Positions 1 through 64,000 of a stretch of DNA of 64,000 bases are shown in pieces; positions within the stretch are counted from its first letter, which is position 1; every line of letters starts with the position of its first letter. The stretch spans positions 6,108 to 70,107 of the forward strand of contig JAPKZQ010000029.1 of assembly GCA_026393675.1 (NCBI GenBank), given 5' to 3'. The notes below the pieces were generated by a model. It saw only the letters and a list, made by a program, of their open reading frames with translations, was not told the DNA's origin and ran no database searches. Made by a program: the position numbers and the translations under genes. The DNA is from Acidobacteriota bacterium. Its GTDB lineage: Bacteria > Acidobacteriota > Vicinamibacteria > Vicinamibacterales > JAKQTR01.

Positions 1-1128
1 GCCGGCGCCGGGAGAGTGGCCATCGGCGTCGGCGAGGATCGCGCGGGCGCGGTAGCGGGTGAGCGCGGCACGGGCAGGCTCGACAAAATGCGCGTCGATG
101 AACCGAGGTCCAGCAACCAATGCGGCTACACGTCCGGCTGTGCTGCGCCACGCGACCAGCACGGTGGCGCTTTCAGCGGTCACCACCCTGCTGCCGGTGG
201 CCGGCGTCGCGGATGCGCGGGCGGTCTCCCACTCGCTCCAGATCGTGGCCATTGCGGCCGACAACCGCTCACTCCCGGCCGCCGCCATCTTCTGCTCGGA
301 GACGCGCGTCGGGGGCTGCCAGGCGCGAGCCTGCGCCTGATAGAACTTGTATTCGGCGCGCGTCAGTCGCCACGTGCCGGCGTTGAGATCGCGTTCGAGC
401 GCGGCGGCTTCTCGGCCGAGGTCGCCGCCTCGTCCAAACTCTCGCAGCACAAGGCATCGACCGTATCGCGCCAGGAGTCCGGCCGGCATCTCCTCGGCGG
501 GGGTGGCTCCCAATCCGGCCAGTTGCTCGTAGGCGCCGAGCGCGCGATCGGGCTGGTGGAGTTGTGCCCGAATCCGGGCGGTTCGAAGGAGCGCGCCTGC
601 GCGAAGCTGTGGGTTGGTCGAGCGTGTGAGCGGATCGAACGCGCGGAGAGCGCCGGCGAGGTCGCGACGCTGGAACTCGAGCCCTTCGCCGGAGGCAAAC
701 GCCGCGATCGTCGACTCCGGCGAGTTTCGTGTGAGCGCCGCAGCCGGGTAAAAGACGAGGCGGCCGGCAGGCCAGACATCGAACGCCCGATCGCCAGTCA
801 GGATCAACGCCGCATCGTCTCCAACGGCCGAAGCCTGCGCCATGAACTCGGCCGGCGCCAGACTGGGAGGCAGCTTTGAGAGCGCGTCGAGCCGCTGCAT
901 GATTTCGTCGATGCCGTGCCGGAGCACGGAGACCGCTGTCTCGGCGGCGTTGTCGAGTCGCTCCTGCGCGCGCTGGGCCGCGAGTGCCCGGTCCTGGGCA
1001 ACGAACTGCCAGGCGAGCCATCCCATCGCCAGCGAGAGCACGCCCGTGACGCCGAGAAACAGCGTCAGCACGTGGCGTGGCGGGCGGAACCAGCGGCCGA
1101 ACGAAGGCGCGATGGGCTGATGCGTCAA
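1..1128 (-). CDS. Sensor histidine kinase, N-terminal transmembrane/sensor region. The gene is partial and runs off the window edge. It is a paralog of the HK at 4141-6051.
   Basis: I hand-translated the minus-strand third frame; it is open from 1128 to position 1 with no stops. The N-terminus LTHQPIAPSFGRWFRPPRHVLTLFLGVTGVLSLAMGWLAWQFVAQDRALAAQRAQERL closely parallels MPLIHWFRPPRYLLTLYLAGAVTGVVCLAWLAGRLLAQEQAVESERARAQL of the HK at 4141-6051. The start is probably a TTG at 1126-1128, so the ORF is not in the supplied track. The two plus and two other minus ORFs over this region look like GC artefacts. Confidence 0.5.
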   Translation of the reverse strand, partial: MTHQPIAPSFGRWFRPPRHVLTLFLGVTGVLSLAMGWLAWQFVAQDRALAAQRAQERLDNAAETAVSVLRHGIDEIMQRLDALSKLPPSLAPAEFMAQASAVGDDAALILTGDRAFDVWPAGRLVFYPAAALTRNSPESTIAAFASGEGLEFQRRDLAGALRAFDPLTRSTNPQLRAGALLRTARIRAQLHQPDRALGAYEQLAGLGATPAEEMPAGLLARYGRCLVLREFGRGGDLGREAAALERDLNAGTWRLTRAEYKFYQAQARAWQPPTRVSEQKMAAAGSERLSAAMATIWSEWETARASATPATGSRVVTAESATVLVAWRSTAGRVAALVAGPRFIDAHFVEPARAALTRYRARAILADADGHSPGAG

Positions 1129-1186
1129 CGGTCCAGATTATGCCGCGTCTCCCGCCAGCCCTGTGTCAGGTTTGTGTGAGAGTGAT

Positions 1187-3286
1187 CTACTTCGCTCTTG
1201 CGACGGGAGCGGCGGCCGCCTTCGGCAGGAAGTTCTCCATCATCCACGCCTCCGCACTGGTCTTCCACGTGCCAATCGCCAGTCGGCGGCCGTCGGGGTG
1301 CAGGCGCAGCCACCACAGTTCGTCCACGGTCAGTCCGAGCCGCTGCGGTTCGCCGCCCTCGGTCGCGACTCGCCAGGCCTGCACGTTTCCCGTCGGCCGG
1401 CCCTTCTGACCCTTGGCGAAGATCAGATAGCGTCCATCCTGCGTCCACGATGCCCACACGCGATAGTTCGCCTCGTCGGCGGGTATCCTGACGACTTCGC
1501 GCGCTTCTCCTCCCGTCGCTGGCAGGACACGCAAGACCAGCGACCGGTCTTCCTCCACGCCGATGACCAGCCGTTTCCCGTCGGGAGATACCGATACCCA
1601 GTTGAGTCCGACCCCTTCGATGACTTCGGTTTCGCGGGCGGACTGTACGTCGCGCGCCAACAGTTGTACCCGGTTGGCGTTCGGAACGTCACGGTGCTTC
1701 ATGTAGAAGATCGTCCTGCCGTCGGGAGACAAGTCGAATCTCGGGTAGTTCCAGTTGCCAGGCAGCGGCATCAGGGGCGTTGCGTGCCCGGATTGCGCGT
1801 CTACACGCATCAGGTTCCCGCCTCTTCCGGACTCGAACGCCGGCACCACGATCGCGCTTCCGTCCTGTGCCCATCGAAGACCCATTCCGATTGTCATCTT
1901 CCCGACCTGCAGTTCGCGTTCCTCGCCCGTGCTGGTGGAGCGGACGACGATGGAAGAGTCCTTCGAAGTCGAATTGCGGATGTAGGCCAGGAACCTGCCG
2001 TCGGGCGACCAGTCCGGGTTGCGCGAGACGCCGACCCAGCGTTGTGAGACGGGCTGGAGCGGCGTGACAAGGCTGCCGGTCGCCGGATCCCATTCCGTGA
2101 TGTGCACCTCCCTGGCGAGATTGAAGAAGGAGTAATAGAAAGCCCCGGCGCGCGTGAAGCCCAGCGCGTGGCCGTTGTAGCCCTTTTTCACCAGTTCGGG
2201 CTCGCCGGCGGCTTTCCCGTCGGCCACGGCGACCAGCCACAGGTCTTTCGACCCCGACCGCTCACTCGAGAAGAGGATATGCCTGCCGTCGGGAGCCCAG
2301 CCCAGCACTTCGTGTGGTGCAAGATCCGGAACCAGCGAAGACCCTCTTCCTGTCTGGACTTCGAACAGCGAGATGCCGTCCTTGACGGCCCAGACGATGT
2401 ACCGTCCGTCCGGCGAGAACACTCCCCCGGGCGACCGGTCCGCCCCCATCGCCTTCAGCAGCTTCGTCGAGCCGTCAGCGACAGCCATCAGCATCATGTC
2501 GCGGGTTCCATCAGTCTTGCCGAACTCTGTCAGCAGGTGCCGACTGTCGGGCGACCACGCCAGTGGATCGACCCTGGACACACCGTTTCCGGAGGCCCGA
2601 AGCACCCGCGGCTTCGAACCGTCGAGGCCGACAACGCGTAGGTCGTACGAGCCGTCAGGGTTGTACCAGTTGTACGCAAGCTGTCTGCTGTCGGGCGAAA
2701 TCAGCGACGACTCCACGGACTCCCCCGACGTGCCATTCAATGCGTTGTTCGTGACAGGCCGATCCTGACCTGTCGCGAGGTCGTGGATGACGAGACCGCC
2801 AGTGCCCCAGTCGGTGAACGACACGAAGCGGCCGTCAGCGGACACGGAACCGATGGAAATTGAGGAGCCGGCGCCAGGACCAGCCCAGACGCGCTTCACG
2901 GCCATCGTCGATCCGCCCGCCGCGCCGCCGCCCCCGGCGAGCGCCGCCAGCTTGGTGCGGGCCTCGGCGGCCACGGCGGCCTGATCGCCGAACTCCCTCA
3001 CAATCTGCTCGTACGCCTTGCGCGCTTCTCGCGTGTCGGTGTCGCCGAGCTTCTCGTAGCACTGGCCCATCCGCAGAAGTGCCTTCGCGGCCACGGGGCG
3101 GTCGGTCGCCTGAGCGAGCTTGCGGTACAGCTCGATGGCCGTCTTCAGATCGCCATCGACCACTTCCTTCTTGATTGCCGCCTCGAGTTGCACGCCGGCG
3201 CTTGTCTGCGCGCCGGTCGTTTGCTGGCCACAAACTCCGCCTGCCGCGAGCACTGCCAGGAGCACCACTATCCATAGTCGCTTCAT
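1187..3286 (-). CDS. Secreted TPR plus TolB-like (PD40/WD40-like) beta-propeller repeat protein
   Basis: Start at MKRLWIVVLLAVLAAGGVCG (signal peptide) with an AGGAGGAAGACC RBS just upstream of the ATG at 3286. The N-terminal region is TPR-like (ELYRKLAQATDRPVAAKALLRMGQCYEKLGD). It then has many SPDGR/WSPDG propeller-blade motifs typical of TolB/PD40 repeats. Confidence 0.7.
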   Translation of the reverse strand: MKRLWIVVLLAVLAAGGVCGQQTTGAQTSAGVQLEAAIKKEVVDGDLKTAIELYRKLAQATDRPVAAKALLRMGQCYEKLGDTDTREARKAYEQIVREFGDQAAVAAEARTKLAALAGGGGAAGGSTMAVKRVWAGPGAGSSISIGSVSADGRFVSFTDWGTGGLVIHDLATGQDRPVTNNALNGTSGESVESSLISPDSRQLAYNWYNPDGSYDLRVVGLDGSKPRVLRASGNGVSRVDPLAWSPDSRHLLTEFGKTDGTRDMMLMAVADGSTKLLKAMGADRSPGGVFSPDGRYIVWAVKDGISLFEVQTGRGSSLVPDLAPHEVLGWAPDGRHILFSSERSGSKDLWLVAVADGKAAGEPELVKKGYNGHALGFTRAGAFYYSFFNLAREVHITEWDPATGSLVTPLQPVSQRWVGVSRNPDWSPDGRFLAYIRNSTSKDSSIVVRSTSTGEERELQVGKMTIGMGLRWAQDGSAIVVPAFESGRGGNLMRVDAQSGHATPLMPLPGNWNYPRFDLSPDGRTIFYMKHRDVPNANRVQLLARDVQSARETEVIEGVGLNWVSVSPDGKRLVIGVEEDRSLVLRVLPATGGEAREVVRIPADEANYRVWASWTQDGRYLIFAKGQKGRPTGNVQAWRVATEGGEPQRLGLTVDELWWLRLHPDGRRLAIGTWKTSAEAWMMENFLPKAAAAPVARAK

Positions 3287-3362
3287 GGTCTTCCTCCTGG
3301 TGCCCAGAATAGGGTGGCCGTGTCTGCCGGCCATCCGGCGATTGTCCAGCCTTCGTCTGGTA

Positions 3363-4037
3363 TCAGCCATCAAAGCGATATCCCATGCCGCGGACGCTGA
3401 TGATGAAGCGCGGCTCGGCCGGATCCGCCTCGATCTTGCGGCGGAGGCCGACGACGTGGTTGTCCACCGCGCGATCGGTGACGTGAACATCGCTGCCCCA
3501 GGCGGCATCGAGCAACTGGTCCCGGCTGAGGACGCGGCCGCGTTGCTCGATAAACGCCGTCAGGAGCTTGAACTCGAGGCTCGAGATGTCGACTAGCGCG
3601 CCTGCGCGCCGCACTTCGCATCGTCGGAAATCCACCTGGATGTCGCCGAATGTGTAGACGCGGGGGAGTTGCCCAGACGAGCGGCGGAGCACGGCTTTGA
3701 TCCGCGCCCGCAACTCCATCGGGTTGAATGGTTTGGTCACATAGTCGTCGGCGCCCATCTCGAGCCCCAGCACCTTCTCGGCGTCCTGCGCCCTGGCGGT
3801 GAGCATGATGATCGGCGTCGCGACGCCGGCGTGGCGCAGCTCGCGGCACACCTGGTAGCCATCCTTACGGGGCAGCATGATGTCGAGCACGATCAGGTCG
3901 AACGTCCGCTCGCGCGCGCGGCGGACGGCGTCCTCCCCGTCGCGGGCCACTGCCACCTCGTAGCCATCGAGCCGCAGATCGTCCTCGAGGCCCATGGCGA
4001 TCCCCTCGTCGTCTTCCACGATCAGGATGCTGATCAT
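3363..4037 (-). CDS. Two-component response regulator, OmpR/PhoB family (REC plus winged-helix domains)
   Basis: MISILIVEDDEGIAMGL, the D...DLIVLDIMLP phospho-acceptor region, and a C-terminal LTAFIEQRGRVLSRDQLLDAAWG....GYRF winged helix. I trimmed the ORF to the internal MISIL start. Confidence 0.9.
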   Translation of the reverse strand: MISILIVEDDEGIAMGLEDDLRLDGYEVAVARDGEDAVRRARERTFDLIVLDIMLPRKDGYQVCRELRHAGVATPIIMLTARAQDAEKVLGLEMGADDYVTKPFNPMELRARIKAVLRRSSGQLPRVYTFGDIQVDFRRCEVRRAGALVDISSLEFKLLTAFIEQRGRVLSRDQLLDAAWGSDVHVTDRAVDNHVVGLRRKIEADPAEPRFIISVRGMGYRFDG

Positions 4038-4065
4038 GCTGTCGTCTCCAATCTCCGCACCACGA

Positions 4066-4095
4066 CTGGACCCCGGCTTCCGCCGGGGTGACGAA
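4066..4095. repeat. 30-bp hairpin-containing repeat CTGGACCCCGGCTTCCGCCGGGGTGACGAA (copy 1 of 2)
   Basis: Identical 30-mer at 34795-34824. Perfect 7-bp stem CCCCGGC/GCCGGGG with a TTCC loop; located in the HK/RR intergenic spacer. Confidence 0.6.
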
Positions 4096-4140
4096 ACACG
4101 TGCTTCATTCGGCAAGACGAAGCCTGCGGAAGACGTCTGC

Positions 4141-6051
4141 TTATGCCGTCGTCTCCACGGGGATCACCATCGTGAACGTGCTTCCGCGGCCCACCTCGCT
4201 CTCCAGCCGCACCTCGCCGCGGTGTGCGTGGACCACGTGGTGGACGAGCGCGAGGCCGATACCAGTTCCCTGGACGCCCGATTCCGCAGCCTGAGCGCCA
4301 CGCTCGAACTTGCGGAAGATGCGCTGCCGGTCCTGCCGCGGGATGCCGATGCCGCGATCGCGCACGGCGATTGACGCGTGCTTTGCATCAATCGACAGAT
4401 CAACCCAGATCATCCGGGACTCTGGCGAGTACTTCATCGCGTTATCGAGCAGGTTCCACAGCGCGAGCGAGAGCATTTCGCGGTCGGCCCGCACAGGGCA
4501 CGGCGTTGATGGCGTCGAGATCTCGAGAGACCAGTCGCTGGCGTAGCTCCGGAATTCCGTCGTCACCGCGCGTACCAGGTCGCCCGCATCGAGCGATTCG
4601 AAGCGGTAGCGTCCGGCGCCGGACTCCGCGCGGCCAAAACTCAAGAGCTTCTCCACCAGGCGATGAAGCCGCTCGCTCTCGCGTACGAGCACCTCGTAGT
4701 ACTGCCCGCGGCGATCATTGCTGATGACGCGTCCCTCGAGCAGCATGTGCGAGAGCTGGCGCATCGAGGTCAGCGGCGTGCGGAACTCGTGTGACACGGC
4801 GGACACGAACTCGGATTGCAGGCGCGCGATGGCCAGCTCGCGCTGGATGCCGCGAAACGTGAAGTAGCTGCTCCCCAGAATCAGGACGCCGACAATGGCC
4901 AGGCCGGTAAGCAGGAGGCGGCGCCGGGCGAGGGCCTCGGCGACGGCACGATTCGGATGGCTGGCGGCGACGGCGATGGTCCAGGGCAGTCCCGTGTCTG
5001 CGGTGGCGCGGGTCGCCTGTGTGCCCGACACGCGCCCGAGGATCGGTTGACCATCACGGTCAGCCAGCGCCACCTGCGCGTTTGCGTCGATGCTCACCTG
5101 CCGGCAGATCGTCTCGAGATACTCTCGGCCGCCGAGCACAGCGCTGATCTGCGGCGGTGCGGTCTTCCACATGGCAAGGACCGGCCGGTCCGCGTGGCGG
5201 ATCACTGCCTGCCCGGCGGTGGGCCGATCCTGCCACTGCTGCCACAGCGCGTCGGTGGCGACCGCGAGAGCAATGGCCGCATCAAGTCCGTTGATGGTTG
5301 TCGCACCCGGGCCAGCCCAGGTGGAAGCTTCGCTGAAGACGAACTCCCATGCGGCGCGTGTGAGTGCCCAGTGGCCGCTTGCGAGATCGCGGCGCAGGTC
5401 ATTGGCCTCGCGCTCGAGAAGGGCGCGCTGGCCGGTTTCGTCAAGCACGCTGCAGCGGGCTTCGCGGGCTATCAGATCCGCAGGCCGTCCGTCGATGCGC
5501 ACATCCTCCACACGAGCAAGCTCAGCGTACGCCTGGAGGGCTTCGGTGTGTCGTCCCGCCTTGCGCAGCGTGCGCCCGAGGCGCACGAATGCACCGGCGC
5601 GAACGGCGCGCGATCGTGCACGTGTCAGGGCTCGGTAGATATCGATTGCGCTCGCCAGACCCGCCTTGCCGAACTCCGCGCGTTCGCCGGCGGTGAAGAC
5701 ACCAGGAGGCACTTCTGATGATGGCGGGACGACGGGAACAAATATCAGGCGGCCGGCCGGGCGGCTGCGGATGGACACGTGATCCGCGATGACGGCCACC
5801 GTGTCCGGCGGGAGTGGGCCATCTTCGGATAACGCCTGCCGTTCCAGTTCGTTGAGGCTTCGCTGAAACACCGCAACCGCACGGTCGGCGGCGACTTCGA
5901 GCTGTGCCCGCGCGCGCTCTGACTCGACGGCCTGTTCCTGGGCGAGCAGGCGTCCGGCGAGCCACGCGAGGCACACCACACCGGTGACGGCACCGGCGAG
6001 GTACAGCGTGAGCAAATATCGCGGCGGGCGAAACCAATGGATCAGTGGCAT
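4141..6051 (-). CDS. Sensor histidine kinase (TM plus periplasmic sensor, HisKA, HATPase_c). It is the cognate HK of the RR at 3363-4037.
   Basis: N-terminal TM helix. H-box SAVSHEFRTPLTSM. N/G boxes LLDNAMKYSP and DRGIGIP......GTGIGLALV. It sits directly upstream of the RR on the same strand. Confidence 0.85.
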   Translation of the reverse strand: MPLIHWFRPPRYLLTLYLAGAVTGVVCLAWLAGRLLAQEQAVESERARAQLEVAADRAVAVFQRSLNELERQALSEDGPLPPDTVAVIADHVSIRSRPAGRLIFVPVVPPSSEVPPGVFTAGERAEFGKAGLASAIDIYRALTRARSRAVRAGAFVRLGRTLRKAGRHTEALQAYAELARVEDVRIDGRPADLIAREARCSVLDETGQRALLEREANDLRRDLASGHWALTRAAWEFVFSEASTWAGPGATTINGLDAAIALAVATDALWQQWQDRPTAGQAVIRHADRPVLAMWKTAPPQISAVLGGREYLETICRQVSIDANAQVALADRDGQPILGRVSGTQATRATADTGLPWTIAVAASHPNRAVAEALARRRLLLTGLAIVGVLILGSSYFTFRGIQRELAIARLQSEFVSAVSHEFRTPLTSMRQLSHMLLEGRVISNDRRGQYYEVLVRESERLHRLVEKLLSFGRAESGAGRYRFESLDAGDLVRAVTTEFRSYASDWSLEISTPSTPCPVRADREMLSLALWNLLDNAMKYSPESRMIWVDLSIDAKHASIAVRDRGIGIPRQDRQRIFRKFERGAQAAESGVQGTGIGLALVHHVVHAHRGEVRLESEVGRGSTFTMVIPVETTA

Positions 6052-6213
6052 CGCGTGGCGTGAAGGCCCTCCGGGGGCTCGCCGGCCTCACGTTGTCATC
6101 GTTCCACGGATTCTATGCGCAATTGTCCGGCCGGCGTCGAGCTTCTGTCAGGGATCGATATGGTGTGCCGGTCGGCGGGGCTGAAGCCCCGCCCTCCATC
6201 GGAGAAACATGCA

Positions 6214-6285
6214 GGCCGGGTCTTCCGCCTTCGCGTGCAGCTTCGGCGGACCGCCGTAACCTCTGTGGAAGCGGTCAGACCCGGC
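6214..6285 (-). repeat. Dispersed MITE/REP-like element, copy A, with terminal inverted repeats CCGGGTCTgACCGCC...GGCGGAAGACCCGG
   Basis: Near-identical (reverse-complemented) to copies at 7589-7669, 29090-29160 and 47917-47986. The core is GGTTACGGCGGTCCGCCGAAGC...GCGAAGGCGGAAGACCCGGCC. It creates the spurious ORF peptides GLPPSRAASADRRNLGG.GQTRR in the track. Confidence 0.8.
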
Positions 6286-6294
6286 GCTCGACGA

Positions 6295-7503
6295 TCACTT
6301 GTTGGCGTTGCGGATGCGCGCCGCGAACTGATCGAGGTACTGCTTCAGCCCTTTGATAACGGCATCGGCGTGCGCGCTCGATGCGCTGCCCGCGACACCA
6401 CCGCTGCGTAGCAGCGACACCTGCACCAGCAGCGGCGAATCCTCGTACGAGAGCTTCGCCGTCGTGTAGGTATAGAGGATGGCGTCGTATCTCGACACGC
6501 AGAAGCCGGTGGCCATGCTGGTCGTCATGATGTTGACGTAGACGTACGTGTCTTCGTCTGCGTTGCGCGCGACCTTCAGCCCCGCGTCGGAGAGGCTCTT
6601 CGAGACAGTCGCTTCAATCGCATCCTGTTTCAGCCCGCAGGTTGTGGCCGACGAGTCCAGGCCCTCAACGACCATGCCGAGTCTGGTGATGCCCTTGAGT
6701 TCTGCATCCGGCTTCTGGGAGCCGATCGGCGCCTGGGCGGCTCCCGTCACGGCAGGCACATCCTGCTTGCCGGGCTCGGCCGCCGCTGGCGGGAGCGCCG
6801 GGCGGTTCGGATCGTAGGCTTTGGTCGCGTCTCTCAGACCGGAGGCGGGCGTCGGCTGCGCACCTGCCTGAGCGGCACCAACGGGCGTTGACGGCTCATC
6901 GGCACGCGTGGGTTCGTACACGCGCGTGATGATGTCGCGGCCGCCGCGCTCGACAAACTGTACCTGCACGATCAACTGTGACGGATCGAGCTTGCGCGAG
7001 TAGGTGTACCGGACCTCACGGCTCTTTTCCACCTTGTATCTCACCACCAGCAGCGCGCCCTCCCACCTCGCGGTCGTGGTCACAGGCGACGCGTCGAGCG
7101 GCTGGAACTCGTCTTTGCCGTCCGGATGGAACCGGCGTGATCGGCCCTGATCATCCGTGATTGAGATCGCGGTCTCCGATTGCACGATGGTCAGGTGCGG
7201 GGAAGGCGTTCGGACTTCGTCCACCAACTGTCTGGCGTTCCGGGCTTCGGCCTCGCTCTCGTTGCGCGGCACGAAGGCGGCTGCCCCGCGGCCTTCCCTC
7301 TCATCCGAACCGGCCCCTGGCGGAATCACGTCCATGCCAAAGCCGACCTCACGCGGAAACTGGCTCAGGGTGCGATTGAGCGTCCATCTGCCGGCGAGGC
7401 TCGGATTGTCGGCCGCCGCGACCGTCTCCCAGCCAGCCACCGCCGCCGCGATGACGGTCGCCCCTATCAAAACCACCATCGAGATCCACCGGCTCATGTG
7501 CAT
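6295..7503 (-). CDS. Hypothetical exported protein with signal/TM anchor, a Pro/Ala-rich linker, and a C-terminal domain of unknown function
   Basis: Start chosen at MHMSRWISMVVLIGATVIAAAVAG (hydrophobic anchor). The upstream part of the ORF-track ORF overlaps repeat copy B. The composition is protein-like (Y/T/V-rich C-terminal domain). Confidence 0.5.
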   Translation of the reverse strand: MHMSRWISMVVLIGATVIAAAVAGWETVAAADNPSLAGRWTLNRTLSQFPREVGFGMDVIPPGAGSDEREGRGAAAFVPRNESEAEARNARQLVDEVRTPSPHLTIVQSETAISITDDQGRSRRFHPDGKDEFQPLDASPVTTTARWEGALLVVRYKVEKSREVRYTYSRKLDPSQLIVQVQFVERGGRDIITRVYEPTRADEPSTPVGAAQAGAQPTPASGLRDATKAYDPNRPALPPAAAEPGKQDVPAVTGAAQAPIGSQKPDAELKGITRLGMVVEGLDSSATTCGLKQDAIEATVSKSLSDAGLKVARNADEDTYVYVNIMTTSMATGFCVSRYDAILYTYTTAKLSYEDSPLLVQVSLLRSGGVAGSASSAHADAVIKGLKQYLDQFAARIRNANK

Positions 7504-7588
7504 GTCCCTTCGAATTCCTGTCCCGACTACCCATCTACTTTCGACGCACGCCGCCAACTTGTGGCCTTGTCGCGCGCCGTGTCGCACG

Positions 7589-7669
7589 CCGGGTCTGACC
7601 GCGTCCACCGAGGTTACGGCGGTCCGCCGGAGCTGCACGCGAAGGCGGAAGACCCGGCCTCCAGCTAGA
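7589..7669 (+). repeat. Dispersed MITE/REP-like element, copy B
   Basis: Same element as 6214-6285 in opposite orientation; intergenic between two minus-strand genes. Confidence 0.8.
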
Positions 7670-7701
7670 ATACCCCCTCCAGCCCGAACAATCCGGCTCC
7701 G

Positions 7702-8799
7702 TCACCGCTTCTCCGTGTACTTCCAGATCACATTTCTGCTGCCCACGAGAAACGACTGACCGCCCCAACCGGTCGGCGTGCCCTGCAGCGCCACCACCGC
7801 CTCGGCATCGTCGTCGGCGCTGTCGGCATAGACCAGGTCCCCGCCGCCGCCGTACACGTATGTGATGTGGTGATGCCGGCTGCCTTTCGACGTGCCCAGA
7901 CAGACGAAGCCCGCGTCACTTCCCGCTACCGGCATCGGCATGCCGCGTGGCCTGGAGAGGCGATTGCCCCAGGGCGCCTTGAGCGAGCGCACCACATTCC
8001 CGTTGATGTCGAGGAACACCAACTCCTCGACACCGTCGCTCAGCACCATGAAGGACGGGCGCGCCCCGCCGGCTGAGCGCGCCACACTGAACCGGTTGAA
8101 CACGTGCGGCGACGTCCAGGTCGCGAGCGGCCGGCCGTCAGCCGAGAAGACCGCCATCTGGTTCTTGCCGTCGGTGTGGTTCTCGGCGACGACGTCGGCG
8201 CGGCCATCGCCATCCATGTCCGCGCAATCAAAATACAACGGGCGCCCGGCAGCGGTGATCGGCCGGAGTGACACGCCAGCCAAGCTCCGTACATCGAGGC
8301 CGGCCCCGCCCGGGCTGACGATTTCCACGCGGCCGTCTCCATCCAGATCGGCCGCGATGGGCTCCTGGAACGAGCCGCCAGGTGAGGTCCAGACAACGCC
8401 GCCGGACTCATCGAACAACACGGTTTGACCGGCCTTCGGGAGGTTGCCCAGGAACCGCAGTTTCCCGTCGGCAGCTCCCGTGACAGCTCTGACCGCCCAC
8501 GGCCCTTCGGGTGAGCGGAACGGCGCGAATCGTTTTTCCTTGCCGTCGGGCCCAAGCAGATGGATCCCATCACTCGCGACCGCGAGAATCTCGTCGGCCC
8601 CGTCCTTATCGAAGTCGCCCTGGCGCAGGTCCGACACGAGGTTCATGTTCGGCCCACGGAAGAGCACGCTCTTCTCGTACTTCACCTTCTCGATGAGGAC
8701 CCCGTCCGGATACGACACCGGCGAGTAGCAGGCGACAACACAGACCGTCGCCGCTGTTGCCAGAACGGCGAACCCGATGACATGCGATTGGCGCATCAC
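7702..8799 (-). CDS. FG-GAP/VCBS-like repeat lipoprotein with calcium-binding-like DxDGDG motifs
   Basis: Lipobox AATVCVVAC after the signal sequence. Repeated DFDKDGADEI, DLDGDGRVEI and DMDGDGRADV motifs typical of FG-GAP beta-propeller blades. Confidence 0.6.
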   Translation of the reverse strand: MMRQSHVIGFAVLATAATVCVVACYSPVSYPDGVLIEKVKYEKSVLFRGPNMNLVSDLRQGDFDKDGADEILAVASDGIHLLGPDGKEKRFAPFRSPEGPWAVRAVTGAADGKLRFLGNLPKAGQTVLFDESGGVVWTSPGGSFQEPIAADLDGDGRVEIVSPGGAGLDVRSLAGVSLRPITAAGRPLYFDCADMDGDGRADVVAENHTDGKNQMAVFSADGRPLATWTSPHVFNRFSVARSAGGARPSFMVLSDGVEELVFLDINGNVVRSLKAPWGNRLSRPRGMPMPVAGSDAGFVCLGTSKGSRHHHITYVYGGGGDLVYADSADDDAEAVVALQGTPTGWGGQSFLVGSRNVIWKYTEKR

Positions 8800-9200
8800 T
8801 GGCGTCTCCCTTCACCTCGATGCTGACGATCTACCAAGGCGTCAGCACTTCCTTGTCGCTCTTCGGAATCGCGAACAAGCCCGGCGACACGGTTTCCTCC
8901 TGAATCGGGCCGCATTCTCCTTTGCCGCGACGTGGATGACAAGCGTATTCCTGGGACGAAGACGGGGCCTGCCACCGTCCCTTGCCACAGCGGACAGCCA
9001 CAGCAGCCACAGCGGCCTGCCTTGACGCCCGGGAGCGCGGGGCGTAGCATCCTGCCCGGTTCCCGATTCGTCGCGCCCGAACGCGAAGAACCGGCGACGG
9101 CGGCCCTGGCACGCCGAAGCCGAAGGCGCCTTCGCTGCCTACGGCAGCTTCGGTGTCCCGAGGGCGAAGGCGGCTGTCCGCGGATGGCGACAATTGAGGT

Positions 9201-12200
9201 GTGGACATGATGCGAAGAGTCACGATCCTCGGCGTGTTGGCCTGTTTCATTCTCGTAGGCGTGGCCGCGGCGGCGCCGGTCCGGTTGGCCCGCCATCCCG
9301 ACTACCACGCGGGCAAGATTGCGTTCAGTTACCTCGGCGACATCTGGGTCGCGGGCGAGGACGGCTCCAACGTCGTGCGCCTGACCGACAACACGGGGCG
9401 CGACGTGTATCCGCGATTCTCGCCGGACGGCAAGTGGATTGCCTTCTCGTCGAACCGCTACGGCAACTACGACGTGTTTGTCGTTTCGGTCACGGGCGGC
9501 GCGCCGAAGCGGCTGACCTATCACACGGGCAATGACGAGGTGGTGGGCTGGTCGCGCGATTCGCAGCGTGTCGTGTTCCGATCGGCCCGCGGCGACGGCG
9601 CGTTTCCGAGCGTGGCGACCCTCCACGAGGTGCCGGCTGTTGGCGGTCCCGAACGGGCGCTGCCGGTCGACTGGGGCTACTGGGGCGCTTACTCGCCAGA
9701 CGGGAAGCAGCTCGTCTTCAACCGCCATCCGAGCGTCTGGTCGCGCAAGCACTATCGCGGCAGTTACGCGGCCGACATCTGGATTGGTGACCTCGCGCAG
9801 AAGACCTACAAGAAACTGCCCGGTGACGAACGCTACAACCGCTACTGGCCGATGTGGGGACCGAAAGACGAAATTTACTACGTGGCCGATCCGTTGCCAA
9901 ACGACAAGGCGGTCAAGCCCGGCAGCCCGGACGTACGGAAGAGCGTGAACAACATCTACAAGATCGGCATCGCCGGCGGCGCGCCCGTCCAGGTGACCAA
10001 GCACACATCCGGAAGCCTGTTCTGGCCGTCCATGTCGAGTGACGGGAAGGTGATTGTCTACGAGGAGAACTTTGGCATCTGGAAGCTCGATGTCGCCTCG
10101 GGCCGCACGACCGAGATCAAGATCGACATTGTGGCCGACGAGAAAGAGAACCAGGTGGATGTCGAGACGGTCGAGAACGAACTGGACGGCTTCGATCTGT
10201 CGCCGTCGGGCCGGCGTGCCGTGATCTCGACGCGCGGCCAGATCCTCACGATCGCGACCGACCGGGGCGACATCACGCGCGTGGCGCCCGACGCGATGGC
10301 GTCGCGCAGCCAGTCGCCGAAGTGGTCATTCGACGGGAAGTACGTGGCGTTTATTTCCGACCGCTCGGGCCGCGACGAGATCTGGCTCTGCGATCCGGAA
10401 GGGAAGAACCTCAAGCAGATCACGACGCTCGACAACGAAAAGGGCGCGCTGGTGTGGACGCCCGATTCGAAACTGCTGCTCTACACCGCGGCCGACAAGA
10501 AGCTCTACAGCTATTCAGTGGCCGACGGCAAGACGGCGGTCATCACATCGAGCGATGTCGGCCGGATCGGGTCGGTGGCGATCTCGCCCGACAACAAGTG
10601 GGTGGCCATCTCGAAGCAGGATCGGACGATGAGGACGCACGTGTACATCGCGCCCATCGCGGGCGGCGAAGAGCGGCACGTGTCGGACGACACCCTGCTC
10701 TTCTCGGAGAACAACGCCGTCTGGACGGCCGACGGCAAGTACATCGTGTTTACCTCGTCGGCCGGCGTCAGCACCGGCGTCGCGTCCACGGGCGGGCGCT
10801 TTCCGAACACGATGCAGATGTGGGCGGTCTCGCTGCGCGACCAGGAGAAGAACCCGCTCAATCGCGACATCGACAACGAGGCGCAGGGCCTGGCGGCGGA
10901 AGCCGCGGCGAGACCGGCTGGCGGAGGGCGCGGAGCCGGTGCGGCGGCGCAGACGGCGCCGGTCGAGGTGAAGATCGACTGGGACGGCTTCGCGCGTCGC
11001 GCACGACGGCTCAACGCGACGGGTGACACGTTCGGGGGTCTGACGCCGACGCCTGATGGCCATTCAGTGGCCTTCACGTCATCGGCCGCGCCGGCGGCCG
11101 GTGCCGCGGGCGGCGGCGAAGGCGCATCAGGGCCCGCTATCTACATCCTCAACGTCGAATCGGATCAGGCGACGCGCGTGCCGCAGCCGGCGGCTGAGCC
11201 GACGACGGGCGGACGCGGAGGACGGGGCGGTGGCGGCGGCTTCGGCGGCGGTGGCGGCATCGCGTTCACGCGTGATGGCCGCACGATCTACTTCCGCTCC
11301 GGGCGCGGTCTCTATGCGGCGCCGGTTCCGGCCGGTGGTGGGGGAGGGGCGACGGCCCCGGCGGCAGCCGCGGCGGGTGGTGGCCGTGGAGGGCGCGGGG
11401 CGGCTGGCGCGACCGCGGAGCCGGCGGCAGGCGGCGGCGCCACGGCGCGCCGGGTGAGCTTCAGCGTCACCCTTGAGGTCGGTCACAAGGCGCTGCGCAC
11501 GCAGGTCTTCAACGAGGGCTGGCGCATCATGAAAAACCGCTTCTACGACGCCAAGATGCACGGCGCCGACTGGAACGCGGCCAAACTGATGTACGAGCCG
11601 CTGCTCGAGTACCTCGTCGACGAGGAGGAATTGCACGCGGTGATGATGATGATGATCGGCGAACTGAACGCGTCGCACACCGGCGTGAGCGGCGGCCCGG
11701 CCGCCGCGGAACGTTCGCCCGCGCAGACCCGGTATCCGGGGTTCGACCTTGTCGCGGACGCCTCGGGCTACTACCGCGTGGGCCACATCTACAAGACGGG
11801 TCCGGCCGATCACGACTACATGAAGGTCAAGAAGGGCGACTTCGTCATCATGGTCGACGACCACGAGCTGAAGACGTCCGAGAGCTACTGGAAGTACTTC
11901 ACGCTCTCGGTGGGGCGCAAGTTCCACTTCCTGCTCAACAGCAAGCCCGCAAAGGACGGTGCGTGGGAGTTGACAATCGATCCAATCAACAGCGGCGCGT
12001 TCGGCAATCTGCAATACGCGAAGTGGGTGGACGACCGCCGCGAGATGGTCAGCAAGCTCAGCAACGGCGAGATTGGGTACCTGCACATCCGGGCGATGGA
12101 TGCGCCGTCGCTCAGGCAGTTCGAACTCGATCTGGCGGCGAACCGCACCAAGAAGGCGCTGGTCATCGATCAGCGCTTCAACGGCGGCGGCGGCATCGAC

Positions 12201-12626
12201 CAGGAACTGCTCGGCATCCTGGCGGGCCGCAAGTACCAGTACGCCGTCGGCCGCGATTCGGACCTGCAGGTCTGGCGCCCGCAGAACTTTTACGGGCCGA
12301 TGGTCGTGATGGAGAACGAGCGCTCCGCCTCGGACGCCGAGATGTTCCCGCAGGGCTTCAAGGACCTGGGACTCGGCAAGGTCATCGGCGTGCCATCGAT
12401 GGGCGCGGTGATCGGGACCGGGTCGTACACACTGCTCGACGGATCGGTGATTCGGACACCTGGCAGCGGTGTGTGGACGGCGCGCGGTGAGAACATGGAG
12501 AACTTCGGCGTGCAGCCCGACGTGTACATCGACAACACGCCGACTGATTTTGCTGCCGGCCGCGACATGCAGATCGAAAAAGCCGTGGAGGTCTTGAAGG
12601 CGGAACTGGCGGCGGGGAAGAAGTAG
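9201..12626 (+). CDS. Tricorn protease homolog (N-terminal beta-propellers plus PDZ plus S41 C-terminal peptidase domain)
   Basis: Signal peptide and PD40-like propeller repeats (FSPDGKWIAFSSNR, YSPDGKQLVFNRH). C-terminal S41/tricorn catalytic region (GEIGYLHIRAM....ALVIDQRFNGGG...GPMVVMENERSASDAEMF....GVPSMGAVIGTGSYTLLDGSVIRTPG). Overall length about 1100 aa, as in tricorn. Confidence 0.8.
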   Translation: MDMMRRVTILGVLACFILVGVAAAAPVRLARHPDYHAGKIAFSYLGDIWVAGEDGSNVVRLTDNTGRDVYPRFSPDGKWIAFSSNRYGNYDVFVVSVTGGAPKRLTYHTGNDEVVGWSRDSQRVVFRSARGDGAFPSVATLHEVPAVGGPERALPVDWGYWGAYSPDGKQLVFNRHPSVWSRKHYRGSYAADIWIGDLAQKTYKKLPGDERYNRYWPMWGPKDEIYYVADPLPNDKAVKPGSPDVRKSVNNIYKIGIAGGAPVQVTKHTSGSLFWPSMSSDGKVIVYEENFGIWKLDVASGRTTEIKIDIVADEKENQVDVETVENELDGFDLSPSGRRAVISTRGQILTIATDRGDITRVAPDAMASRSQSPKWSFDGKYVAFISDRSGRDEIWLCDPEGKNLKQITTLDNEKGALVWTPDSKLLLYTAADKKLYSYSVADGKTAVITSSDVGRIGSVAISPDNKWVAISKQDRTMRTHVYIAPIAGGEERHVSDDTLLFSENNAVWTADGKYIVFTSSAGVSTGVASTGGRFPNTMQMWAVSLRDQEKNPLNRDIDNEAQGLAAEAAARPAGGGRGAGAAAQTAPVEVKIDWDGFARRARRLNATGDTFGGLTPTPDGHSVAFTSSAAPAAGAAGGGEGASGPAIYILNVESDQATRVPQPAAEPTTGGRGGRGGGGGFGGGGGIAFTRDGRTIYFRSGRGLYAAPVPAGGGGGATAPAAAAAGGGRGGRGAAGATAEPAAGGGATARRVSFSVTLEVGHKALRTQVFNEGWRIMKNRFYDAKMHGADWNAAKLMYEPLLEYLVDEEELHAVMMMMIGELNASHTGVSGGPAAAERSPAQTRYPGFDLVADASGYYRVGHIYKTGPADHDYMKVKKGDFVIMVDDHELKTSESYWKYFTLSVGRKFHFLLNSKPAKDGAWELTIDPINSGAFGNLQYAKWVDDRREMVSKLSNGEIGYLHIRAMDAPSLRQFELDLAANRTKKALVIDQRFNGGGGIDQELLGILAGRKYQYAVGRDSDLQVWRPQNFYGPMVVMENERSASDAEMFPQGFKDLGLGKVIGVPSMGAVIGTGSYTLLDGSVIRTPGSGVWTARGENMENFGVQPDVYIDNTPTDFAAGRDMQIEKAVEVLKAELAAGKK

Positions 12627-12775
12627 CCGCCAGTGTCGAGTCTCGTGCAGGGGAGGGGCGTCGAGAGTGGCGCTCCTCCCCGCGCCGTGTACGGCTACTT
12701 CGCCGGGCGGCGCTGTCTACGATGACGCGAATTCTGGGTCGGTTAGGCCTGTGGCGCGGGCGAATTCTGTGCCGC

Positions 12776-14605
12776 TCAAGGCTTGCTTGAGGGAGCCGCC
12801 GATGGCGCGGCCGGGATCAGGAACTCCACGGTCGTGCCCACGCCCAAGTCGCTGGTCACCGCCACGCTCCCGCCGTGCTGGTTGACGACGACGTACGCGG
12901 TCGCCAAACCGAGCCCACGGGCACGCGGCTGGGGTTTCGTGGTGAAGAACGGCTCGAACAGGTGGGCCAGCACGTCTCTTGGTATGCCCACGCCTGTGTC
13001 GCGAACCACCACCTTGCCGTAGCGCCCAGGCCGAACGGCCCGCGTAATGGCCTCCTGCGGGTCGAGATCGACCCACCCGGTTTCAATCGTCAGCCTGCCG
13101 CCGTGTTCCATCGCCTCGCTCGCGTTGGTCGCGAGCGGCACCAGCACTTCACGCAGGTAGTCGGCCGAGATGGCCACCAGCCCCGGGTCGCGGCCGAGCG
13201 TCGCGTCGAGCACCGCCGGAGGCTTGACAAGCGCCCGAATTTCCGGCATCAGGTCCTGCACCGTCTGGTTGAGGACAACCGCTGTCGGACGGAACGGCTG
13301 GCCCCGGCTCAGAATGAGCAGTCGTTTCGTGAAGCCGGTGGTGCGCCGCACCACGTCGTGTGCGCGCCGGAGGTTCTCGGCATGTACGTCATCGGTGCCG
13401 AGATCGTCGAGCGTGAGGTCGATGTAGCCGCCAATCGCGTTGAGGAGGTTGAGGAACTCGTGTGTCACCACGCTCGACAATCGGCCGAGGGCTTCCATCT
13501 TCTTGGCCTCGCGCAGACGTTGGTCGAGCGCCGCCCGTGCCCGGGCGGCCGCCACGCGCTGTGGTTCGAGGATCCGGTACGCGACGATACTCATCCCGCC
13601 GATCAGGGTCATTGCCGCCAGCGCGACCACGTTCTGGGCCGCCTCAACCGTTGGGGTCAGCATGTCCATCTCGTGCAAGGCGAAGTGCACGAGCGGGAAG
13701 CAGGCGCCGAACGCGATCAGCAGGAAGGCCACCTTTGTCGGCTCGCGATCGCGCGTGGATTCGCCTTGTGTGGCCGCGGGCTCGGCCGAACGCCATTCGA
13801 GATGTCGCAGCCGGAAGGCCACCAGCAGGCACAGGGGCGGCACGCCCCAGATCACGTCGGTTCCGGAGCCGCCCGGCAGGTGGATCACGCGCATCGCGAC
13901 GAGCGTGTCGAGCACGTTGGTCACCAGCACAGCGCCGATGGCCGTCGCGATCGACGCGTAGAGCAAGGTCCAGCGGCGCGATCGGCAGTCGACAGCCACG
14001 CTCACGAATCGGGCGATGATCAGGACGTCGAGCATGATGAACAGCGGACCAGTCGCCGGCAGCGCGCCAGACCACGTCGGATCGATCGCGATGGGCACCA
14101 CGACGAAGTACGCGAACCAGCAGAGGCTCACCAGCCCCAGGCCCGACCAGGTGAGCCAGCGAGCCGTCGACCCGTGGCCGGTGACTTGCGGCAGGTGCGG
14201 CGTGTACTCGGCGGCCAGCAGAAAGGGAACATAGAAGCACAGGTAGCCGGCAGCCACCATGGCGTCGCGGGCCGGGTTGCCGCCCGTGCGGGGGAACGCG
14301 GTGACCAGCATGATGGTCACCAGCCAGAACAGGCTCCCCACGCCGAGCGTCTGCCAGAACCGCCGCTCGTCGCGGTCGTCGATGCGATTGAGGTTGTAGA
14401 AGGCGGCGGCGACGGCGGCGGCCACAAACGGGATCTCAAAGCGGGAGACGCCGAAGGCGGTCAGCGCGGCGGGATCGAGCAGCGGCACCGCGTAGATGGC
14501 GGTCTCGATAGCGATCATCCACGCGGCCAGCTGCACCATGTGGTCGTGCAGCAGCACGTTCATCGCGGACGGACGGACAGAGGCCAGGGCCTGATCGGAT
14601 GACAT
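12776..14605 (-). CDS. Sensor histidine kinase with a polytopic N-terminal membrane domain (about 8 TM)
   Basis: Multiple hydrophobic helices; H-box SSVVTHEFLNLLNAIGGY; HATPase G-boxes VRDTGVGIP and GLGLATAY. ATG start at 14605 (MSSDQ); the ORF-track start is a TTG further upstream. Confidence 0.75.
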   Translation of the reverse strand: MSSDQALASVRPSAMNVLLHDHMVQLAAWMIAIETAIYAVPLLDPAALTAFGVSRFEIPFVAAAVAAAFYNLNRIDDRDERRFWQTLGVGSLFWLVTIMLVTAFPRTGGNPARDAMVAAGYLCFYVPFLLAAEYTPHLPQVTGHGSTARWLTWSGLGLVSLCWFAYFVVVPIAIDPTWSGALPATGPLFIMLDVLIIARFVSVAVDCRSRRWTLLYASIATAIGAVLVTNVLDTLVAMRVIHLPGGSGTDVIWGVPPLCLLVAFRLRHLEWRSAEPAATQGESTRDREPTKVAFLLIAFGACFPLVHFALHEMDMLTPTVEAAQNVVALAAMTLIGGMSIVAYRILEPQRVAAARARAALDQRLREAKKMEALGRLSSVVTHEFLNLLNAIGGYIDLTLDDLGTDDVHAENLRRAHDVVRRTTGFTKRLLILSRGQPFRPTAVVLNQTVQDLMPEIRALVKPPAVLDATLGRDPGLVAISADYLREVLVPLATNASEAMEHGGRLTIETGWVDLDPQEAITRAVRPGRYGKVVVRDTGVGIPRDVLAHLFEPFFTTKPQPRARGLGLATAYVVVNQHGGSVAVTSDLGVGTTVEFLIPAAPSAAPSSKP

Positions 14606-14708
14606 AGATCGGTCTAACGGTACATCGGCGCGAACCCCGTTCAACTTTCGGCTCCGGGAGAAAAACAGCGGCCTCCCGTCGCATGGCTAGCCGTGCAAGA
14701 ATACGGCG

Positions 14709-15683
14709 ATGGCGCGTTACCTCGCAAGGCGTCTTGTGTTCTCGCTGCTCCTGGTCCTCGTGGTGGCCTCCGCGGCGCTGGTCCTGACCAGGCTGGCTCC
14801 CGGCGATATCACGGCGGAACAGGTGGGCACCGGGGTCTCCGGCAGAACGCTGGCCGCCGACCGCTTGCGGCTTGGGCTCGACCGGCCGCTGGCCCAGCAG
14901 TACCTCGAATGGGTGGGCCGGGCCGTGCGGCTGGATTTCGGGACGTCGATCATGTACGGGCGCCCGGTGGCAGGGCTGGTGGCCGAGCGGGCCCGCAACA
15001 CGGCGCTGCTAGCGGTGGTCGCGCTGCTGGTCGCCACCCTGATCGGGCTGCCGCTCGGTGTCATCGCGGGCAGCCGGCGCGGTGTGGTGTCGACGCTGGT
15101 CAGATCGGGCTCGGTGCTGGCGCTCTCGCTGCCGTCGCTCGTGAGTTCGCTGCTGCTGGTCTTCGTGGCCGCACGCACGGGCTGGCTGCCAACCGGCGGC
15201 ATGACCGCGCTGGACCCCGGCGCGGGCGGATGGTTCGCAAGCGTCGTGGATCTGGCGCGCCACCTGGTGCTGCCCGCCGCGGCGCTGGCCCTGCCTCTTT
15301 CGGCGACGATCGAACGCCTGCAGGCCCGGGCCGTCGCCGACACGCTCCGGGAACCGTTCGTGGTGGCGGCGCTCGCTCGCGGCGTACCCGCGTCGCGCGT
15401 GCTGTGGCGCAGCGCCCTCAAGCCGGCCCTGCGTCCAGTGACGGCCATCTATGGTTTGATCTTCGGCAGCCTGCTCAGCGGATCGTTCGTGGTCGAAATT
15501 GTGACGTCGTGGCCGGGTCTGGGCCGCCTGATGTTCGATGCGCTTCGGTCGCGCGACTTGTACCTGGTGGCCGGATGCGCGGCGGCGGGCGGGGCGTTTC
15601 TCGCGGTGGGCGGCCTGCTGTCTGATCTCGCCCTGGCCATTGTCGACCCGCGTCTGCGTGGGTCTGCCGGGACCGACTCATGA
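14709..15683 (+). CDS. ABC transporter permease, OppB/DppB family
   Basis: N-terminal MARYLARRLVFSLLLVLVV and the EAA-like loop typical of binding-protein-dependent peptide permeases. ATGA overlap with the next gene. Confidence 0.85.
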   Translation: MARYLARRLVFSLLLVLVVASAALVLTRLAPGDITAEQVGTGVSGRTLAADRLRLGLDRPLAQQYLEWVGRAVRLDFGTSIMYGRPVAGLVAERARNTALLAVVALLVATLIGLPLGVIAGSRRGVVSTLVRSGSVLALSLPSLVSSLLLVFVAARTGWLPTGGMTALDPGAGGWFASVVDLARHLVLPAAALALPLSATIERLQARAVADTLREPFVVAALARGVPASRVLWRSALKPALRPVTAIYGLIFGSLLSGSFVVEIVTSWPGLGRLMFDALRSRDLYLVAGCAAAGGAFLAVGGLLSDLALAIVDPRLRGSAGTDS

Positions 15684-16699
15684 AGCGCGTCGGCTGGGTC
15701 GTGCTCATCGGCATGGCGCTGGTCGCGCTTATCGCGCCGCTCCTGACACCCCACACGCCTGGCGAGCGTTTCGCGGATCGCCTTTACGCGCCGCCGATGC
15801 GGCCGCACATCATCGATGCCGATGGGCGCTGGCGCGCGCCCTTCGTCTATCCCGTGCAACTGGTTGATCGGCTCGAGCGGCGCTACGAGGAAGACCGCGC
15901 GCATCCCATCCAGCTGCGATGGTTCTCCGGAGGCGTGATCGTGGGCGTCTCCACCGAAGACGGGGCGCCGTGGCTGCCGCTTGGTGGCGACGGATCCGGG
16001 CGCGATGTGTTCGCGCGCCTCGTTTACGGCGCGCGGTTGTCGCTCGGCGTCGCGCTCATCGCCACGCTCGGCGCCTTGCTCATCGGCACGCTGGTTGGCG
16101 GCGCGGCGGGAGTCGCGGGCGGACTGGTCGACGACGGGCTGATGCGGCTATCGGATTTTGTGCTGGTGCTGCCCGCGATGTATGTGGTGCTGGCGTTGCG
16201 GGCGGCGATGCCGCTGGTGCTGGCCACGCCGGCCGTCTTCGCACTCGTGGCCGGCATCATGGCGATTGTGGGTTGGCCGCTCGTCGCTCGCGGCGTTCGC
16301 GCCATTGTCGCCGTGGAGCGCGAACGCGACTACGCGCAGGCCGCGCGCTCACTGGGCATGGGACGATGGCGCCTGCTCGTCCGGCACCTGCTGCCCGCCG
16401 CGCGCGGATACCTCGCGACACAGGCCACATTGCTGCTGCCCGGCTTCATCCTCGCCGAAGCCACGCTCTCGTATATGGGTTTCGGGTTTCCGGATCCGGA
16501 GGCGAGCTGGGGATCGATGCTCCAAGAAGCAGCCACTGTCGCGGCCATTGCGGACGCGCCGTGGACGCTCGCCCCGGCGCTCGCGATCTTCGCCGTGGTG
16601 CTGGCCGTCAATCTCATCGTCCAGGCGCCGGAGTTCACCTCGGTGACCGGGCTGGGTGCCGGTACTGGATTCAATCGGCGCCACCGACCGATCGAGTAG
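15680..16699 (+). CDS. ABC transporter permease, OppC/DppC family
   Basis: MKRVGWVVLIGMALVALIAPLLTPH.. N-terminus typical of OppC; six TM segments; translationally coupled to the upstream permease. Confidence 0.85.
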   Translation: MKRVGWVVLIGMALVALIAPLLTPHTPGERFADRLYAPPMRPHIIDADGRWRAPFVYPVQLVDRLERRYEEDRAHPIQLRWFSGGVIVGVSTEDGAPWLPLGGDGSGRDVFARLVYGARLSLGVALIATLGALLIGTLVGGAAGVAGGLVDDGLMRLSDFVLVLPAMYVVLALRAAMPLVLATPAVFALVAGIMAIVGWPLVARGVRAIVAVERERDYAQAARSLGMGRWRLLVRHLLPAARGYLATQATLLLPGFILAEATLSYMGFGFPDPEASWGSMLQEAATVAAIADAPWTLAPALAIFAVVLAVNLIVQAPEFTSVTGLGAGTGFNRRHRPIE

Positions 16700-16808
16700 A
16701 ACCGCCGGGGCTCACAGATTCTCACGAATTCTCGCGTCTCGCGCCGGCATTCTATCCGATAATACGCGCTGATCACCCTACGCATTTCCCATCCACTCGG
16801 AGGCAAAA

Positions 16809-19454
16809 GTGGACCCCTCGTCGGACGCGGACACCAGGCTCGGCTCGGTCGCATCGCACCCGTTGCGCGCACACGAGTTCACGCCCGGCACGATCCTCGC
16901 TGACCGCTATCGCATCGTCTCGCTGCTGGGGCGCGGCGGAATGGGCGAGGTCTACCGCGCCGACGACCTGCGTCTGGGCCAGAGCGTGGCGTTGAAGTTT
17001 TTGCCGGAGCTGCTGGCCGAGGACCCACTGGCGCGCGACCTGCTCGTGGCCGAGGCGCGCCACGCGCGCGATGTCGCGCATCCAAACGTCTGCCGCGTGT
17101 ACGACATCGGCGAACTGGGCGGTCCTTCGGCGCTCGACGAGTTCAAGTCGCCCGGAGCCGGTCGAGGGGCGGCAGGCCCACGGAGGGGTCGCACGTTCCT
17201 GACGATGGAGTACATCGACGGGGAGGACCTGGCGACGCTGCTCCGACGGATTGGGAAGCTGCCGCCGGCGAAGGCGCTCGAGATCGCGCGCCAGTTGTGC
17301 GCCGGGTTGGCGGCCGCGCACGATCGCGGCCTGCTGCATCGCGACCTGAAGCCGTCCAACGTGATGATCGACGGCAGGGGACACGCTCGCATCACGGATT
17401 TCGGTCTCTCCGTGAAGCGGACCGATGACCGCACGCCCGCGGATTTCGCGGGGACGCCGGCCTACATGTCGCCGGAGCGGCTGCACGGCGCGCCGGCGAC
17501 CGCGCAATCCGACCTGTATGCGCTGGGGCTGATTCTGTACGAGACGTTCACCGGGCAGCCGGCATTCAAGGCCAGCACGCCTGATGACTGGCGCCAGGTG
17601 CACGCGAGTTCAATACCGCGGCGTCCGTCGTTGCTCTCACGCGATGTTGAACCCGCCGTCGAGCGCGTCATCCTGCAATGTCTCGAGAAGGAACCTGAGA
17701 GGCGGCCGAGGTCAGCGGCGCAGGCGGGAATGATGCTGCCTGGCGGTGACCCGTTGGCCGCGGCCATCGCGGCCGGTGAAACGCCATCTCCGGAAATGGT
17801 GGCGGCGGCTGGCGCCGAAGGCACGCTGTCGCGGCGAACGGCGTGGGGCCTGCTGGCGGCGTGTGTCGCGAGCCTGTCGCTTGCGGCCCTGCTGTGGCAA
17901 TGGACGGGGCTGGCCAACCTCGTGCCGTTTGAAGGTGGAGGCGACGTATTGCGGGCACGGGCACGAGCCGTCCTCTGGAACCTCGGGTACGAGGATCCGG
18001 TCCGTGACGATGCATGGTGGATCGTTCCGGACGACCAGCAGCTTCGGCGTCTCGCGTCCCGCGTGTCCACGGCGCAGCGGTTCGCGGACACGGGCTCCGT
18101 GATGCCCACGCCATTGTCATTCCGCTACCGCCAGAGTCCCGCTGACCTGAAGCCGCTCGCCGTCAACGGCATGGTGAGCGGAACCGATCCTGTGCCCGAG
18201 GTTCCGCAGGACGCTCTGGTGTACCTGGACAGCCTTGGCCGGCTGACGCTTCTTCGAGTCGTGCCGCCGACGCGCGAACCCGGACCTGGCGACGTGCGGA
18301 CCCCCGATTGGAAGCCATTGCTGGCGGCCGCTGGTCTGAACGCCTCCGAACTCGTCGCGGTTGCGCCGCTCTGGGTACCGCCAGTCGCCTTCGACGCGCG
18401 GCAGGCATGGACGGGAATGGTCAACGGCGAGCCTGTTCGGTTCGAGGCCGCGGCGTACCGGAGCCGCGTCGTGTTTGGCACGTGGCGCGACGATCGCGCC
18501 GAGATGCCCGCGCCCTCCGAGAGCGAGGGAGTGACCAGGAGGCTGGTGGCGACCGCGGTGGCAGCGCTGTGGATGGTCAGTCTCGCGGCCGTCGCGCTGC
18601 TGGCGCGGCGCAACGTGCGCATGGGGCGCGGCGACCGGCGCGGCGCTCTGCGCGTGGCGGCGTGCATGCTGGTGCTCTCCGTCTCTGTCGACATGCTCTT
18701 CGAGCACTGGGTGCCCGATCTCTCGTGGGTGTGGTCCATGCTCCGTACGGATTGGGGATTGGCTCTCTTCCGCGCGGCGACGGTATGGCTCTTCTACATG
18801 GGCCTGGAGCCGTTCGTGCGCCGGACGTGGCCGCAGTTGCTGATCGGCTGGACTCGCCTGGTCGATGCGCGCTGGCGCGACCCGCTGGTGGGACAGGGGA
18901 TTCTGGCCGGCGCTGTGTACGGCGCGCTGATCGCTGCGGTCGGCACCTTGCCCGAGACCTGCGGTCGGCTGCTCAACCTTACGGGCACCCAGCCGCACTA
19001 CTCGCTGGGGTCACTCGGGTCAACCGTGCGTTACGTTGCGAATCTGGGAAGTGCCCCCGTGAACGGCGTCACCTTTGGCCTGGGTCTGGTGGCCATCATG
19101 GTCACGATGCGCTTCGTGCTGCGATCGGATCGCGCGGTATTTGCCGCGGCGGCTCTCGTCGCGACGACGTTCTCGATTGCGGCCGTGGAGCCCCGATGGC
19201 TCGACCTCGTCCAGGCCGCCATCATCGGTGTGAGCATGGTCGTCTTCGTGCGCGGGTACGGCCTGCTCGCGCTGATAACCGGGATCGCCGTCAATTACGT
19301 GATCCGCATGACGCCCTGGACGTTGGACGCCTCGAAGTGGTTTGCCGTGCGCCCGGGTTTGACGGTCCTTGTGGTCATGGCGCTTGCCGTCTGGGGATTC
19401 GTCAACGTGCTCGGCCGGCAATCGGCGTTTCCGCGTGGTGTGCTCGACGAGTAA
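16809..19454 (+). CDS. Serine/threonine protein kinase with a large C-terminal polytopic membrane domain
   Basis: Hanks kinase motifs GRGGMGEVYRA, HRDLKPSNVMID, DFGLS and GTPAYMSPE. After about 330 aa there are at least 8 hydrophobic helices. Confidence 0.85.
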   Translation: MDPSSDADTRLGSVASHPLRAHEFTPGTILADRYRIVSLLGRGGMGEVYRADDLRLGQSVALKFLPELLAEDPLARDLLVAEARHARDVAHPNVCRVYDIGELGGPSALDEFKSPGAGRGAAGPRRGRTFLTMEYIDGEDLATLLRRIGKLPPAKALEIARQLCAGLAAAHDRGLLHRDLKPSNVMIDGRGHARITDFGLSVKRTDDRTPADFAGTPAYMSPERLHGAPATAQSDLYALGLILYETFTGQPAFKASTPDDWRQVHASSIPRRPSLLSRDVEPAVERVILQCLEKEPERRPRSAAQAGMMLPGGDPLAAAIAAGETPSPEMVAAAGAEGTLSRRTAWGLLAACVASLSLAALLWQWTGLANLVPFEGGGDVLRARARAVLWNLGYEDPVRDDAWWIVPDDQQLRRLASRVSTAQRFADTGSVMPTPLSFRYRQSPADLKPLAVNGMVSGTDPVPEVPQDALVYLDSLGRLTLLRVVPPTREPGPGDVRTPDWKPLLAAAGLNASELVAVAPLWVPPVAFDARQAWTGMVNGEPVRFEAAAYRSRVVFGTWRDDRAEMPAPSESEGVTRRLVATAVAALWMVSLAAVALLARRNVRMGRGDRRGALRVAACMLVLSVSVDMLFEHWVPDLSWVWSMLRTDWGLALFRAATVWLFYMGLEPFVRRTWPQLLIGWTRLVDARWRDPLVGQGILAGAVYGALIAAVGTLPETCGRLLNLTGTQPHYSLGSLGSTVRYVANLGSAPVNGVTFGLGLVAIMVTMRFVLRSDRAVFAAAALVATTFSIAAVEPRWLDLVQAAIIGVSMVVFVRGYGLLALITGIAVNYVIRMTPWTLDASKWFAVRPGLTVLVVMALAVWGFVNVLGRQSAFPRGVLDE

Positions 19455-19515
19455 GAGATACGGTATTCTTGCTCCTTACCCTTTGCTCCTTGCTTCATCT
19501 GGTTGAGTGCTTACC

Positions 19516-20397
19516 ATGGACTACTCCGGCATCTATCCACCCGCTGCCACGCCCTTTAAGGATGACGCGATCGACACCGCCGGTCTGGCGCACAACACGA
19601 AGCGCTGGATGAAGACGGGCCTGCGTGGGTTGCTTGCGCTCGGGTCGAACGGCGAGGCGGCGTTTCTCGACGAGGACGAAGCCGAGCGCGTCGTGGTGAC
19701 GATGCGCGAGCACACGCCGCGCGATCGGATGCTGCTCGTGGGCACAGGTCGCCAGTCCACGCGGGCGACCATCGCGGCCACCAGGCGCGCGGCGAAGGCC
19801 GGAGCCGACGCGGTCCTGGTGCTGACGCCGTTCTACTTCAAGAGCCAGATGACGCAGGAGGCGCTGGTGGAGCACTACCGCGCCGTGGCGGACGCGTCGC
19901 CGGTGCCGGTCCTGCTTTACAACTTCACCGCCGTCACGGGGATCAACCTGGCGCCGGATACGGTGGCCACCCTCTCGCAGCATCCCAACATCGTCGGCCA
20001 GAAGGACTCGAACGGGGACGTGGGCCAGGTCGCCGCCATCGTCGCCCGTGTGCCGTCCGACTTTCCGGTGCTGGTCGGGTCGGCGGGCACGCTCTACCCG
20101 GCGATGATGGTGGGCGCCGCCGGTGCGATCGTTGCGGTGGCCAACGTGGTGCCGGACGTCTGCGTGAAGCTGTACGATTTGGTGCACGCCGGGCGCCACG
20201 ACGAGGCGCGCGTGCTGCAGCGGCGGTTGACGCCCCTCGCCGTCGCGGTCACGGGCACCTACGGCATCGCGGGATTGAAGGCGACGATGGAGATGGCCGG
20301 GTACGTGGGGGGGACGCCGCGCATGCCGCTGCGGCCGGTCAAGCCCGAAGCCCGCGAGACGTTAAAGCGGCTGTATGACGAATTGGTGGCGACATGA
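19516..20397 (+). CDS. DapA/NAL-family class I aldolase (4-hydroxy-tetrahydrodipicolinate synthase-like)
   Basis: MDYSGIYPPAATPF...GLLALGSNGEAAFLDEDE matches the DapA-family N-terminal signature. The family also includes KDG/HOG aldolases, so exact specificity is not assignable. Confidence 0.8.
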   Translation: MDYSGIYPPAATPFKDDAIDTAGLAHNTKRWMKTGLRGLLALGSNGEAAFLDEDEAERVVVTMREHTPRDRMLLVGTGRQSTRATIAATRRAAKAGADAVLVLTPFYFKSQMTQEALVEHYRAVADASPVPVLLYNFTAVTGINLAPDTVATLSQHPNIVGQKDSNGDVGQVAAIVARVPSDFPVLVGSAGTLYPAMMVGAAGAIVAVANVVPDVCVKLYDLVHAGRHDEARVLQRRLTPLAVAVTGTYGIAGLKATMEMAGYVGGTPRMPLRPVKPEARETLKRLYDELVAT

Positions 20398-21500
20398 TTT
20401 CCCTTCCCGAGTCTGAGAGGATTCTTCTTGGCCCCGGCCCCAGCATGGTGTCGCCCCGGGTGATGCGCACGATGGCCGCCCCCGTCCTGAGCCATCTCGA
20501 TCCTGATCTGATGGCCATGATGGACCAGATGCGCGGGCAACTCGCGCAGGTCTTCCGTGCGCCGGCCGGGTCGTTTGCGTTCGCGGTTTCCGGTACGGGC
20601 ACGTCGGCGATGGAAACGGCCGTGGCCAACCTGGTCGGCGACAAGACGCGCGTCCTGTCTCTGGTGGGAGGCTACTTTGCCGATCGTATCGCCGGCATGT
20701 GCCAGCGTTACGGCGGGCAGGTGACCAGGCTCGATTACGAGTGGGGCCGCGCGGTCGACCCCGAAGCCGTGCGCCGCGCCCTCAAGGAGAAGGGCGCGGA
20801 CATGATCACCGTGGTGCACGCTGAAACCTCGACGGGCGTGCTCAACCCGGTCGAGCAGGTCGCGGCCATCGCCCGCGAACACGGCGCGCTGGTGATCGTC
20901 GACGCGGTCACCTCGCTTGGTGGCCATCCGCTGGATGTGGAGAAGTGGGGCATTGGCGCCTGCTACAGCTGTGCGCAGAAGTGCATCGGCGCGCCGTCTG
21001 GCCTCGCGCCCATCGTGTTCTCGCCCGCCGCGCTGGAGCGCCGGGTCAAGGCGCGCAGTTTCTATTTCGATCTCGCGCTGCTCGAGGATTATTGGCTGCG
21101 TCGCAAGTACCATCACACGATCTGCGCGTCGCTCGTCTACGCGCTGCGCGAAGCGTTGTTGATGGTCGAGGAAGAAGGGCTTGAGGCGCGATGGACCCGG
21201 CACCGCGAGCATCACATCGCCCTGGCTGCCGGCCTGAGCGGGCTGGGCCTCTCGCTGTTGCCGCCCGAGCCCGAACGGCTGTGGACGCTGAATGCGGTTC
21301 GCGTGCCCGACGGCGTAGACGAGACGGCGGTGCGCAAGCAGATGCTGCAGCAGTTCAACATCGAGATTGGCGCGGGCCTCGGGCCGCTTGCCGGTAAAAT
21401 CTGGCGCGTTGGCCTGATGGGCGCCAGCTCGACCCCCAATATCATCCTGTTGTTGCTGGGTGCGTTGGAATCCGTGCTACGCGCACAGAAACACAGGTGA
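20394..21500 (+). CDS. Class V aminotransferase (serine-pyruvate/alanine-glyoxylate aminotransferase-like)
   Basis: LLGPGPSMVSPRVMRTMA N-terminus and PLP-fold composition; ATGA start/stop overlap with the preceding gene. Confidence 0.85.
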   Translation: MISLPESERILLGPGPSMVSPRVMRTMAAPVLSHLDPDLMAMMDQMRGQLAQVFRAPAGSFAFAVSGTGTSAMETAVANLVGDKTRVLSLVGGYFADRIAGMCQRYGGQVTRLDYEWGRAVDPEAVRRALKEKGADMITVVHAETSTGVLNPVEQVAAIAREHGALVIVDAVTSLGGHPLDVEKWGIGACYSCAQKCIGAPSGLAPIVFSPAALERRVKARSFYFDLALLEDYWLRRKYHHTICASLVYALREALLMVEEEGLEARWTRHREHHIALAAGLSGLGLSLLPPEPERLWTLNAVRVPDGVDETAVRKQMLQQFNIEIGAGLGPLAGKIWRVGLMGASSTPNIILLLLGALESVLRAQKHR

Positions 21501-21517
21501 CGAAGGTTGAGGCGCGG

Positions 21518-22252
21518 ATGATCCGGAAACTGTTCACCGGGATCGTGGTGCTGGCGGTCGTCGGATTCGGTTGCGCGGTCTACGCGTACCTCACGCTGCC
21601 AGACGTCCGCTCGTTGCGCACGGCCAACCCGCCGACCACGACCTTTATCGAGTTGCGAATGCGCGAGGCCGAGAGCGCCGGCAAGAAGCCGCGGCGCGTG
21701 CAGACGTGGGTGTCGTACGAACGCATCTCGTCGCACCTGAAGCGGGCCGTGCTGGTGACCGAAGACGCCGCCTTCTTCCAGCACGAGGGTGTTGATTTCG
21801 ACGAACTCGAGAAGTCGGTCGAATTGAACTGGAAAAAGGGCCAGTTCCTGCGCGGCGGCAGCACCATCACGCAGCAGCTGGCCAAGAATCTCTACCTGTC
21901 GCCGTCGAAAAACCCCGTGCGCAAGTTCCGCGAGTTCTTGATCGCGCGCCGGCTCGAAGCCGAGCTGTCCAAACGGCGCATCTTCGAGATCTACCTGAAC
22001 GTGATCGAGTGGGGCGATGGGCTCTATGGCGCCGAGGCGGCAGCCCGCCAGTACTACAAGGTTCCGGCGGCTGCGCTCGGGCCCGAGCAGGCGGCGATGC
22101 TGGCGTCGATGATCTTCAATCCGCGCAAGTACAATCCCGCGCTGCCGACCCGGTTTCTGCAGAAGCGCCAGCAGCTCATCCTGGCGCGCATGGGCGCCAT
22201 CGCGCCCCCGCCCGCCGACCAGCCCGGCCCGCCACCGGTTCCCAAAACCTGA
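21518..22252 (+). CDS. mtgA: Monofunctional biosynthetic peptidoglycan transglycosylase
   Basis: N-terminal TM anchor; GT51 motifs VLVTEDAAFFQHEGVD, GGSTITQQLAKN and RRIFEIYLNVIEWGDG. Confidence 0.85.
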   Translation: MIRKLFTGIVVLAVVGFGCAVYAYLTLPDVRSLRTANPPTTTFIELRMREAESAGKKPRRVQTWVSYERISSHLKRAVLVTEDAAFFQHEGVDFDELEKSVELNWKKGQFLRGGSTITQQLAKNLYLSPSKNPVRKFREFLIARRLEAELSKRRIFEIYLNVIEWGDGLYGAEAAARQYYKVPAAALGPEQAAMLASMIFNPRKYNPALPTRFLQKRQQLILARMGAIAPPPADQPGPPPVPKT

Positions 22253-22312
22253 GACGGTAGGCTAAAGCCCGACCGACAGGAAGCCGACACTCATTCCGGA
22301 GCCTGGTGCGAA

Positions 22313-23215
22313 GTGACCGGGCATCTCCGGAATCTCCCAGTTCGCATGTTCAATTACACCGATCATGTCCGCCGCCTGATGGAGGACATTGTCTCCCGCG
22401 TGCCGGCACTTTCGGCCATCGACGTACGCGACGTGCTGGTCTTCGCCCGGTTGGGCCGCACCAGCACGCACGGCGCCTACGCCACCTGTCACAGCCTCAT
22501 GCTGCCCGACAGCGAGCCGGCGTACTACTTCTGGCGCGACCGGCGCACCGGGCGCTTGACGCGGCGGTCGGAGTGGTTCGTCACGCGGTCGCCGTACGTC
22601 CGCGTGGACGGCCGGCGCGTCACCCATTTGATCTCGCTCTCGCTGCCACGCTTCTGCGACCAGACGCTGAAAGGGTCGGCCAAGCAGGACACCTATCCGC
22701 AAGGGCTCGACTGGCACGCGAAGCTCGACACGATCGTCCACGAGCTCTACCACGTGGATCCGCATGGTGGCGGCATTCGCGCGTCGACGCGATCCGACGG
22801 GCGGCCGTCGGCGCAGACGCACACGGCCCAGTTTTTCCGGGACGTGTCACGCATGGTGCGAGAGTACCTGGATAGCCGGCCCGATCCGGCCATCTCGGAA
22901 TTCCTTGCGCTGAGCTTCGACGAGTTCACGAGGCTCCATGGAGCCGTCGTCGCCACGACGTTCCGGGCGTTTCCGTCGTTTCCCCAGCGTTTTCGAGAGC
23001 GGATGATCGAGCAGCCTCGCATGCCGCGCGTCGCGCACGTCGTGATGCTCGACGGCCGCCAGCATCAGCGTCTCTACACCGACGTCCATCTTGAAACCCG
23101 CCAGTTCCTGGCGCGATCCACCCGGCGAACCGCGACCAGCCAGCACGCGGGGACGATCAAAGGCGTCCATCCTCGCCAGCCCTCGAGCCTCGCCGCTCAT
23201 CGCCAGCCCAGATAA
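22313..23215 (+). CDS. Hypothetical protein with an HExxH zinc-metalloprotease-like motif
   Basis: Protein-like composition with a VHELYHVD motif (HExxH). I recognise no known family confidently. The start is ambiguous (GTG 22313 or ATG 22346). Confidence 0.45.
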   Translation: MTGHLRNLPVRMFNYTDHVRRLMEDIVSRVPALSAIDVRDVLVFARLGRTSTHGAYATCHSLMLPDSEPAYYFWRDRRTGRLTRRSEWFVTRSPYVRVDGRRVTHLISLSLPRFCDQTLKGSAKQDTYPQGLDWHAKLDTIVHELYHVDPHGGGIRASTRSDGRPSAQTHTAQFFRDVSRMVREYLDSRPDPAISEFLALSFDEFTRLHGAVVATTFRAFPSFPQRFRERMIEQPRMPRVAHVVMLDGRQHQRLYTDVHLETRQFLARSTRRTATSQHAGTIKGVHPRQPSSLAAHRQPR

Positions 23216-23340
23216 CGGTAGGCCGGTTTCGGATCCTGTCGCCGGTTTCCGACCGCCGCTTCCTGTTCCGCGCACCCCAGACTGTGGTAGTAGTAGGCGT
23301 ACCGGGGCCATGCCACGTGTATCTTCTGGCGGAGGATCCC

Positions 23341-24045
23341 ATGCGTAAGTTGATGCTGGTTGCGATCGTCGTTGTTGCGGCCGCTGGCTTTGCGGGGTCG
23401 CCCGCGTTTGCCGGAGACGCGTTTGCGCGATCGACATGGCAGCCGTGCGCCAGTCGGCCGGCGCGCGTGAATCCCTGGAGAGTAAACTGGTCCCCCGCGC
23501 CCGGAGGGACCCCGGCAACGTCGACAGCGCCAGCCTCGACCCCCGTGAAGTTCGGTATCCCCGAGACCGCTGATCAAGGAACGCAGGGGCGGCGAAGGCC
23601 GGTCGCCTTCGAGTACAGCGAGGGCTACAAAGTCAGGGCCAGGATCCACAAGGTTGCGAGCATCGCGACGCTGCCGCTCGTTGTCGCGGAGTACCTCGTG
23701 GGTTCGGACCTGTACACCCATCCCGACAGCGTCACCGGCGCCAAGCGCAGCACGCACACGACGCTGGCAGCGTCAACGGGCGTGTTGTTTGGCATCAACA
23801 CCATTACTGGCGTCTGGAATCTCGTCGAAGCGAGGAAGGACCCCAACCACCGCACGCAGCGGACCATCCACGGCATCCTGATGTTCGTGGCCGACGCGGG
23901 GTTCGCGGCTACCGGCGCGACGGCGCCGGGGTCGGAACGGGGGCGCGTCGATGGCGGATCGCGAACGACACACCGGACGCTCGCGCTCACGTCGATGGGA
24001 ATCGCGACAGTCAGCTACCTGATGATGCTGTTTGGCCGAAACTGA
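23341..24045 (+). CDS. Hypothetical exported/membrane protein
   Basis: MRKLMLVAIVVVAAAGFAGSPAFAG signal peptide, GGAGGATCCC RBS upstream, hydrophobic C-terminal segments. Confidence 0.4.
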   Translation: MRKLMLVAIVVVAAAGFAGSPAFAGDAFARSTWQPCASRPARVNPWRVNWSPAPGGTPATSTAPASTPVKFGIPETADQGTQGRRRPVAFEYSEGYKVRARIHKVASIATLPLVVAEYLVGSDLYTHPDSVTGAKRSTHTTLAASTGVLFGINTITGVWNLVEARKDPNHRTQRTIHGILMFVADAGFAATGATAPGSERGRVDGGSRTTHRTLALTSMGIATVSYLMMLFGRN

Positions 24046-24093
24046 ACAACCCAGCCCAGCCCAAGCCCGGCGCGGCAGGGACCACGTCGCTTG

Positions 24094-24609
24094 TCAGGGC
24101 ATCGGGTCGGACCAGACGAGACGCCGAGCGCCTGCATAGTGCTGGGACCAGTACGGCGACGTCAACGGCTCGACGCGGACCACGCCCCTCGAATTCGGCG
24201 CGTGCACGAAGGCATCATGGCTGGTGGCAATCCCCACGTGCGTGAAGCCGGGGCCCGTGGTGCTGAAGAACACCAGATCTCCCGGCCGGATATCCTCACG
24301 ATCGACGTGCCGGCCGACGCCCGCCTGGATGGCCACATTTCGCGGCAGTTCCACGCCGTGCAGGCGATACACGTACCAGACAAACCCGCTGCAATCGAAC
24401 CCGGACGGCGTCGTGCCGCCCAGCACGTACGGCGTGCCAAGATACCCAAGCGCGGAGCGCACAATGGTCGAGTCTGATGGCGGCGCGGCCGACGACGAAC
24501 GAGGAGGCAGGACGCGCAGCCGCGGCCCGTGGCTGGACGCGCACCCGGTCAACAGGGACGCAAACAACCCGAGCAGGAGCAGCGACGCGCTGGCGCGTGC
24601 AACAGACAT
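24094..24609 (-). CDS. NlpC/P60 family peptidoglycan endopeptidase lipoprotein (C40 peptidase)
   Basis: Lipobox LLTGCASS. Catalytic Cys context GTPYVLGGTTPSGFDCSGFVWYVY and downstream His (GFTHVGIATS). Confidence 0.85.
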   Translation of the reverse strand: MSVARASASLLLLGLFASLLTGCASSHGPRLRVLPPRSSSAAPPSDSTIVRSALGYLGTPYVLGGTTPSGFDCSGFVWYVYRLHGVELPRNVAIQAGVGRHVDREDIRPGDLVFFSTTGPGFTHVGIATSHDAFVHAPNSRGVVRVEPLTSPYWSQHYAGARRLVWSDPMP

Positions 24610-24796
24610 CTCTGAAGCTCTATCGGTCGAAAGGGGTCTCGAGTTCAGGCATCCTCGCGTGACGCGGGCCGGCCGGCTTTCCGTTCCCGCGTCTAAAGAA
24701 GAGTGAGATAGTAGTAGGAGTGCCTGCCAGCAACATCGATGGTCGTGTCGGGTATCAGATCCCTGATGATACCCTTTGGCGGAGGTCAGTGACGTG

Positions 24797-25291
24797 ATGA
24801 TTGACGCACCACAGTCGCTCGTCGAGGCGTTCCAGGGCTGGGCGCATCTCTACAGCAAGACCAAGGCGGTCTCGATGGCCGTGACCTATGTCCACTTTGC
24901 CGGATTGCTGCTCGGTGGCGGCGCGGCCGTGGCGGCCGATCGCCAGACGTTACGCGCGGCAAAGGAAGCCGATCCGGTGCGCGCCGACCATCTCAAGTTT
25001 CTCGGCACGGTCCATACCATCGCCATCGCGGGACTCGCCATGCTGGCGGGATCCGGCCTCCTGATGCTGCTGGCCGACCTCGAGACCTTCTGGGCGTCCA
25101 AGGCGTTCTGGTCGAAGATGACGCTGGTCGTGCTGCTGCTCGTGAACGGACTGATGATGCGCCGCGCCGAACAACTGGCCGGCACCACACCGGATCGCGC
25201 ATGGACGCAATTGAAATGGACGTCGATCGCCAGCCTGGTGCTGTGGTTCGCCATCGTGCTCGCCGGCACAATTCTGGTTGCCACCGCGTAA
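24797..25291 (+). CDS. Hypothetical integral membrane protein (about 4 TM)
   Basis: Hydrophobic helices; GGAGGT RBS 11 nt upstream of the ATG at 24797. Confidence 0.45.
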   Translation: MIDAPQSLVEAFQGWAHLYSKTKAVSMAVTYVHFAGLLLGGGAAVAADRQTLRAAKEADPVRADHLKFLGTVHTIAIAGLAMLAGSGLLMLLADLETFWASKAFWSKMTLVVLLLVNGLMMRRAEQLAGTTPDRAWTQLKWTSIASLVLWFAIVLAGTILVATA

Positions 25292-25310
25292 GAAGGGAAC
25301 ACGAACGGCC

Positions 25311-25826
25311 ATGAAGGACGAATCCGCCTCCCACGGGTGCGACCCGTGCGGATGTCTGAATCCACGCCGGGATTTCATCCGCCAGGTTGCCGTGCTGGCG
25401 GCGGGCCTCGTCGCGGGGAGCTGTGGCTTCGCTGCGGCCGCCGAACTCCCGATTGCCTTCGGCGGTTCCCTCGGACGGGCGGGCGACGAGATTAGCTATC
25501 CGATCCCCGCCAATGACGGCGTGACCATCGACCGTGACAACGCGGTCATCATCGTGCGGTCTCAGGGGAAGGTGATGGCCTTCAACCTGTCATGCCCGCA
25601 CCAGAACGCGGCCGTGCGCTGGCGCCAGGCCGACCTGCGGTTCGAGTGCAGCAAGCACGACTCGGTCTACACGCCCGACGGCACGTACGTCGGCGGTCGC
25701 GCCACGCGCAACATGGATCGCTTCGCTATCAAGCGGAGCGGCAGCTCGATCATCGTCAATGTGGCGCAGATGATTCAGTCGGACGAGCAGAAGGCCGCGT
25801 GGGACGCGGCCACCGTCGCGGTCTAG
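25311..25826 (+). CDS. Tat-exported Rieske [2Fe-2S] domain protein
   Basis: Twin-arginine signal RRDFIRQVAVLAAGLVAG. Rieske ligand boxes CPHQ (CxH) and CSKHDS (CxxH). Confidence 0.75.
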   Translation: MKDESASHGCDPCGCLNPRRDFIRQVAVLAAGLVAGSCGFAAAAELPIAFGGSLGRAGDEISYPIPANDGVTIDRDNAVIIVRSQGKVMAFNLSCPHQNAAVRWRQADLRFECSKHDSVYTPDGTYVGGRATRNMDRFAIKRSGSSIIVNVAQMIQSDEQKAAWDAATVAV

Positions 25827-25869
25827 AACCGCCCCGACGCGACTTCACCGATATCGTCCGGCCACCCGG

Positions 25870-26802
25870 TCAGGCGGTCGCCTCCAGTTCGGCGACTGAC
25901 CGCTGGGCCGGCGTGCCGTCTGGCAGTTGCGCGATCCGGGGCTGCCGGCTTTGATAGGCATGAAGCCGCGCGGGCGTGCCGAGATCGCTCCATCCGCACG
26001 GGGGGATACGGACGACGGCCAGGCTCGCGGTCAACTTTGTCAGGACATCGCGCGACATGTCCGCACTCGGCAGGTTGCGGTAGAAGTCGGTCAGGCTTGG
26101 GGCCGCCGCGCCCGCTGCTTCCCTGGCCACAAACGCCTGCACGAGTTCCGGCACCGTCTGTTGGCATGCCCGCAGTAACGCGCTCGCCTGCGCGACAAAC
26201 ATGAAGCTGTTGACGAGCGCGCCACGCCGCATCAAGGCGAGCGCCCCGTCGAGGTTCGGCTTCTCCACGAAGTGCGCCACACCAGCCTGTGCGCCACCTC
26301 CCGCCGGCAGGATCCAACCGTAGTCGGCGTCGCACTTTTCCGGTGTCATGCCCAGCAGCAGGATGCGGCGGTGGCGTGAGTCCCGCGTCCTCAGCACGTC
26401 GAGCAGCGCGTCGCGCAGGACGTCTTCGTCGGCGACGTAGTGGTCCGAAGGCAGCATCAGCAGTCGCGCCTTCGGGTCACGGCGAAACAGGACATGAACG
26501 GCCGCCAGCAGTACACCGGCCGCCGTGCCGCGATTCCGGGGCTGAACAAGGATGTTGCCGGCAGGGATGTCCGCCAGTTCCCGTTCCCAGTAGCGCCGGT
26601 GCTGCTCGGCGACCACGAACAGGATGCGGTCGCGCGCCACCACCCCAAGCGCCCGGGCGAATGCCCAGCGAATCATCGATTCGCGCCCGCCAAAGGCACA
26701 GTACTGTTTGGGAATGGGCTGGCCGTCGTCGCCAGCCGTCAGGGAAGCCACGCGCTGTCCGTCGCCACCCGCCAGCACGACCGCCCACAAATGCGTGCTC
26801 AT
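25870..26802 (-). CDS. Sugar-phosphate nucleotidyltransferase (mannose-1-phosphate guanylyltransferase-like)
   Basis: WAVVLAGGDGQR (GxGxR nucleotidyltransferase P-loop-like motif) and overall ManC/GMPP-like layout. Confidence 0.7.
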   Translation of the reverse strand: MSTHLWAVVLAGGDGQRVASLTAGDDGQPIPKQYCAFGGRESMIRWAFARALGVVARDRILFVVAEQHRRYWERELADIPAGNILVQPRNRGTAAGVLLAAVHVLFRRDPKARLLMLPSDHYVADEDVLRDALLDVLRTRDSRHRRILLLGMTPEKCDADYGWILPAGGGAQAGVAHFVEKPNLDGALALMRRGALVNSFMFVAQASALLRACQQTVPELVQAFVAREAAGAAAPSLTDFYRNLPSADMSRDVLTKLTASLAVVRIPPCGWSDLGTPARLHAYQSRQPRIAQLPDGTPAQRSVAELEATA

Positions 26803-27171
26803 ATCCGGCTCCCAGCCCGAGTGTACGCCATCCGGTTGTCGTGCTCAAGTCCCGGGGGCTGTGCGTGAAACCGGGGCGACGCCATTCTGATACGACAAGG
26901 CGTCCCCCTGCGAGTGACTATGCAAGTCACTCGCCGATCGCTCGGGGTAGAAAACCCGCGAAACTCGCGCCGTCCTTCCGAAAAGCGCTGTCGGTATCGC
27001 GACATGATCCGTGTGGCCGACACCGGGCGTGACGTGAAGTCCGACACACGGCGGCCATCGCCGCCGCATGCACGCGCTGCCAGCTGCGGCCATGTCGGCG
27101 GGGACCGCGAAGGCGTGCGTGCGCGCCTCGGGCGCCTTGACACTCCGCTGGCCGTTCTGCACAATGCCCAC

Positions 27172-27705
27172 ATGGAGCAGACGCTCCTCCTCAACGCCTC
27201 GTACGAGCCATTGAAGGTGGTTCATTGGCGGAAGGCCGTGACCCTGTGGTGCCAGGGCAAGGTAGAGGTGATCTCTGTCTACGACCGCGAGATTCGCAGC
27301 GTCTCGATTACGTTCCGGCTTCCGTCGGTCATCCGGCTGCTGCGTTACGTCAGGATTAGACAGCGATTCGACTACGTGCCGTTCTCCCGGGCGAATATTT
27401 ACGCCCGCGACGGGCACACGTGCCAGTACTGCGGCCACCCGATGCCCACCAGCGAGCTGACGTTCGACCACGTTGTGCCGGTGGCTCACGGCGGCCGAAA
27501 GGCATGGGAGAACATTGTCACCTGCTGCGTGTCGTGCAACCGGCGAAAGGGCGGGCGCACGCCGGCCGGTGCCGGGATGCGCCTGGTCCGGCTGCCCAAA
27601 CGGCCCGAATCGGTGCCGGCGCTGCGGATCACCATCGGGCTCAGGCATGCGCCAGAGAGCTGGCGCGATTACGTGTATTGGAACGTCGAACTTGAGGACG
27701 ATTAG
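27172..27705 (+). CDS. HNH endonuclease (standalone, about 177 aa)
   Basis: YARDGHTCQYCGHP....FDHVVPVAHGG...NIVTCCVSCNRRKG is the HNH/His-Me finger with four Zn-cysteines. I trimmed the ORF to MEQTLLLNASYEPL. Confidence 0.85.
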   Translation: MEQTLLLNASYEPLKVVHWRKAVTLWCQGKVEVISVYDREIRSVSITFRLPSVIRLLRYVRIRQRFDYVPFSRANIYARDGHTCQYCGHPMPTSELTFDHVVPVAHGGRKAWENIVTCCVSCNRRKGGRTPAGAGMRLVRLPKRPESVPALRITIGLRHAPESWRDYVYWNVELEDD

Positions 27706-27824
27706 TGCCCCGAATCCGAAACACGTTGGCAATAGTCCGGAGCGTGGCGCCCGGGGCCCCCAACGCGGCAGCCGCGCCGGGGACCCCGCCTGGATGGCCT
27801 GGCCCATGAACGGTCTTACCCTCC

Positions 27825-28847
27825 GTGTCTGAAACCCCCGACTGCCGCGTGACGTCGGTTGAGCCTGCCTGGGCAGTGCCCGGTGCGCGGGTGACGGTAC
27901 ACGGGAAGGCCTTTCCTGTGTCCGGGGAGCGTCTGCCTGTTGTCCACGTGGCCGGACTCGACGCGCATGTGGTCGTCGCGGGGACAAGTCGGCTTGGCGT
28001 GATCGTCCCGGAGGGCGCACCAGGCGGCCGGGCCGTCGTGACCGTTGACGGGGCGGCAGGTAACGCCGAACTCGAAATCGGCGCGGTCGTCGCGAAAGAG
28101 GTTCACCAGGTTGACAATCCCGCGATTGCGCCTGCCGGCACGTTGTATGTGACCTGCAGCGGGCGGCGCGGTCAGCAGGTCCCGGTCTCGGTCATCCGCG
28201 TGGGCGCCGATGGCATTCAGGAGCCATATCTCAATGGCATCGTCAACGCCACGTCCATGGCGTTTGACGCCCACGGGGCCCTGCACGTGTCCAGCCGCTT
28301 CGATGGCACGGTCTACCGCGTGAAGCCCGATCACACCCTCGAGGTCGTGGCCGGGGAACTCGGCGCCGCCTGCGGGATTGCCTTCGGGTCGGACGGGACG
28401 TTGTTTGTCGGCGACCGCGGCGGGACGATCTTCCGGATCGGGCAGGCGGGCCGGGTGGTGCCGTTTGTGACGCTGCCGCCAAGCGTGGTGGCGTACCACC
28501 TGGCCATTGGGCCCGACGATGACCTGTTCGTGGCGGCGCCGACGTTTGACACCTGTGACCGGGTCTACCGGGTCAGCCCGCTGGGCGAGGTACGGGTCGT
28601 GTCCACCGAGTTCGGGCGTCCCCAGGGATTGGCCTGTGATGCGGACGGCAATCTGTACGTATCGGAAGCGGTGGCTGGTGGGGCGGGCCTCTACCGGGTT
28701 CGCGAAGGCCAGCCGCGCGAACTCGTGATGGCGGCGTCGGTGCTGGTCGGGTTGGCCTTTGACCCGCGCGGTGGATTGGTGGTCGCCTCCAACGACACGG
28801 TGTACAGGTTGGATGTGCCAATGCGGCCATGGGTGGCCAGGGCGTGA
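27825..28847 (+). CDS. IPT/TIG-like plus NHL/YVTN-type beta-propeller repeat protein
   Basis: N-terminal Ig-like segment (RVTVHGKAFPV). Repeated motifs such as LYVTCSG, LHVSSRF, LFVGDRGG and LYVSEAV are typical of NHL/SMP-30 propellers. Confidence 0.55.
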   Translation: MSETPDCRVTSVEPAWAVPGARVTVHGKAFPVSGERLPVVHVAGLDAHVVVAGTSRLGVIVPEGAPGGRAVVTVDGAAGNAELEIGAVVAKEVHQVDNPAIAPAGTLYVTCSGRRGQQVPVSVIRVGADGIQEPYLNGIVNATSMAFDAHGALHVSSRFDGTVYRVKPDHTLEVVAGELGAACGIAFGSDGTLFVGDRGGTIFRIGQAGRVVPFVTLPPSVVAYHLAIGPDDDLFVAAPTFDTCDRVYRVSPLGEVRVVSTEFGRPQGLACDADGNLYVSEAVAGGAGLYRVREGQPRELVMAASVLVGLAFDPRGGLVVASNDTVYRLDVPMRPWVARA

Positions 28848-29089
28848 GGATCGGGCCCGACGGCGTTGTCGTCATTTCTTGCGCCGTGCTTCTTGCTTCT
28901 GTTCGGGCGCGATGAATCGCGGCTCTACGACGAATGCCTTCTTGGTGTCCCGTAGGGGCGCAATTCTTTGCGCCCGAACGGCGGACTTGTGGTGGTGTCG
29001 GGGCAACCCCCCGTGGTTGCCCCACGTGATTCGGGCGGGCACAGGGGCCCGCCCCTACGGGTTCCTGCCGTCTCCTGACAATTGTGTTG

Positions 29090-29160
29090 CCGGGTCTGAC
29101 CGCCTCCGCCAAGGCTACGGCGGTCCGCCGAAGCTTCTTGCGAAGGCGGAAGACCCGGCC
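29090..29160 (+). repeat. Dispersed MITE/REP-like element, copy C
   Basis: GCCGGGTCTGACCGCC....GGCTACGGCGGTCCGCCGAAGC...GCGAAGGCGGAAGACCCGGCC; same family as 6214-6285, 7589-7669 and 47917-47986. Confidence 0.8.
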
Positions 29161-29233
29161 TACACTTTGTCCTCCGTCTAGCGTCTACCGACTGCTGATT
29201 CAGGAACGTGACCTGCGGGATACTGATAGCCGA

Positions 29234-30739
29234 TTGGAGGTCGTTCTGCAACTCTTCCAGCGTAAGCCAATAAGCGAACTCTTGATCGACAGTGATCGGC
29301 CGGATGCTTTGAAACGCGTCCTCGGTGCGGGCGACCTCATCATGTTGGCGATCGGCGCCGTGATCGGTGCGGGCATTTTTGGCGCGATCGGGACGGCTGC
29401 GGCCGGCCAGGTGGACGCTGCTGGCCATGTTGTTCGCAGCGGCGCCGGCCCAGCACTGGTGTTGTCATTCCTGCTGCTCGGCGGGGCCTGTGCACTCGCC
29501 GCATTGTGCTACTCGGAATTAGCGGCGATGATCCCGCAGGCTGGGAGTGCGTACGCCTACTCGTACGCCACGCTGGGGGAGCTTGTTGCCTGGATCATTG
29601 GCTGGGACCTCATCCTCGAATATGCCGTCGGCAATGTCGCCGTCGCGATCTCGTGGGGCGACTACTTCACGACGTTGCTGCGGGGAATCGGGGTGACGCT
29701 GCCGGTGTGGTTGACCACTGGCTACCGCACCGCCCTCTTGAGTTCGGACCCACAGACGCACGCGCTGCTGCAGTCGGCGCCCAGCTTTGCTGGCATTCCC
29801 ATTCTGATCAATGTGCCGGCCTTCGGTATCGTCATGGCCATCACGTGGTTGTTGGTCCGGGGTGCCCGCGAGAGCACGACTGCCAACAACATCATGGTCG
29901 TCATCAAGCTCGCTGTTCTGACGCTATTCGTCGTTGTCGGGGCTACCCACATCAATACGGCGAACTATCATCCGTTTGCGCCCAACGGCTTCACCGGCAT
30001 TCACCAGGGCGCGGCCATCGTCTTTTTTGCTTATATCGGCTTCGACGCGATCTCCACCGCAGCAGAAGAGACGCGGAACCCACAACGCAACCTTCCGATC
30101 GGTATTCTCGGGGGATTGGCTATCTGTACGGTGATCTATGTCGTTGTCGGAGCGGTGCTGACCGGAATCGTCCCCTATCAGAAACTGGCCGTTGCCGACC
30201 CCCTGGCCAGGGCTCTCGAAATTGCAGGCTTCAGCACGGTTGGCTGGCTCGTGGCCCTTGGCGCAGCCGTGTCGATGGCGGCCGTTCTGCTGGTATTTCA
30301 GTACGGCCAGCCGCGTATCTTCTTCGCGATGGCGCGTGACGGACTCCTTCCCAAATGGGCCGCGAAAGTCCACCCGGTGCACCGCACGCCGGTTGTCACG
30401 ACGATTGTCACGGGGGTGGTCGTGGCGTTGGCTTCTGCGGTGGGGGATGCGGCGGAAACGTACGACCTCACCAACATCGGAACACTGTTTGCGTTTATGC
30501 TCGTGTGCGCGGGTGTGCTGGTGTTGCGCTATACGGAGCCGGAGCGGCATCGTCCTTTCCGCGTTCCGTTCGTCTGGCCCGTCACGCTTCTTGGAGCGGC
30601 GGCCTGCCTGTTTATCATGCAGGGCCTGCCGCCACAGGCTTGGCGCCGATTTGGCTGGTGGCTGGCAATCGGATTAGTGATCTACTTCGCGTACGGCGTG
30701 CGTCACAGCCGGCTTCGCGCGTCGAACCGGGCGTCGTGA
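29234..30739 (+). CDS. Amino acid permease (APC superfamily, cationic amino acid transporter-like)
   Basis: LKRVLGAGDLIMLAIGAVIGAGIF signature N-terminus and 12 TM layout. The start is uncertain: the ORF-track start overlaps repeat copy C, and the TTG at 29234 is my guess. Confidence 0.8.
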   Translation: MEVVLQLFQRKPISELLIDSDRPDALKRVLGAGDLIMLAIGAVIGAGIFGAIGTAAAGQVDAAGHVVRSGAGPALVLSFLLLGGACALAALCYSELAAMIPQAGSAYAYSYATLGELVAWIIGWDLILEYAVGNVAVAISWGDYFTTLLRGIGVTLPVWLTTGYRTALLSSDPQTHALLQSAPSFAGIPILINVPAFGIVMAITWLLVRGARESTTANNIMVVIKLAVLTLFVVVGATHINTANYHPFAPNGFTGIHQGAAIVFFAYIGFDAISTAAEETRNPQRNLPIGILGGLAICTVIYVVVGAVLTGIVPYQKLAVADPLARALEIAGFSTVGWLVALGAAVSMAAVLLVFQYGQPRIFFAMARDGLLPKWAAKVHPVHRTPVVTTIVTGVVVALASAVGDAAETYDLTNIGTLFAFMLVCAGVLVLRYTEPERHRPFRVPFVWPVTLLGAAACLFIMQGLPPQAWRRFGWWLAIGLVIYFAYGVRHSRLRASNRAS

Positions 30740-30857
30740 CGCCAGAGCGGGCGCCCCGCAGCTCCAGCGCCCGCAACAGGATGCGGGCGTCTGCAACCCC
30801 ATGTCACGTGACCACGTAACTGAAGATGATGTGCCCACATCAGCAGGAGCGCGATAG

Positions 30858-30950
30858 ATGCTGGACGCGATGATGAACGCCCCGATCGTCGTCGGCATGG
30901 TCGTGCTCGTCGTTCTGCTGGCTGTGGCCGTCGTCTTCGTCCGCCGATAA
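30858..30950 (+). CDS. Micro-ORF encoding a 30-aa hydrophobic single-TM peptide immediately upstream of the flotillin gene
   Basis: ATG...TAA encodes MLDAMMNAPIVVGMVVLVVLLAVAVVFVRR, ending 33 nt before the flotillin start. It is too short for the supplied ORF track. Confidence 0.35.
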   Translation: MLDAMMNAPIVVGMVVLVVLLAVAVVFVRR

Positions 30951-30983
30951 GGACCTGGCCCTCAGCGCCGAAGACGGGCGGCC

Positions 30984-32993
30984 ATGAGCTGGCGAAAGGA
31001 AATCGTCATGCTCGGAGGGTTGGTCGGCATCGTGGTCGTCGCGACGGTGGTGGTCCTGGCGCTGCTGTCGCTGGTCTCGTTCTACTCGATCGGGCCCACC
31101 GACGTCGGGCTCGTACGGAAACGCTTCGGCCGCAAGCTGCCGGGCGACAACCCCGTCGCCTTCCTCGGCGAGGCCGGCTACCAGGCGCAGTTGCTGATGC
31201 CAGGGCTGCGCTTCAAGTTCATCCTCATCTACGCCGTCACTAAGTCCCCGTGGGTGCAGGTGCCGGCCGGACAGATCGGGGTCGTCATCGCCCAGGTCGG
31301 CCAGCCGACGCCAATTGGCGCGAAGTCGGCGGTTTACAAAAAGGACTTCGGCAACTTCACCGACATGCATGCCTTCGTGAATGGAGGCGGACAGAAGGGC
31401 GTGCAGCGGCCGGTGCTCTCGCCTGGCACGCTCGCGCCGATTCATCCGGTCGGCTTCCTCGTGATAACCAAACCGCACGTGTTCGGCGTGCCGGCGGCCG
31501 AAGAACTGAGAGGCAAGACCACGATGCTGAGCGTCGCGTCGTTCGGCCTGACCGGCGAGCAACTCGACGTGACGCGCATCGAGCCGAAGGCGACGGAGAG
31601 CGGGAAGGTGCTTGACATGGTCGGCATCATCACGAGCCTCGAGGGCGACTCGCTGCCGGCCGGCGACATCGCGAGCCGCCTCGGCGGGTTCGACGACATC
31701 AAGGCCGTGGAGGACAGGGCGCGCGGCGCCGGCGCCGACATCAGCAACGCGGTGCTCATCGAGACCATCCTCGGATCGAAGAACGGCGAGCACCACTCGT
31801 ATCAGGATTTCCAGACGTTTCTCGATCGCGGCGGCAAGATCGGTCTGCAGCACGACCCGCTGCTCTACGGCGCGTACAACCTCAACCCGTTTCTGGTGCG
31901 CGTCGAGAAGGTGCCCATGCTCGTCGTCGAGCAGGGCCAGGTGGCGGTCATTAAGTCGTACGTGGGATTGCCGACCGAAGACACGTCCGGTTCGGAATTC
32001 AAGTTCGGCAGCCTCGTGCGCCCCGGCCATCGCGGGATCTGGGAAGAGCCGCTGCGCACGGGCAAGTACCCGATCAATCCGCGCATCTACCAGGCGGAGG
32101 TCGTGCCGACCTCGATTCTCAACCTGAACTGGTCGAAGGCCACCTCGCAGGCGCACAACCTCGACAAGGGACTCGACCCCATCACGGCGAAGAGCCGCGA
32201 AGGGTTCGTGTTCAACATCGACCTGCAGGTGCTCATCCACGTGCCCGACACCAAGGCCCCGCGTGTCATCTCGATGGTCGGGTCGATGATGAACCTGGTC
32301 AACGAGGTGCTGCAGGCGGCCGTCGGCAACCTGTTCCGCGACAAGCTCGGCGGGATGAAGGCGACGTCGTTTATCGAGACGCGCCAGACCGTCCAGCAGG
32401 AGGCCTTTGAGCACATCTCGCGGCAACTGGACGCCTACGAGGTCGAGACCAGGGGCGTCTACATCCAGGACGTCATCTATCCGCCAGAACTGGTGAAGGT
32501 GCTGACCGAGCGCGAGATCGCCAATCAGGAGATCGAGACGTTCAAGAAACAGAAGGAGGCGCAGGACCAGCGCGTGGCGACCGAGGCCGCGACCGGCAAG
32601 GCCGACATGCAGAAGGACCTGGCACGCTCCGAGGTCGGCATCACCATCGCCGACAACAACGCGAACGCGAAGGTGGCCGAGGGCCGCGGGCAGGCGTCGT
32701 TCACGAAGCAGACGGGTGAGGCGCAGGCCGACGTCATTCGCGCCCAGGGCGTGGCGAAGGCGCAGGGCTTCAAGGCGCAGACCGAGGCCATCGGTCAGAC
32801 CGGCACGCTGGCGGTGAACGTGGCGACGGTGCTGGCGGACAAGAAGATGCAGATCGTGCCGCAGATTCTCGTGATGGGCGGCGGCGGCGGATCGATCGAG
32901 GCGCTCGCGGCGACTCTGACGAAGATGTTCGCGACTCAGGCCGGCGTGGGCCCGCCGTTGTCGGAACAAGAGGAGGGGGCGTCGGCCCCGTAA
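30984..32993 (+). CDS. Flotillin-like SPFH/Band-7 domain protein (YqiK/FloT family)
   Basis: N-terminal TM; SPFH domain; C-terminal coiled-coil flotillin region rich in E/A/Q (QEIETFKKQKEAQDQRVATEAATGKADMQKDLARSE...AKAQGFKAQTEAIG). The 729-aa antisense ORF at 30840-33029 is an artefact. Confidence 0.8.
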   Translation: MSWRKEIVMLGGLVGIVVVATVVVLALLSLVSFYSIGPTDVGLVRKRFGRKLPGDNPVAFLGEAGYQAQLLMPGLRFKFILIYAVTKSPWVQVPAGQIGVVIAQVGQPTPIGAKSAVYKKDFGNFTDMHAFVNGGGQKGVQRPVLSPGTLAPIHPVGFLVITKPHVFGVPAAEELRGKTTMLSVASFGLTGEQLDVTRIEPKATESGKVLDMVGIITSLEGDSLPAGDIASRLGGFDDIKAVEDRARGAGADISNAVLIETILGSKNGEHHSYQDFQTFLDRGGKIGLQHDPLLYGAYNLNPFLVRVEKVPMLVVEQGQVAVIKSYVGLPTEDTSGSEFKFGSLVRPGHRGIWEEPLRTGKYPINPRIYQAEVVPTSILNLNWSKATSQAHNLDKGLDPITAKSREGFVFNIDLQVLIHVPDTKAPRVISMVGSMMNLVNEVLQAAVGNLFRDKLGGMKATSFIETRQTVQQEAFEHISRQLDAYEVETRGVYIQDVIYPPELVKVLTEREIANQEIETFKKQKEAQDQRVATEAATGKADMQKDLARSEVGITIADNNANAKVAEGRGQASFTKQTGEAQADVIRAQGVAKAQGFKAQTEAIGQTGTLAVNVATVLADKKMQIVPQILVMGGGGGSIEALAATLTKMFATQAGVGPPLSEQEEGASAP

Positions 32994-33180
32994 GCGGCCG
33001 AACGCTCGGGTCGCATCCGCGCATGCCACAGCCGTGGCGCGACATTCACGGTGACGCTCGCCGACTCCCTGGGTCGGCGAGCGTCACCTTTTTGCGTATT
33101 GGTGTCTAATCTTTCAGGCGACCACCTCTGGCCAGAGTCGGCTGCCTTGTGGAGTGCATCACACAACACAAGGAGGGCGT

Positions 33181-33894
33181 ATGCCGCGCGAACTGTTCGG
33201 AGATGTCGTTCACTCTTCGATGACCATCGGCAACCGGAAGTGGTACACGCTGCCGCTCTCGGTCATCGTCCACGCGCTGCTCATTACGGTTGTGATTATC
33301 GTGCCGGTGCTGGTCGCCGACGTGCTGCCGGCGATGCCGGTGATGCTGGCGTTTGGGTCCGCGCCACGCCCGCCGGGTCCTCCGCCCGCGCCACCACCGG
33401 TGCAGCGTGCGGCAGCCCGGGCCGCGCCTGCCGCCAATCCGGATGCCGCGCCAGTGAACGCGCCTTCGGGCATCAAGCCGGATGACGGCATCGTGCGCGA
33501 TCCGGAACCGGCCGATCCCTCCGGCGTCGAAGGAGGCGTGCCTGGAAGCGTGCCGGGCAGCATCGTGGCTGGCCTGAATGAGCCGCCGCCTCCACCGATG
33601 CCCGTTGCGCCGATTCGCGTGTTCAGCGGCATCAGGCCGCCAACTCGGATCAAGGACGTGCGGCCGGTCTACCCGGACCTGGCTCAGAAAGCCAGGGTTT
33701 CTGGCACCGTGATCATCGAAGCGGTGATCGGACCGGACGGCAAGGTGACCGACGCCCGCGTCCTGCGATCGATCCCGCTGCTTGATCGTGCCGCGCTGGA
33801 TGCGGTCTCCCAGTGGCTCTACACGCCGACGCTGCTCAGCGGCATGCCGGTGTCGGTCGTGATGACCGTGACGGTGACGTTCACGCTGCAGTAG
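33181..33894 (+). CDS. TonB-family energy transducer (N-terminal TM, Pro-rich linker, TonB C-terminal domain)
   Basis: Pro-rich segment PRPPGPPPAPPP. C-terminal VYPDLAQKARVSGTVIIEAVIGPDGKVTDARVLRS....AALDAVSQWLYTP matches the TonB_C fold signature. Confidence 0.75.
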   Translation: MPRELFGDVVHSSMTIGNRKWYTLPLSVIVHALLITVVIIVPVLVADVLPAMPVMLAFGSAPRPPGPPPAPPPVQRAAARAAPAANPDAAPVNAPSGIKPDDGIVRDPEPADPSGVEGGVPGSVPGSIVAGLNEPPPPPMPVAPIRVFSGIRPPTRIKDVRPVYPDLAQKARVSGTVIIEAVIGPDGKVTDARVLRSIPLLDRAALDAVSQWLYTPTLLSGMPVSVVMTVTVTFTLQ

Positions 33895-33947
33895 CAGGTG
33901 GCGGGCGCTGTCACACGTCTTATACTTCGTGCAGGAGGCTCTTGCGC

Positions 33948-34751
33948 ATGTCGGTGTTTGACCATGAACAGGAATCCGGGCGGGGCGGGATGGGCAAGGT
34001 GCTGGCGATTGGGGCAGCCGTCATCGTGCTGCTCGCGGCTGGCTTCTTCGGGGTGTCGTACTTCATGAAACCGGCGCCCCCGCCGAAAGAGGCGCCGCCT
34101 CCGGTCAAGACCGAAGCGCCGCGCCCGGCGCCCAGGGCGGTCGAGCCCGACGTGAAGTCCGAGGAGCCAAAGGCCGCGACGCGCCCGAAGCCGAAGAAGG
34201 AGAAGCCCGTCGACGCGGCGCCCGCGCCGCCGGCCCCGACCGGTCCCACACTGGTTATCGAGAGTGACGTACCCGGCGCCTCCGTGTTTGTCGATCGCAA
34301 GTATCTCGGCACCACGCCGCTGCGCTCGACCGAGGTGACGGCCGGCACACACCAACTCAATGCGTCGGCTTCAGGGGAGGACGGCCTGGTTCAGAACGTC
34401 GAGGTGGGCGGAACCGGCGAGACGAACATCACGTTGAAGTTTCGCGAGGTGCGCCTGAACGCCCAACTGTCCACCGTGCACAAGCACGGCATCGGGTCGT
34501 GCAGCGGGACGCTGACGGCCACGCCGGGCGGCATGAGGTACGAGACCGACAACAAGAAGGACGCGTTCGCGTTCGCGCTGAAAGATCTCGAGGTATTCGA
34601 GATCGACTACCAGAAGAAGGAACTCAAGGTGAAGCAGCGCGGCGGCCGGACCTGGAACTTCACCGACAAGTCGGACAACGCCGACAAGCTGTTCGTGTTC
34701 CACCGCGACGTGTCGAAGGCCCGCGAGAGACTCGCCGCGCAGGCGAAGTAG
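33948..34751 (+). CDS. PEGA domain-containing membrane-anchored protein
   Basis: TM anchor, Pro/Lys-rich linker, PEGA-like segment LVIESDVPGASVFVDRKYLGTTPL. Confidence 0.6.
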   Translation: MSVFDHEQESGRGGMGKVLAIGAAVIVLLAAGFFGVSYFMKPAPPPKEAPPPVKTEAPRPAPRAVEPDVKSEEPKAATRPKPKKEKPVDAAPAPPAPTGPTLVIESDVPGASVFVDRKYLGTTPLRSTEVTAGTHQLNASASGEDGLVQNVEVGGTGETNITLKFREVRLNAQLSTVHKHGIGSCSGTLTATPGGMRYETDNKKDAFAFALKDLEVFEIDYQKKELKVKQRGGRTWNFTDKSDNADKLFVFHRDVSKARERLAAQAK

Positions 34752-34794
34752 GGACCGGCTGGCGGCGCCGGAAGGGGCGCTTTCCGCCCCAGGG

Positions 34795-34824
34795 CTGGAC
34801 CCCGGCTTCCGCCGGGGTGACGAA
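34795..34824. repeat. 30-bp hairpin-containing repeat (copy 2 of 2), downstream of the PEGA gene and preceded by a second GC hairpin GGGGCGctttcCGCCCC
   Basis: Identical to 4066-4095; lies between the convergent PEGA (+) and XDH (-) genes, consistent with a bidirectional terminator. Confidence 0.6.
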
Positions 34825-34841
34825 CTGTCATTGGGAACAGG

Positions 34842-35663
34842 TCAGGCCGTGGTGGCCCAGAAGTCGGCCAGCAGGTTCGCCGCGACGCGACGGCGGTAGG
34901 CGGAAGTCGAGCGGTTATCGTCAATCGGCGCGATCTCGGTCTGCAGGATACGCTGGGCCTCTGGCATCGAGGCGCCCGAGGCGAGCGCCGCCTCGGTTTG
35001 CGGGACGCGGATGACGGTGGGCGCGACGCTGCCGAAACTGATGCGAGGATGGACGGCGCGGACACCGGCGATGACGACCTTCGAGATCGATTGCGCGGCC
35101 CGCGTACCCACCTTGCGAAAGAACTGGACGCCTTCGACCCGCGGGATTTCGATGGCCGTGATGAGCTCGTCGGGCCGCATCACGGTCTTGCGATAGCCGG
35201 TATAAAAACTGGCGAACGGCACTTTCCGGGTCCAGTCGACACTCTGTAATTCCACGAGCGCGTCTGACGCGGCCAGCACCGGCAGCGTGTCACCGGCGGG
35301 CGACCCATTGGCGATGTTGCCGCCGATGGTGCCGCGATTCTGGATCTGGATCGCCCCAATCTCGCGCGCGGCCGAGACGAGCATCGGAAGATGGCGGCCG
35401 ACCAGGGGCGATGCGATGATGTCCGTGTAGGTCGTCAGGGCCCCGATGCGCAGCACACCCTCGCGCCGCTCGATGCCGCGCAACCCGTCCAGGTGCCAGA
35501 TGTCCAGAAAGCGGGTGTCGCCGAGCGTGCCAAAATTCAGGCCGACGTAGACGTCGGTGCAGCCGGCCAGCGGAACCAGTGGACCCTCCGCGCGCAGCAG
35601 CCGCAGCGCGTCGCGCAGCGTTCGCGGGTGCCGGAGGTGAAGCGGGGAGATCGCGGTTCTCAT
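34842..35663 (-). CDS. Xanthine dehydrogenase-family molybdoenzyme, FAD-binding medium subunit (CoxM/XdhB-like)
   Basis: FAD_binding_5 features (GGTDVYVGLN, IGGNIANGSPAGD); third gene of an L-S-M operon. Confidence 0.85.
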   Translation of the reverse strand: MRTAISPLHLRHPRTLRDALRLLRAEGPLVPLAGCTDVYVGLNFGTLGDTRFLDIWHLDGLRGIERREGVLRIGALTTYTDIIASPLVGRHLPMLVSAAREIGAIQIQNRGTIGGNIANGSPAGDTLPVLAASDALVELQSVDWTRKVPFASFYTGYRKTVMRPDELITAIEIPRVEGVQFFRKVGTRAAQSISKVVIAGVRAVHPRISFGSVAPTVIRVPQTEAALASGASMPEAQRILQTEIAPIDDNRSTSAYRRRVAANLLADFWATTA

Positions 35664-35667
35664 CGGT

Positions 35668-35700
35668 GATCGCCGGGTCTGAAGACCCGGCCTCCAGTTC
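35668..35700. repeat. Solo terminal-inverted-repeat hairpin of the MITE-like family (CCGGGTCTGAAGACCCGG plus the shared tail CCTCCAGTTC)
   Basis: Ends of the about 75-bp element joined without the internal core; the tail matches copy B (gacccggcctccag). Confidence 0.5.
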
Positions 35701-36215
35701 TAAAGACTCGGCCTACGCTTCGGCTTGGTTCCACCGTCTACTGACGACCGATTACTGGCCACCTTCTTCTTGGTTCTTCCTTCTTGCTCCTTGCTGCTTC
35801 TTGTCGCCGCCTTGATCGCTCTGTAGATCCCCATGTATCCCGTGCACCGGCAGAGATTGCCCGCCAGCCCGGTTCGTACCTCATCGAGCGTCGGGTGGGG
35901 TCCAAGCGCGATCGCCGCCATGACCATCCCGGGCGTGCAGATGCCGCATTGGGCGCCGCCCTGTTCCGCGAAGGCGCGCTGCAGGGGATGGCGACCCTTC
36001 AGCCCTTCGATTGTCGTGACCGTCGCGCCGCGGACCTGCGCGATCGGCACGAGGCACGCGTTGACGGCCCGGCCATCAAGCGCGACCGTGCAGGCCCCGC
36101 ACTCGCCCTCGCCGCATCCTTCCTTGGTGCCTGTCAGGTGGCAGTCCTCGCGCAGGACGTCCAGCAGACGCTTCATCGGATGCGCACGGACCGACGTCCG
36201 TTTGCCATTCAGCAC
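35700..36215 (-). CDS. Xanthine dehydrogenase-family [2Fe-2S] small subunit (CoxS-like)
   Basis: GCGEGECGACTV and CGICTPGMVM ... CRCTGY cysteine motifs. Confidence 0.9.
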   Translation of the reverse strand: MLNGKRTSVRAHPMKRLLDVLREDCHLTGTKEGCGEGECGACTVALDGRAVNACLVPIAQVRGATVTTIEGLKGRHPLQRAFAEQGGAQCGICTPGMVMAAIALGPHPTLDEVRTGLAGNLCRCTGYMGIYRAIKAATRSSKEQEGRTKKKVASNRSSVDGGTKPKRRPSL

Positions 36216-36229
36216 GAACGTGATGGGTT

Positions 36230-38539
36230 TCAGCGCTTCGCTCCATTGCCGGGCTGGAGCCCGGCGATCCCAGGCTCGTCCAGTCCCCGACTTTCGACTC
36301 CCGAATTTCGCTTGCCACGCCGGCGCCCTTCGACAGGCTCAGGGCTTCGCTGTCGGCTTGGTTCGAGGGGCCGCTCCGGAAGCCGTCCTCTTACCTGCAC
36401 GGGCAGCGGCTCCTGCGCGTCCCTCCCTCTTTCGTGACGCTCCATTGCCTCCATCACCCGCTCCGGGGTCGCCGGCACCTGCCGGATGTCGATGCCGAGG
36501 CTACGAATCGCATTGACCACGGCCGGCGCGACTCCGTCAAATGGCATCTCGCCCACGCCTTTGGCTCCGTACGGCCCGTGCGCGTACGGCCGCTCCAGGA
36601 TGATGATATCCATCGGAGGCGTATCGAGCGTCGTCGGAATGATGTAGTTCGTCAACTGCGCATTGGCCATCGCGCCGTCGCGCATCACCACGTCCTCGAG
36701 CAGGGCGTAGCCGAGGCCCTGAGCCGTGCCGCCTTCGATCTGGCCCCGTACGCCCAGGGGGAAGATCGCCTTGCCGATCTCCTGCGCCGTGGTCACACGC
36801 GTCGGCCGCACTTCGAAGGTCACCGGATCGAGTTCGACTTCGACGACCTCGCACCCCCAGCCGAACGAGCCGTACGCGGAGCCGCGATAGTTCTCGTCAT
36901 CCCACACGAGCCCCGGCGGCGGTTCGTATTGTTTCGTGATGACGAGCCGGCCATGCGTGCGCCGGTACTGGCCGGGCGAGCGCGATCCCAGCCGCTCGCG
37001 CATCTCCTCCGCACACCGCTTCAGCAGTCCCCCGACGACCATCGTCGTTCGCGACGCGACCGTTGGTCCGCTATTCGGCACGAACGCCGTATCGGCGGCT
37101 TCGACCTCGACGCGGTCGAGCGGGATGCCCAGCGTGTCGGCCACGATCTGCGCGTGCACGGTGCGCTGCCCCTGGCCGATCTCGGTGCTCGCCACCAGGA
37201 TGCGCACGCCGTCGGTCGTGAGTTCCAGCGACGCCTTCGACGCGAGGTAGACCTCGCCGCTGCCCGTGAAGCCCGCGCCGTGGAAGAACAGCGACAGGCC
37301 GATGCCCCGATTGGTGCCGCGGAAGGCCCGGCGCTTCTTGTGGAAGTCGCTCCGCGCGACCGTCGCGCGCAGCACGTCGAGCGCGGCGGTATCCCGGCCG
37401 AGCCTCTGCCCGGTGGCCGTCACATCACCCGGTCTGAACGCGTTCTTCTCGCGCAGCCGGACCGGGTCCATCCCCAGCGCTTCCGCGATGCGCGCCATGT
37501 GGACCTCAACCGCAAACAGTGTCTGTGGCGCGCCGAATCCGCGGAACGCGCCGTTGGGTGGGGTGTTGGTCATCACCACGCGCCCGTCGACGCGGACGTG
37601 CTCGCATCGGTACGGGCCGGTCGCATGGATGCAGCCGCGCGACAACACGACGGGGCTCAGCGTGCAATAGGCCCCGCCGTCCATCACCACCGAGATGTCC
37701 ATGGCCACAAGCCGTCCATCGCGCATCACGCCGGTCCGGTGCCGCACGATGGACGGGTGGCGCTTGGTGGTGGCGAGCATGTCCTCCACGCGGTCGTAGA
37801 CGATCTTGACCGGCCGCCCCGCCTTGAGCGCGAGCAGGGCGGCATGGCCCGCGATGATCGACGGATAGTCTTCTTTTCCGCCGAAGCCGCCGCCGGTTTC
37901 GGCCTGCACCACGCGCACCTTGTCGGCTGGCAGATCGAGCAGCGTGCAGAGCGCCTTGTGCACGTAGTACGGGCATTGGAGCGATCCGTATAGCGTCACG
38001 CCACCGTCGCCGGGTACGGCGAGCATGCCGTTGGGCTCGATATACAGGTGCTCCTGGTGGCCGGTCCGGTACTCACCCTCGATGATCAGATCGGCGCGCG
38101 CGAACCCGTCGTCGAGCGAGCCCTTTTCGATCCGCACGTGCTTGAAGATGTGCGTGGACCTGTCGGCATCGAAGACCGGTGTCGCGGGGAGGTAGTCGAC
38201 CTCCACGTGTGCGCCATGGAGGCGCTCGGGATCCTCGTGTGCGATGAGCAGAATCGGTTCGGCCGCGTGGCGCACCAGGCGGCTCGCCAGGCACGGTTGA
38301 TCGTCGGTGATGAGCGACACCACATTACGACCCGGGATGTCGCCGGCGTCCACCACCGTGAACCCTGAGCGGTCGAAGCCGAACCTGATGCCGGTGATCT
38401 CGCCGCACGGGATGGAGGATCGAATCGTCCGGCCATAGAGCAGCCCGGGCCACGTGAGGTCGTCAACGTAGCGGGCCGTGCCTGCAGTCTTGCTGGCGGC
38501 GTCCTTTCGCGCCACGTTGCGTCCAACGTACCGGCTCAT
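36230..38539 (-). CDS. Xanthine dehydrogenase/aldehyde oxidoreductase-family molybdopterin-binding large subunit
   Basis: [15 protein letters not shown]-terminus and the Ald_Xan_dh_C / C2 layout. The active-site loop reads GPYRCEHVR, i.e. neither the form I CODH AYxCSFR nor the form II AYRGAGR motif. Confidence 0.9.
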
Positions 38540-38692
38540 TGGGGTCCTCCGAGGCTCCCCGATTATATCGTCGCGCATGCTAGAATGGCGGATTGGGCGA
38601 TCTCCAGGGCACCATACAGAGGGACTGTGGATCGGTGGGGGACCCGAATCCCTAATCCCCAACCCCTAATCCCGGACCCGGGATCACATCCT

Positions 38693-41554
38693 ATGAGCCA
38701 GCGCTGGATCTCCGTTCGCGGCGCGCGTGTCCACAACCTCAAGAACATCGACGTGGACATTCCGCGCAATCAACTCGTGGTCATCACGGGTCTGTCCGGA
38801 TCCGGAAAATCGTCTCTCGCCTTCGACACGTTGTACGCGGAAGGTCAACGCCGCTACGTCGAATCCCTCTCGGCCTACGCCCGCCAGTTCCTGGAGCAGA
38901 TGGAGAAACCGGACGTCGACTCGATCGACGGCCTCTCGCCCGCGCTCTCGATCGAGCAGAAGACGACCGGGTCGAACCCCCGTTCCACGGTCGGTACGGT
39001 CACCGAGATCTACGACTACCTCCGCCTGCTCTTCGCCAATATCGGCGTCGCCCACTGCCCGTTGTGCGACCGGGAAATCGCCTCGCAGACAGTCGACCAG
39101 ATCGTCGACCTGGTGATGACGTACCCGCACGAGACGCGGATCAGCGTGCTGGCTCCGGTGGTGCGAGGGCGGAAGGGCGAGTTCAAGAAAGAGCTGGCGG
39201 GATGGCGCCAGCACGGCTTTCTCAAGGCGCGCGTCGATGGCGCGCTCAAGGCGCTCGAAGACGACATCAGCCTCGACCGCCGCCGCAACCACTCCATCGA
39301 CATCGTGGTCGATCGCCTCATCGTGCGGCCGGGCATTGAGCGGCGTCTCATGGAATCTGTGGAGATCGCACTCGGCCTGGCTGGCGACGTGGTGGTGATC
39401 AACTCGCTCGACGAAGGCGATCGGCTCTTCTCCCGCAAGCTGGCCTGCGTGGTCTGCGGGCTCAGCATTCCGGAACTCTCGCCCCGCGCGTTCTCGTTCA
39501 ACTCGCCGCACGGTGGATGCCCCGATTGCCAGGGACTCGGCGCGCTGTGGGATTTCGACCCCGACCGCCTCGTGCCCGATCCCGCGCTCTCGCTCGCCGA
39601 TGGCGCGATTGCGCCCTGGGCGCGCGGTGACCGACGCCTGGTCGCCGAGGCCATCGCCGCGTTGGGCCGGAACTTCGACATCGACATCTCGGTGCCCTTT
39701 GGCCGCCTGCCGCGCAAGTCGCGTGATCTGCTGTTGTACGGTCCGTCGGCCGCGTCACGGGCGGGTTCGGCCATCGGCGCCAGGTCAGCAGGGAAGCCGT
39801 TGTCGGCCGCTGCCCGCGAACGCGATCCCTACGGCAAGGGATTTGAAGGCATCATCCCGAATCTCCGCAGGCGGTACGAAGATGCCACCTGGGTTGATCA
39901 GGTCGAGATGGAGCCCTACCGGGCCCTGCGCCCGTGCCGGAGCTGCCACGGCGAGCGCCTTCGTCCGGAGAGCCGGGCGGTGCGCGTCACGGGCCGGACG
40001 ATCTCGGAGTATGTCAATCTGCCGGTCACCGACGCGTTCACCGCGATGACCGACCTTCCGTTTACCGACCGGCAGGAGTTGGTGGCCGGACGCATCCGGC
40101 GCGAAATCGTCGATCGCCTGCGCTTTCTGGTGGACGTCGGCGTCGGGTACCTCACGCTCGGCCGCAGCGCGGCGACCCTGTCAGGAGGGGAGGCGCAGCG
40201 CATCCGGTTGGCGACGCAGATCGGCGCCAACCTCCGAGGCGTGCTTTATGTCCTCGACGAACCCTCCATCGGCCTGCACCAGCGAGACAACCGCCGGTTG
40301 CTGACGACACTCAAGCGGCTGCGCGACCTCGGCAACACCGTGATCGTCGTCGAGCACGACGAAGAGACCATCCGTAGCGCCGACTATGTGATTGACCTGG
40401 GCCCGGGCGCAGGCGAACACGGCGGGCACGTGATCTTCCAGGGTACGCCTAGCGCACTGCTCGCCGAAGACCGCAACTCGCTGACCGGGCAATACCTGCG
40501 CGGCGAGCGCGCCATCTCGGTGCCGGGCTCCCGGCGCCTGCCGCTGCGCGGCGACCTCGTGGTTCGCGGGGCCCGCGCCAACAACCTGAAGAACATCGAC
40601 GTGCGCATCCCGATCGGCATGCTGACCGCGGTCACCGGTGTGTCGGGGTCGGGCAAGTCCACGCTCGTCAACGATATCCTCTATCGGGCGCTGGCCCGCA
40701 CGCTCTACCGCGCCACCGACGAGCCCGGGACCCACGATGGCATCGACGGGATCGAACTGATCGACAAGGTCATCGAGATCGACCAGTCGCCGATCGGTCG
40801 CACGCCACGCTCCAATCCGGCCACCTATACCGGGCTGTTCACGTTTATACGCGACCTGTTCGCCTGGCTGCCCGAGGCCAAGGCTCACGGCTTCAAGCCC
40901 GGCCGCTTCTCCTTCAACGTCAAGGGCGGCCGCTGCGAGACGTGCCAGGGAGATGGCGTCATCGCCATCGAGATGCACTTTCTGCCGAATGTCTACGTGA
41001 CGTGCGAAGAGTGCAAGGGGCGCCGTTACAACCGCGAGACGCTCGACATCAAGTACCGCGGGCGCTCGATTGCCGAGATCCTCGATCTGACGGTTGACCA
41101 GGCGCTGCCGCTGCTCGAGCCGTTTCCCCCGATCGCCAACAAGCTCCGCACGCTTCAGGACGTGGGCCTGGGCTACATCAAGCTCGGCCAATCGGCGACG
41201 ACGCTCAGCGGCGGCGAGGCCCAACGCGTCAAGCTGTCGAAGGAACTCTCGCGGCGCGGCACCGGCCGCACCCTCTACATCCTCGACGAGCCGACGACGG
41301 GCCTGCACTTCGACGACGTGAAGAAGTTGCTGGACGTGGTGACCAAACTCGTGGACCAGGGCAATACCGTGGTGGTCATCGAGCACAACCTGGACGTGAT
41401 CAAGACCGCCGATCATCTGATCGACCTCGGACCCGAAGGCGGCGAGGCCGGGGGGCGCATCGTCGCCGAAGGGTCGCCCGAGGAGGTGGCCGCCATCGAG
41501 GCGTCCTACACTGGCCGCGTGCTGAGGGCCTTTCTTCTTGGCAAGGCCGGGTAG
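38693..41554 (+). CDS. uvrA: Excinuclease ABC subunit A
   Basis: [46 protein letters not shown]. Two ABC modules with Walker [10 protein letters not shown], zinc-finger cysteines and LSGGEAQR signature motifs. Trimmed from the ORF-track start to the ATG at 38693. Confidence 0.95.
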
Positions 41555-41616
41555 GATAACTACACTCGGCTTACGTACTCGCCCCCTCCGCATCGTGTAC
41601 GTCGTCAGACATCCAC

Positions 41617-43088
41617 ATGGCACAACACGTACGGTCGAATAATGGTGCAGGCACCCTGTGGGGTTTCTTGACAGCCGCGCGAGGAACGGCAGCGTGGCTG
41701 AAGCGATTCCTGACGCTATCGCTCACCCTTGTGGCGTTGGCCCTGATCTTCGGCGTGTACATCTACTATGACTGGGAAGCCCAGCGGATCCAGACCCAGA
41801 AGTACAACGAGATCGCCGCGATCGCCCGGATGAAGGTCGATCAGATTCTGAGATGGCGGCACGAACGGCTCGCCGATGTCCGCCGCACCGCTGAAAGTCC
41901 CACGCTGAGAGCCACCGCCGCCGAGTGGCTGCGCGACCCGGGCCAGCCTGTCCTCCGTGCCGAGTTGCTGGGCCGCCTGATCCTCGAGCGGGACACGGGC
42001 GAGTATGATGACGCAATCCTGGTCGATGCGGAGGCGCGCCTCCTGCTGTCTGCCCGGGCCGCGCCGGGGCCACTCAATGGGGCCGTCCGGCGGACCGTGG
42101 CCATGGCGCTCAAGAGTTCCGGCCCCGTGCTTGGCGATCTCTACCGTGTAGGTCACGGTCCGATCGGGATCGATACCGCTGAGGCGATGAGGGATTCGTC
42201 TGGCCGTGTGCTTGCCGTCATCATCCTGTCCAGCCCGGCCGCCGATTTCCTCTATCCGATGATCCAGAGCTGGCCGACGCCAAGCCAGAGCGCGGCCCGG
42301 ATGGGCGGCCCGTCCGGCTGTTCGGCACCGTCCAGGATGTGACCGAGCGCAAACAGCTTGAAGAGGTTTTGCGCAAGCGCAATGAAGAACTGGTTCGGTT
42401 CACCTACACCGTGTCGCACGATCTCAAGAGTCCGCTGGTGACCATCCGGACCTTTCTCGGCTTTCTCGATGAGGATCGCAAGCTGGCCGATCCCACCCGC
42501 GTCGAGAAGGACATCGGTTTCATCCGCCGCGCGGCCGACAAGATGACCGATCTGCTCGACGACCTGCTGGAACTCTCGCGCATCGGCCGGAAGATGAACC
42601 CGCCGGAAGATATCCCGCTGCAGACGCTGGTCGGGGAGGCGTTGGACATGGTCGCCGGGCGCATCACCCAGCGCCGCGTGATGGTCACCGTGACCGACGT
42701 CCCCGTCACCCTGCACGGCGATCGGCGCCGCCTGATCGAGGTCTTCGCGAACCTTCTCGACAACGCGGCCAAGTTCATGGGCGACCAGGCCGATCCCCGC
42801 GTGGAGGTCGGTATCGACGAGACGGGTGCCCAACCCGTACTGTTTGTGCGCGATAATGGGCTCGGCATCGACCCGCGCCACGCGTCGAAGCTGTTCGGGC
42901 TCTTCGAAAAACTCCACCCGGAAGCCGAAGGAACCGGCATCGGGCTTTCGCTCGTCAAGCGCATCGTGGAAGTCCACGGCGGCCGGATCTGGGCCGAGTC
43001 CGCCGGGCCCAGGCAGGGTTCGACATTCAGGTTTACGTTATCCGGAATCAAGCGGAATCAAGCGGTAGCACAGCAGGAGACCACGTGA
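41617..43088 (+). pseudogene. Sensor histidine kinase split into two frames (TM/sensor part 41617-42342; HisKA-HATPase part 42339-43088); probable frameshift/deletion or sequencing error
   Basis: ORF1 ends ...DFLYPMIQSWPTPSQSAARMGGPSGCSAPSRM*. The -1 frame over the same nucleotides reads ...PELADAKPERGPDGRPVRLFGTVQDVTERKQLEEVLRKRNEELVRF, a PAS-domain C-terminus plus HK linker, continuing into H-box TYTVSHDLKSPL and the HATPase. The two halves overlap at 42339-42342. Confidence 0.5.
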
Positions 43089-43552
43089 TGCTCAATGGCG
43101 GCCCCGTAAGGATACTGCTCGTTGAAGATGATCCTGCGCACGCGGAGATCGTCAAGCGCAACATGGCGGATTGCCGCATCGCCAACCAGCTCCACCACGT
43201 TGCGGATGGCCAGGCGGCGCTCGACTATCTGTACCAGGAGAACGGGTATGCCTCGGCCGACTCGGCGCCGCGGCCCGACTTGATCCTGCTCGATCTGCGC
43301 CTGCCGAAGGTGGATGGCCAGGAGGTGCTGCAGCGACTCAAGGCGGATGTTGACCTCAAGTCCATTCCGGTTGTGGTGCTGACGACGTCAAAGGCCGAAG
43401 TTGACCTGCTATCGGCCTACGATCATGGCGCGTCCAGCTACCTCGTCAAGCCCGTCGACTTCGACAAGTTCAAGCAGATGCTGGAAATATTCGGCTTCTA
43501 CTGGTTGATGTGGAACCAGTTTCCGCATCCCGAGGAACCGTCGAAGGCGTAA
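43085..43552 (+). CDS. Single-domain response regulator (CheY-like receiver)
   Basis: RILLVEDDPAHAEIV...DLILLDLRLPKVDGQEVL....VVVLTTSKAE....SSYLVKP. The start overlaps the upstream HK stop. Confidence 0.85.
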   Translation: MMLNGGPVRILLVEDDPAHAEIVKRNMADCRIANQLHHVADGQAALDYLYQENGYASADSAPRPDLILLDLRLPKVDGQEVLQRLKADVDLKSIPVVVLTTSKAEVDLLSAYDHGASSYLVKPVDFDKFKQMLEIFGFYWLMWNQFPHPEEPSKA

Positions 43553-43594
43553 CCCGAGGCTCGGCATGCCGTATCTCACACCTGGAGTGCGACG

Positions 43595-45901
43595 ATGACC
43601 GCCGACCAACTTCGTGTCCTGCTGGTTGAGGATGCGGAGCCCCACGTCGAGGCCGTCCGCCGCGCGTTCGAGAAGGCCGCGGTCACGGTCGATATTCGCG
43701 TCGCCTCGTCGCTGCGCGAGTACCGTGAGGCAGTGGCCGCCGGCGTCCCCGATGTCGCGCTGATGGATCTCAATCTGCCCGATGGCCGATCGATGGATCT
43801 GCTGACGTGGCCTCCCGAGGACGGGCTGTTTCCCATCGTCGTGATGACCAGTCAGGGCGACGAGGATACGGCGGTGGCCGCCATCAAGGCCGGGGCTCTC
43901 GACTATGTCGTGAAATCAGCCGAAGCGTTTGGCGACATGCCGCACACCGTGGATCGCGTGCTGCGGGAGTGGCAACTGCGCGTCGATCGCAGGCGGGCAG
44001 TCGACGAGCTGCGCAACCGTGTGGCGCGCTATCGCGCCGTGACCGAGACGGCGGCCGACGGCTTCTTGACGATCGATTCCAGCGGGCGTGTCGTCGACGT
44101 CAATGAGGCCTACATCCGCAGGTCGGGGTACAGTCGGGAGGAGCTCCTGGCGATGCGGATCAACGACCTCAAGGCCAGGGAGTCGGTCGACCAGACGGCC
44201 GCCCGTCTCGAAAAGATCGCGCGCGAGGGCAGCGGCATCTTCGAGACGCTGCATCGAGCGAAAGACGGGACCGTCTGGCAGGTCGAGGTCGACGTGTCGT
44301 ACTGGCCGATCGACGGTGGACTCTATTTCGGGTTCCATCGCGACGTCACCGAACGGAACAAGGCGGAGGAGTCGCTGCGGCGTTCGCGGCAGTGGATGGA
44401 TCTGCACGTGCAGAACACGCCGCTGGCCGTCATCGAGTGGGATGTTGATTTCAAGGTGCTCGAATGGAACCCGGCCGCCGAGCAGATCTTCGGCTACACG
44501 CGCGCCGAGGCCGTCGGCCGGTATTACAGCTTTATCGTGCCGGATTCGGCCAGGCCTGCCGTCAACGGGACCGGCGTCGAGTTGATCGAGAACCGGGGAG
44601 GCTCCCGCTCGACCAACGAGAACATTACCAGGGCCGGCAAGATCATCATGTGCGAGTGGTTCAACACCACCCTGGTTGATGGCCATGGCAAGACGATGGG
44701 CGTGGCGTCGCTCGTGCAGGACATCACAGCGCGACGATCGCTCGAGGCGCAGTTGCGCGAGTCGCAGAAGCTCGAAGCCGTCGGTCAGTTGGCGGGCGGC
44801 GTCGCCCACGATTACAACAACATCCTGGCGGCGACGGTGATGACGCTGGGCCTGCTCGAGGAACGGACCGATCTCAGTGCGGATGTGCGGCAGGCCATCG
44901 CGGACCTGAACGGGCTGGCCGATCGCGCCGTGAACCTCACGCGCCAACTGCTGCTGTTCAGCCGCCGATCGCCGCTCAACGTGCGCACCCTCAATCTGAA
45001 CCAGGTGCTGACCGATCTCCACAAGATGCTGCACCGCCTGATTGGCGAGCACATTCACTTCGAGTTCACCGGTGATCCCGGACTGCCGTCGATCCAGGCC
45101 GACAGGGGCATGATCGAGCAGATCGCCACCAACCTGTGCGTCAACGCCCGTGATGCGATGCCCAAGAGCGGGCGGTTGGTGGTGCGCACGTCCGTCGTGG
45201 AGGTGGATCCCGCGCGCGCCAGGACCCATCCGGATGCCCGCGTCGGGCGATTCGTGTGTCTGTCGGTGAGCGACAGCGGAAGCGGCATGTCTCCGGATCT
45301 CGTGAGCAGGATCTTCGAACCGTTCTTCACGACTAAGGAGAAGGGCAAGGAAACGGGCCTCGGATTGTCCACCGTGTTCGGCATCGCAAAACAGCACAAC
45401 GGGTGGGTCGAGGTGGAAAGCACCCAAGGCGTTGGGTCGACATTCCGGGTGTTGCTGCCAGCCGACACGGCCGCTGTCGCGGAGGTTGACCAGGCGAGAG
45501 CCGGGCCGGCCAAGGGTGGCCACGAGGTCATCCTGCTGGTCGAAGACGAACTCTCTGTCCGGAACACCATCACCCTGGTCCTGAAGCGCCATGGCTATCG
45601 GGTGCTGCAGGCCGGCGATGGTCGGGAAGCCCAGCAGGTGTGGCAGGCGTGCGGCGGGCGCGTGGACGTGCTCCATACCGACATGATCATGCCCGGCGGG
45701 ATGACGGGCCTGGAGCTGGCCCTGCTCCTGAAGTCGAAGCAGCCCGATCTCAAAGTGGTGATTTCGAGCGGGTACAGTGACGAACTGGCGGGACCGGCAT
45801 CCTCGGCGAACCCGGAGTTCCAGTACCTGCCCAAACCGGTTCCGACCCACGAACTGCTGGCTGCCATCCGAACCAGTCTGGACGGCACCAAGCCCCTGTA
45901 A
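43595..45901 (+). CDS. Hybrid sensor histidine kinase: N-terminal REC, two PAS, HisKA, HATPase, C-terminal REC
   Basis: N-terminal REC (LRVLLVEDAEPH...DVALMDLNLPDG). PAS repeats ending in DVTERNKAEE and DITARRSLEAQL. H-box VAHDYNNILAA; HATPase (DSGSGMSP, GLGLSTVFGI); C-terminal REC (VILLVEDELSVR....DVLHTDMIMPG). Confidence 0.85.
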   Translation: MTADQLRVLLVEDAEPHVEAVRRAFEKAAVTVDIRVASSLREYREAVAAGVPDVALMDLNLPDGRSMDLLTWPPEDGLFPIVVMTSQGDEDTAVAAIKAGALDYVVKSAEAFGDMPHTVDRVLREWQLRVDRRRAVDELRNRVARYRAVTETAADGFLTIDSSGRVVDVNEAYIRRSGYSREELLAMRINDLKARESVDQTAARLEKIAREGSGIFETLHRAKDGTVWQVEVDVSYWPIDGGLYFGFHRDVTERNKAEESLRRSRQWMDLHVQNTPLAVIEWDVDFKVLEWNPAAEQIFGYTRAEAVGRYYSFIVPDSARPAVNGTGVELIENRGGSRSTNENITRAGKIIMCEWFNTTLVDGHGKTMGVASLVQDITARRSLEAQLRESQKLEAVGQLAGGVAHDYNNILAATVMTLGLLEERTDLSADVRQAIADLNGLADRAVNLTRQLLLFSRRSPLNVRTLNLNQVLTDLHKMLHRLIGEHIHFEFTGDPGLPSIQADRGMIEQIATNLCVNARDAMPKSGRLVVRTSVVEVDPARARTHPDARVGRFVCLSVSDSGSGMSPDLVSRIFEPFFTTKEKGKETGLGLSTVFGIAKQHNGWVEVESTQGVGSTFRVLLPADTAAVAEVDQARAGPAKGGHEVILLVEDELSVRNTITLVLKRHGYRVLQAGDGREAQQVWQACGGRVDVLHTDMIMPGGMTGLELALLLKSKQPDLKVVISSGYSDELAGPASSANPEFQYLPKPVPTHELLAAIRTSLDGTKPL

Positions 45902-46021
45902 CCCGGGCGGCCGCCGATCCCATTCACGTTATCCGGCGCGGTGCCGATTGCCTCTGCAGACGCGGCGTGTCGTCAGGCCGCCAGCGTCCCCGCGCGGCTG
46001 GCGACAGCAGGGAGGGGATCG

Positions 46022-46267
46022 GTGATTGCCGTAACGCGCCTCGACGGCCAGAAGCTGTTTGTCAATGCCGACCTTATCGAGAGCATTGAACAGACGCCCG
46101 ACACGATCATCTCCTTCACGAGCGGGCACAAAATGCTCGTCCGCGATCATCCTGAAGAGCTGGCCCGCCGTGTGATTGAGTACAGGCGGGCGACGCTGGC
46201 GCCGCTGGCCGAACAACCCGAACCACCAGCCCAGCTCGGTCCGGCGACCACGGCGGAGCGATCATGA
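46022..46267 (+). CDS. flbD: Flagellar protein FlbD
   Basis: VIAVTRLDGQKLFVNADLIESIEQTPDTIISFTSGHKMLVRDHPEEL matches the FlbD pattern (I.LTRLNG..F.LNA.LIE.IE.TPDT.I.L..G.K..V.E). GTG start with a GGAGGGG RBS; lies directly upstream of motA. Confidence 0.6.
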   Translation: MIAVTRLDGQKLFVNADLIESIEQTPDTIISFTSGHKMLVRDHPEELARRVIEYRRATLAPLAEQPEPPAQLGPATTAERS

Positions 46268-47064
46268 GCCACGACAAAGGCGTGCGCATCGACGTGTCGT
46301 CGTTTATCGGCGTCCCGCTGGCCATTGGTCTGATCCTGATCGGTCAATGGTACGAGGGCGGCTCGGTTCTCTCGTTGCTGCAACCGACGGCCGCCATGAT
46401 TGTGTTTGGCGGGACCTTTGGCGCCGTCATGCTGAGCTTCTCGAGAAACGACATCATTCGGGCCTTCGGTGCGCTGAGGACGGTGTTTCTCTGGGATGGG
46501 GAGGCGCCGTCGAAGACGATTGATACGATTCTCCAATACGCCTATCGTGCACGGAAAGACGGCATCCTGTCGCTCGACTCGGACCTGGACAAGATCACGG
46601 ACCCCTTTCTCGAGAAGGCCATCCACCAGCTCGTCGATTCCAACAGCCCGCAGACCCTGCGTGACGTGCTCGAAATCGAGAGCCGCGGTCGGGAGGATTA
46701 CGACGAGATTCCCGCCAAGGTCTACGAGGCGGCCGGCGGCTATGCGCCGACCATCGGCATTCTGGGGGCCGTGATTGGCCTGATCCAGGTGATGCAGCAC
46801 CTGACGGATCCGACCAAGCTCGGCCAGGGCATTGCCGTGGCCTTCGTCGCGACGGTGTACGGGGTGGGATCGGCGAACCTGTTCTTTCTGCCGGCGGCGA
46901 CCAAGTTGAAGATGAAGGCCCGGCACGAGGCGCGGCGCCGCGAACTGACGCTCGAAGGTGTCCTCGCGATCCAGGAGGGCCTGTTCCCCCGGATGATCCA
47001 GGAAAAACTCTACGGCTTTGCCGCCCAGATCGCGCCCAAACAAGAGAAACCACATCGTGCATAG
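46264..47064 (+). CDS. motA: Flagellar motor stator protein MotA (MotA/TolQ/ExbB proton channel family)
   Basis: Four TM segments with conserved MotA C-terminal TM3/TM4 (IGILGAVIGLIQVMQHL...GIAVAFVATVYGVGSANLFFLP). Confidence 0.85.
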   Translation: MSHDKGVRIDVSSFIGVPLAIGLILIGQWYEGGSVLSLLQPTAAMIVFGGTFGAVMLSFSRNDIIRAFGALRTVFLWDGEAPSKTIDTILQYAYRARKDGILSLDSDLDKITDPFLEKAIHQLVDSNSPQTLRDVLEIESRGREDYDEIPAKVYEAAGGYAPTIGILGAVIGLIQVMQHLTDPTKLGQGIAVAFVATVYGVGSANLFFLPAATKLKMKARHEARRRELTLEGVLAIQEGLFPRMIQEKLYGFAAQIAPKQEKPHRA

Positions 47065-47890
47065 CAGTCGATTCAGACGACACGATCGCGAACCTGTCGA
47101 GGTGCCGAAGCCCCGGCCGAGGCCCCGGCGTCCACGTGCACCAGAGCACCCGAACCACGAACGCTGGCTGGTGTCCTACGCCGACTTCATCACGCTGCTG
47201 TTCGCCGTGTTTGCGATGATGTACGCGTTGTCGGTCGTCGATGCGAAGAAGTTCGCGGCGCTCGCCCAGTCCCTACGGTCGGCGTTCAACGAGACGACAC
47301 CCGCCGACCTGCACGCCGTAGGCACCGTGCTCATCAATGACAGGAACAACCCGCCATCGGCCAAGAAGCCTGGCGCCGGAGGCCTCGTCGATCTGGCCGA
47401 GGTGCGTGCCCAACTGCAACAGCGGCTCGCGAAAGCGATCGGCGCGAACCAGGTCGACATGGAAATGGACCACCGGGGGCTGGTGATCTCGATTCGCGAA
47501 GCGGGGTCGTTTGCCACCAGCCGGGCAGAACTCTCGGCGACGGCGCACGACATCCTGGCCGAGATCGGGCTCGCGCTCGCCAATGTGGGAAACAGCGTGA
47601 GAATCGAGGGGCACACCGACGATGTGCCCATCCACTCGGACCGGTTCGCGTCGAACTGGGAGTTGTCGACCGCACGGGCCACGACCGTCGTCCGCTTCAT
47701 GCTCGAACGCGCCGGGCTCCAGCCGAAACGACTGTCGGCTGCCGGTTACGCCGAGTACATGCCGCGTGTTCCGGGCGTGTCGGATGCCGCCCGTGCGCGG
47801 AATCGACGCGTCGATCTCATCGTGCTCAGCCCGCCGACGCAGGCGGCCGAAGAGCCCGTCGCCATGACGAGCCGGCCGCCCACACCGTAG
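47018..47890 (+). CDS. motB: Flagellar motor stator protein MotB (plug/TM plus OmpA-like peptidoglycan-binding domain)
   Basis: ERWLVSYADFITLLFAVFAMMYALS TM with the conserved Asp. C-terminal OmpA-like region (VRIEGHTDDVPIHSDRFASNWELSTARA). The start may instead be the GTG at 47057, which overlaps the motA stop by 8 nt. Confidence 0.8.
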   Translation: MPPRSRPNKRNHIVHSSRFRRHDREPVEVPKPRPRPRRPRAPEHPNHERWLVSYADFITLLFAVFAMMYALSVVDAKKFAALAQSLRSAFNETTPADLHAVGTVLINDRNNPPSAKKPGAGGLVDLAEVRAQLQQRLAKAIGANQVDMEMDHRGLVISIREAGSFATSRAELSATAHDILAEIGLALANVGNSVRIEGHTDDVPIHSDRFASNWELSTARATTVVRFMLERAGLQPKRLSAAGYAEYMPRVPGVSDAARARNRRVDLIVLSPPTQAAEEPVAMTSRPPTP

Positions 47891-47916
47891 ATCACCCGGG
47901 GTGCCGGTCCTGAATG

Positions 47917-47986
47917 CCGGGTCTGACCGTCCTCACCAAGGTTACGGCGGTCCGCCGAAGCGGCACGCGAAGGCGGAAGACCCGGC
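47917..47986 (+). repeat. Dispersed MITE/REP-like element, copy D
   Basis: GCCGGGTCTGACCGTCC...GGTTACGGCGGTCCGCCGAAGCGGCACGCGAAGGCGGAAGACCCGGC; sits between the convergent motB and FAD-oxidoreductase genes. Confidence 0.8.
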
Positions 47987-47995
47987 GGGGGCGTG

Positions 47996-49630
47996 TCAGA
48001 TCGACGAGGCGTGGGCGACGTGGTGGCGCCGCAGGACGCGTTCGGCGGCCCGGACGCCTCGGTACTGCGCTTCCTCGAACAACGAGAGCCCGCTGAGATC
48101 CGAATGCGCGAAGTGGAGCGGGCCGTCAAGCGCGGCCACCCGCTGCCTCGCCTCGCCCCACACAAAGCCGGGTCGCGGGCAAATCATGGCGTGTCCCCAC
48201 AACATCATGTCGAGGTTGGTGACGAGCGACGCGATCTCGGGATGCGGACGCGACAGGTCCTCGATCATGAAGTCGGCCCAGCCCTCCCAACCGCGAGAGA
48301 GCAGCAGCGTCCGCGCATCCGAGGCCGGCCGGCCGGCCAGCGCGTGGTAGAAGGTCAGCACCGTCTCGCGTGGCCTGCTCTGCAGGCTCTGGTGGGTCGC
48401 CACCACGTACCCGAGCGTCGGGCTCTTGTAGATGACGTTGTCCCACGCGATCGGCACGCCGGCTCGTGCCGTCGGAAACGCACGGAGCGTCAGGTTGGCG
48501 ACCAGCCACGGCGCGTAGTCGAACTGGGCGAGGTCGTGCCGGACCTCCGCCTGGAGCGTCGGGACGATGTAGTTCGCAAATGACGACGGACACGCCAGGA
48601 TGACATCGTCGGCCACCAGCCTGGTGGTGACGCGATCCCGGGCGTTGTACGTGTCGACGGTGGCGCCGGTGCCGGTGGGCGTGATGCGGAACACGAGCGC
48701 GTCGCGCGTCACGTGACGCGCCAGCGAGTGCGCGAGGCGAGTGACGATCCAGCCAATGCCCTCCGGCCAGGTCAGCAGCGTGGTCTCCGACACCCTTGCG
48801 CTCTCACCCTCGCGACTCGCGAAGTAGTGCACGCCGGCCCACGCCGACACGTCACTCGAGTAACTGCCGTAATCATCGCGACAGCAGTAATCCACGTACC
48901 AGTGCAGCGCCGGGGCATCGAGCTTCTGTTCGAGGAGAAAGTCGCGCATCGACATCCGATCGAGCGCGATCAGATCAGGCTCACGCGCACTCATCTCCAT
49001 CGGAATCGCGAACGCCGGCCGGCCATCGGCATCGCGCCGGTCGCGGTAGCCGGCGACCAGATCCCTGAACCGATCCAGCTGATCACGTTCCCGGCGGCTG
49101 ATGCCCAACGTGGGCACGAGACCGTCCTGCCACTTGCCGTTGATGTAGAGCCGTTCCTCCGGGGCACCGCAGACGAACGTCTCCTCGTAGATCGGTTTGC
49201 CCGAGGTGTCGTAGCCCTGGATGATGCCGAGCTCCTGGAACAGTTCCCGGACGGCGCGTGACTCGCGCGTGGGAAACGGCACGTAGTGGGCGCCCCACGG
49301 GAACGCGCTCACGGCGTTTCGCCCCGAGCGCGCGTTGCCGCCGGCGTCAGCTTCAAGTTCCAGAATCTCGAAGTCCGTGAACCCGGACTTGCGGAGCTTC
49401 CAGCCCGCCGACAGGCCTGCGACGCCGCCGCCCACGATGACCACCGGCACGCGCCGCTCGGCATACGGTGCCGGCAGGCCGCCCTGCCTGAGCAGATGTC
49501 CCACGCTCTCGCTCGCGCCCACGATGCGCCCGTCGAAGGCGAATCGCCGGCCTGACGATCGTGTGCATCCCGACACGGCCAGGGAGGCCGCGACACCAGC
49601 TGAACCGATCAGGAATTGTCGTCTCTTCAT
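47996..49630 (-). CDS. Tat-signal, lipobox-bearing FAD/NAD(P)-binding oxidoreductase (flavin amine oxidase-like Rossmann protein)
   Basis: MKRRQFLIGSAGVAASLAVSGC (twin-arginine motif plus lipobox) followed by the dinucleotide-binding motif VVIVGGGVAGLSAG...ELEADAGGNARS. Last gene of the speH operon. Confidence 0.7.
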   Translation of the reverse strand: MKRRQFLIGSAGVAASLAVSGCTRSSGRRFAFDGRIVGASESVGHLLRQGGLPAPYAERRVPVVIVGGGVAGLSAGWKLRKSGFTDFEILELEADAGGNARSGRNAVSAFPWGAHYVPFPTRESRAVRELFQELGIIQGYDTSGKPIYEETFVCGAPEERLYINGKWQDGLVPTLGISRRERDQLDRFRDLVAGYRDRRDADGRPAFAIPMEMSAREPDLIALDRMSMRDFLLEQKLDAPALHWYVDYCCRDDYGSYSSDVSAWAGVHYFASREGESARVSETTLLTWPEGIGWIVTRLAHSLARHVTRDALVFRITPTGTGATVDTYNARDRVTTRLVADDVILACPSSFANYIVPTLQAEVRHDLAQFDYAPWLVANLTLRAFPTARAGVPIAWDNVIYKSPTLGYVVATHQSLQSRPRETVLTFYHALAGRPASDARTLLLSRGWEGWADFMIEDLSRPHPEIASLVTNLDMMLWGHAMICPRPGFVWGEARQRVAALDGPLHFAHSDLSGLSLFEEAQYRGVRAAERVLRRHHVAHASSI

Positions 49631-49663
49631 CGGGTCGCGCGGCTGTTGGGGGCCGCAGGCCTC

Positions 49664-51160
49664 CTACTGGGTGACCTGGTGCCACTCGGCATCGTAGTAC
49701 TGAACCAGGATCTGATTGTCGAGCCGGTTCACCTCGACGGCCACCGGCTGCATGTCCGGCGGAAACAGGAACAGCTGCCGCAGGACGTCGACGGTCAGGA
49801 ACCGCAGCCCCGGCGGCATCGTCGCTGGCACCTGGTACGGCCGTCGCGACGCCATCACGAAGCCCCATTCGCCAAACGACGGGACGTAGACGTGGTACGG
49901 GAACACGGACAGGCCGACCGATTCGATGGTCCTGACAATGCACCAGTAGGACTTCCTGGCGAAGAGCGGCGACGTCGACTGCACCACGATGATGCCCTGG
50001 CTCGACAGGTGGCGCTCGAGCAGGCGGTAGAACGCGGTCGTGTAGAGCTTGCCGATGGAGTGGTTGGTGGGATCGGGGAAGTCCACCACGACGAAATCGT
50101 AGAACCCGGGATCCGATTGCAGCCAGATGAAGGCATCCGCGTTGATGACCTTGACGCGAGGGTCGGCAAACGCGCCCTGGTTCAATGCCCGAAGTGCCTT
50201 GTGTGAGGTGAACAGCTTTGTCACCTCCGCGTCGAGGTCGACCAGCGTGATCGCGCCGACGTCCGGCCGCTTGACGATTTCCCGCAGGGCGAGCCCGTCG
50301 CCGCCGCCCAGCACGAGCACCTGCGTCGGGCGCGCCAGGGCCTGAAGCCCGGGATGCACGAGGGCTTCGTGGTAGCGGTACTCGTCCTTCGAACTGAACT
50401 GCAGGTGCCCGCCGAGGAAGAGCCGGATGTCATCCTGCCAGCGTGTGACGATGATGCGCTGATAGGGGGTGGTTTTGGCGAGGATGATCTCGTCGGCGTA
50501 GAGACCCTGTTCGGCGTAGGTGGTGATCTGATCGGCGAGCCCAAAGCCGCCGGCGAGCACGACGATCGCCACCACGCACTGGCCGGTCAACGCGCGCACG
50601 CCCGGCAGGTCGCGGCGGAACATCCAGGCCGTGGCGAGCGCCACCACCGCGTTCAGCAGCCCGAACAGCAGGCACGTTCGTACCAGGCCAAGCTTCGGGC
50701 CGAGCAGCAGCGGAAACAACAGCGACGCCACGAGCGCACCCAGGTAGTCGAACGTCAGCACCTGCGACACCAGGTCTTTGAACTGGATGCGCGACTTCAG
50801 AATCCGCAGGAGCAGCGGGATCTCGAGGCCGACCAGGATGCCGACGGCGATCACGAAGGAGAACAGCACGAGGCGCAGCGAGCCGAGATAGGAGAACGCC
50901 AGGAACATTGAGGCCGCCGAAAACCCGCCGACCAACCCCACGGCGATCTCAATCTGAATGAAGCGCGTGATGAGCCCGCGGCCGATGAACCGCGAGAGGT
51001 ACGAACCCACCCCCATCGCGAACAGGTACGTGCCGATGATCGTGGAGAACTGCGTGATCGAGTCACCCAGCAGGTAACTGGCCAGCGCGCCCGACACGAG
51101 CTCGTAGACGAGCCCGCACGACGCGATGGCGAACACCGAGAGCAACAGGGCGTAGGTCAC
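49664..51160 (-). CDS. Membrane-fused spermidine synthase-like aminopropyltransferase (N-terminal about 7-TM domain plus C-terminal SpeE-like methyltransferase fold)
   Basis: Polytopic N-terminus. C-terminal VLVLGGGDGLALREIVKRP....ITLVDLDAEV...FDFVVVDFPDP matches the spermidine/spermine synthase signature. GTG start overlaps the DUF350 stop (TAGTG). Confidence 0.85.
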   Translation of the reverse strand: MTYALLLSVFAIASCGLVYELVSGALASYLLGDSITQFSTIIGTYLFAMGVGSYLSRFIGRGLITRFIQIEIAVGLVGGFSAASMFLAFSYLGSLRLVLFSFVIAVGILVGLEIPLLLRILKSRIQFKDLVSQVLTFDYLGALVASLLFPLLLGPKLGLVRTCLLFGLLNAVVALATAWMFRRDLPGVRALTGQCVVAIVVLAGGFGLADQITTYAEQGLYADEIILAKTTPYQRIIVTRWQDDIRLFLGGHLQFSSKDEYRYHEALVHPGLQALARPTQVLVLGGGDGLALREIVKRPDVGAITLVDLDAEVTKLFTSHKALRALNQGAFADPRVKVINADAFIWLQSDPGFYDFVVVDFPDPTNHSIGKLYTTAFYRLLERHLSSQGIIVVQSTSPLFARKSYWCIVRTIESVGLSVFPYHVYVPSFGEWGFVMASRRPYQVPATMPPGLRFLTVDVLRQLFLFPPDMQPVAVEVNRLDNQILVQYYDAEWHQVTQ

Positions 51161-51378
51161 TACCCGTGGATCGCGGCCGCGATGATGACGCAGATGCCGA
51201 GCGACATCGCGCCGACGACAATCGCCAGGGCCACGTTGTGGTCGTCAATGATCTCCTTCCACAAGTGGTAGGGCGTCAGTCGATCGATCACGACAAACGA
51301 CAGCCAGAAGACGATGATGCCGAGGAAGGCGTAGACCACGGCATTAGCGACCGCGGCGAGGGGGGTGATGCCAGTCAT
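51160..51378 (-). CDS. DUF350-like small membrane protein (72 aa, two TM)
   Basis: MTGITPLAAVANAVVYAFLGIIVFWLSFVVIDRLTPYHLWKEIIDDHNVALAIVVGAMSLGICVIIAAAIHG. The family assignment is from memory of DUF350 proteins adjacent to SpeE-like genes. Confidence 0.55.
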   Translation of the reverse strand: MTGITPLAAVANAVVYAFLGIIVFWLSFVVIDRLTPYHLWKEIIDDHNVALAIVVGAMSLGICVIIAAAIHG

Positions 51379-51409
51379 AGGGTTGTCCTCACGGAAGCGT
51401 GACCGCCGT

Positions 51410-51586
51410 TCACTTGTGATAGTAGCGCTGGTACACCGTGCGATACGCGCCCGGGTTGTCCCGGATCGACTTCGGCACGTTCTTGACCTCGTCGTAACTG
51501 GTGAGGCTCCAGCCGGTGTAGTTGGCCCAGCCCAGCAGCCCCAGCACGACCGCGCCGTACGTCAGAAATGCCCCAATGCGTCTCAC
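51410..51586 (-). CDS. Hypothetical 58-aa membrane micro-protein
   Basis: GTG start preceded by GGGAGAGGG, 17 nt after the upstream stop. Encodes VRRIGAFLTYGAVVLGLLGWANYTGWSLTSYDEVKNVPKSIRDNPGAYRTVYQRYYHK. Confidence 0.3.
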   Translation of the reverse strand: MRRIGAFLTYGAVVLGLLGWANYTGWSLTSYDEVKNVPKSIRDNPGAYRTVYQRYYHK

Positions 51587-51603
51587 GTGCCCTCTCCCGT
51601 CCG

Positions 51604-52926
51604 CTATTGCGAAAAGTACGCGGCTCTGCCCGATTCTTCCGCACGGCTGCTTTCCGCCCACCGCTGCGTTTCGAACGACCGGCTCCTGAGCCAGAAGATC
51701 ATCGGGTAGATGCTCAGGGCGACCAGCGCGACCGGCAGGAACCAGTACCTCGGCACGTCACGATAGACCCTGACGATGTATCCCACTGGAGGCGTATCCG
51801 AGTCCGGTTCAATCCGAAGATAGTACTGGCCCGCTGGCACGCTCGGCAGGACCGCTTCATCCGATCGTCCTCCCTCGGACCACGACTCGCCTCCCTCGAC
51901 ACCACGGTAGTAGCTGACCTCGCGGCCGAAGTCGTACGCCTGGCCGCTGTCGAGATTGATGAGGGCCATGCTGAGGTAGATCCACTTGTTCTCTACGTCG
52001 GCCGTGGTCTCGACGACGACGTTGGACGCGTGACCGGTCAGTGGGAAGGGCTCAGTGACCAGCGCCTTACCCCGTTCCTCCTGCGTGAACGTGTACGCCT
52101 GCTCGAAGACCTTGCGGTTTTGCGCCAGCGCGCAACTGGCCATCTGGACAATGACCGCCGCCGCGGCAAGGCCGGCAAAGGCCCGGCCGATCCCCTTCGC
52201 CTTCGCTGAGTGCGGCGAGGGCTGATTGGCGTAGACGCCAATCCGCGTGGGTATCGCGCCTTTGAGGCCAAAGGCCTGCGCCACCGCCTCGGGTTCGACG
52301 TACTCACCCAGCGACCACGTGGTCTCTTCCTTGGTCTTCTCCTTGCTCAGCATGAGCGGAGGCATCACGTAGTCGGAGACAAAGGCCTTTTCGCCCACTG
52401 ACACGCGCCAGTAGAATTCGCCGAGGACGTAAGTGACCCGGGCTTCCGCGGTCTGGAAGAGGTTGAACGTGCTGCCGAGATAGGTCACCGTCTGATTGAC
52501 GCCGTCCTCGGGCTGTCCCGTGGTCGTCTTCACGTCGTTCCAGTGGCCGTTGTACTCGGTGAGCCAGCGGAAACCCTTGTAGGGATTGAACAGCAGGTAC
52601 TCACTCCACTCGTAGTCGGTCCCCTCGACGGTGATCGCCCGGCACATGAAGCCGATGACCTCGTACGGATCGCCGCGCAGGGCGCCGCGCGTGCCGAGCG
52701 GGATGACGGGATGGCGCTTGACGTGGGCATCGAACGTCGAGATGACGCGCAGGTCGTCGCTCGAGATGTCGACCACCGACCCGCACGATGTGCAGACAAT
52801 CGTCGTGGTCTGGCCCAGTCCGCGGACCTCGAGCCGGCCGGCGCACTTTGGACACTGGAGCGCGCGGATCGACGGCGCCTGGGCCGTCGCGAGTGGCGAT
52901 GGGCCGCGAGGGGTGTTACCAGCCAT
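51604..52926 (-). CDS. Zinc-ribbon plus DUF4178-like domain protein with a C-terminal membrane/TM region
   Basis: N-terminal CPKC...CTSC zinc ribbon. Aromatic-rich domain (GDPYEVIGFMCRAITVEGTDYEWSEYLLFNPYKGFRWLTEYNGHW) resembling DUF4178. Hydrophobic segments near the C-terminus. Confidence 0.5.
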   Translation of the reverse strand: MAGNTPRGPSPLATAQAPSIRALQCPKCAGRLEVRGLGQTTTIVCTSCGSVVDISSDDLRVISTFDAHVKRHPVIPLGTRGALRGDPYEVIGFMCRAITVEGTDYEWSEYLLFNPYKGFRWLTEYNGHWNDVKTTTGQPEDGVNQTVTYLGSTFNLFQTAEARVTYVLGEFYWRVSVGEKAFVSDYVMPPLMLSKEKTKEETTWSLGEYVEPEAVAQAFGLKGAIPTRIGVYANQPSPHSAKAKGIGRAFAGLAAAAVIVQMASCALAQNRKVFEQAYTFTQEERGKALVTEPFPLTGHASNVVVETTADVENKWIYLSMALINLDSGQAYDFGREVSYYRGVEGGESWSEGGRSDEAVLPSVPAGQYYLRIEPDSDTPPVGYIVRVYRDVPRYWFLPVALVALSIYPMIFWLRSRSFETQRWAESSRAEESGRAAYFSQ

Positions 52927-53548
52927 CGATCTGTCTCAATCCGGACAGCCTGAGCGCGTCAAACTCCACGTACGTGCCGAGAAACACGATCGGCGGATCC
53001 TCGCTGTAGTCGAGCGTGGCACATGCCGGCCCGGCGCCCGTCAGATCCGCGACCGGGGCTTCGTACCCCCCGCCAATCACAAAGGGCAGTTCGCCTTCGC
53101 CCGCCACGCAGACACCGCGCTCAACATCGGTGACCCGGAACGCGCGTCGGTCCAGCAGCACCTGCTGACCAGGTTGCAGTGTGTCAAACGGCGGGATAGG
53201 CTCCAGAACAGGCGTCGCGAACGACACGGCCAGCGTGCCCTGTGCCTCCCCCAGCCACCCGCTTCGCGCGTCGTCAAAGAGCAGGTGCCACTCGTTCCAC
53301 AGGCCGTGGTCGTAGCGGAGTTGGATGCGGCCGACCGTCGTGAAGTGCACGGACCCGTACCAGCCCTGGACGCCCAACTGGAACGGCGAGCCGTCCATCT
53401 GCAGTTCCGCCATGCGTCCCAGATTCTCCACGTCCAGATCTTTGCGGAGAATCGTGGAGCGGCAGTACGCGCAGACGGCCAGAATCGAGATCGACGACTG
53501 GAAGGTGTTCGGTCCGCCGCAGGTGGGACACGCAAAGCTGCGGCTCAT
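52916..53548 (-). CDS. Zinc-ribbon plus DUF4178-like domain protein (210 aa)
   Basis: MSRSFACPTCGG...CAYC zinc ribbon, then DGSPFQLGVQGWYGSVHFTTVGRIQLRYDHGLWNEWHLLFDDARSGWL, paralogous to the following gene. The ATG at 53548 overlaps the speH stop (ATGA). Confidence 0.5.
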   Translation of the reverse strand: MSRSFACPTCGGPNTFQSSISILAVCAYCRSTILRKDLDVENLGRMAELQMDGSPFQLGVQGWYGSVHFTTVGRIQLRYDHGLWNEWHLLFDDARSGWLGEAQGTLAVSFATPVLEPIPPFDTLQPGQQVLLDRRAFRVTDVERGVCVAGEGELPFVIGGGYEAPVADLTGAGPACATLDYSEDPPIVFLGTYVEFDALRLSGLRQIDGW

Positions 53549-53946
53549 CGCGGGATGACTCCACTGCCCGAGCGGTCCGACGCCAGCGACCGATCCGCTG
53601 CGGCACCGTAGTCGCGTTCGCACTGCGTCACCCGCACCGAACAGTGCCCGAGCGAGACCGCCAGCAATGATGGCCAGTCGGGGCACGCGCGAGGTGTGCA
53701 GCAGAAGAGATTCACGCTGGCGGATGCGAACTCGGGGAACGTGTGAATGGTGAGGTGCGACTCCTGCAGCATCCACACGGCCGTTACGCCGCCGGTCGTC
53801 GGAAACTGATGCCACGCCGGGCGTCCGATCGGCCGCAGCCCCATGCGATCGACGATGGTCTCGAACAGGCTCACCATCGCGTGCGGATCCCGCAGTGGCG
53901 GCACCTCGCACTCCGATACGTCGATCAGCCACTCCACGCCGTTCAC
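53545..53946 (-). CDS. speH: S-adenosylmethionine decarboxylase proenzyme, small prokaryotic class (pyruvoyl-dependent)
   Basis: LQESHLTIHTFPEFASASVNLFCCT aligns with the conserved (I/L)SESH(L/I)(T/S)IHTWPE autoprocessing/active-site region of bacterial AdoMetDC; length about 130 aa. Confidence 0.85.
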   Translation of the reverse strand: MNGVEWLIDVSECEVPPLRDPHAMVSLFETIVDRMGLRPIGRPAWHQFPTTGGVTAVWMLQESHLTIHTFPEFASASVNLFCCTPRACPDWPSLLAVSLGHCSVRVTQCERDYGAAADRSLASDRSGSGVIPR

Positions 53947-54208
53947 GCCTGGTGCGCCCCCTTGCCCACGGCCCCTGTGCCGGCCGCTGGTACACGTCTC
54001 CCGCGAGGGGGCAGAGGTGGGCGGCCATCAAAAAACGAGGAACACTTATACCCTACGGGATCGCGACTGACGGATCAACAGATTTCAAGCCCTGAGCTCA
54101 CCTCGGTGGTGGACGGTTGCGGAAGGTTGTGCCCTTGTGTCACGGCCTCAGAGGAGGCCGCCTGGTGCGCAACTCAACTCAGGTCGAAGGGTGGATGCCG
54201 GGTCGGAT

Positions 54209-55648
54209 CTACGAATCGGCTGGGGGGCACGGAAAAGCCACCGTCACGCGCGTGCCCCGGCCCGGAGTGCTGTCGACGGCGATGGCGCCCCCTGTCGCGT
54301 GCGCGACGCCGAGCACCGCAGGGAGGCCCATGCCACGGCCCAGGAACTTCGTGGAGAAGAAGGGGTCGAAGATGCGACTGATGGTCTCGGCCTCCATGCC
54401 CACGCCCTGATCCTCCACCGACAGGCACACGTACCGTCCGGGCGCGATGCGCTCGCCGGCAACCCACGGGCGGGGGTCGCTGGCGGCGACGTCTTCGATG
54501 CGGGTGCGCACGCTCGCACGCCCTGGTCGATCGGCCATGGCTTCGGCGGCGTTGGTCACGAGGCTGGTCAGCACCTGCTGAATCTGCTGCCGATCCGCCC
54601 GAATCAGGGCGCTGCCGGACGCCAGATCGAGGTCAAATATTGCCGCCGGCGGCATCAGGGCTCTGATAAACGCGGCTCGTTCGCGTATCTCGTCATTCAG
54701 ATCGAATACCGTGAATCTGACAAGCGTCCCGCGTCCTGCGTAGACGAGCAGTTGGGCGGTCAGATTGGAGGCGCGCTCGCTCGCGTGCACGACCGACTGC
54801 AAGCAACCGCGCGCCGGGCCGTCGGCTGGCACGTCCTCGAGGGCCAGCGCCGTGCTGGTGAGCACGATCTGCAGCAGGTTATTGAATTCGTGCGCGATGC
54901 CCGCCGCCAGCGTGACGATGCGGTCGGATTCGCGACCGCGTTTGAGCGCCTCTTCCGTGCGCTTCTCCTCGGTGATGTCCCGCGCCACGCCGACCAGCGC
55001 GACGGGCGCGCCGGCGTCGTCGCGCACGATTGAGGTTGAGAGGAAGATCTGGAAGTCGGTGCCGTCCTTCTTCCGGTTCCACAGTTCGCCCCGCCAGCCG
55101 CCCCGCAGCGTTGCCGGGAAGACCTCGAGCGCCACCTCTTCACGGTTCTTGTCCGACCGCACGACCGCGATCGGCCGACCGAGCAGGTCGGATTCCTCGA
55201 ATCCATAGGTGTCGAGGAACGCCTTGTTGACGAAGATGACCCGATCGTTCATGTCGGTGACGCTGACGCACTCGCCGACCGATCGGACCGTGTGCGCGAG
55301 CATGTGAATGTGCTGCTGTGCGTGCCGGCGCTCGACGGCCTCCACGACGATGCGGTCGTGCAGCACGTCGCGCCGCCGAAGAATCACGTAGCCGGCAAGC
55401 GCGACGGCCACGCCGGAAAAGACGACGGTGATGATGTGGGATTCCCAGACCGTGATGTCAGGGTGCAGCCACTGTTTGCCGAGCTCCAGAACCAGCATGA
55501 CCCCGGCGACCCCGACGGCCAGCGCGGTGACTTCGATGGCCCGCCGACCTGCACGTGCCTCTGGTGGTCGGTCGATCGCCCTTTCGGCAGACCGGTTGGG
55601 GCCCGTCGACAGCGGACGATCCGAAAGCACAGGAGCAGATTTCGCCAT
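54209..55648 (-). CDS. PAS-domain sensor histidine kinase (two TM, PAS, HisKA, HATPase)
   Basis: TM helices; PAS (VSVTDMNDRVIFVNKAFLDTYGF...GVARDITEEKRTEEAL); H-box IAHEFNNLLQ; HATPase DQGVGM and GMGLPAV. Confidence 0.85.
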   Translation of the reverse strand: MAKSAPVLSDRPLSTGPNRSAERAIDRPPEARAGRRAIEVTALAVGVAGVMLVLELGKQWLHPDITVWESHIITVVFSGVAVALAGYVILRRRDVLHDRIVVEAVERRHAQQHIHMLAHTVRSVGECVSVTDMNDRVIFVNKAFLDTYGFEESDLLGRPIAVVRSDKNREEVALEVFPATLRGGWRGELWNRKKDGTDFQIFLSTSIVRDDAGAPVALVGVARDITEEKRTEEALKRGRESDRIVTLAAGIAHEFNNLLQIVLTSTALALEDVPADGPARGCLQSVVHASERASNLTAQLLVYAGRGTLVRFTVFDLNDEIRERAAFIRALMPPAAIFDLDLASGSALIRADRQQIQQVLTSLVTNAAEAMADRPGRASVRTRIEDVAASDPRPWVAGERIAPGRYVCLSVEDQGVGMEAETISRIFDPFFSTKFLGRGMGLPAVLGVAHATGGAIAVDSTPGRGTRVTVAFPCPPADS

Positions 55649-55946
55649 GAAACTGGAGCGAGGTGGGACAGCCCACAATCAGCGTTGTGACACCATGCTC
55701 CCGCAGCGGGAACATGAAGTCAAGGCCGCCGGTCCGAATACATCAGCGGATCGTGTCGAGCCTGCTACCCTGAACCTTGACACCGGCCGATAAGCAACGC
55801 AGCCCTCACCGTGGAGGTCCAACTGCGAGGCGACCAATGCGGCGATTCGTTGACTGTGGTAAAAAAACAACAGATGCGGGTGACAGGACCGTGGTTCGAG
55901 AGCCACAGTTGAGCCTGCAACACGAAAGATCCAGAGCGCGTAGAAT

Positions 55947-55979
55947 TATATAAGTTGTTGAACTACAATTACTTATATC
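55947..55979. promoter_or_regulatory. AT-rich palindrome TATATAAGT-N15-ACTTATATA in the divergent HK/lpxC intergenic region
   Basis: Perfect 9-bp inverted arms embedded in the only strongly AT-rich stretch (55930-55990) of this high-GC window, about 80 bp upstream of the lpxC start. Confidence 0.4.
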
Positions 55980-56058
55980 AGCTGATGACGTTTAGACCAT
56001 TTCGGTATGCGGATTGCTCTCTCCCGCGTGGTCCATCCCAGGGACCAGCGAGCGAATA

Positions 56059-56958
56059 ATGACATTTCAGCGAACGCTTCGGCATAAAGTGGCCTGTGCC
56101 GGCATCGGCCTCCACTCGGGACAAAAGGTGACTCTCGGTCTGAAGCCTGCTCCCGCAGACTCGGGGATCCGTTTTCGCCGGAGCGACCTGGGCACGGATA
56201 TTCCGGCCTCTGTGGTGCACTTGAGCGGGACCAACCACGCGACGGGGCTGTCCCGCAATGGGGCGACAGTCGACACGGTCGAGCACCTGCTGGCGGCGCT
56301 GGTCAGCCTGGGCATCGACAACGTGACGGTGGAACTGGATCGCAACGAAGTGCCGGTGATGGACGGCAGTGCGGCGCCATTCGTGTACCTGCTGCAGGAG
56401 GCCGGCACCAGGACGCTCAGTACGCCGCGCCGGTACCTGAAAGTGCTCAGGCCGATCACCGTGTCGCGGGGCGACAAGATGATGTCGCTCTACCCGGCCG
56501 AGAACTTCAAGGTCACCTACAGCATCAGCTTCGATCACCCGTTGCTGCGGCACCAGTCGCAGACATTCCAGGTGACCGAAGCGTCGTTTGTTGACGAGAT
56601 TGCGCCGGCCCGGACATTCGGCTTCCTGCACGAAGTCGAAATGTTGCGCCAGCAGGGGCTCGCGCTGGGCGGCTCGCTCGAAAACGCCATTGTCCTGAGC
56701 GAGACCGGCGTCCTCAACAACACGCTGCGGTTCGAGGACGAATTCGTGCGCCACAAGATCCTCGATGCGATTGGCGATCTGGCGCTTGTGGGATATCCGA
56801 TTCTTGGTCACCTGGTGGCCAACCGCGCCGGACACGCGCTGCACACGGCGTTTGCCAGGCAGTTGCTGTCAGAACCGGATGCGTGGAAGATCGTCGAGCT
56901 CCAGCCCGAATCGTCGTCGGTGGCGGTCCCGGCTGGCGTGCCCGTCCGGGCGAACTAG
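56059..56958 (+). CDS. lpxC: UDP-3-O-acyl-N-acetylglucosamine deacetylase
   Basis: MTFQRTLRHKVACAGIGLHSGQKV N-terminus and HK(I)LD...GDL zinc-site residues (FVRHKILDAIGDLAL). The antisense 288-aa ORF is an artefact. Confidence 0.9.
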   Translation: MTFQRTLRHKVACAGIGLHSGQKVTLGLKPAPADSGIRFRRSDLGTDIPASVVHLSGTNHATGLSRNGATVDTVEHLLAALVSLGIDNVTVELDRNEVPVMDGSAAPFVYLLQEAGTRTLSTPRRYLKVLRPITVSRGDKMMSLYPAENFKVTYSISFDHPLLRHQSQTFQVTEASFVDEIAPARTFGFLHEVEMLRQQGLALGGSLENAIVLSETGVLNNTLRFEDEFVRHKILDAIGDLALVGYPILGHLVANRAGHALHTAFARQLLSEPDAWKIVELQPESSSVAVPAGVPVRAN

Positions 56959-56964
56959 ACCCGC

Positions 56965-57234
56965 TCAGTCCTTCGACGCGAGCTTGCGCATGTACGAGCC
57001 GAGGCGCTCGTTCTCGTAGGTGACCGTGTTCAGGAACACGCTTTCCTGCAGGTAGGCGCGCCGTTCCTCGTCGGTCATCTGGTCGATGAGGAATCGGATC
57101 TCCCGCATCATGTCCTCGAACGATCGCTCGAGTTCGCGCTTAGCGGTGACCTCGTGGAAGAGCGTTTCCATGACGGTCAGCAAGTCGCCGTCGAGCGCGA
57201 TATCGGCACCCGTGCTGGTCTTGATGGTCCGCAT
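56965..57234 (-). CDS. Hypothetical 89-aa protein, last gene of the sigma/STAS operon
   Basis: Acidic, helical composition; ATG overlaps the upstream STAS stop. Confidence 0.4.
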   Translation of the reverse strand: MRTIKTSTGADIALDGDLLTVMETLFHEVTAKRELERSFEDMMREIRFLIDQMTDEERRAYLQESVFLNTVTYENERLGSYMRKLASKD

Positions 57235-57236
57235 GG

Positions 57237-57578
57237 CTACCCCTCGAAGCTGGTGAGCGCGCTGGCTTCGTCGGCGAACAACTGGATGAAGTTGTGCGCG
57301 CCCGTCATGGTGAGCATGGTCTCGACGCGTTTCTGCACAGAGGCGAGTTTCATCGCGCCGCCGGCGGCCGCCGCCTGGCGGTACAGGTCCATCAGGCAGC
57401 CGATCGTGGCGCTGTCGATGTAGACGACCGGAGACAGATCGACGACCAGCTTCCTGGTCCCCCCGGTGATGAGCGAGAGCACCGTGGCCGAGAAGTCGGA
57501 GAGCAGCGGGTACATCAGCCGGCTCTCACCCACGTGGATGACGGTGACGTCGCGGACGTGATCGATGGTGTGCTTCAT
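57237..57578 (-). CDS. STAS-domain protein (anti-sigma-factor antagonist, SpoIIAA-like)
   Basis: LVVDLSPVVYIDSATIGCLMDLYRQAAAAGGAMKLASV is the characteristic STAS core with the conserved Ser/Thr-containing loop (DSAT). Confidence 0.75.
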   Translation of the reverse strand: MKHTIDHVRDVTVIHVGESRLMYPLLSDFSATVLSLITGGTRKLVVDLSPVVYIDSATIGCLMDLYRQAAAAGGAMKLASVQKRVETMLTMTGAHNFIQLFADEASALTSFEG

Positions 57579-58210
57579 TCTCGTGCTCCAGACCGGCTTG
57601 GCTCGCTGGGGGCTGGCACCGGTCGCGATCGCTCGCGCAGGCGGCGAATCTGTCGCGCCAGCTCGTGGCGCCCTCTGTTGATCCGGGACTTGACGGTGCC
57701 TTCCGGCAACCCGAGCCGGTCGGCGATCTCCTGATACGACAGCTCCTGCATGTCGCGCATCACGACGGCCTCGCGCAATGTCTCAGGCAGGTGCTGCAGG
57801 GCCTCACGAAGTTGCTCGGCGAGGTCACGGCGTTCGAGCGCGACCAGCGGGCTCACGTCGGGGGATGCGGGCGCCAGGTCGTCGCTCCTGACGTCGCGGT
57901 CGATGGTCTCGCGTTCCTTCCGCACGCTGCGATAGTGATCGATGCAGAGGTTCCGGCTGACGCTGATGAGCCACGTCTGAAAATTCGCCCGCCGGTCGAA
58001 CGTGGCCAGCGATCGGAAGACCTTCAGGAACACATCCTGCGTCAAGTCCTCGGCCTCGTCGTGCCGGCCGACGAACTTGTACGCGACATTGAACACCCGC
58101 CGCCAGTACTGACGGACCACGGCCTCCCAGGCCGATTGGTCCCCCTGAAGGCAGCGTTCGATGAGGGCGTCGGATTCGAGCGACGCCGCTGTCGGTTCGT
58201 ACGGAGTCAT
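57575..58210 (-). CDS. ECF-type RNA polymerase sigma factor (sigma-70 regions 2 and 4)
   Basis: Region 2 (VVRQYWRRVFNVAYKFVGRHDEAEDLTQDVFLKVF) and region 4 (LSYQEIADRLGLPEGTVKSRINRGRHEL). Trimmed to the ATG at 58210. Confidence 0.8.
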   Translation of the reverse strand: MTPYEPTAASLESDALIERCLQGDQSAWEAVVRQYWRRVFNVAYKFVGRHDEAEDLTQDVFLKVFRSLATFDRRANFQTWLISVSRNLCIDHYRSVRKERETIDRDVRSDDLAPASPDVSPLVALERRDLAEQLREALQHLPETLREAVVMRDMQELSYQEIADRLGLPEGTVKSRINRGRHELARQIRRLRERSRPVPAPSEPSRSGARE

Positions 58211-58289
58211 TGCATCAGATAGCGTCACAGAGTACCGCACGGTCGGGGGGGTGTCAAACCGGCGCAGCCTCCGGTAAGATGCCTCAATT

Positions 58290-59531
58290 GTGACTGGATT
58301 CACCTATCGTGACGGCTCGTTGCAGTGTGATGAGATGTCGATCCCGGACATGGTCCGCGAGGTGGGCACGCCACTCTACGTCTACAGCGGCGGGGCCATT
58401 CGCGCCGCGTTTGCCGCGCTCGAAGCGGCGCTGGCGGGGTCGCACCACACCCTGCACTACGCGCTGAAAGCCAATTCCACCCTCGCCCTCCTGCGACTGC
58501 TCCGACGCCTGGGCGCCCACGCCGACGCCAATTCGGGCGGTGAGATCGAGGTGGCCATGCGGGCCGGGTTCGAGCCGGCCGAGATCGTGTTCACCGGGGT
58601 CGGCAAGACCCGCGATGAGCTCGATCACGCGGTGGCACTGGGCGTCAAGGCGATCAACATCGAATCCGACGGCGAAGCCGGTCGCATCGACGACCTCGCG
58701 CGGTCGCGCGGCGTCAAGGCGCGCGTGGCGCTCCGCGTCAATCCGGACATCGATCCGCATACGCACGCGCACATCTCGACCGGGCAGCGCTTCAACAAGT
58801 TCGGCGTGCCGATCGAGTACGCGCCGGCGCTGCTGCGCGACATGGCGCGTCGGCCTGGGCTCGATCCGGTCGGCCTGCACGTGCATCTCGGGTCGCAGAT
58901 CGTCGAGATGGAGCCGCTTGCCCGCGCAGCGCAGGCGCTCGCCCGGCTCGCGCGTGAGGCGCGGGACATGGGCCTGAGATTGCGGCACCTCGACCTCGGC
59001 GGCGGTCTTGGCATCGCCTATGACGGCGCGTCTCCGCCCGATCCGGTGCGGTACGCCGCGGCCATCGCGCCGATTGTGGAGGCATCCGGGCTCGATCTGC
59101 TGCTCGAGCCCGGACGCTACCTCGTTGGGCCGGCGGGCATTCTGGTCGGTCGCATCGCGGACCTCAAGTGCTACCCGGGCTCGCCGCGTTTCATGGTGCT
59201 CGACACGGGGATGACCGAACTTCTCCGTCCCGCGCTCTACGATGCCTATCATCGGATAGGGGCGGTGACGCCACGGGCAGGCGCCGAGCACGTGTACGAG
59301 GTGGTGGGTCCGCTTTGTGAGACCAGCGACACGCTCGGTCACGAGCGACGGTTCGGGCCCGTCGAGGTCGGTGATGCCATAGCGGTCTTCGATGCGGGGG
59401 CCTACGGGATCGTGATGGCGTCGAACTACAATCGACGCCGGCTGCCCGCCGAGGTGCTGGTCGACCAGGGGCGGAAGCAGATCATCCGTCAGCGTCAGAG
59501 CTATGACGATCTGATGGCGCGTGAAATGTAG
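58290..59531 (+). CDS. lysA: Diaminopimelate decarboxylase
   Basis: PLP fold-III decarboxylase motifs (HYALKANS, GGEIEVA, GGGLGIAY, EPGR, CESSD-like CETSDTL); GTG start. Confidence 0.9.
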   Translation: MTGFTYRDGSLQCDEMSIPDMVREVGTPLYVYSGGAIRAAFAALEAALAGSHHTLHYALKANSTLALLRLLRRLGAHADANSGGEIEVAMRAGFEPAEIVFTGVGKTRDELDHAVALGVKAINIESDGEAGRIDDLARSRGVKARVALRVNPDIDPHTHAHISTGQRFNKFGVPIEYAPALLRDMARRPGLDPVGLHVHLGSQIVEMEPLARAAQALARLAREARDMGLRLRHLDLGGGLGIAYDGASPPDPVRYAAAIAPIVEASGLDLLLEPGRYLVGPAGILVGRIADLKCYPGSPRFMVLDTGMTELLRPALYDAYHRIGAVTPRAGAEHVYEVVGPLCETSDTLGHERRFGPVEVGDAIAVFDAGAYGIVMASNYNRRRLPAEVLVDQGRKQIIRQRQSYDDLMAREM

Positions 59532-59664
59532 GGCTTCGACTCGCAATGACGGTTGCGTATGCTCGCGAGACGATCCGGCGAAGATGCTCGCTCAGCACCA
59601 AGTCCTGAGTGAATAGATTCGTTGCCGAGTTTATGAATCGAAGGACTTAGGGACAGAGGACGTG

Positions 59665-60258
59665 ATGACGGGACTGCTGATTGTCTTCGAAGGGCTCGAC
59701 CAGAGCGGCAAGGAAACGCAGGCGCGGTTGTTGCGACAGTGGTTCGAAACGTCCGGACGACGGGTCGAGTCGATCGCGTTCCCCGACTACACCTCGCCGA
59801 TTGGCCAGGAGATCCGCACGGCGCTGCACGGCGGACGCGACTACGCCGCCGATACGATCCAGTTGCTGCAGATCGCCAATCGCCATCAGTGGAAGCCGCA
59901 GATCGAGCGCTGGATGGCCGATGGGCGCGTGGTCATCAGCGATCGGTATGCCGCCTCGAGTGTCGCGTACGGTGAGGCGCAGGGGCTCGACCCGGCGTGG
60001 CTGACATCGACGCAGGTGTACCTGCCGCAGCCGTCGACAACCGTGCTGCTCGACATCGCTCCCGACGTGGCTGCCGCGCGCAAAGCCCAGAATCGCGACA
60101 ACTACGAGCGGGATCTCGCCATGCTCTCGCGCGTGCGCGTCAGCTATCTGCGCCAGGCCGCGCAACCAGGCTGGGTCGTGATCGACGCCGCCCGGCCGGT
60201 CGACGTGGTCGCCGCCGATGTCACTAGCGCCGTCTGGTCGCGACTCGCGCCGCGGTAA
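59665..60258 (+). CDS. tmk: Thymidylate kinase-like (dTMP kinase family)
   Basis: P-loop LIVFEGLDQSGKETQ and DRY motif (ISDRYAAS); AGAGGA RBS before the ATG at 59665. Confidence 0.8.
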   Translation: MTGLLIVFEGLDQSGKETQARLLRQWFETSGRRVESIAFPDYTSPIGQEIRTALHGGRDYAADTIQLLQIANRHQWKPQIERWMADGRVVISDRYAASSVAYGEAQGLDPAWLTSTQVYLPQPSTTVLLDIAPDVAAARKAQNRDNYERDLAMLSRVRVSYLRQAAQPGWVVIDAARPVDVVAADVTSAVWSRLAPR

Positions 60259-61093
60259 TCACCCGCACCTCTTTCGCGCCGGCACGCTTCACCACGCTGG
60301 CACATGCCTCGAGCGTGGCACCTGTGGTGCGCACGTCATCCACGAGGACAACCGTCAGGCCCTCGAGCGTCGTGGCCACACGACGCCGCAGCCAGGCGGG
60401 CCAGTGGCACTGGTCCCGCCGCCGGAGCGCGAACGCGCCGTCCACGTTGGCATGCCGCTCCCGGGCTGGAAGATCGACCTGTGGAAGGGTACGGCGCACC
60501 CGCCGGAGCAGGTGGCGGACGGGAAGGCCCAGGTGAGCCGCCAGCAACTCGGCTTGATTGAAGCCCCGCCAGTGGCGCCTCGACCAGTGCAGCGGCACTG
60601 GAACAGCGATGTCCGCACCGGCGAGTACCTCGGCGCCATGATGACGCATCAGACGGCCAAGCCGAGGGGCGACCGATTGACGCTTGCCGTACTTGAGCAC
60701 ATGGATGATGTCGCGCAACGCGCCGTCGTAACTGCCGATGGCGCGGGCGCGATCGACGGCGCCTCGACCAGGCGCGCAGCCCGCGCACACCCGCCGGTGA
60801 AAAGGGTTCGGGACACTCATCTCGATGTTGGACCGAAGAAAATGTTCCGAGCCCGTTTCATCCGCCGAAGCAGAAGCGGAGGCGGACGCATCGGTGGTTG
60901 CGTCACCCTCGAATACGGTAGCGCATCGGAGCCTTTCGAGACGCTGGCGGAGGGAGGGCAGGGGGTCACCGCACCGATCGCAGACGGGCGGTGTGGACGG
61001 CCGGATCGCCGACCAGCAGCCCTCGCAGATGGAGCCGTGCCGGAGGTGCTGAAGAACCGCGCCGCACGTGGCGCACGATGGGGCGAGCAGCAC
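60224..61093 (-). CDS. comF: ComF-family phosphoribosyltransferase (competence protein F / GntX-like)
   Basis: N-terminal double zinc-finger (CATCG...CEGCW...CDRCG) and C-terminal PRT motif VVLVDDVRTTGATL. The long ORF-track start overlaps rsfS, so I used the in-frame GTG at 61093 (VLLAPSCATCG). Confidence 0.65.
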   Translation of the reverse strand: MLLAPSCATCGAVLQHLRHGSICEGCWSAIRPSTPPVCDRCGDPLPSLRQRLERLRCATVFEGDATTDASASASASADETGSEHFLRSNIEMSVPNPFHRRVCAGCAPGRGAVDRARAIGSYDGALRDIIHVLKYGKRQSVAPRLGRLMRHHGAEVLAGADIAVPVPLHWSRRHWRGFNQAELLAAHLGLPVRHLLRRVRRTLPQVDLPARERHANVDGAFALRRRDQCHWPAWLRRRVATTLEGLTVVLVDDVRTTGATLEACASVVKRAGAKEVRVITAARVATRRR

Positions 61094-61148
61094 CAGCGCA
61101 GTGGCTTCGGCGGTTTGCGCGATGCGGTGCGCAAGGCTCCGCCACCTG

Positions 61149-61534
61149 TCAGGCGGGTGTCTCGGGCACGGTAGTGCGCTCGGCGCTGCCCCAGAGCCGC
61201 TCCAGGCTGTAGAAGCGGCGCTGATCAGCCGTAAAGACGTGCACGACGAAATCGAAGTAGTCGAGCAGGATCCAGTTCGATCGGTCATAACCCTCGACGT
61301 GCGCGGGTCGGGTGCCGGACGTGCCGAGCGTCATCTCGATCGCCTCGGCGATGGCCTTCACCTGCCGGGAATTCTGACCCGTGCAGATCAGGAAGTAGTC
61401 CGTGAATGACGACACCTCCCTGAGGTTCAGCGCCACCACGTCGGTGGCCTTCTTCCCGTAGGCGGCCCTGGCCGCCTGGAGGATGTCGTCGGGCAGCACG
61501 TGATCGGTCGACTCGCGTCGCGTCTGGGTTGTAG

Positions 61535-61538
<4 letters not shown>
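61149..61538 (-). CDS. rsfS: Ribosome silencing factor (Iojap family)
   Basis: DVVALNLREVSSFTDYFLICTGQNSRQVKAIAEAI matches the RsfS core; its start overlaps the nadD stop. Confidence 0.85.
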
Positions 61539-63820
<2,282 letters not shown>

Positions 63821-64000
63821 GATGTCCTCTTACGTCCGCGACCCGCGAAATTGAGACTGACATGAGAAATTGGGTCTGACCCCATTTTCCGTCATGAGCA
63901 GCGGGGCTTGGCCCCAATTCTCCTGCGGCGTCCGTACACACGAAAGCCACGGGTGTGGACCCCGTGGCCTGTCGGGCACTGACTACTCTTCGACGATCGG

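What the first reader, a model, noticed from the sequence alone, without database searches (positions are those of the whole stretch)
6175..7675. Dispersed MITE/REP-like intergenic element of about 75 bp with 14-bp terminal inverted repeats: four full copies and one solo-TIR copy in 64 kb
Full copies lie at 6214-6285 (-), 7589-7669 (+), 29090-29160 (+) and 47917-47986 (+). They share GCCGGGTCTGACCGC..GG(T/C)TACGGCGGTCCGCCG(A/G)AGC..GCGAAGGCGGAAGACCCGGC, and the ends are imperfect reverse complements (CCGGGTCTgACCGCC / GGCGGAAGACCCGG). A fifth locus (35668-35700) carries only the fused termini (CCGGGTCTGAAGACCCGG) plus the tail shared with copy B. This looks like an excision footprint or minimal hairpin form. 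All copies are strictly intergenic, and two flank a single gene (6295-7503) in inverted orientation. The elements generate recurring spurious ORF peptides (GLPPSRAASADRRNLGG.GQTRR) in the ORF track. The family could be a non-autonomous transposable element, a REP substrate for a RAYT/TnpA transposase encoded elsewhere, or a structured regulatory RNA.
Basis: seen in the sequence. Interest (0 to 1): 0.6.

Follow-up and report, generated by a model that had tools for sequence, protein, structure and literature searches.

The report
Nested REP-like palindromic repeat family in Acidobacteriota
The 71-base repeats are real copies of a previously undescribed repetitive palindromic (REP-like) DNA family found across soil Acidobacteriota, built as a small hairpin carrying a second double hairpin in its loop; this is a new example of a familiar kind of bacterial repeat, not a new kind of system.

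Summary

The element is a nested palindrome. A 9-bp outer stem (GCCGGGTCT/AGACCCGGC) encloses a 51-nt inverted doublet of a ~25-nt hairpin unit (CCGCC-GWA-GC..GC-GRA-GGCGG). A CTNC tail usually follows, which reads GNAG, often GTAG, on the other strand.

The family occurs in about 18 Acidobacteriota genomes, mostly Vicinamibacterales. It has mini, short (one unit) and full forms. It lies almost always downstream of at least one gene, in either orientation, and has no target-site duplication.

Two comparisons show the 51-nt inner module present or absent inside an otherwise conserved outer hairpin. One is between paralogous kinase genes, where it is in frame. The other is the orthologous site of copy D. 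Other orthologous intergenic sites are empty or hold different forms, so the repeats turn over.

There is no Rfam match, no strand-specific wobble signal and no U-tract.

Best reading: a GTAG-footed REP/REPIN-type non-autonomous DNA element, probably moved in trans by a Y1 (RAYT-like) transposase that I could not find. I rate it a new member of a known kind, of moderate interest.

The parts
6210..6285 (-). Full copy A: 71-nt nested palindrome 6215-6285 plus CTGCA tail 6210-6214. It starts 9 nt after the stop of gene 6295-7503 (-).
7588..7663 (+). Full copy B: core 7588-7658 plus CTCCA tail. It lies between the start of gene 6295-7503 (-) and the stop of gene 7702-8799 (-). Read on the minus strand it is GGAG + hairpin, 39 nt after that stop.
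29089..29164 (+). Full copy C, the best-preserved copy: core 29089-29159 plus CTACA tail. Both inner units match the same unit pattern on opposite strands (29100-29123 minus, 29125-29149 plus). It is the last of a cluster of four palindromes at 28956-29164, upstream of an amino-acid permease gene.
47916..47986 (+). Full copy D, without the CTNC tail, between the convergent stops of MotB (47890) and an FAD oxidoreductase (47996). Orthologous sites in relatives carry only the mini hairpin, a solo unit, or nothing.
35668..35697 (+). Mini form: GATC + GCCGGGTCT-GA-AGACCCGGC (35672-35691) + CTCCAG. This is the outer stem alone, between coxS-like and coxM-like genes of one operon. In relative L102 these two genes overlap and the insert is absent.
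35694..35716 (+). Decayed second mini hairpin (CCAGTTCTAAAGACTCGG) with a CTAC tail, adjacent to the mini copy.
   Evidence: read directly from the sequence
6174..6198 (+). Variant mini hairpin GGCGGGGCT-GA-AGCCCCGCC + CTCCA, 16 nt from copy A. The arms differ from the main type by compensated changes.
36248..36274 (+). Second outer-stem type: GCCGGGCT-GG-AGCCCGGC + GATCCCAGG, at the 3' end of the coxL-like ORF. The same hairpin occurs in relatives both empty (18 nt) and filled with other inner modules (42 and 78 nt).
28952..29058 (.). Other GTAG/CTAC-footed GC-rich hairpins clustered with copy C: GTAG + GGGCGCAATTCTTTGCGCCC (28956-28975), 29000-29023, and GGGCGGGC..GCCCGCCC + CTAC (29033-29054).

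Best explanation
The repeats are a REP-type (repetitive extragenic palindrome) family of Vicinamibacterales and other Acidobacteriota. They are non-coding, non-autonomous elements that act at the DNA level.

Anatomy (shown). A 9-bp GC-rich outer hairpin (GCCGGGTCT/AGACCCGGC) is usually followed by CT(A/C/G)C, which reads as a G-N-A-G foot on the other strand. This hairpin exists alone as a 20-nt 'mini' repeat. In the full form its loop carries a 51-nt inverted doublet of a ~25-nt hairpin unit (CCGCC-GWA-GC..GC-GRA-GGCGG). Short forms carry one unit.

Dynamics (shown). Copies are gained and lost at orthologous intergenic sites. The 51-nt module appears or disappears precisely inside the outer loop at TCTGA|AGACC, leaving only a 2-nt ambiguity. 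No target-site duplication flanks the whole element. Copies accumulate downstream of genes, in either orientation.

Mechanism (inferred). By analogy with REP/RAYT and IS200/IS605 systems, the hairpins fold in single-stranded DNA during replication. A HUH Y1 tyrosine transposase encoded elsewhere in the genome recognises them together with the foot tetranucleotide, then cuts and rejoins them in trans. When transcribed at the 3' ends of mRNAs or inside operons they would form very stable stem-loops. These could secondarily affect mRNA decay or termination, as E. coli REPs do.
For: Repeat reality and statistics.

Nested palindrome. The RNA and DNA folds of copy C give z = -6.5 to -8.1 on both strands. 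About 95% of cells are paired in 25 copies. Compensatory changes occur in the outer stem (GC->CG in 4 copies) and in the apical helix of the first unit (GC->AU in 3, CG->UA in 2). The two inner units match one pattern on opposite strands.

Distribution. A 19-mer scan of one genome per species returned 60 loci. About 36 true copies come from the window plus about 18 Acidobacteriota MAGs, named Vicinamibacterales, Solibacteraceae and gp6. MotB homologues of the window are named Vicinamibacterales.

Forms and foot. Mini, short and full forms and the CTNC/GNAG foot are listed.

Genomic context. Of 30 copies with a called gene on both sides, 17 lie between co-directional genes, 11 between convergent genes and 2 between divergent genes. 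Published REP families show the same pattern (PMC3733652).

No target-site duplication.

Empty versus filled sites. In MAG Ww335 one kinase paralogue has CCCCGGGTCT-TC-AGACCCGGGG and another has the same sequence plus 51 nt. At the copy D site, L102 (84% MotB identity) and L104 (80%) have the mini form. L102 and L104 are only 76% identical to each other, so one insertion in the window lineage is the most parsimonious history.

Turnover at other sites. At the coxS/coxM junction the genes overlap in L102, while the window has a ~140-nt insert with two minis. The copy A site is empty in L065 and holds another hairpin type in L064. The MotB 3' site is empty in L106 and L107 and holds a solo unit in L108.

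Literature. REPs are defined by a 5' GT[AG]G foot plus a hairpin of 21-65 nt, often with a bulge, next to a tnpA-REP gene. In-gene REP insertions are known. Acidobacteria carry Y1 transposases with associated high-copy hairpins (PMC6006769; PMC3733652).
Against: No Y1/RAYT gene was found. phmmer with E. coli RayT and a HUH...Y motif regex found nothing in the window or in the roughly 0.7 Mb of related loci scanned. Pfam on 27 window proteins shows no transposase. The rest of the source genome could not be read.

The foot is G-N-A-G with a variable second base (GTAG, GGAG, GCAG), not the strict GT[AG]G. Copy D lacks it.

The full element (71 nt) is longer than canonical REPs, and its nested build is not the usual REPIN layout of two REPs separated by a spacer.

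The only Acidobacterial hairpin listed for class 3 Y1 enzymes (Solibacter, CCGA + GCCGCGAC..) has a different sequence.

The genome-wide copy number is extrapolated from 64 kb.
Confidence: 0.6

Rival explanations
1. Classical MITE. This would be a deletion derivative of a DDE-transposase insertion sequence, moved by cut-and-paste through its terminal inverted repeats. The repeats could be the outer arms, or the CCGCC/GGCGG ends of the 51-nt inner module, which would then target hairpin loops.
For: The 9-14-nt arms are inverted repeats. The inner module is a discrete 51-nt indel with its own inverted ends, and a 2-nt GA/TC is repeated at its junctions. From my own knowledge, IS1397 and ISKpn1 insert specifically into REP loops. 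An IS630-like HTH fragment lies next to one orthologous site (L102).
Against: No duplication of 2-10 nt flanks the outer arms in about 40 copies. The 2-nt repeat is within what chance gives. No autonomous element with these ends, and no transposase, is present in the held sequence. The whole element is palindromic throughout, unlike most MITEs.
Confidence: 0.12
2. Structured RNA element. This would be a 3'-UTR stabiliser, a U-tract-less terminator, or a small RNA, with the fold selected at the RNA level and the copies spread or maintained for that function.
For: 28 of 30 copies lie downstream of at least one gene, often 2-40 nt after the stop. The folds are very stable. There are compensatory substitutions. 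The unit has a symmetric GAA/GAA or GUA/GAA internal loop that resembles tandem sheared G-A motifs (inference). One short copy (L054) is followed by T9. There is a modest excess of the GTAG-first strand in the sense orientation: 13 vs 4 by inner orientation, 11 vs 6 by foot.
Against: No Rfam family matches at gathering score or at permissive thresholds; only generic hairpin (miRNA-like) noise appears. Both orientations occur. Wobble is symmetric, G-T 15 vs A-C 15, so neither strand is protected. Copies sit between co-transcribed coxS and coxM, and in frame inside kinase genes, which does not fit an obligatory terminator. No U-tract follows the window copies, although the genome does have a canonical terminator at 33050-33088 followed by a T run. 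Every part of the sequence is conserved, not only the paired positions.
Confidence: 0.12
3. Double-stranded DNA binding or recombination sites for a host protein (nucleoid protein, gyrase, or a Xer/integron-like recombinase), repeated because the protein needs many sites.
For: The sites are perfectly symmetric, as dimeric binders require. E. coli REPs bind IHF, gyrase and Pol I (PMC6006769 background).
Against: There is no nearby recombinase or cassette structure. Modular mini, short and full forms, and turnover between close relatives, are not expected for essential binding sites. No test was possible.
Confidence: 0.04

Closest known systems
REP/BIME elements and their RAYT (TnpA-REP) in E. 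coli; REPINs of Pseudomonas
   Same: GC-rich imperfect palindrome with a tetranucleotide foot. The E. coli REP ends in ..GGCCTAC, and here the element ends in ..CCCGGCCTAC. Both are dispersed, mostly downstream of genes between convergent or co-directional ORFs, lack target-site duplications, occur in clusters of several palindromes, and form inverted doublets that fold into long hairpins.
   Different: The foot is G-N-A-G, not the strict GT[AG]G. The doublet is nested inside the loop of another hairpin instead of being two REPs separated by a spacer. The full form is 71 nt. The host phylum is Acidobacteriota. No RAYT has been identified.
GTAG-tagged REP super-family (Di Nocera et al. 2013, PMC3733652)
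   Same: Defined by a palindrome with a terminal GTAG. Members occur as singletons, dimers and groups, are enriched downstream of ORFs, and are sometimes found inside genes. The paper also reports Acidobacterial tyrosine transposases flanked by inverted repeats.
   Different: This sequence is not in that paper's text. The families listed there are 20-40 bp single hairpins.
Class 3 TnpA-Y1-associated hairpins with a CnGA foot (Quentin et al. 2018, PMC6006769), about 600 copies in Solibacter usitatus
   Same: They occur in Acidobacteria, at high copy number, as atypical hairpins with a tetranucleotide foot. Here the first inner unit is preceded by CTGA and the inner module ends in CGGA, and both fit CnGA.
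   Different: The Solibacter hairpin sequence (CCGA GCCGCGACTGTCAAGGAGCGGTTG) is unrelated. The CnGA match rests on four bases only. No class 3 gene was found.
Rickettsia palindromic elements (RPE) and intragenic REPs (own knowledge; intragenic REPs also in PMC3733652 and PMC6006769)
   Same: Palindromic repeats inserted in frame in protein-coding genes and translated. Here 51 nt (17 codons), plus the mini hairpins, lie inside the Pkinase domains of MAG Ww335.
   Different: Seen only in relatives, not in this window. The RPE sequence and its hosts are unrelated.
IS1397/ISKpn1, insertion sequences that target REP hairpin loops (own knowledge, not checked here)
   Same: A mobile sequence that lands specifically in the loop of a REP hairpin.
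   Different: Those are 1.4-kb autonomous IS3-family elements with 3-4-bp duplications. Here the insert is a 51-nt non-coding double hairpin.

Membership tests
REP / REPIN (RAYT-associated) | Imperfect palindrome that folds into a stable hairpin | tested here: met
   Folds on both strands, z down to -8.1. 95% of cells are paired in 25 copies, with compensatory changes.
REP / REPIN (RAYT-associated) | Conserved 5' GT[AG]G tetranucleotide at the foot of the hairpin | tested here: inconclusive
   A CTNC tail (= GNAG) follows most copies. It is CTAC in about 9 of 25 full copies and in most minis, and CTCC or CTGC in others. Copy D has none.
REP / REPIN (RAYT-associated) | Size of 21-65 nt per REP; a REPIN is two inverted REPs | tested here: inconclusive
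   The mini form (20 nt plus foot) and the ~25-nt inner units fit. The full 71-nt form is a nested composite, not the canonical spaced doublet.
REP / REPIN (RAYT-associated) | Many dispersed, mainly extragenic copies, enriched between convergent or co-directional genes | tested here: met
   The window has 4 full copies and at least 3 mini forms in 64 kb. Context counts are 17 co-directional, 11 convergent and 2 divergent. The genome-wide number was not measured.
REP / REPIN (RAYT-associated) | A cognate Y1 (PF01797-type) transposase gene in the same genome, typically flanked by the REPs | not testable with these tools
   None was found in the window or in the roughly 0.7 Mb of related loci scanned.
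MITE | Terminal inverted repeats | tested here: met
   The 9-bp perfect outer arms extend to about 14 nt when imperfect pairing is allowed.
MITE | Target-site duplication flanking the element | tested here: not met
   The flanks of about 40 copies show no direct repeat. Only a 2-nt GA ambiguity occurs at the inner-module junction.
MITE | A related autonomous IS with the same ends | not tested
   None is present in the held sequence. No way was left to scan genomes for one.
Curated structured RNA family (Rfam) | Match to a covariance model | tested here: not met
   There were 0 hits at gathering thresholds in 64 kb. Permissive mode gave only sub-threshold miRNA-like hairpin noise.
Cis-acting RNA element in general | One functional strand: fixed orientation to the gene, with G-U tolerated on that strand only | tested here: not met
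   Both orientations occur (13:4 and 11:6). G-T and A-C mismatches are 15 each.
Intrinsic terminator | GC-rich hairpin immediately followed by a U-tract | tested here: not met
   No T run follows any window copy. One relative (L054) has T9. A canonical terminator exists elsewhere in the window at 33050-33088.
IS200/IS605-derived miniature element (PATE-like), for the 51-nt inner module | Hairpins at both ends; insertion 3' of a fixed tetranucleotide without duplication; Y1 TnpA | tested here: inconclusive
   The two terminal hairpins are present. Both empty/filled pairs place the module after TCTGA. That is only two events, with a 2-nt ambiguity and no TnpA found.

The most novel reading that the evidence does not exclude
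The full element is not one unit but a nested pair of mobile palindromes. In this reading a 51-nt double hairpin is itself a minimal non-coding transposable module, with its left and right end hairpins directly abutting. It inserts specifically into the loop of a GTAG-footed mini REP at CTGA|A. It may use CnGA-type cleavage sites, like those reported for the poorly understood class 3 Y1 enzymes of Acidobacteria. REP hairpin loops would then be dedicated landing pads, and different outer-stem types would carry different inner modules (18-, 42- and 78-nt forms of the GCCGGGCT type).
Probability: 0.3. Interest if true: 0.55.

Novelty: new member of a known kind. Interest (0 to 1): 0.35.

Why it matters
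REP/RAYT biology has been worked out almost entirely in Proteobacteria. This family gives a well-defined, phylum-wide REP-like system in Acidobacteriota, which are abundant soil bacteria that are hard to culture.

It offers natural empty and filled sites that mark the exact junction of a 51-nt module. That makes the cleavage specificity of the unknown enzyme directly testable with oligonucleotides.

There are also practical uses. The repeats create spurious ORFs and in-frame protein insertions that annotation pipelines should mask. Their turnover can serve as a strain marker in metagenomes.

Tried and rejected
1. Rfam at gathering and at permissive thresholds gave nothing meaningful.

2. tRNA or tmRNA association: there are none in the window.

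3. I looked for a RAYT in four ways. phmmer with E. coli RayT (fetched) against all six-frame ORFs of the window and loci found nothing. A HUH...Y motif regex found nothing. Pfam on the small window ORFs found no transposase. A homologue search with RayT listed only Enterobacteria, so that search was wasted.

4. A search of the protein database with the four element-encoded peptides joined together scored nothing at E <= 0.001.

5. The viral contig scan gave five hits, all chance matches inside coding sequence. The plasmid collection gave no match.

6. I asked whether gene 6295-7503, which is flanked by copies A and B, could be the mobilising protein. It has no Pfam domain and has a hydrophobic, probably membrane-spanning or signal-like, N-terminus (read from the translation, not tested). 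Its orthologues lack the flanking copies. Rejected.

7. A 'solo unit' at 60862-60885 looked like independent evidence for the inner unit. It lies inside a ComF-like ORF and reads as Ser-Ala codons, so it is probably low-complexity coincidence. A better solo unit exists in L108.

8. A strong orientation bias first seemed to favour an RNA role (27 of 33). It shrank to 13:4 and 11:6 once convergent pairs were set aside and orientation was defined by the foot.

9. I compared a single long hairpin with a three-way junction. Both are about 95% paired, and only the apical helix of the first unit discriminates, weakly, in favour of separate unit hairpins.

10. A full-text search for the sequences found no prior description.
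Full report
OBSERVATION

The palindromic cores are 6215-6285 (-), 7588-7658 (+), 29089-29159 (+) and 47916-47986 (+). Each is 71 nt, and they are 84-93% identical. Chance does not explain them. The 14-mer GGCGGAAGACCCGG gives 9 hits at up to 2 mismatches against 1.55 expected, and 0 of 100 shuffles reach that number. The paired arms at 31-61 nt spacing occur 4 times against 0.05 expected.

The fifth locus is GCCGGGTCTGAAGACCCGGC at 35672-35691, followed by CTCCAG, the same tail as copy B. The window is 66% G+C. It contains no tRNA gene and no Rfam family.

By a crude GC3 gene call plus Pfam, all five loci are intergenic:
- Copy A lies 9 nt after the stop of 6295-7503 (-).
- Copy B lies 39 nt after the stop of 7702-8799 (-).
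- Copy C lies between an NHL-repeat gene and an amino-acid permease.
- Copy D lies between the convergent stops of MotB and an FAD oxidoreductase.
- The mini copy lies between coxS-like and coxM-like genes of one operon.

ANATOMY

The element is a nested palindrome. A 9-bp outer stem (P1, GCCGGGTCT/AGACCCGGC) encloses two hairpins. These are P2 (GACCGCC..GGCGGTC) and P3 (CCGCC-G[A/T]A-GC-loop-GC-GAA-GGCGG).

In copy C both inner hairpins match one pattern, CCGCCGWAGC-N-GCGRAGGCGG, on opposite strands. The inner 51 nt is therefore an inverted doublet of a single ~25-nt unit. Copy C folds with z = -6.5 to -8.1 as RNA or DNA on either strand.

In an alignment of 25 copies (A2), both a three-way junction and a single long hairpin are about 95% paired. 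Compensatory changes occur in the first P1 pair (GC->CG in 4 copies). They also occur in the apical helix of P2 (GC->AU in 3, CG->UA in 2), which mildly favours separate unit hairpins. One MAG has a symmetric insertion at the dyad centre: CGGCGAGTCTCGCCG in place of CGGCGGTCCGCCG.

Most copies are followed by C-CT(A/C/G)C-R. Read on the other strand this is a G-N-A-G foot, often GTAG, directly 5' of the hairpin. The E. coli REP has the same layout (..GGCCTAC).

FAMILY AND DISTRIBUTION

A scan of one genome per prokaryotic species with the 19-mer GCGAAGGCGGAAGACCCGG returned 60 loci. About 24 are chance matches inside coding sequence of unrelated taxa. The rest are true family members from about 18 Acidobacteriota MAGs, named Vicinamibacterales, Solibacteraceae and gp6. 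MotB homologues of the window are named Vicinamibacterales. Five metagenome runs contain contigs 100% identical to the window.

The family is modular:
- Mini form: P1 only, 20 nt, abundant.
- Short form: P1 plus one unit, 50-53 nt.
- Full form: 70-77 nt.
- A second outer-stem type (GCCGGGCT/AGCCCGGC + GATCCCAGG). It occurs empty (18 nt; window 36248-36265) and filled with other inner modules (42 nt in L064, 78 nt in L102).

The window also has a variant mini next to copy A (6174-6193). Two other GTAG/CTAC-footed hairpins are clustered with copy C. The element was absent from viral contigs except for chance coding hits, and from plasmids. I found no paper containing the sequences.

LOCATION, ORIENTATION AND FLANKS

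Of 30 copies with a called gene on both sides, 17 lie between co-directional genes, 11 between convergent genes and only 2 between divergent genes. This is the distribution published for REP families (PMC3733652).

Orientation is only mildly biased toward having the GNAG foot first on the sense strand of the upstream gene. The ratio is 13:4 when orientation is defined by the inner units and 11:6 when defined by the foot. Mismatches that would be G-U on the plus strand equal those that would be G-U on the minus strand, 15 each. Neither strand is therefore preferentially protected.

No direct repeat flanks the outer arms in about 40 copies. No T run follows the window copies, although the window has a canonical terminator at 33050-33088.

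EVIDENCE OF MOBILITY AND TURNOVER

(a) In MAG Ww335, paralogous Ser/Thr kinase genes carry the repeats in frame inside the Pkinase domain. One paralogue has ..CCCCGGGTCT-TC-AGACCCGGGG... Two others have the same sequence with 51 nt (17 codons) inserted in the loop.

(b) At the orthologous site of copy D, just after the MotB stop, two relatives carry only the mini hairpin with a CTCCA tail. These are L102 (84% MotB identity to the window) and L104 (80%). The window has the full form after the same ..GAAT left flank. L102 and L104 are 76% identical to each other. One insertion in the window lineage is therefore more parsimonious than two precise deletions. More distant relatives have nothing there (L106, L107) or a solo unit without P1 (L108).

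(c) The coxS and coxM genes overlap in L102. In the window they are separated by a ~140-nt insert holding a decayed mini and the mini copy.

(d) The copy A site is empty in L065 and holds the second hairpin type in L064. The copy B region holds different forms in L063 and L064.

Both empty/filled pairs place the inner module at TCTGA|AGACC. A 2-nt GA ambiguity remains at the junction.

WHAT IT IS

These features match the REP / GTAG-tagged palindrome class: a GC-rich imperfect palindrome plus foot, dispersed and clustered, downstream of genes, with no duplication and rapid turnover, occasionally in frame inside genes. The literature defines REPs by a 5' GT[AG]G foot and a hairpin of 21-65 nt beside a Y1 transposase gene. 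It also reports Y1 transposases with associated high-copy hairpins in Acidobacteria (PMC6006769; PMC3733652).

The one Acidobacterial hairpin listed there (Solibacter, class 3) has an unrelated sequence. Its 'CnGA foot' is nevertheless echoed here: CTGA precedes the first unit, and CGGA ends the module. This is a lead, not a test.

WHAT WAS NOT SHOWN

I could not find the transposase. No RayT-like ORF or HUH...Y motif is present in the window or in the roughly 0.7 Mb of related loci scanned. No transposase domain appears in the 27 window proteins scanned. Further genome scanning was capped, and the homologue search returned only Enterobacteria. The trans-acting Y1 mechanism is therefore inferred by analogy.

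The gene flanked by copies A and B is not a candidate. It has no Pfam domain, and its orthologues are not flanked in this way.

RIVALS

A DDE-type MITE is disfavoured by the absence of duplications and of any autonomous relative. A strand-specific RNA element is disfavoured for four reasons: there is no Rfam match, both orientations occur, wobble is symmetric, and copies sit inside an operon and inside coding sequence. A generic secondary effect of such stable 3' hairpins on mRNA decay or termination remains likely, as it is for E. coli REPs.

VERDICT

The repeat family is real and apparently undescribed. It is best filed as a new REP-like family, a new member of a known kind, with an unusual nested build. 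The most novel reading still open is that the 51-nt double hairpin is an independent minimal mobile module that targets REP loops. I give that reading about 0.3.

Noticed in passing
window 4054-4095 and 34783-34824: A separate 42-nt repeat, 93% identical, centred on the hairpin ACCCCGG-CTTCCG-CCGGGGT + GACGAA. Five independent short-read assemblies identical to the window all end at window position 4066, inside this repeat. This suggests it is a high-copy repeat in this genome.
   Followed up: partly
L028 2950-3110 and 5936-6135; L048 2100-2270 (MAG 'Acidobacteria bacterium Ww335'): Ser/Thr kinase paralogues carry mini and full repeats in frame inside the Pkinase domain, for example ..AAGSEDPALRRSNGAPGLPPSQTLRRTAVASAEAGQTRG... 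One paralogue also has a second mini pair in the activation-loop region and an unrelated palindromic insert (GAAAAGACGTCGGGAGTCTTTTC..). This resembles Rickettsia RPEs.
   Followed up: partly
window 19466-19503 and 35767-35804: Pyrimidine-rich CTTGCTCCTT-type repeats, which read AAGGAGCAAG on the other strand, lie at gene ends or junctions. A similar purine-rich tract sits between coxL and coxS in L102. Their meaning is unknown; they could be Lys/Glu-rich tails or Shine-Dalgarno-like spacers.
   Followed up: no
window 60862-60885: A sequence matching the inner unit pattern (CCGCCGAAGCAGAAGCGGAGGCGG) lies inside a ComF-like ORF (60224-61288, minus strand; double zinc ribbon plus phosphoribosyltransferase). 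On the coding strand it reads as Ser-Ala codons. It is probably low-complexity coincidence, not a family member.
   Followed up: partly
L108 about 2905-2940: A solo inner-type unit without the outer stem (CCCGCC-GAA-GC-TCAGAGA-GC-GAA-GGCGGG) lies downstream of the MotB orthologue. The unit can therefore exist on its own.
   Followed up: no
L104 10870-10965: Four to five tandem copies of a ~24-nt unit (GCGATGCCGGTCGGTCGCGTGGGC) fill the MotB / FAD-oxidoreductase spacer in a relative, next to a decayed mini hairpin.
   Followed up: no
window 33050-33088: A 16-bp perfect stem followed by TTTTT is a canonical intrinsic terminator. This shows the organism uses U-tract terminators, in contrast with the repeat family.
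   Followed up: no
L102 11202-11648: A 148-aa ORF with only helix-turn-helix transposase-type domains (HTH_28/29/23/32, weak) replaces the FAD oxidoreductase next to the MotB 3' hairpins in one relative. It is possibly an IS fragment at this variable spot.
   Followed up: no

Follow-up and report, generated by a model that had tools for sequence, protein, structure and literature searches.

A widely conserved bacterial operon combining a pyruvoyl AdoMet decarboxylase, a membrane-fused aminopropyltransferase and a Tat-signal flavoprotein

The operon type described here is already in the literature and its arrangement is not new. Ravi, Anantharaman, ... Aravind and Gennaro (2024, mSystems; PMC11237479) describe PspA-free variants with band-7/SHOCT, an AdoMet decarboxylase (AdoMetDC) and a polyamine oxidase, and tie the operon type to PspA/band-7 membrane-stress systems. 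As given there, the band-7/SHOCT variant also contains DUF350 (YjfL), DUF4178 and a fusion of a TM transporter-like domain with a spermine/spermidine synthase. Clusters of an AdoMetDC, a (membrane protein)-SpdSyn-like fusion and DUF350 were described by Li, Kurihara, Kim, Liang and Michael (2019, Biochem J 476:2579), as cited in PMC12803844, according to which bacterial homologues of the fusion make neither spermidine nor spermine.

Two further operon types share some of these parts. The Shewanella oneidensis SO_3763-SO_3766 type comprises a lipoprotein (Ctha_1186), DUF350, a TM-Spermine_synth protein, CesT/Tir, PspA, DUF4178 and RHH. The E. coli yjfJKLMC type comprises CesT/Tir-DUF2170, the PspA-like YjfJ, DUF2491, the DUF350 protein YjfL, a DUF1190 lipoprotein and YjfC, which is ATP-grasp glutathionylspermidine-synthetase-like.

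In thousands of bacteria, an AdoMetDC does not serve spermidine synthesis, and its purpose is a question raised in 2019. Li and colleagues reportedly concluded that the AdoMetDC/fusion pair has a role outside polyamine biosynthesis; spermidine is said to be missing from the host species, and an E. coli speE mutant is reportedly complemented neither by the whole fusion nor by the catalytic domain alone. The operon studied here is the genetic unit behind this question and stands among presumed membrane-protecting systems.

The window, a 64,000-nucleotide stretch of an Acidobacteriota genome, contains the following features.

53545-53946, minus strand: speH/speD, class 1b pyruvoyl S-adenosylmethionine decarboxylase proenzyme (Pfam AdoMet_dc)
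52916-53548, minus strand: first DUF4178 protein (DUF4178a), 210 aa (Pfam DUF4178)
51604-52926, minus strand: second DUF4178 protein (DUF4178b), 440 aa (Pfam DUF4178)
51410-51586, minus strand: micro-protein, 58 aa, GTG start
51160-51378, minus strand: DUF350 (YjfL family), two-helix membrane protein, 72 aa
49664-51160, minus strand: membrane-fused SpeE, whole gene, 498 aa
50516-51160, minus strand: N-terminal membrane domain of the fusion, residues 1-215
49664-50515, minus strand: SpeE (PABS) catalytic domain, residues ~216-498
47996-49630, minus strand: Tat-signal, lipobox-bearing FAD flavoprotein, 544 aa
53947-54208, minus strand: intergenic region of 262 nt upstream of speH in the ORF map, presumed promoter region
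54209-55678: PAS histidine kinase gene, upstream of speH

The seven co-directional genes and the start/stop overlaps reported in an earlier note on this DNA were recovered from the open reading frames and by reading the junctions directly. The stop of speH and the start of DUF4178a form ATGA. The two DUF4178 genes share 11 nt (ATGGCTGGTAA), and DUF350 and speE meet in TAGTG. The remaining gaps within the operon measure 17-33 nt. The same seven genes were also called independently on metagenome contigs from this organism. With its GTG start at 53946, SpeH has 133 aa; gene callers prefer 53937, that is 130 aa. The 262-nt upstream region shows neither a sigma-70 consensus nor an Rfam family. Every family assignment of the earlier note held, with Pfam scores above the gathering cut-offs.

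The locus fits the parts list of the band-7/SHOCT variant, also in its lack of PspA, but the defining band-7 gene of the published variant is missing from the window. In the text and one supplementary file of that 2024 study, nothing is said of the DUF4178 pair, the micro-protein, the Tat signal of the oxidase, the half-MFS nature of the transferase or its predicted outward orientation. We contribute here the full parts list, including the overlooked micro-protein, the description of a half-MFS membrane domain lined with acidic residues and the prediction of a periplasmic location for both catalysis and oxidation. The Shewanella type shares the membrane-fused aminopropyltransferase, DUF350 and DUF4178 with the window. 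It differs by its CesT/Tir-PspA dyad, another lipoprotein and an RHH regulator, by a single DUF4178, and by the lack of AdoMetDC and amine oxidase. The E. coli type likewise, in a setting of membrane stress, combines DUF350 with a polyamine-family enzyme and a lipoprotein or periplasmic component. However, its enzyme is a soluble ATP-grasp ligase and not an aminopropyltransferase, and AdoMetDC, DUF4178 and flavoprotein are all lacking.

The gene arrangement is not due to chance: it is a real, widely conserved bacterial operon. At least 80 species-level genomes, drawn from Acidobacteriota, Gemmatimonadota and Proteobacteria, carry the module amid unrelated flanking genes, and two peptide patterns match at least 590 species-level genomes. 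We surveyed 80 species-representative genomes using the SpeE gene as anchor and recorded co-directional neighbours within range; only loci with enough flank were counted, hence the differing denominators. DUF4178a was present at 61 of 69 loci and DUF4178b at 65 of 73. The micro-protein (61/76) and DUF350 (63/76) recur to a similar extent. An upstream speH was seen in 50 of 65 cases and was absent there in 15, and the FAD gene lay downstream of SpeE in 44 of 64 cases and was absent there in 20, so that neither gene is always adjacent in that position. In Proteobacteria, speH is relocated while gene content is kept. It is divergent and upstream at two loci (L023, L026) and follows the FAD gene at three others (L048, L065, L066). 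Retained content despite such movement speaks for a functional link and against synteny that is simply inherited. The flanks of the 80 loci showed no further recurring gene family, additional families being common to at most 11 loci. The conservation of gene order among relatives, for which the earlier note had proposed a neighbourhood comparison, is thus borne out by these counts.

SpeH scores 71.2 bits against Pfam AdoMet_dc (PF02675; cut-off 25) and stays under the cut-off of the NCBIfam equivalog TIGR03330 (53.9 versus 75.65). Alignment with the Thermotoga maritima AdoMetDC (PDB 1tlu) shows that the E-S-H self-cleavage site, HTxPE and the Cys are kept; LQESHLTIHTFPE...FCC of SpeH matches ISESHLTIHTWPE...FTC of T. 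maritima. In 59 orthologues, the Glu-Ser of self-cleavage and the downstream His, Glu and Cys are all retained. Judged by its residues, the pyruvoyl AdoMetDC of the operon is catalytically intact. Neofunctionalised SpeD homologues that use Arg or Orn exist (PMC10407285). Here, the aminopropyltransferase context of the operon favours AdoMet as the substrate.

The fusion protein matches NCBIfam NF002956 (PRK03612) over residues 3-496 with 676.1 bits (cut-off 472) and remains below the cut-off of NF037959, the fused MFS/spermidine synthase family (25.6 versus 40 bits). On these profile scores, it is related to NF037959 but belongs to a distinct subfamily. This bears on the comparison with the clusters of 2019, which likewise place a dedicated AdoMetDC beside a membrane-fused SpdSyn-like protein and DUF350: the proteins tested then may be of either type, whereas the window protein scores 676 versus 25.6 bits. 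The SpeE domain (Pfam Spermine_synth, PF01564; 121 bits versus 22.9) has the GGGDG dcSAM loop, the acidic ribose/adenine ligands and the DxxDP pair of catalytic and acceptor-binding Asp residues. GGGDG 285-289, D310, D342, D360, D363 and Y263-H264-E265 are invariant in 81 of 81 sequences. The loss of the conserved Asp residues in a generic methyltransferase, which the earlier note would have counted against its reading, is not observed. The closest solved relatives are 7xif, the Thermus enzymes 1uir/3anx and thermospermine synthase 6bq2.

The membrane part, previously described as a 7-TM domain, does have seven helices; more precisely, it consists of a single six-helix MFS lobe and one extra TM helix. 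The fusion protein lacks the second six-helix lobe that completes the 12 TM helices of canonical MFS transporters in a single chain, so alternating access would need a homodimer. Four acidic residues inside the membrane helices of the lobe, E20, E71, E113 and D138, are invariant. Mean K+R numbers are 2.86, 3.67 and 1.83 in loops 2-3, 4-5 and 6-7, against 0.09, 0, 0.80 and 0.69 at the N-terminus and in loops 1-2, 3-4 and 5-6. Helix 7 is uniformly hydrophobic and the 20 residues following it are acidic. From this positive-inside charge distribution, the MFS topology and the hydrophobicity of helix 7, the catalytic domain is predicted to face the periplasm. If helix 7 did not span the membrane, the domain would be cytoplasmic. 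We know of no precedent for the export of dcSAM that a periplasmic catalytic domain would need. A location of this domain outside the cytoplasm had not been raised in the earlier note.

The flavoprotein passes the cut-off of a single Pfam family, NAD_binding_8 (51 bits versus 21.9). Close homologues are recorded with PF01593 Amino_oxidase, the gene-table match being weak at one locus (L007) and faint at another (L008). Its signal, MKRRQFLIGSAGVAASLAVSG followed by C, is encoded at ~49565-49630. It contains a twin-arginine motif (S/T)RRxFLK and a hydrophobic region (KRRQFLIGSAGVAASLAV), then V-S-G-C22, which agrees with the lipobox pattern [LVI][ASTVI][GAS]C; both elements had been proposed from the sequence. 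Among 40 homologues, RR is invariant and F6 is at least 90% conserved. Of 38 homologues with a visible N-terminus, ~29 have a Cys behind the hydrophobic region, and lipidation is thus not universal in the family. The flavoprotein is probably Tat-exported and lipid-anchored. Its AF2 model (pLDDT 83) superimposes on putrescine oxidase 2yg3 (Foldseek E 5.6e-21, probability 1.00, TM 0.63/0.74) and, as modelled, has the two-domain FAD/substrate fold of PuO/MAO. Across 2yg3, MAO-A/B and the P. aeruginosa spermidine dehydrogenase SpdH (7d9f-j), E values are ~1e-20 and target-normalised TM scores 0.59-0.76. Identity to these enzymes is only 15-19%, and a Tat signal and, in most members, a lipobox set the family apart from them. 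When the PDB is searched by sequence, the N-terminal FAD motif alone matches.

The two DUF4178 proteins had been called paralogous. This holds at the level of the Pfam family, but pairwise similarity is undetectable (BLASTP E=0.15). DUF4178a (PF13785, 33.7 bits versus 25) has an N-terminal CPxC...CxxC zinc ribbon followed by the DUF4178 domain, with motifs conserved in orthologues. It has neither a TM segment nor a signal peptide and is therefore presumably cytoplasmic. DUF4178b (75.4 bits versus 25, with a weak Zn_Ribbon_TF match) is larger. Its zinc ribbon and DUF4178 domain span residues ~24-212. Hydrophobic segments and their flanking charges place two TM helices (~248-269 and ~394-415) beyond them, enclosing a ~125-aa domain (270-393) predicted to be periplasmic; the C-terminal tail is basic. 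No Pfam family matches this inter-TM domain, which shows conserved motifs in orthologues. DUF350 (PF03994, 56.3 bits versus 26) has two hydrophobic helices and covers profile positions 4-66 of 133, half of the model.

The micro-protein begins with a GTG preceded by a ribosome-binding site (GGGAGAGGG) and was independently called as a 58-aa gene in the metagenome contigs. It is composed of an N-terminal TM helix, the motif VPKSVRDNPGAYR (VPKSxRDNPGAYR) and a C-terminal Lys; motif and terminal Lys occur in 62 of 62 aligned sequences. Orthologues of 45-66 aa stand at the same position at the 61 loci counted above. No match was found in Pfam, NCBIfam or PADLOC. The membrane orientation is ambiguous, with basic residues flanking the helix on both sides.

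As the earlier note stated, the function of the operon is not experimentally established. That note proposed a membrane-associated polyamine synthesis or modification module, perhaps one for envelope stress. Polyamine synthesis is doubtful, as homologues of the fusion reportedly make no spermidine or spermine. We give roughly even chances to a self-contained envelope module in which aminopropyl transfer serves something other than bulk spermidine synthesis. In such a module, SpeH would make dcSAM in the cytoplasm. By analogy with aminopropyltransferases, the fusion protein would dimerise, and its two half-MFS lobes could form an MFS-like cation path. With the catalytic domain on the periplasmic side, as predicted from the topology, either dcSAM or the amine acceptor and the product would have to cross by this path. 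The aminopropylated product would reach the periplasm or the outer leaflet and might be oxidised there by the flavoprotein, either for turnover or to make an aldehyde of a new primary amine. On the cytoplasmic face, DUF4178a, the first half of DUF4178b and the Band-7 protein of other genomes may act as scaffolds or regulators. Membrane or periplasmic subunits would be DUF350, the micro-protein and the loop domain that DUF4178b is predicted to hold in the periplasm. The acceptor might be a lipid head group with an amine, an amine of the cell wall, a diamine in the periplasm or the micro-protein itself. D363 and the Tyr/Glu typical of diamine-using enzymes are all present, so that a polyamine acceptor may still be envisaged.

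A specific form of this module, distinctly unlikely as a whole, would be extracytoplasmic aminopropylation. The acidic path of a homodimer would bring dcSAM from SpeH to the periplasm-facing domain, an envelope amine (lipid head group, cell-wall amine or the C-terminal Lys of the micro-protein) would be modified, and the flavoprotein would produce an aldehyde for lysyl-oxidase-like cross-linking or remodelling. If true, this would be the first SAM-derived group transfer to take place in a bacterial periplasm, and the "polyamine-independent role" of the AdoMetDC would have its explanation. Dedicated synthesis and export of a polyamine is unlikely. Here the fusion would use a diamine to make spermidine or a different free polyamine, for instance norspermidine, thermospermine or aminopropyl-cadaverine, its own MFS-like domain would deliver the product to the periplasm or outer membrane, the polycations would stabilise the envelope and the flavoprotein would clear any excess. 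The invariant canonical SpeE residues, including both Asp of DxxDP, agree with it, as do closest solved relatives that are broad-specificity polyamine aminopropyltransferases and thermospermine synthase, four intramembrane acidic residues suited to polycations, and a flavoprotein fold nearest to putrescine oxidase and spermidine dehydrogenase. There is also a reported precedent: in 2012, Johnson and co-workers are said to have described surface-localised spermidine made by a second speD/speE pair in P. aeruginosa. But the absence of spermidine and the failed speE complementation, reported from the 2019 work, count against synthesis and export; with a periplasmic catalytic domain, the scheme would not hold in this form.

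That the acceptor is a protein or peptide, either the micro-protein or another envelope protein, with the flavoprotein oxidising the appended amine, is very unlikely. The fixed place of the micro-protein by DUF350 and SpeE and its invariant terminal Lys would suit it, and the literature calls for an acceptor other than putrescine. However, the role of a structural subunit would suit the micro-protein just as well, its membrane orientation is ambiguous and, to our knowledge, no aminopropyltransferase of the SpeE family acts on a protein lysine. Polyamine uptake with catabolism or detoxification appears highly improbable; here the MFS-like domain would import exogenous polyamines and the periplasmic flavoprotein degrade them, with only a loose link to the biosynthetic genes, speH and the SpeE domain. 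This reading draws on the resemblance of the flavoprotein to catabolic enzymes and on locus L007, where the operon is followed by an aldehyde dehydrogenase, a class-III aminotransferase and a saccharopine-dehydrogenase-like gene. This trio is not recurrent, as the survey found no additional family at more than 11 loci. Moreover, speH and an intact transferase are translationally coupled to the rest and co-conserved, and a purely catabolic unit needs no dcSAM supplier.

Returning to the make-up of the operon, the seven genes of the earlier note and their lack of PspA are confirmed, but the usual form has an eighth gene, unmentioned there, that encodes a Band-7 (SPFH) protein upstream of speH (46 of 59 loci). 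This gene occupies the place of PspA in related operons, and the sole copy scanned, that of L007, ends in a SHOCT domain. A tblastn search with the L007 Band-7/SHOCT protein found no homologue in the 64-kb window; the rest of the genome may carry a copy. In the 80-genome survey, the band-7 form of Ravi et al. is dominant around close relatives of the window SpeE. The complete eight-gene version is present in the cultured species Paludibaculum fermentans (L056).

The feature is a true operon and is strongly conserved. As the earlier note had proposed, an ORF map places seven co-directional genes on the minus strand at 47996-53946.

Genes of the operon, with the gene next to it upstream
54209-55678, minus, PAS/HATPase histidine kinase, 262 nt upstream of speH
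53545-53946, minus, speH, 133 aa (130 aa from 53937 according to gene finders)
52916-53548, minus, DUF4178 protein a, 210 aa
51604-52926, minus, DUF4178 protein b, 440 aa
51410-51586, minus, micro-protein, 58 aa
51160-51378, minus, DUF350 protein, 72 aa
49664-51160, minus, fused aminopropyltransferase, 498 aa
47996-49630, minus, flavoprotein, 544 aa

The overlaps described earlier are all found on reading the sequence: ATGA between speH and DUF4178 a, 11 nt (ATGGCTGGTAA) between the two DUF4178 genes, and TAGTG between the DUF350 and speE-like genes. The other intergenic gaps measure 17-33 nt, and the GTG start of the micro-protein gene has a GGGAGAGGG ribosome-binding site ahead of it. In an HMM check, every Pfam assignment of the earlier note scored above gathering threshold, and its gene-by-gene reading proved accurate. 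Gene calling on separate metagenome contigs from this organism gives the same seven genes. The best protein matches come from Acidobacteriota MAGs (up to 80%) and metagenome proteins (up to 91%); among the matches listed, no species representative has a SpeE match above 69%.

Conservation of the gene order, also expected, was examined in related loci anchored on the fused transferase gene. At least 590 relatives of this protein were confirmed, using two peptide patterns only and one genome per GTDB species. The module recurs among the best 80 of these, in which each family was placed by tblastn.

Occurrence of each family among the best 80 loci (only loci with enough flank are counted)
Band-7, 46 of 59
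speH, 50 of 65
DUF4178 a, 61 of 69
DUF4178 b, 65 of 73
Micro-protein, 61 of 76
DUF350, 63 of 76
Flavoprotein, 44 of 64

Searching from the flavoprotein gave the same picture. Three homologues (52-56% identity) each terminate the string AdoMet_dc, DUF4178, DUF4178, 56-57-aa ORF, DUF350, Spermine_synth, flavoprotein; the DUF350 gene is uncalled in one of the three loci, and a Band_7/SHOCT gene precedes the string in two. By record title, carriers include Acidobacteriota (Bryobacterales, Terriglobia), Gemmatimonadota, Beta- and Gammaproteobacteria (Sulfuricella, Dechloromonas, Competibacteraceae, Gallionella, Chitinimonas), Rhodospirillales and one 'Deltaproteobacteria' MAG. When all flanking ORFs of the 80 loci were clustered, no family was present in more than 11 loci, and the flank families common to 11 or fewer all reflect housekeeping synteny within Betaproteobacteria. 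Thus, the module is self-contained. The position of speH varies: in two loci (L023, L026) the gene is divergent and upstream of Band-7, and in three (L048, L065, L066) it lies on the downstream side of the flavoprotein gene. That the content is retained when speH is relocated argues for functional linkage rather than inherited synteny. These shifts, inside or beside a module that retains its remaining genes, are seen in Beta- and Gammaproteobacteria, where tblastn often does not detect the micro-protein, DUF350 or both.

The genomic association itself is already known. In the passages that Ravi et al. (2024, PMC11237479) devote to them, operons combining a TM-fused spermine-synthase domain, DUF350, DUF4178 and a lipoprotein adjoin CesT/Tir-PspA genes, and these systems are proposed to alter membrane structure by monitoring polyamines or 'aminopropylation of other substrates'. 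The same paper describes variants that lack PspA and have band-7/SHOCT, AdoMetDC and polyamine oxidase; the operon studied here is a Band-7-less member of this type. As far as checked, four features go beyond the published accounts: a half-MFS fold, a predicted outward-facing catalytic domain, an invariant Tat signal and a conserved micro-protein. They make the question of function directly testable.

No Band-7 homologue is present in the whole 64-kb window. In most relatives, the slot occupied here by the histidine kinase holds the Band-7 (SPFH) gene. PspA or another stand-in was considered for the Band-7-less loci and rejected: no PspA lies upstream in the other such loci, and their upstream genes are unrelated (a transglutaminase-like protein, a Tn3 transposase fragment, peptidases, HlyD, MacB/FtsX). 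In an alignment of the 46 loci, the Band-7 partner has a variable C-terminus. In one related locus, L007, it ends in a SHOCT domain, while the family consensus shows in many members a Cys-rich K-F-C-x-x-C-G...F-E-C-G tail, which suggests a zinc-ribbon version. At gathering thresholds no Rfam family, riboswitch or other, is found in the whole window; in 47500-54400 there is no sigma-70-like promoter, and terminator-like sites occur at chance level only. Some 4 kb upstream, a PLP decarboxylase (58290-59531, plus strand) was considered as a possible ornithine decarboxylase supplying the system, but it proved to be the diaminopimelate decarboxylase LysA (TIGR01048, 439 bits; cut-off 298).

SpeH, judged by its sequence, is a class 1b pyruvoyl AdoMetDC. 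It scores under the NCBI equivalog cut-off and retains, as in the Thermotoga enzyme, the Glu-Ser self-cleavage site plus the catalytic His, Glu and Cys. AdoMetDCs associated with the fusion are reportedly active in work attributed to Li et al. 2019, in which the host species are said to be without spermidine and DUF350 is said to be noted as a clustered partner. At full length, the fused transferase matches NCBIfam NF002956/PRK03612 (676 bits against 472). Its canonical aminopropyltransferase residues (GGGDG, D310, D342, D360-x-x-D363-P, Y263-H264-E265) are invariant in 81 sequences. The conserved Asp residues whose absence the earlier note had considered are therefore in place. The nearest solved relatives of this domain are broad-specificity polyamine aminopropyltransferases (7xif and Thermus 1uir/3anx) and thermospermine synthase. 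An anti-phage role was also considered and rejected; PADLOC returned only generic Rossmann-type matches, to mad2 (transferase domain) and to a desaturase model (FAD motif).

The N-terminal domain of the fusion had been described as a generic 7-TM domain. The seven helices stand: an AlphaFold2 model of residues 1-215 (pLDDT 88.8) contains seven helices of transmembrane length, including a kinked one. The generic character does not, since in the model the domain is one six-helix MFS lobe followed by a seventh helix. Alone, it gave nothing meaningful against Pfam at E values up to 10. All 81 sequences have E20, E71, E113 and D138, which lie within helices 1, 3, 4 and 5; D33, R161 (80 of 81) and N170 are also classed as invariant. 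One MFS lobe alone cannot perform alternating access. Since aminopropyltransferases occur as dimers or tetramers, two parallel copies could, by homodimerising, restore an MFS-like pair round an acidic cavity.

Four lines of evidence predict an N-in topology with seven spans and a periplasmic catalytic domain. Mean Lys+Arg counts (n=81) are 2.86, 3.67 and 1.83 in loops 2-3, 4-5 and 6-7, as against 0.09, 0, 0.80 and 0.69 at the N-terminus and in loops 1-2, 3-4 and 5-6. The 20 residues past helix 7 are acidic (3.9 Asp+Glu versus 1.4 Lys+Arg). Helix 7 is uncharged, 17-21 residues long and as hydrophobic as the other helices, with a low hydrophobic moment. Finally, MFS lobes start and finish in the cytoplasm. 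As dcSAM is produced in the cytoplasm, a periplasmic location would come as a surprise. The neighbouring flagellar genes flbD, motA and motB (stator) on one side (45941-47890) and lpxC on the other (56014-56958) indicate a motile diderm host that has lipid A and a true periplasm.

The flavoprotein has at least 7973 full-length homologues. In 40 of them that were compared, the twin arginines are invariant and the next Phe is almost so; of the 38 with a visible N-terminus, about 29 have a Cys after the hydrophobic region. The Tat signal and lipobox recognized earlier correspond to KRRQFLIG...AVSGC. The sequence matches solved structures at the FAD-binding N-terminus only. Its AlphaFold2 model (pLDDT 83) is closest to putrescine oxidase, monoamine oxidases A and B, a bacterial MAO solved with putrescine and P. 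aeruginosa spermidine dehydrogenase. The protein is best described as a predicted Tat-exported, usually lipid-anchored enzyme of amine-oxidase fold. In L007, an Acidobacteriota-like contig, the operon is followed (11947-16377) by genes for an aldehyde dehydrogenase, a class-III aminotransferase and a saccharopine-dehydrogenase-like protein, suggestive of amino-aldehyde or polyamine catabolism; none of the other loci repeats this trio.

Both DUF4178 proteins have a four-Cys zinc ribbon at the N-terminus. Of the two, a is soluble, whereas b goes on to a TM helix, a conserved domain of about 125 aa, another TM helix and finally a basic tail, so that it is probably membrane-spanning with parts on both faces. 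The predicted periplasmic domain of b alone gave nothing meaningful against Pfam (E up to 10). A recent duplication was rejected because pairwise similarity between a and b is not significant. The micro-protein represents a genuine, conserved and unannotated gene family of 45-66 aa, with orthologues in 61 loci, including that of the cultured Paludibaculum fermentans (L056, 9530-9715). Its members share an N-terminal TM helix and a VPKSxRDNPGAYR(S)xY motif; the tail is usually ...RYxGGK, and the last residue is Lys in 62 of 62 aligned sequences. The micro-protein has no match among Pfam, NCBIfam and PADLOC models, and alone it gave nothing meaningful against Pfam at E up to 10.

As judged from sequences and models, the operon combines an apparently intact dcSAM supplier with its residues kept, an apparently intact aminopropyltransferase joined to a half-MFS lobe in which acidic residues are buried, and a flavoprotein of amine-oxidase fold with an export signal, co-inherited with four accessory proteins. 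The dcSAM made by SpeH would feed a transfer that takes place at the inner membrane or across it, the acceptor being something other than putrescine. The product would face the periplasm and be oxidised there by the flavoprotein, while the accessory proteins would scaffold or regulate the complex on both membrane faces. The Band-7 protein of most genomes may play a membrane-organising role, as PspA in sister operons. We give this general picture about an even chance; if it holds, the odds that catalysis is periplasmic are somewhat better than even.

Dedicated polyamine synthesis with export is favoured by the acidic nature of the MFS lobe and by diamine-binding residues that are intact, but published negative results speak against it and we regard it as rather unlikely. 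That the micro-protein or another protein is the aminopropylated substrate seems very improbable, and a catabolic unit, hardly to be expected, ranks last. The survey also gave some side observations. Eight fused transferases (L014, L047, L052, L053, L067, L073, L080, L085), 60-65% identical and mainly from proteobacterial MAGs (Competibacter, Azonexus, Dechloromonas, Propionivibrio), have no detectable partners nearby; they are either a stand-alone version or have partners too diverged for tblastn. Three loci with Acidobacteriota-like versions are titled Acidimicrobiia (L011), Bifidobacteriaceae (L036) and Arcobacter (L079). These titles are probably binning or labelling errors, not countable as phyletic breadth; L011 and L007 are one contig. 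In a Competibacteraceae genome (L015, 5086-6015), a Tn3-family transposase DDE fragment abuts the module upstream, which, together with the unrelated flanks everywhere, hints at horizontal movement of the module.
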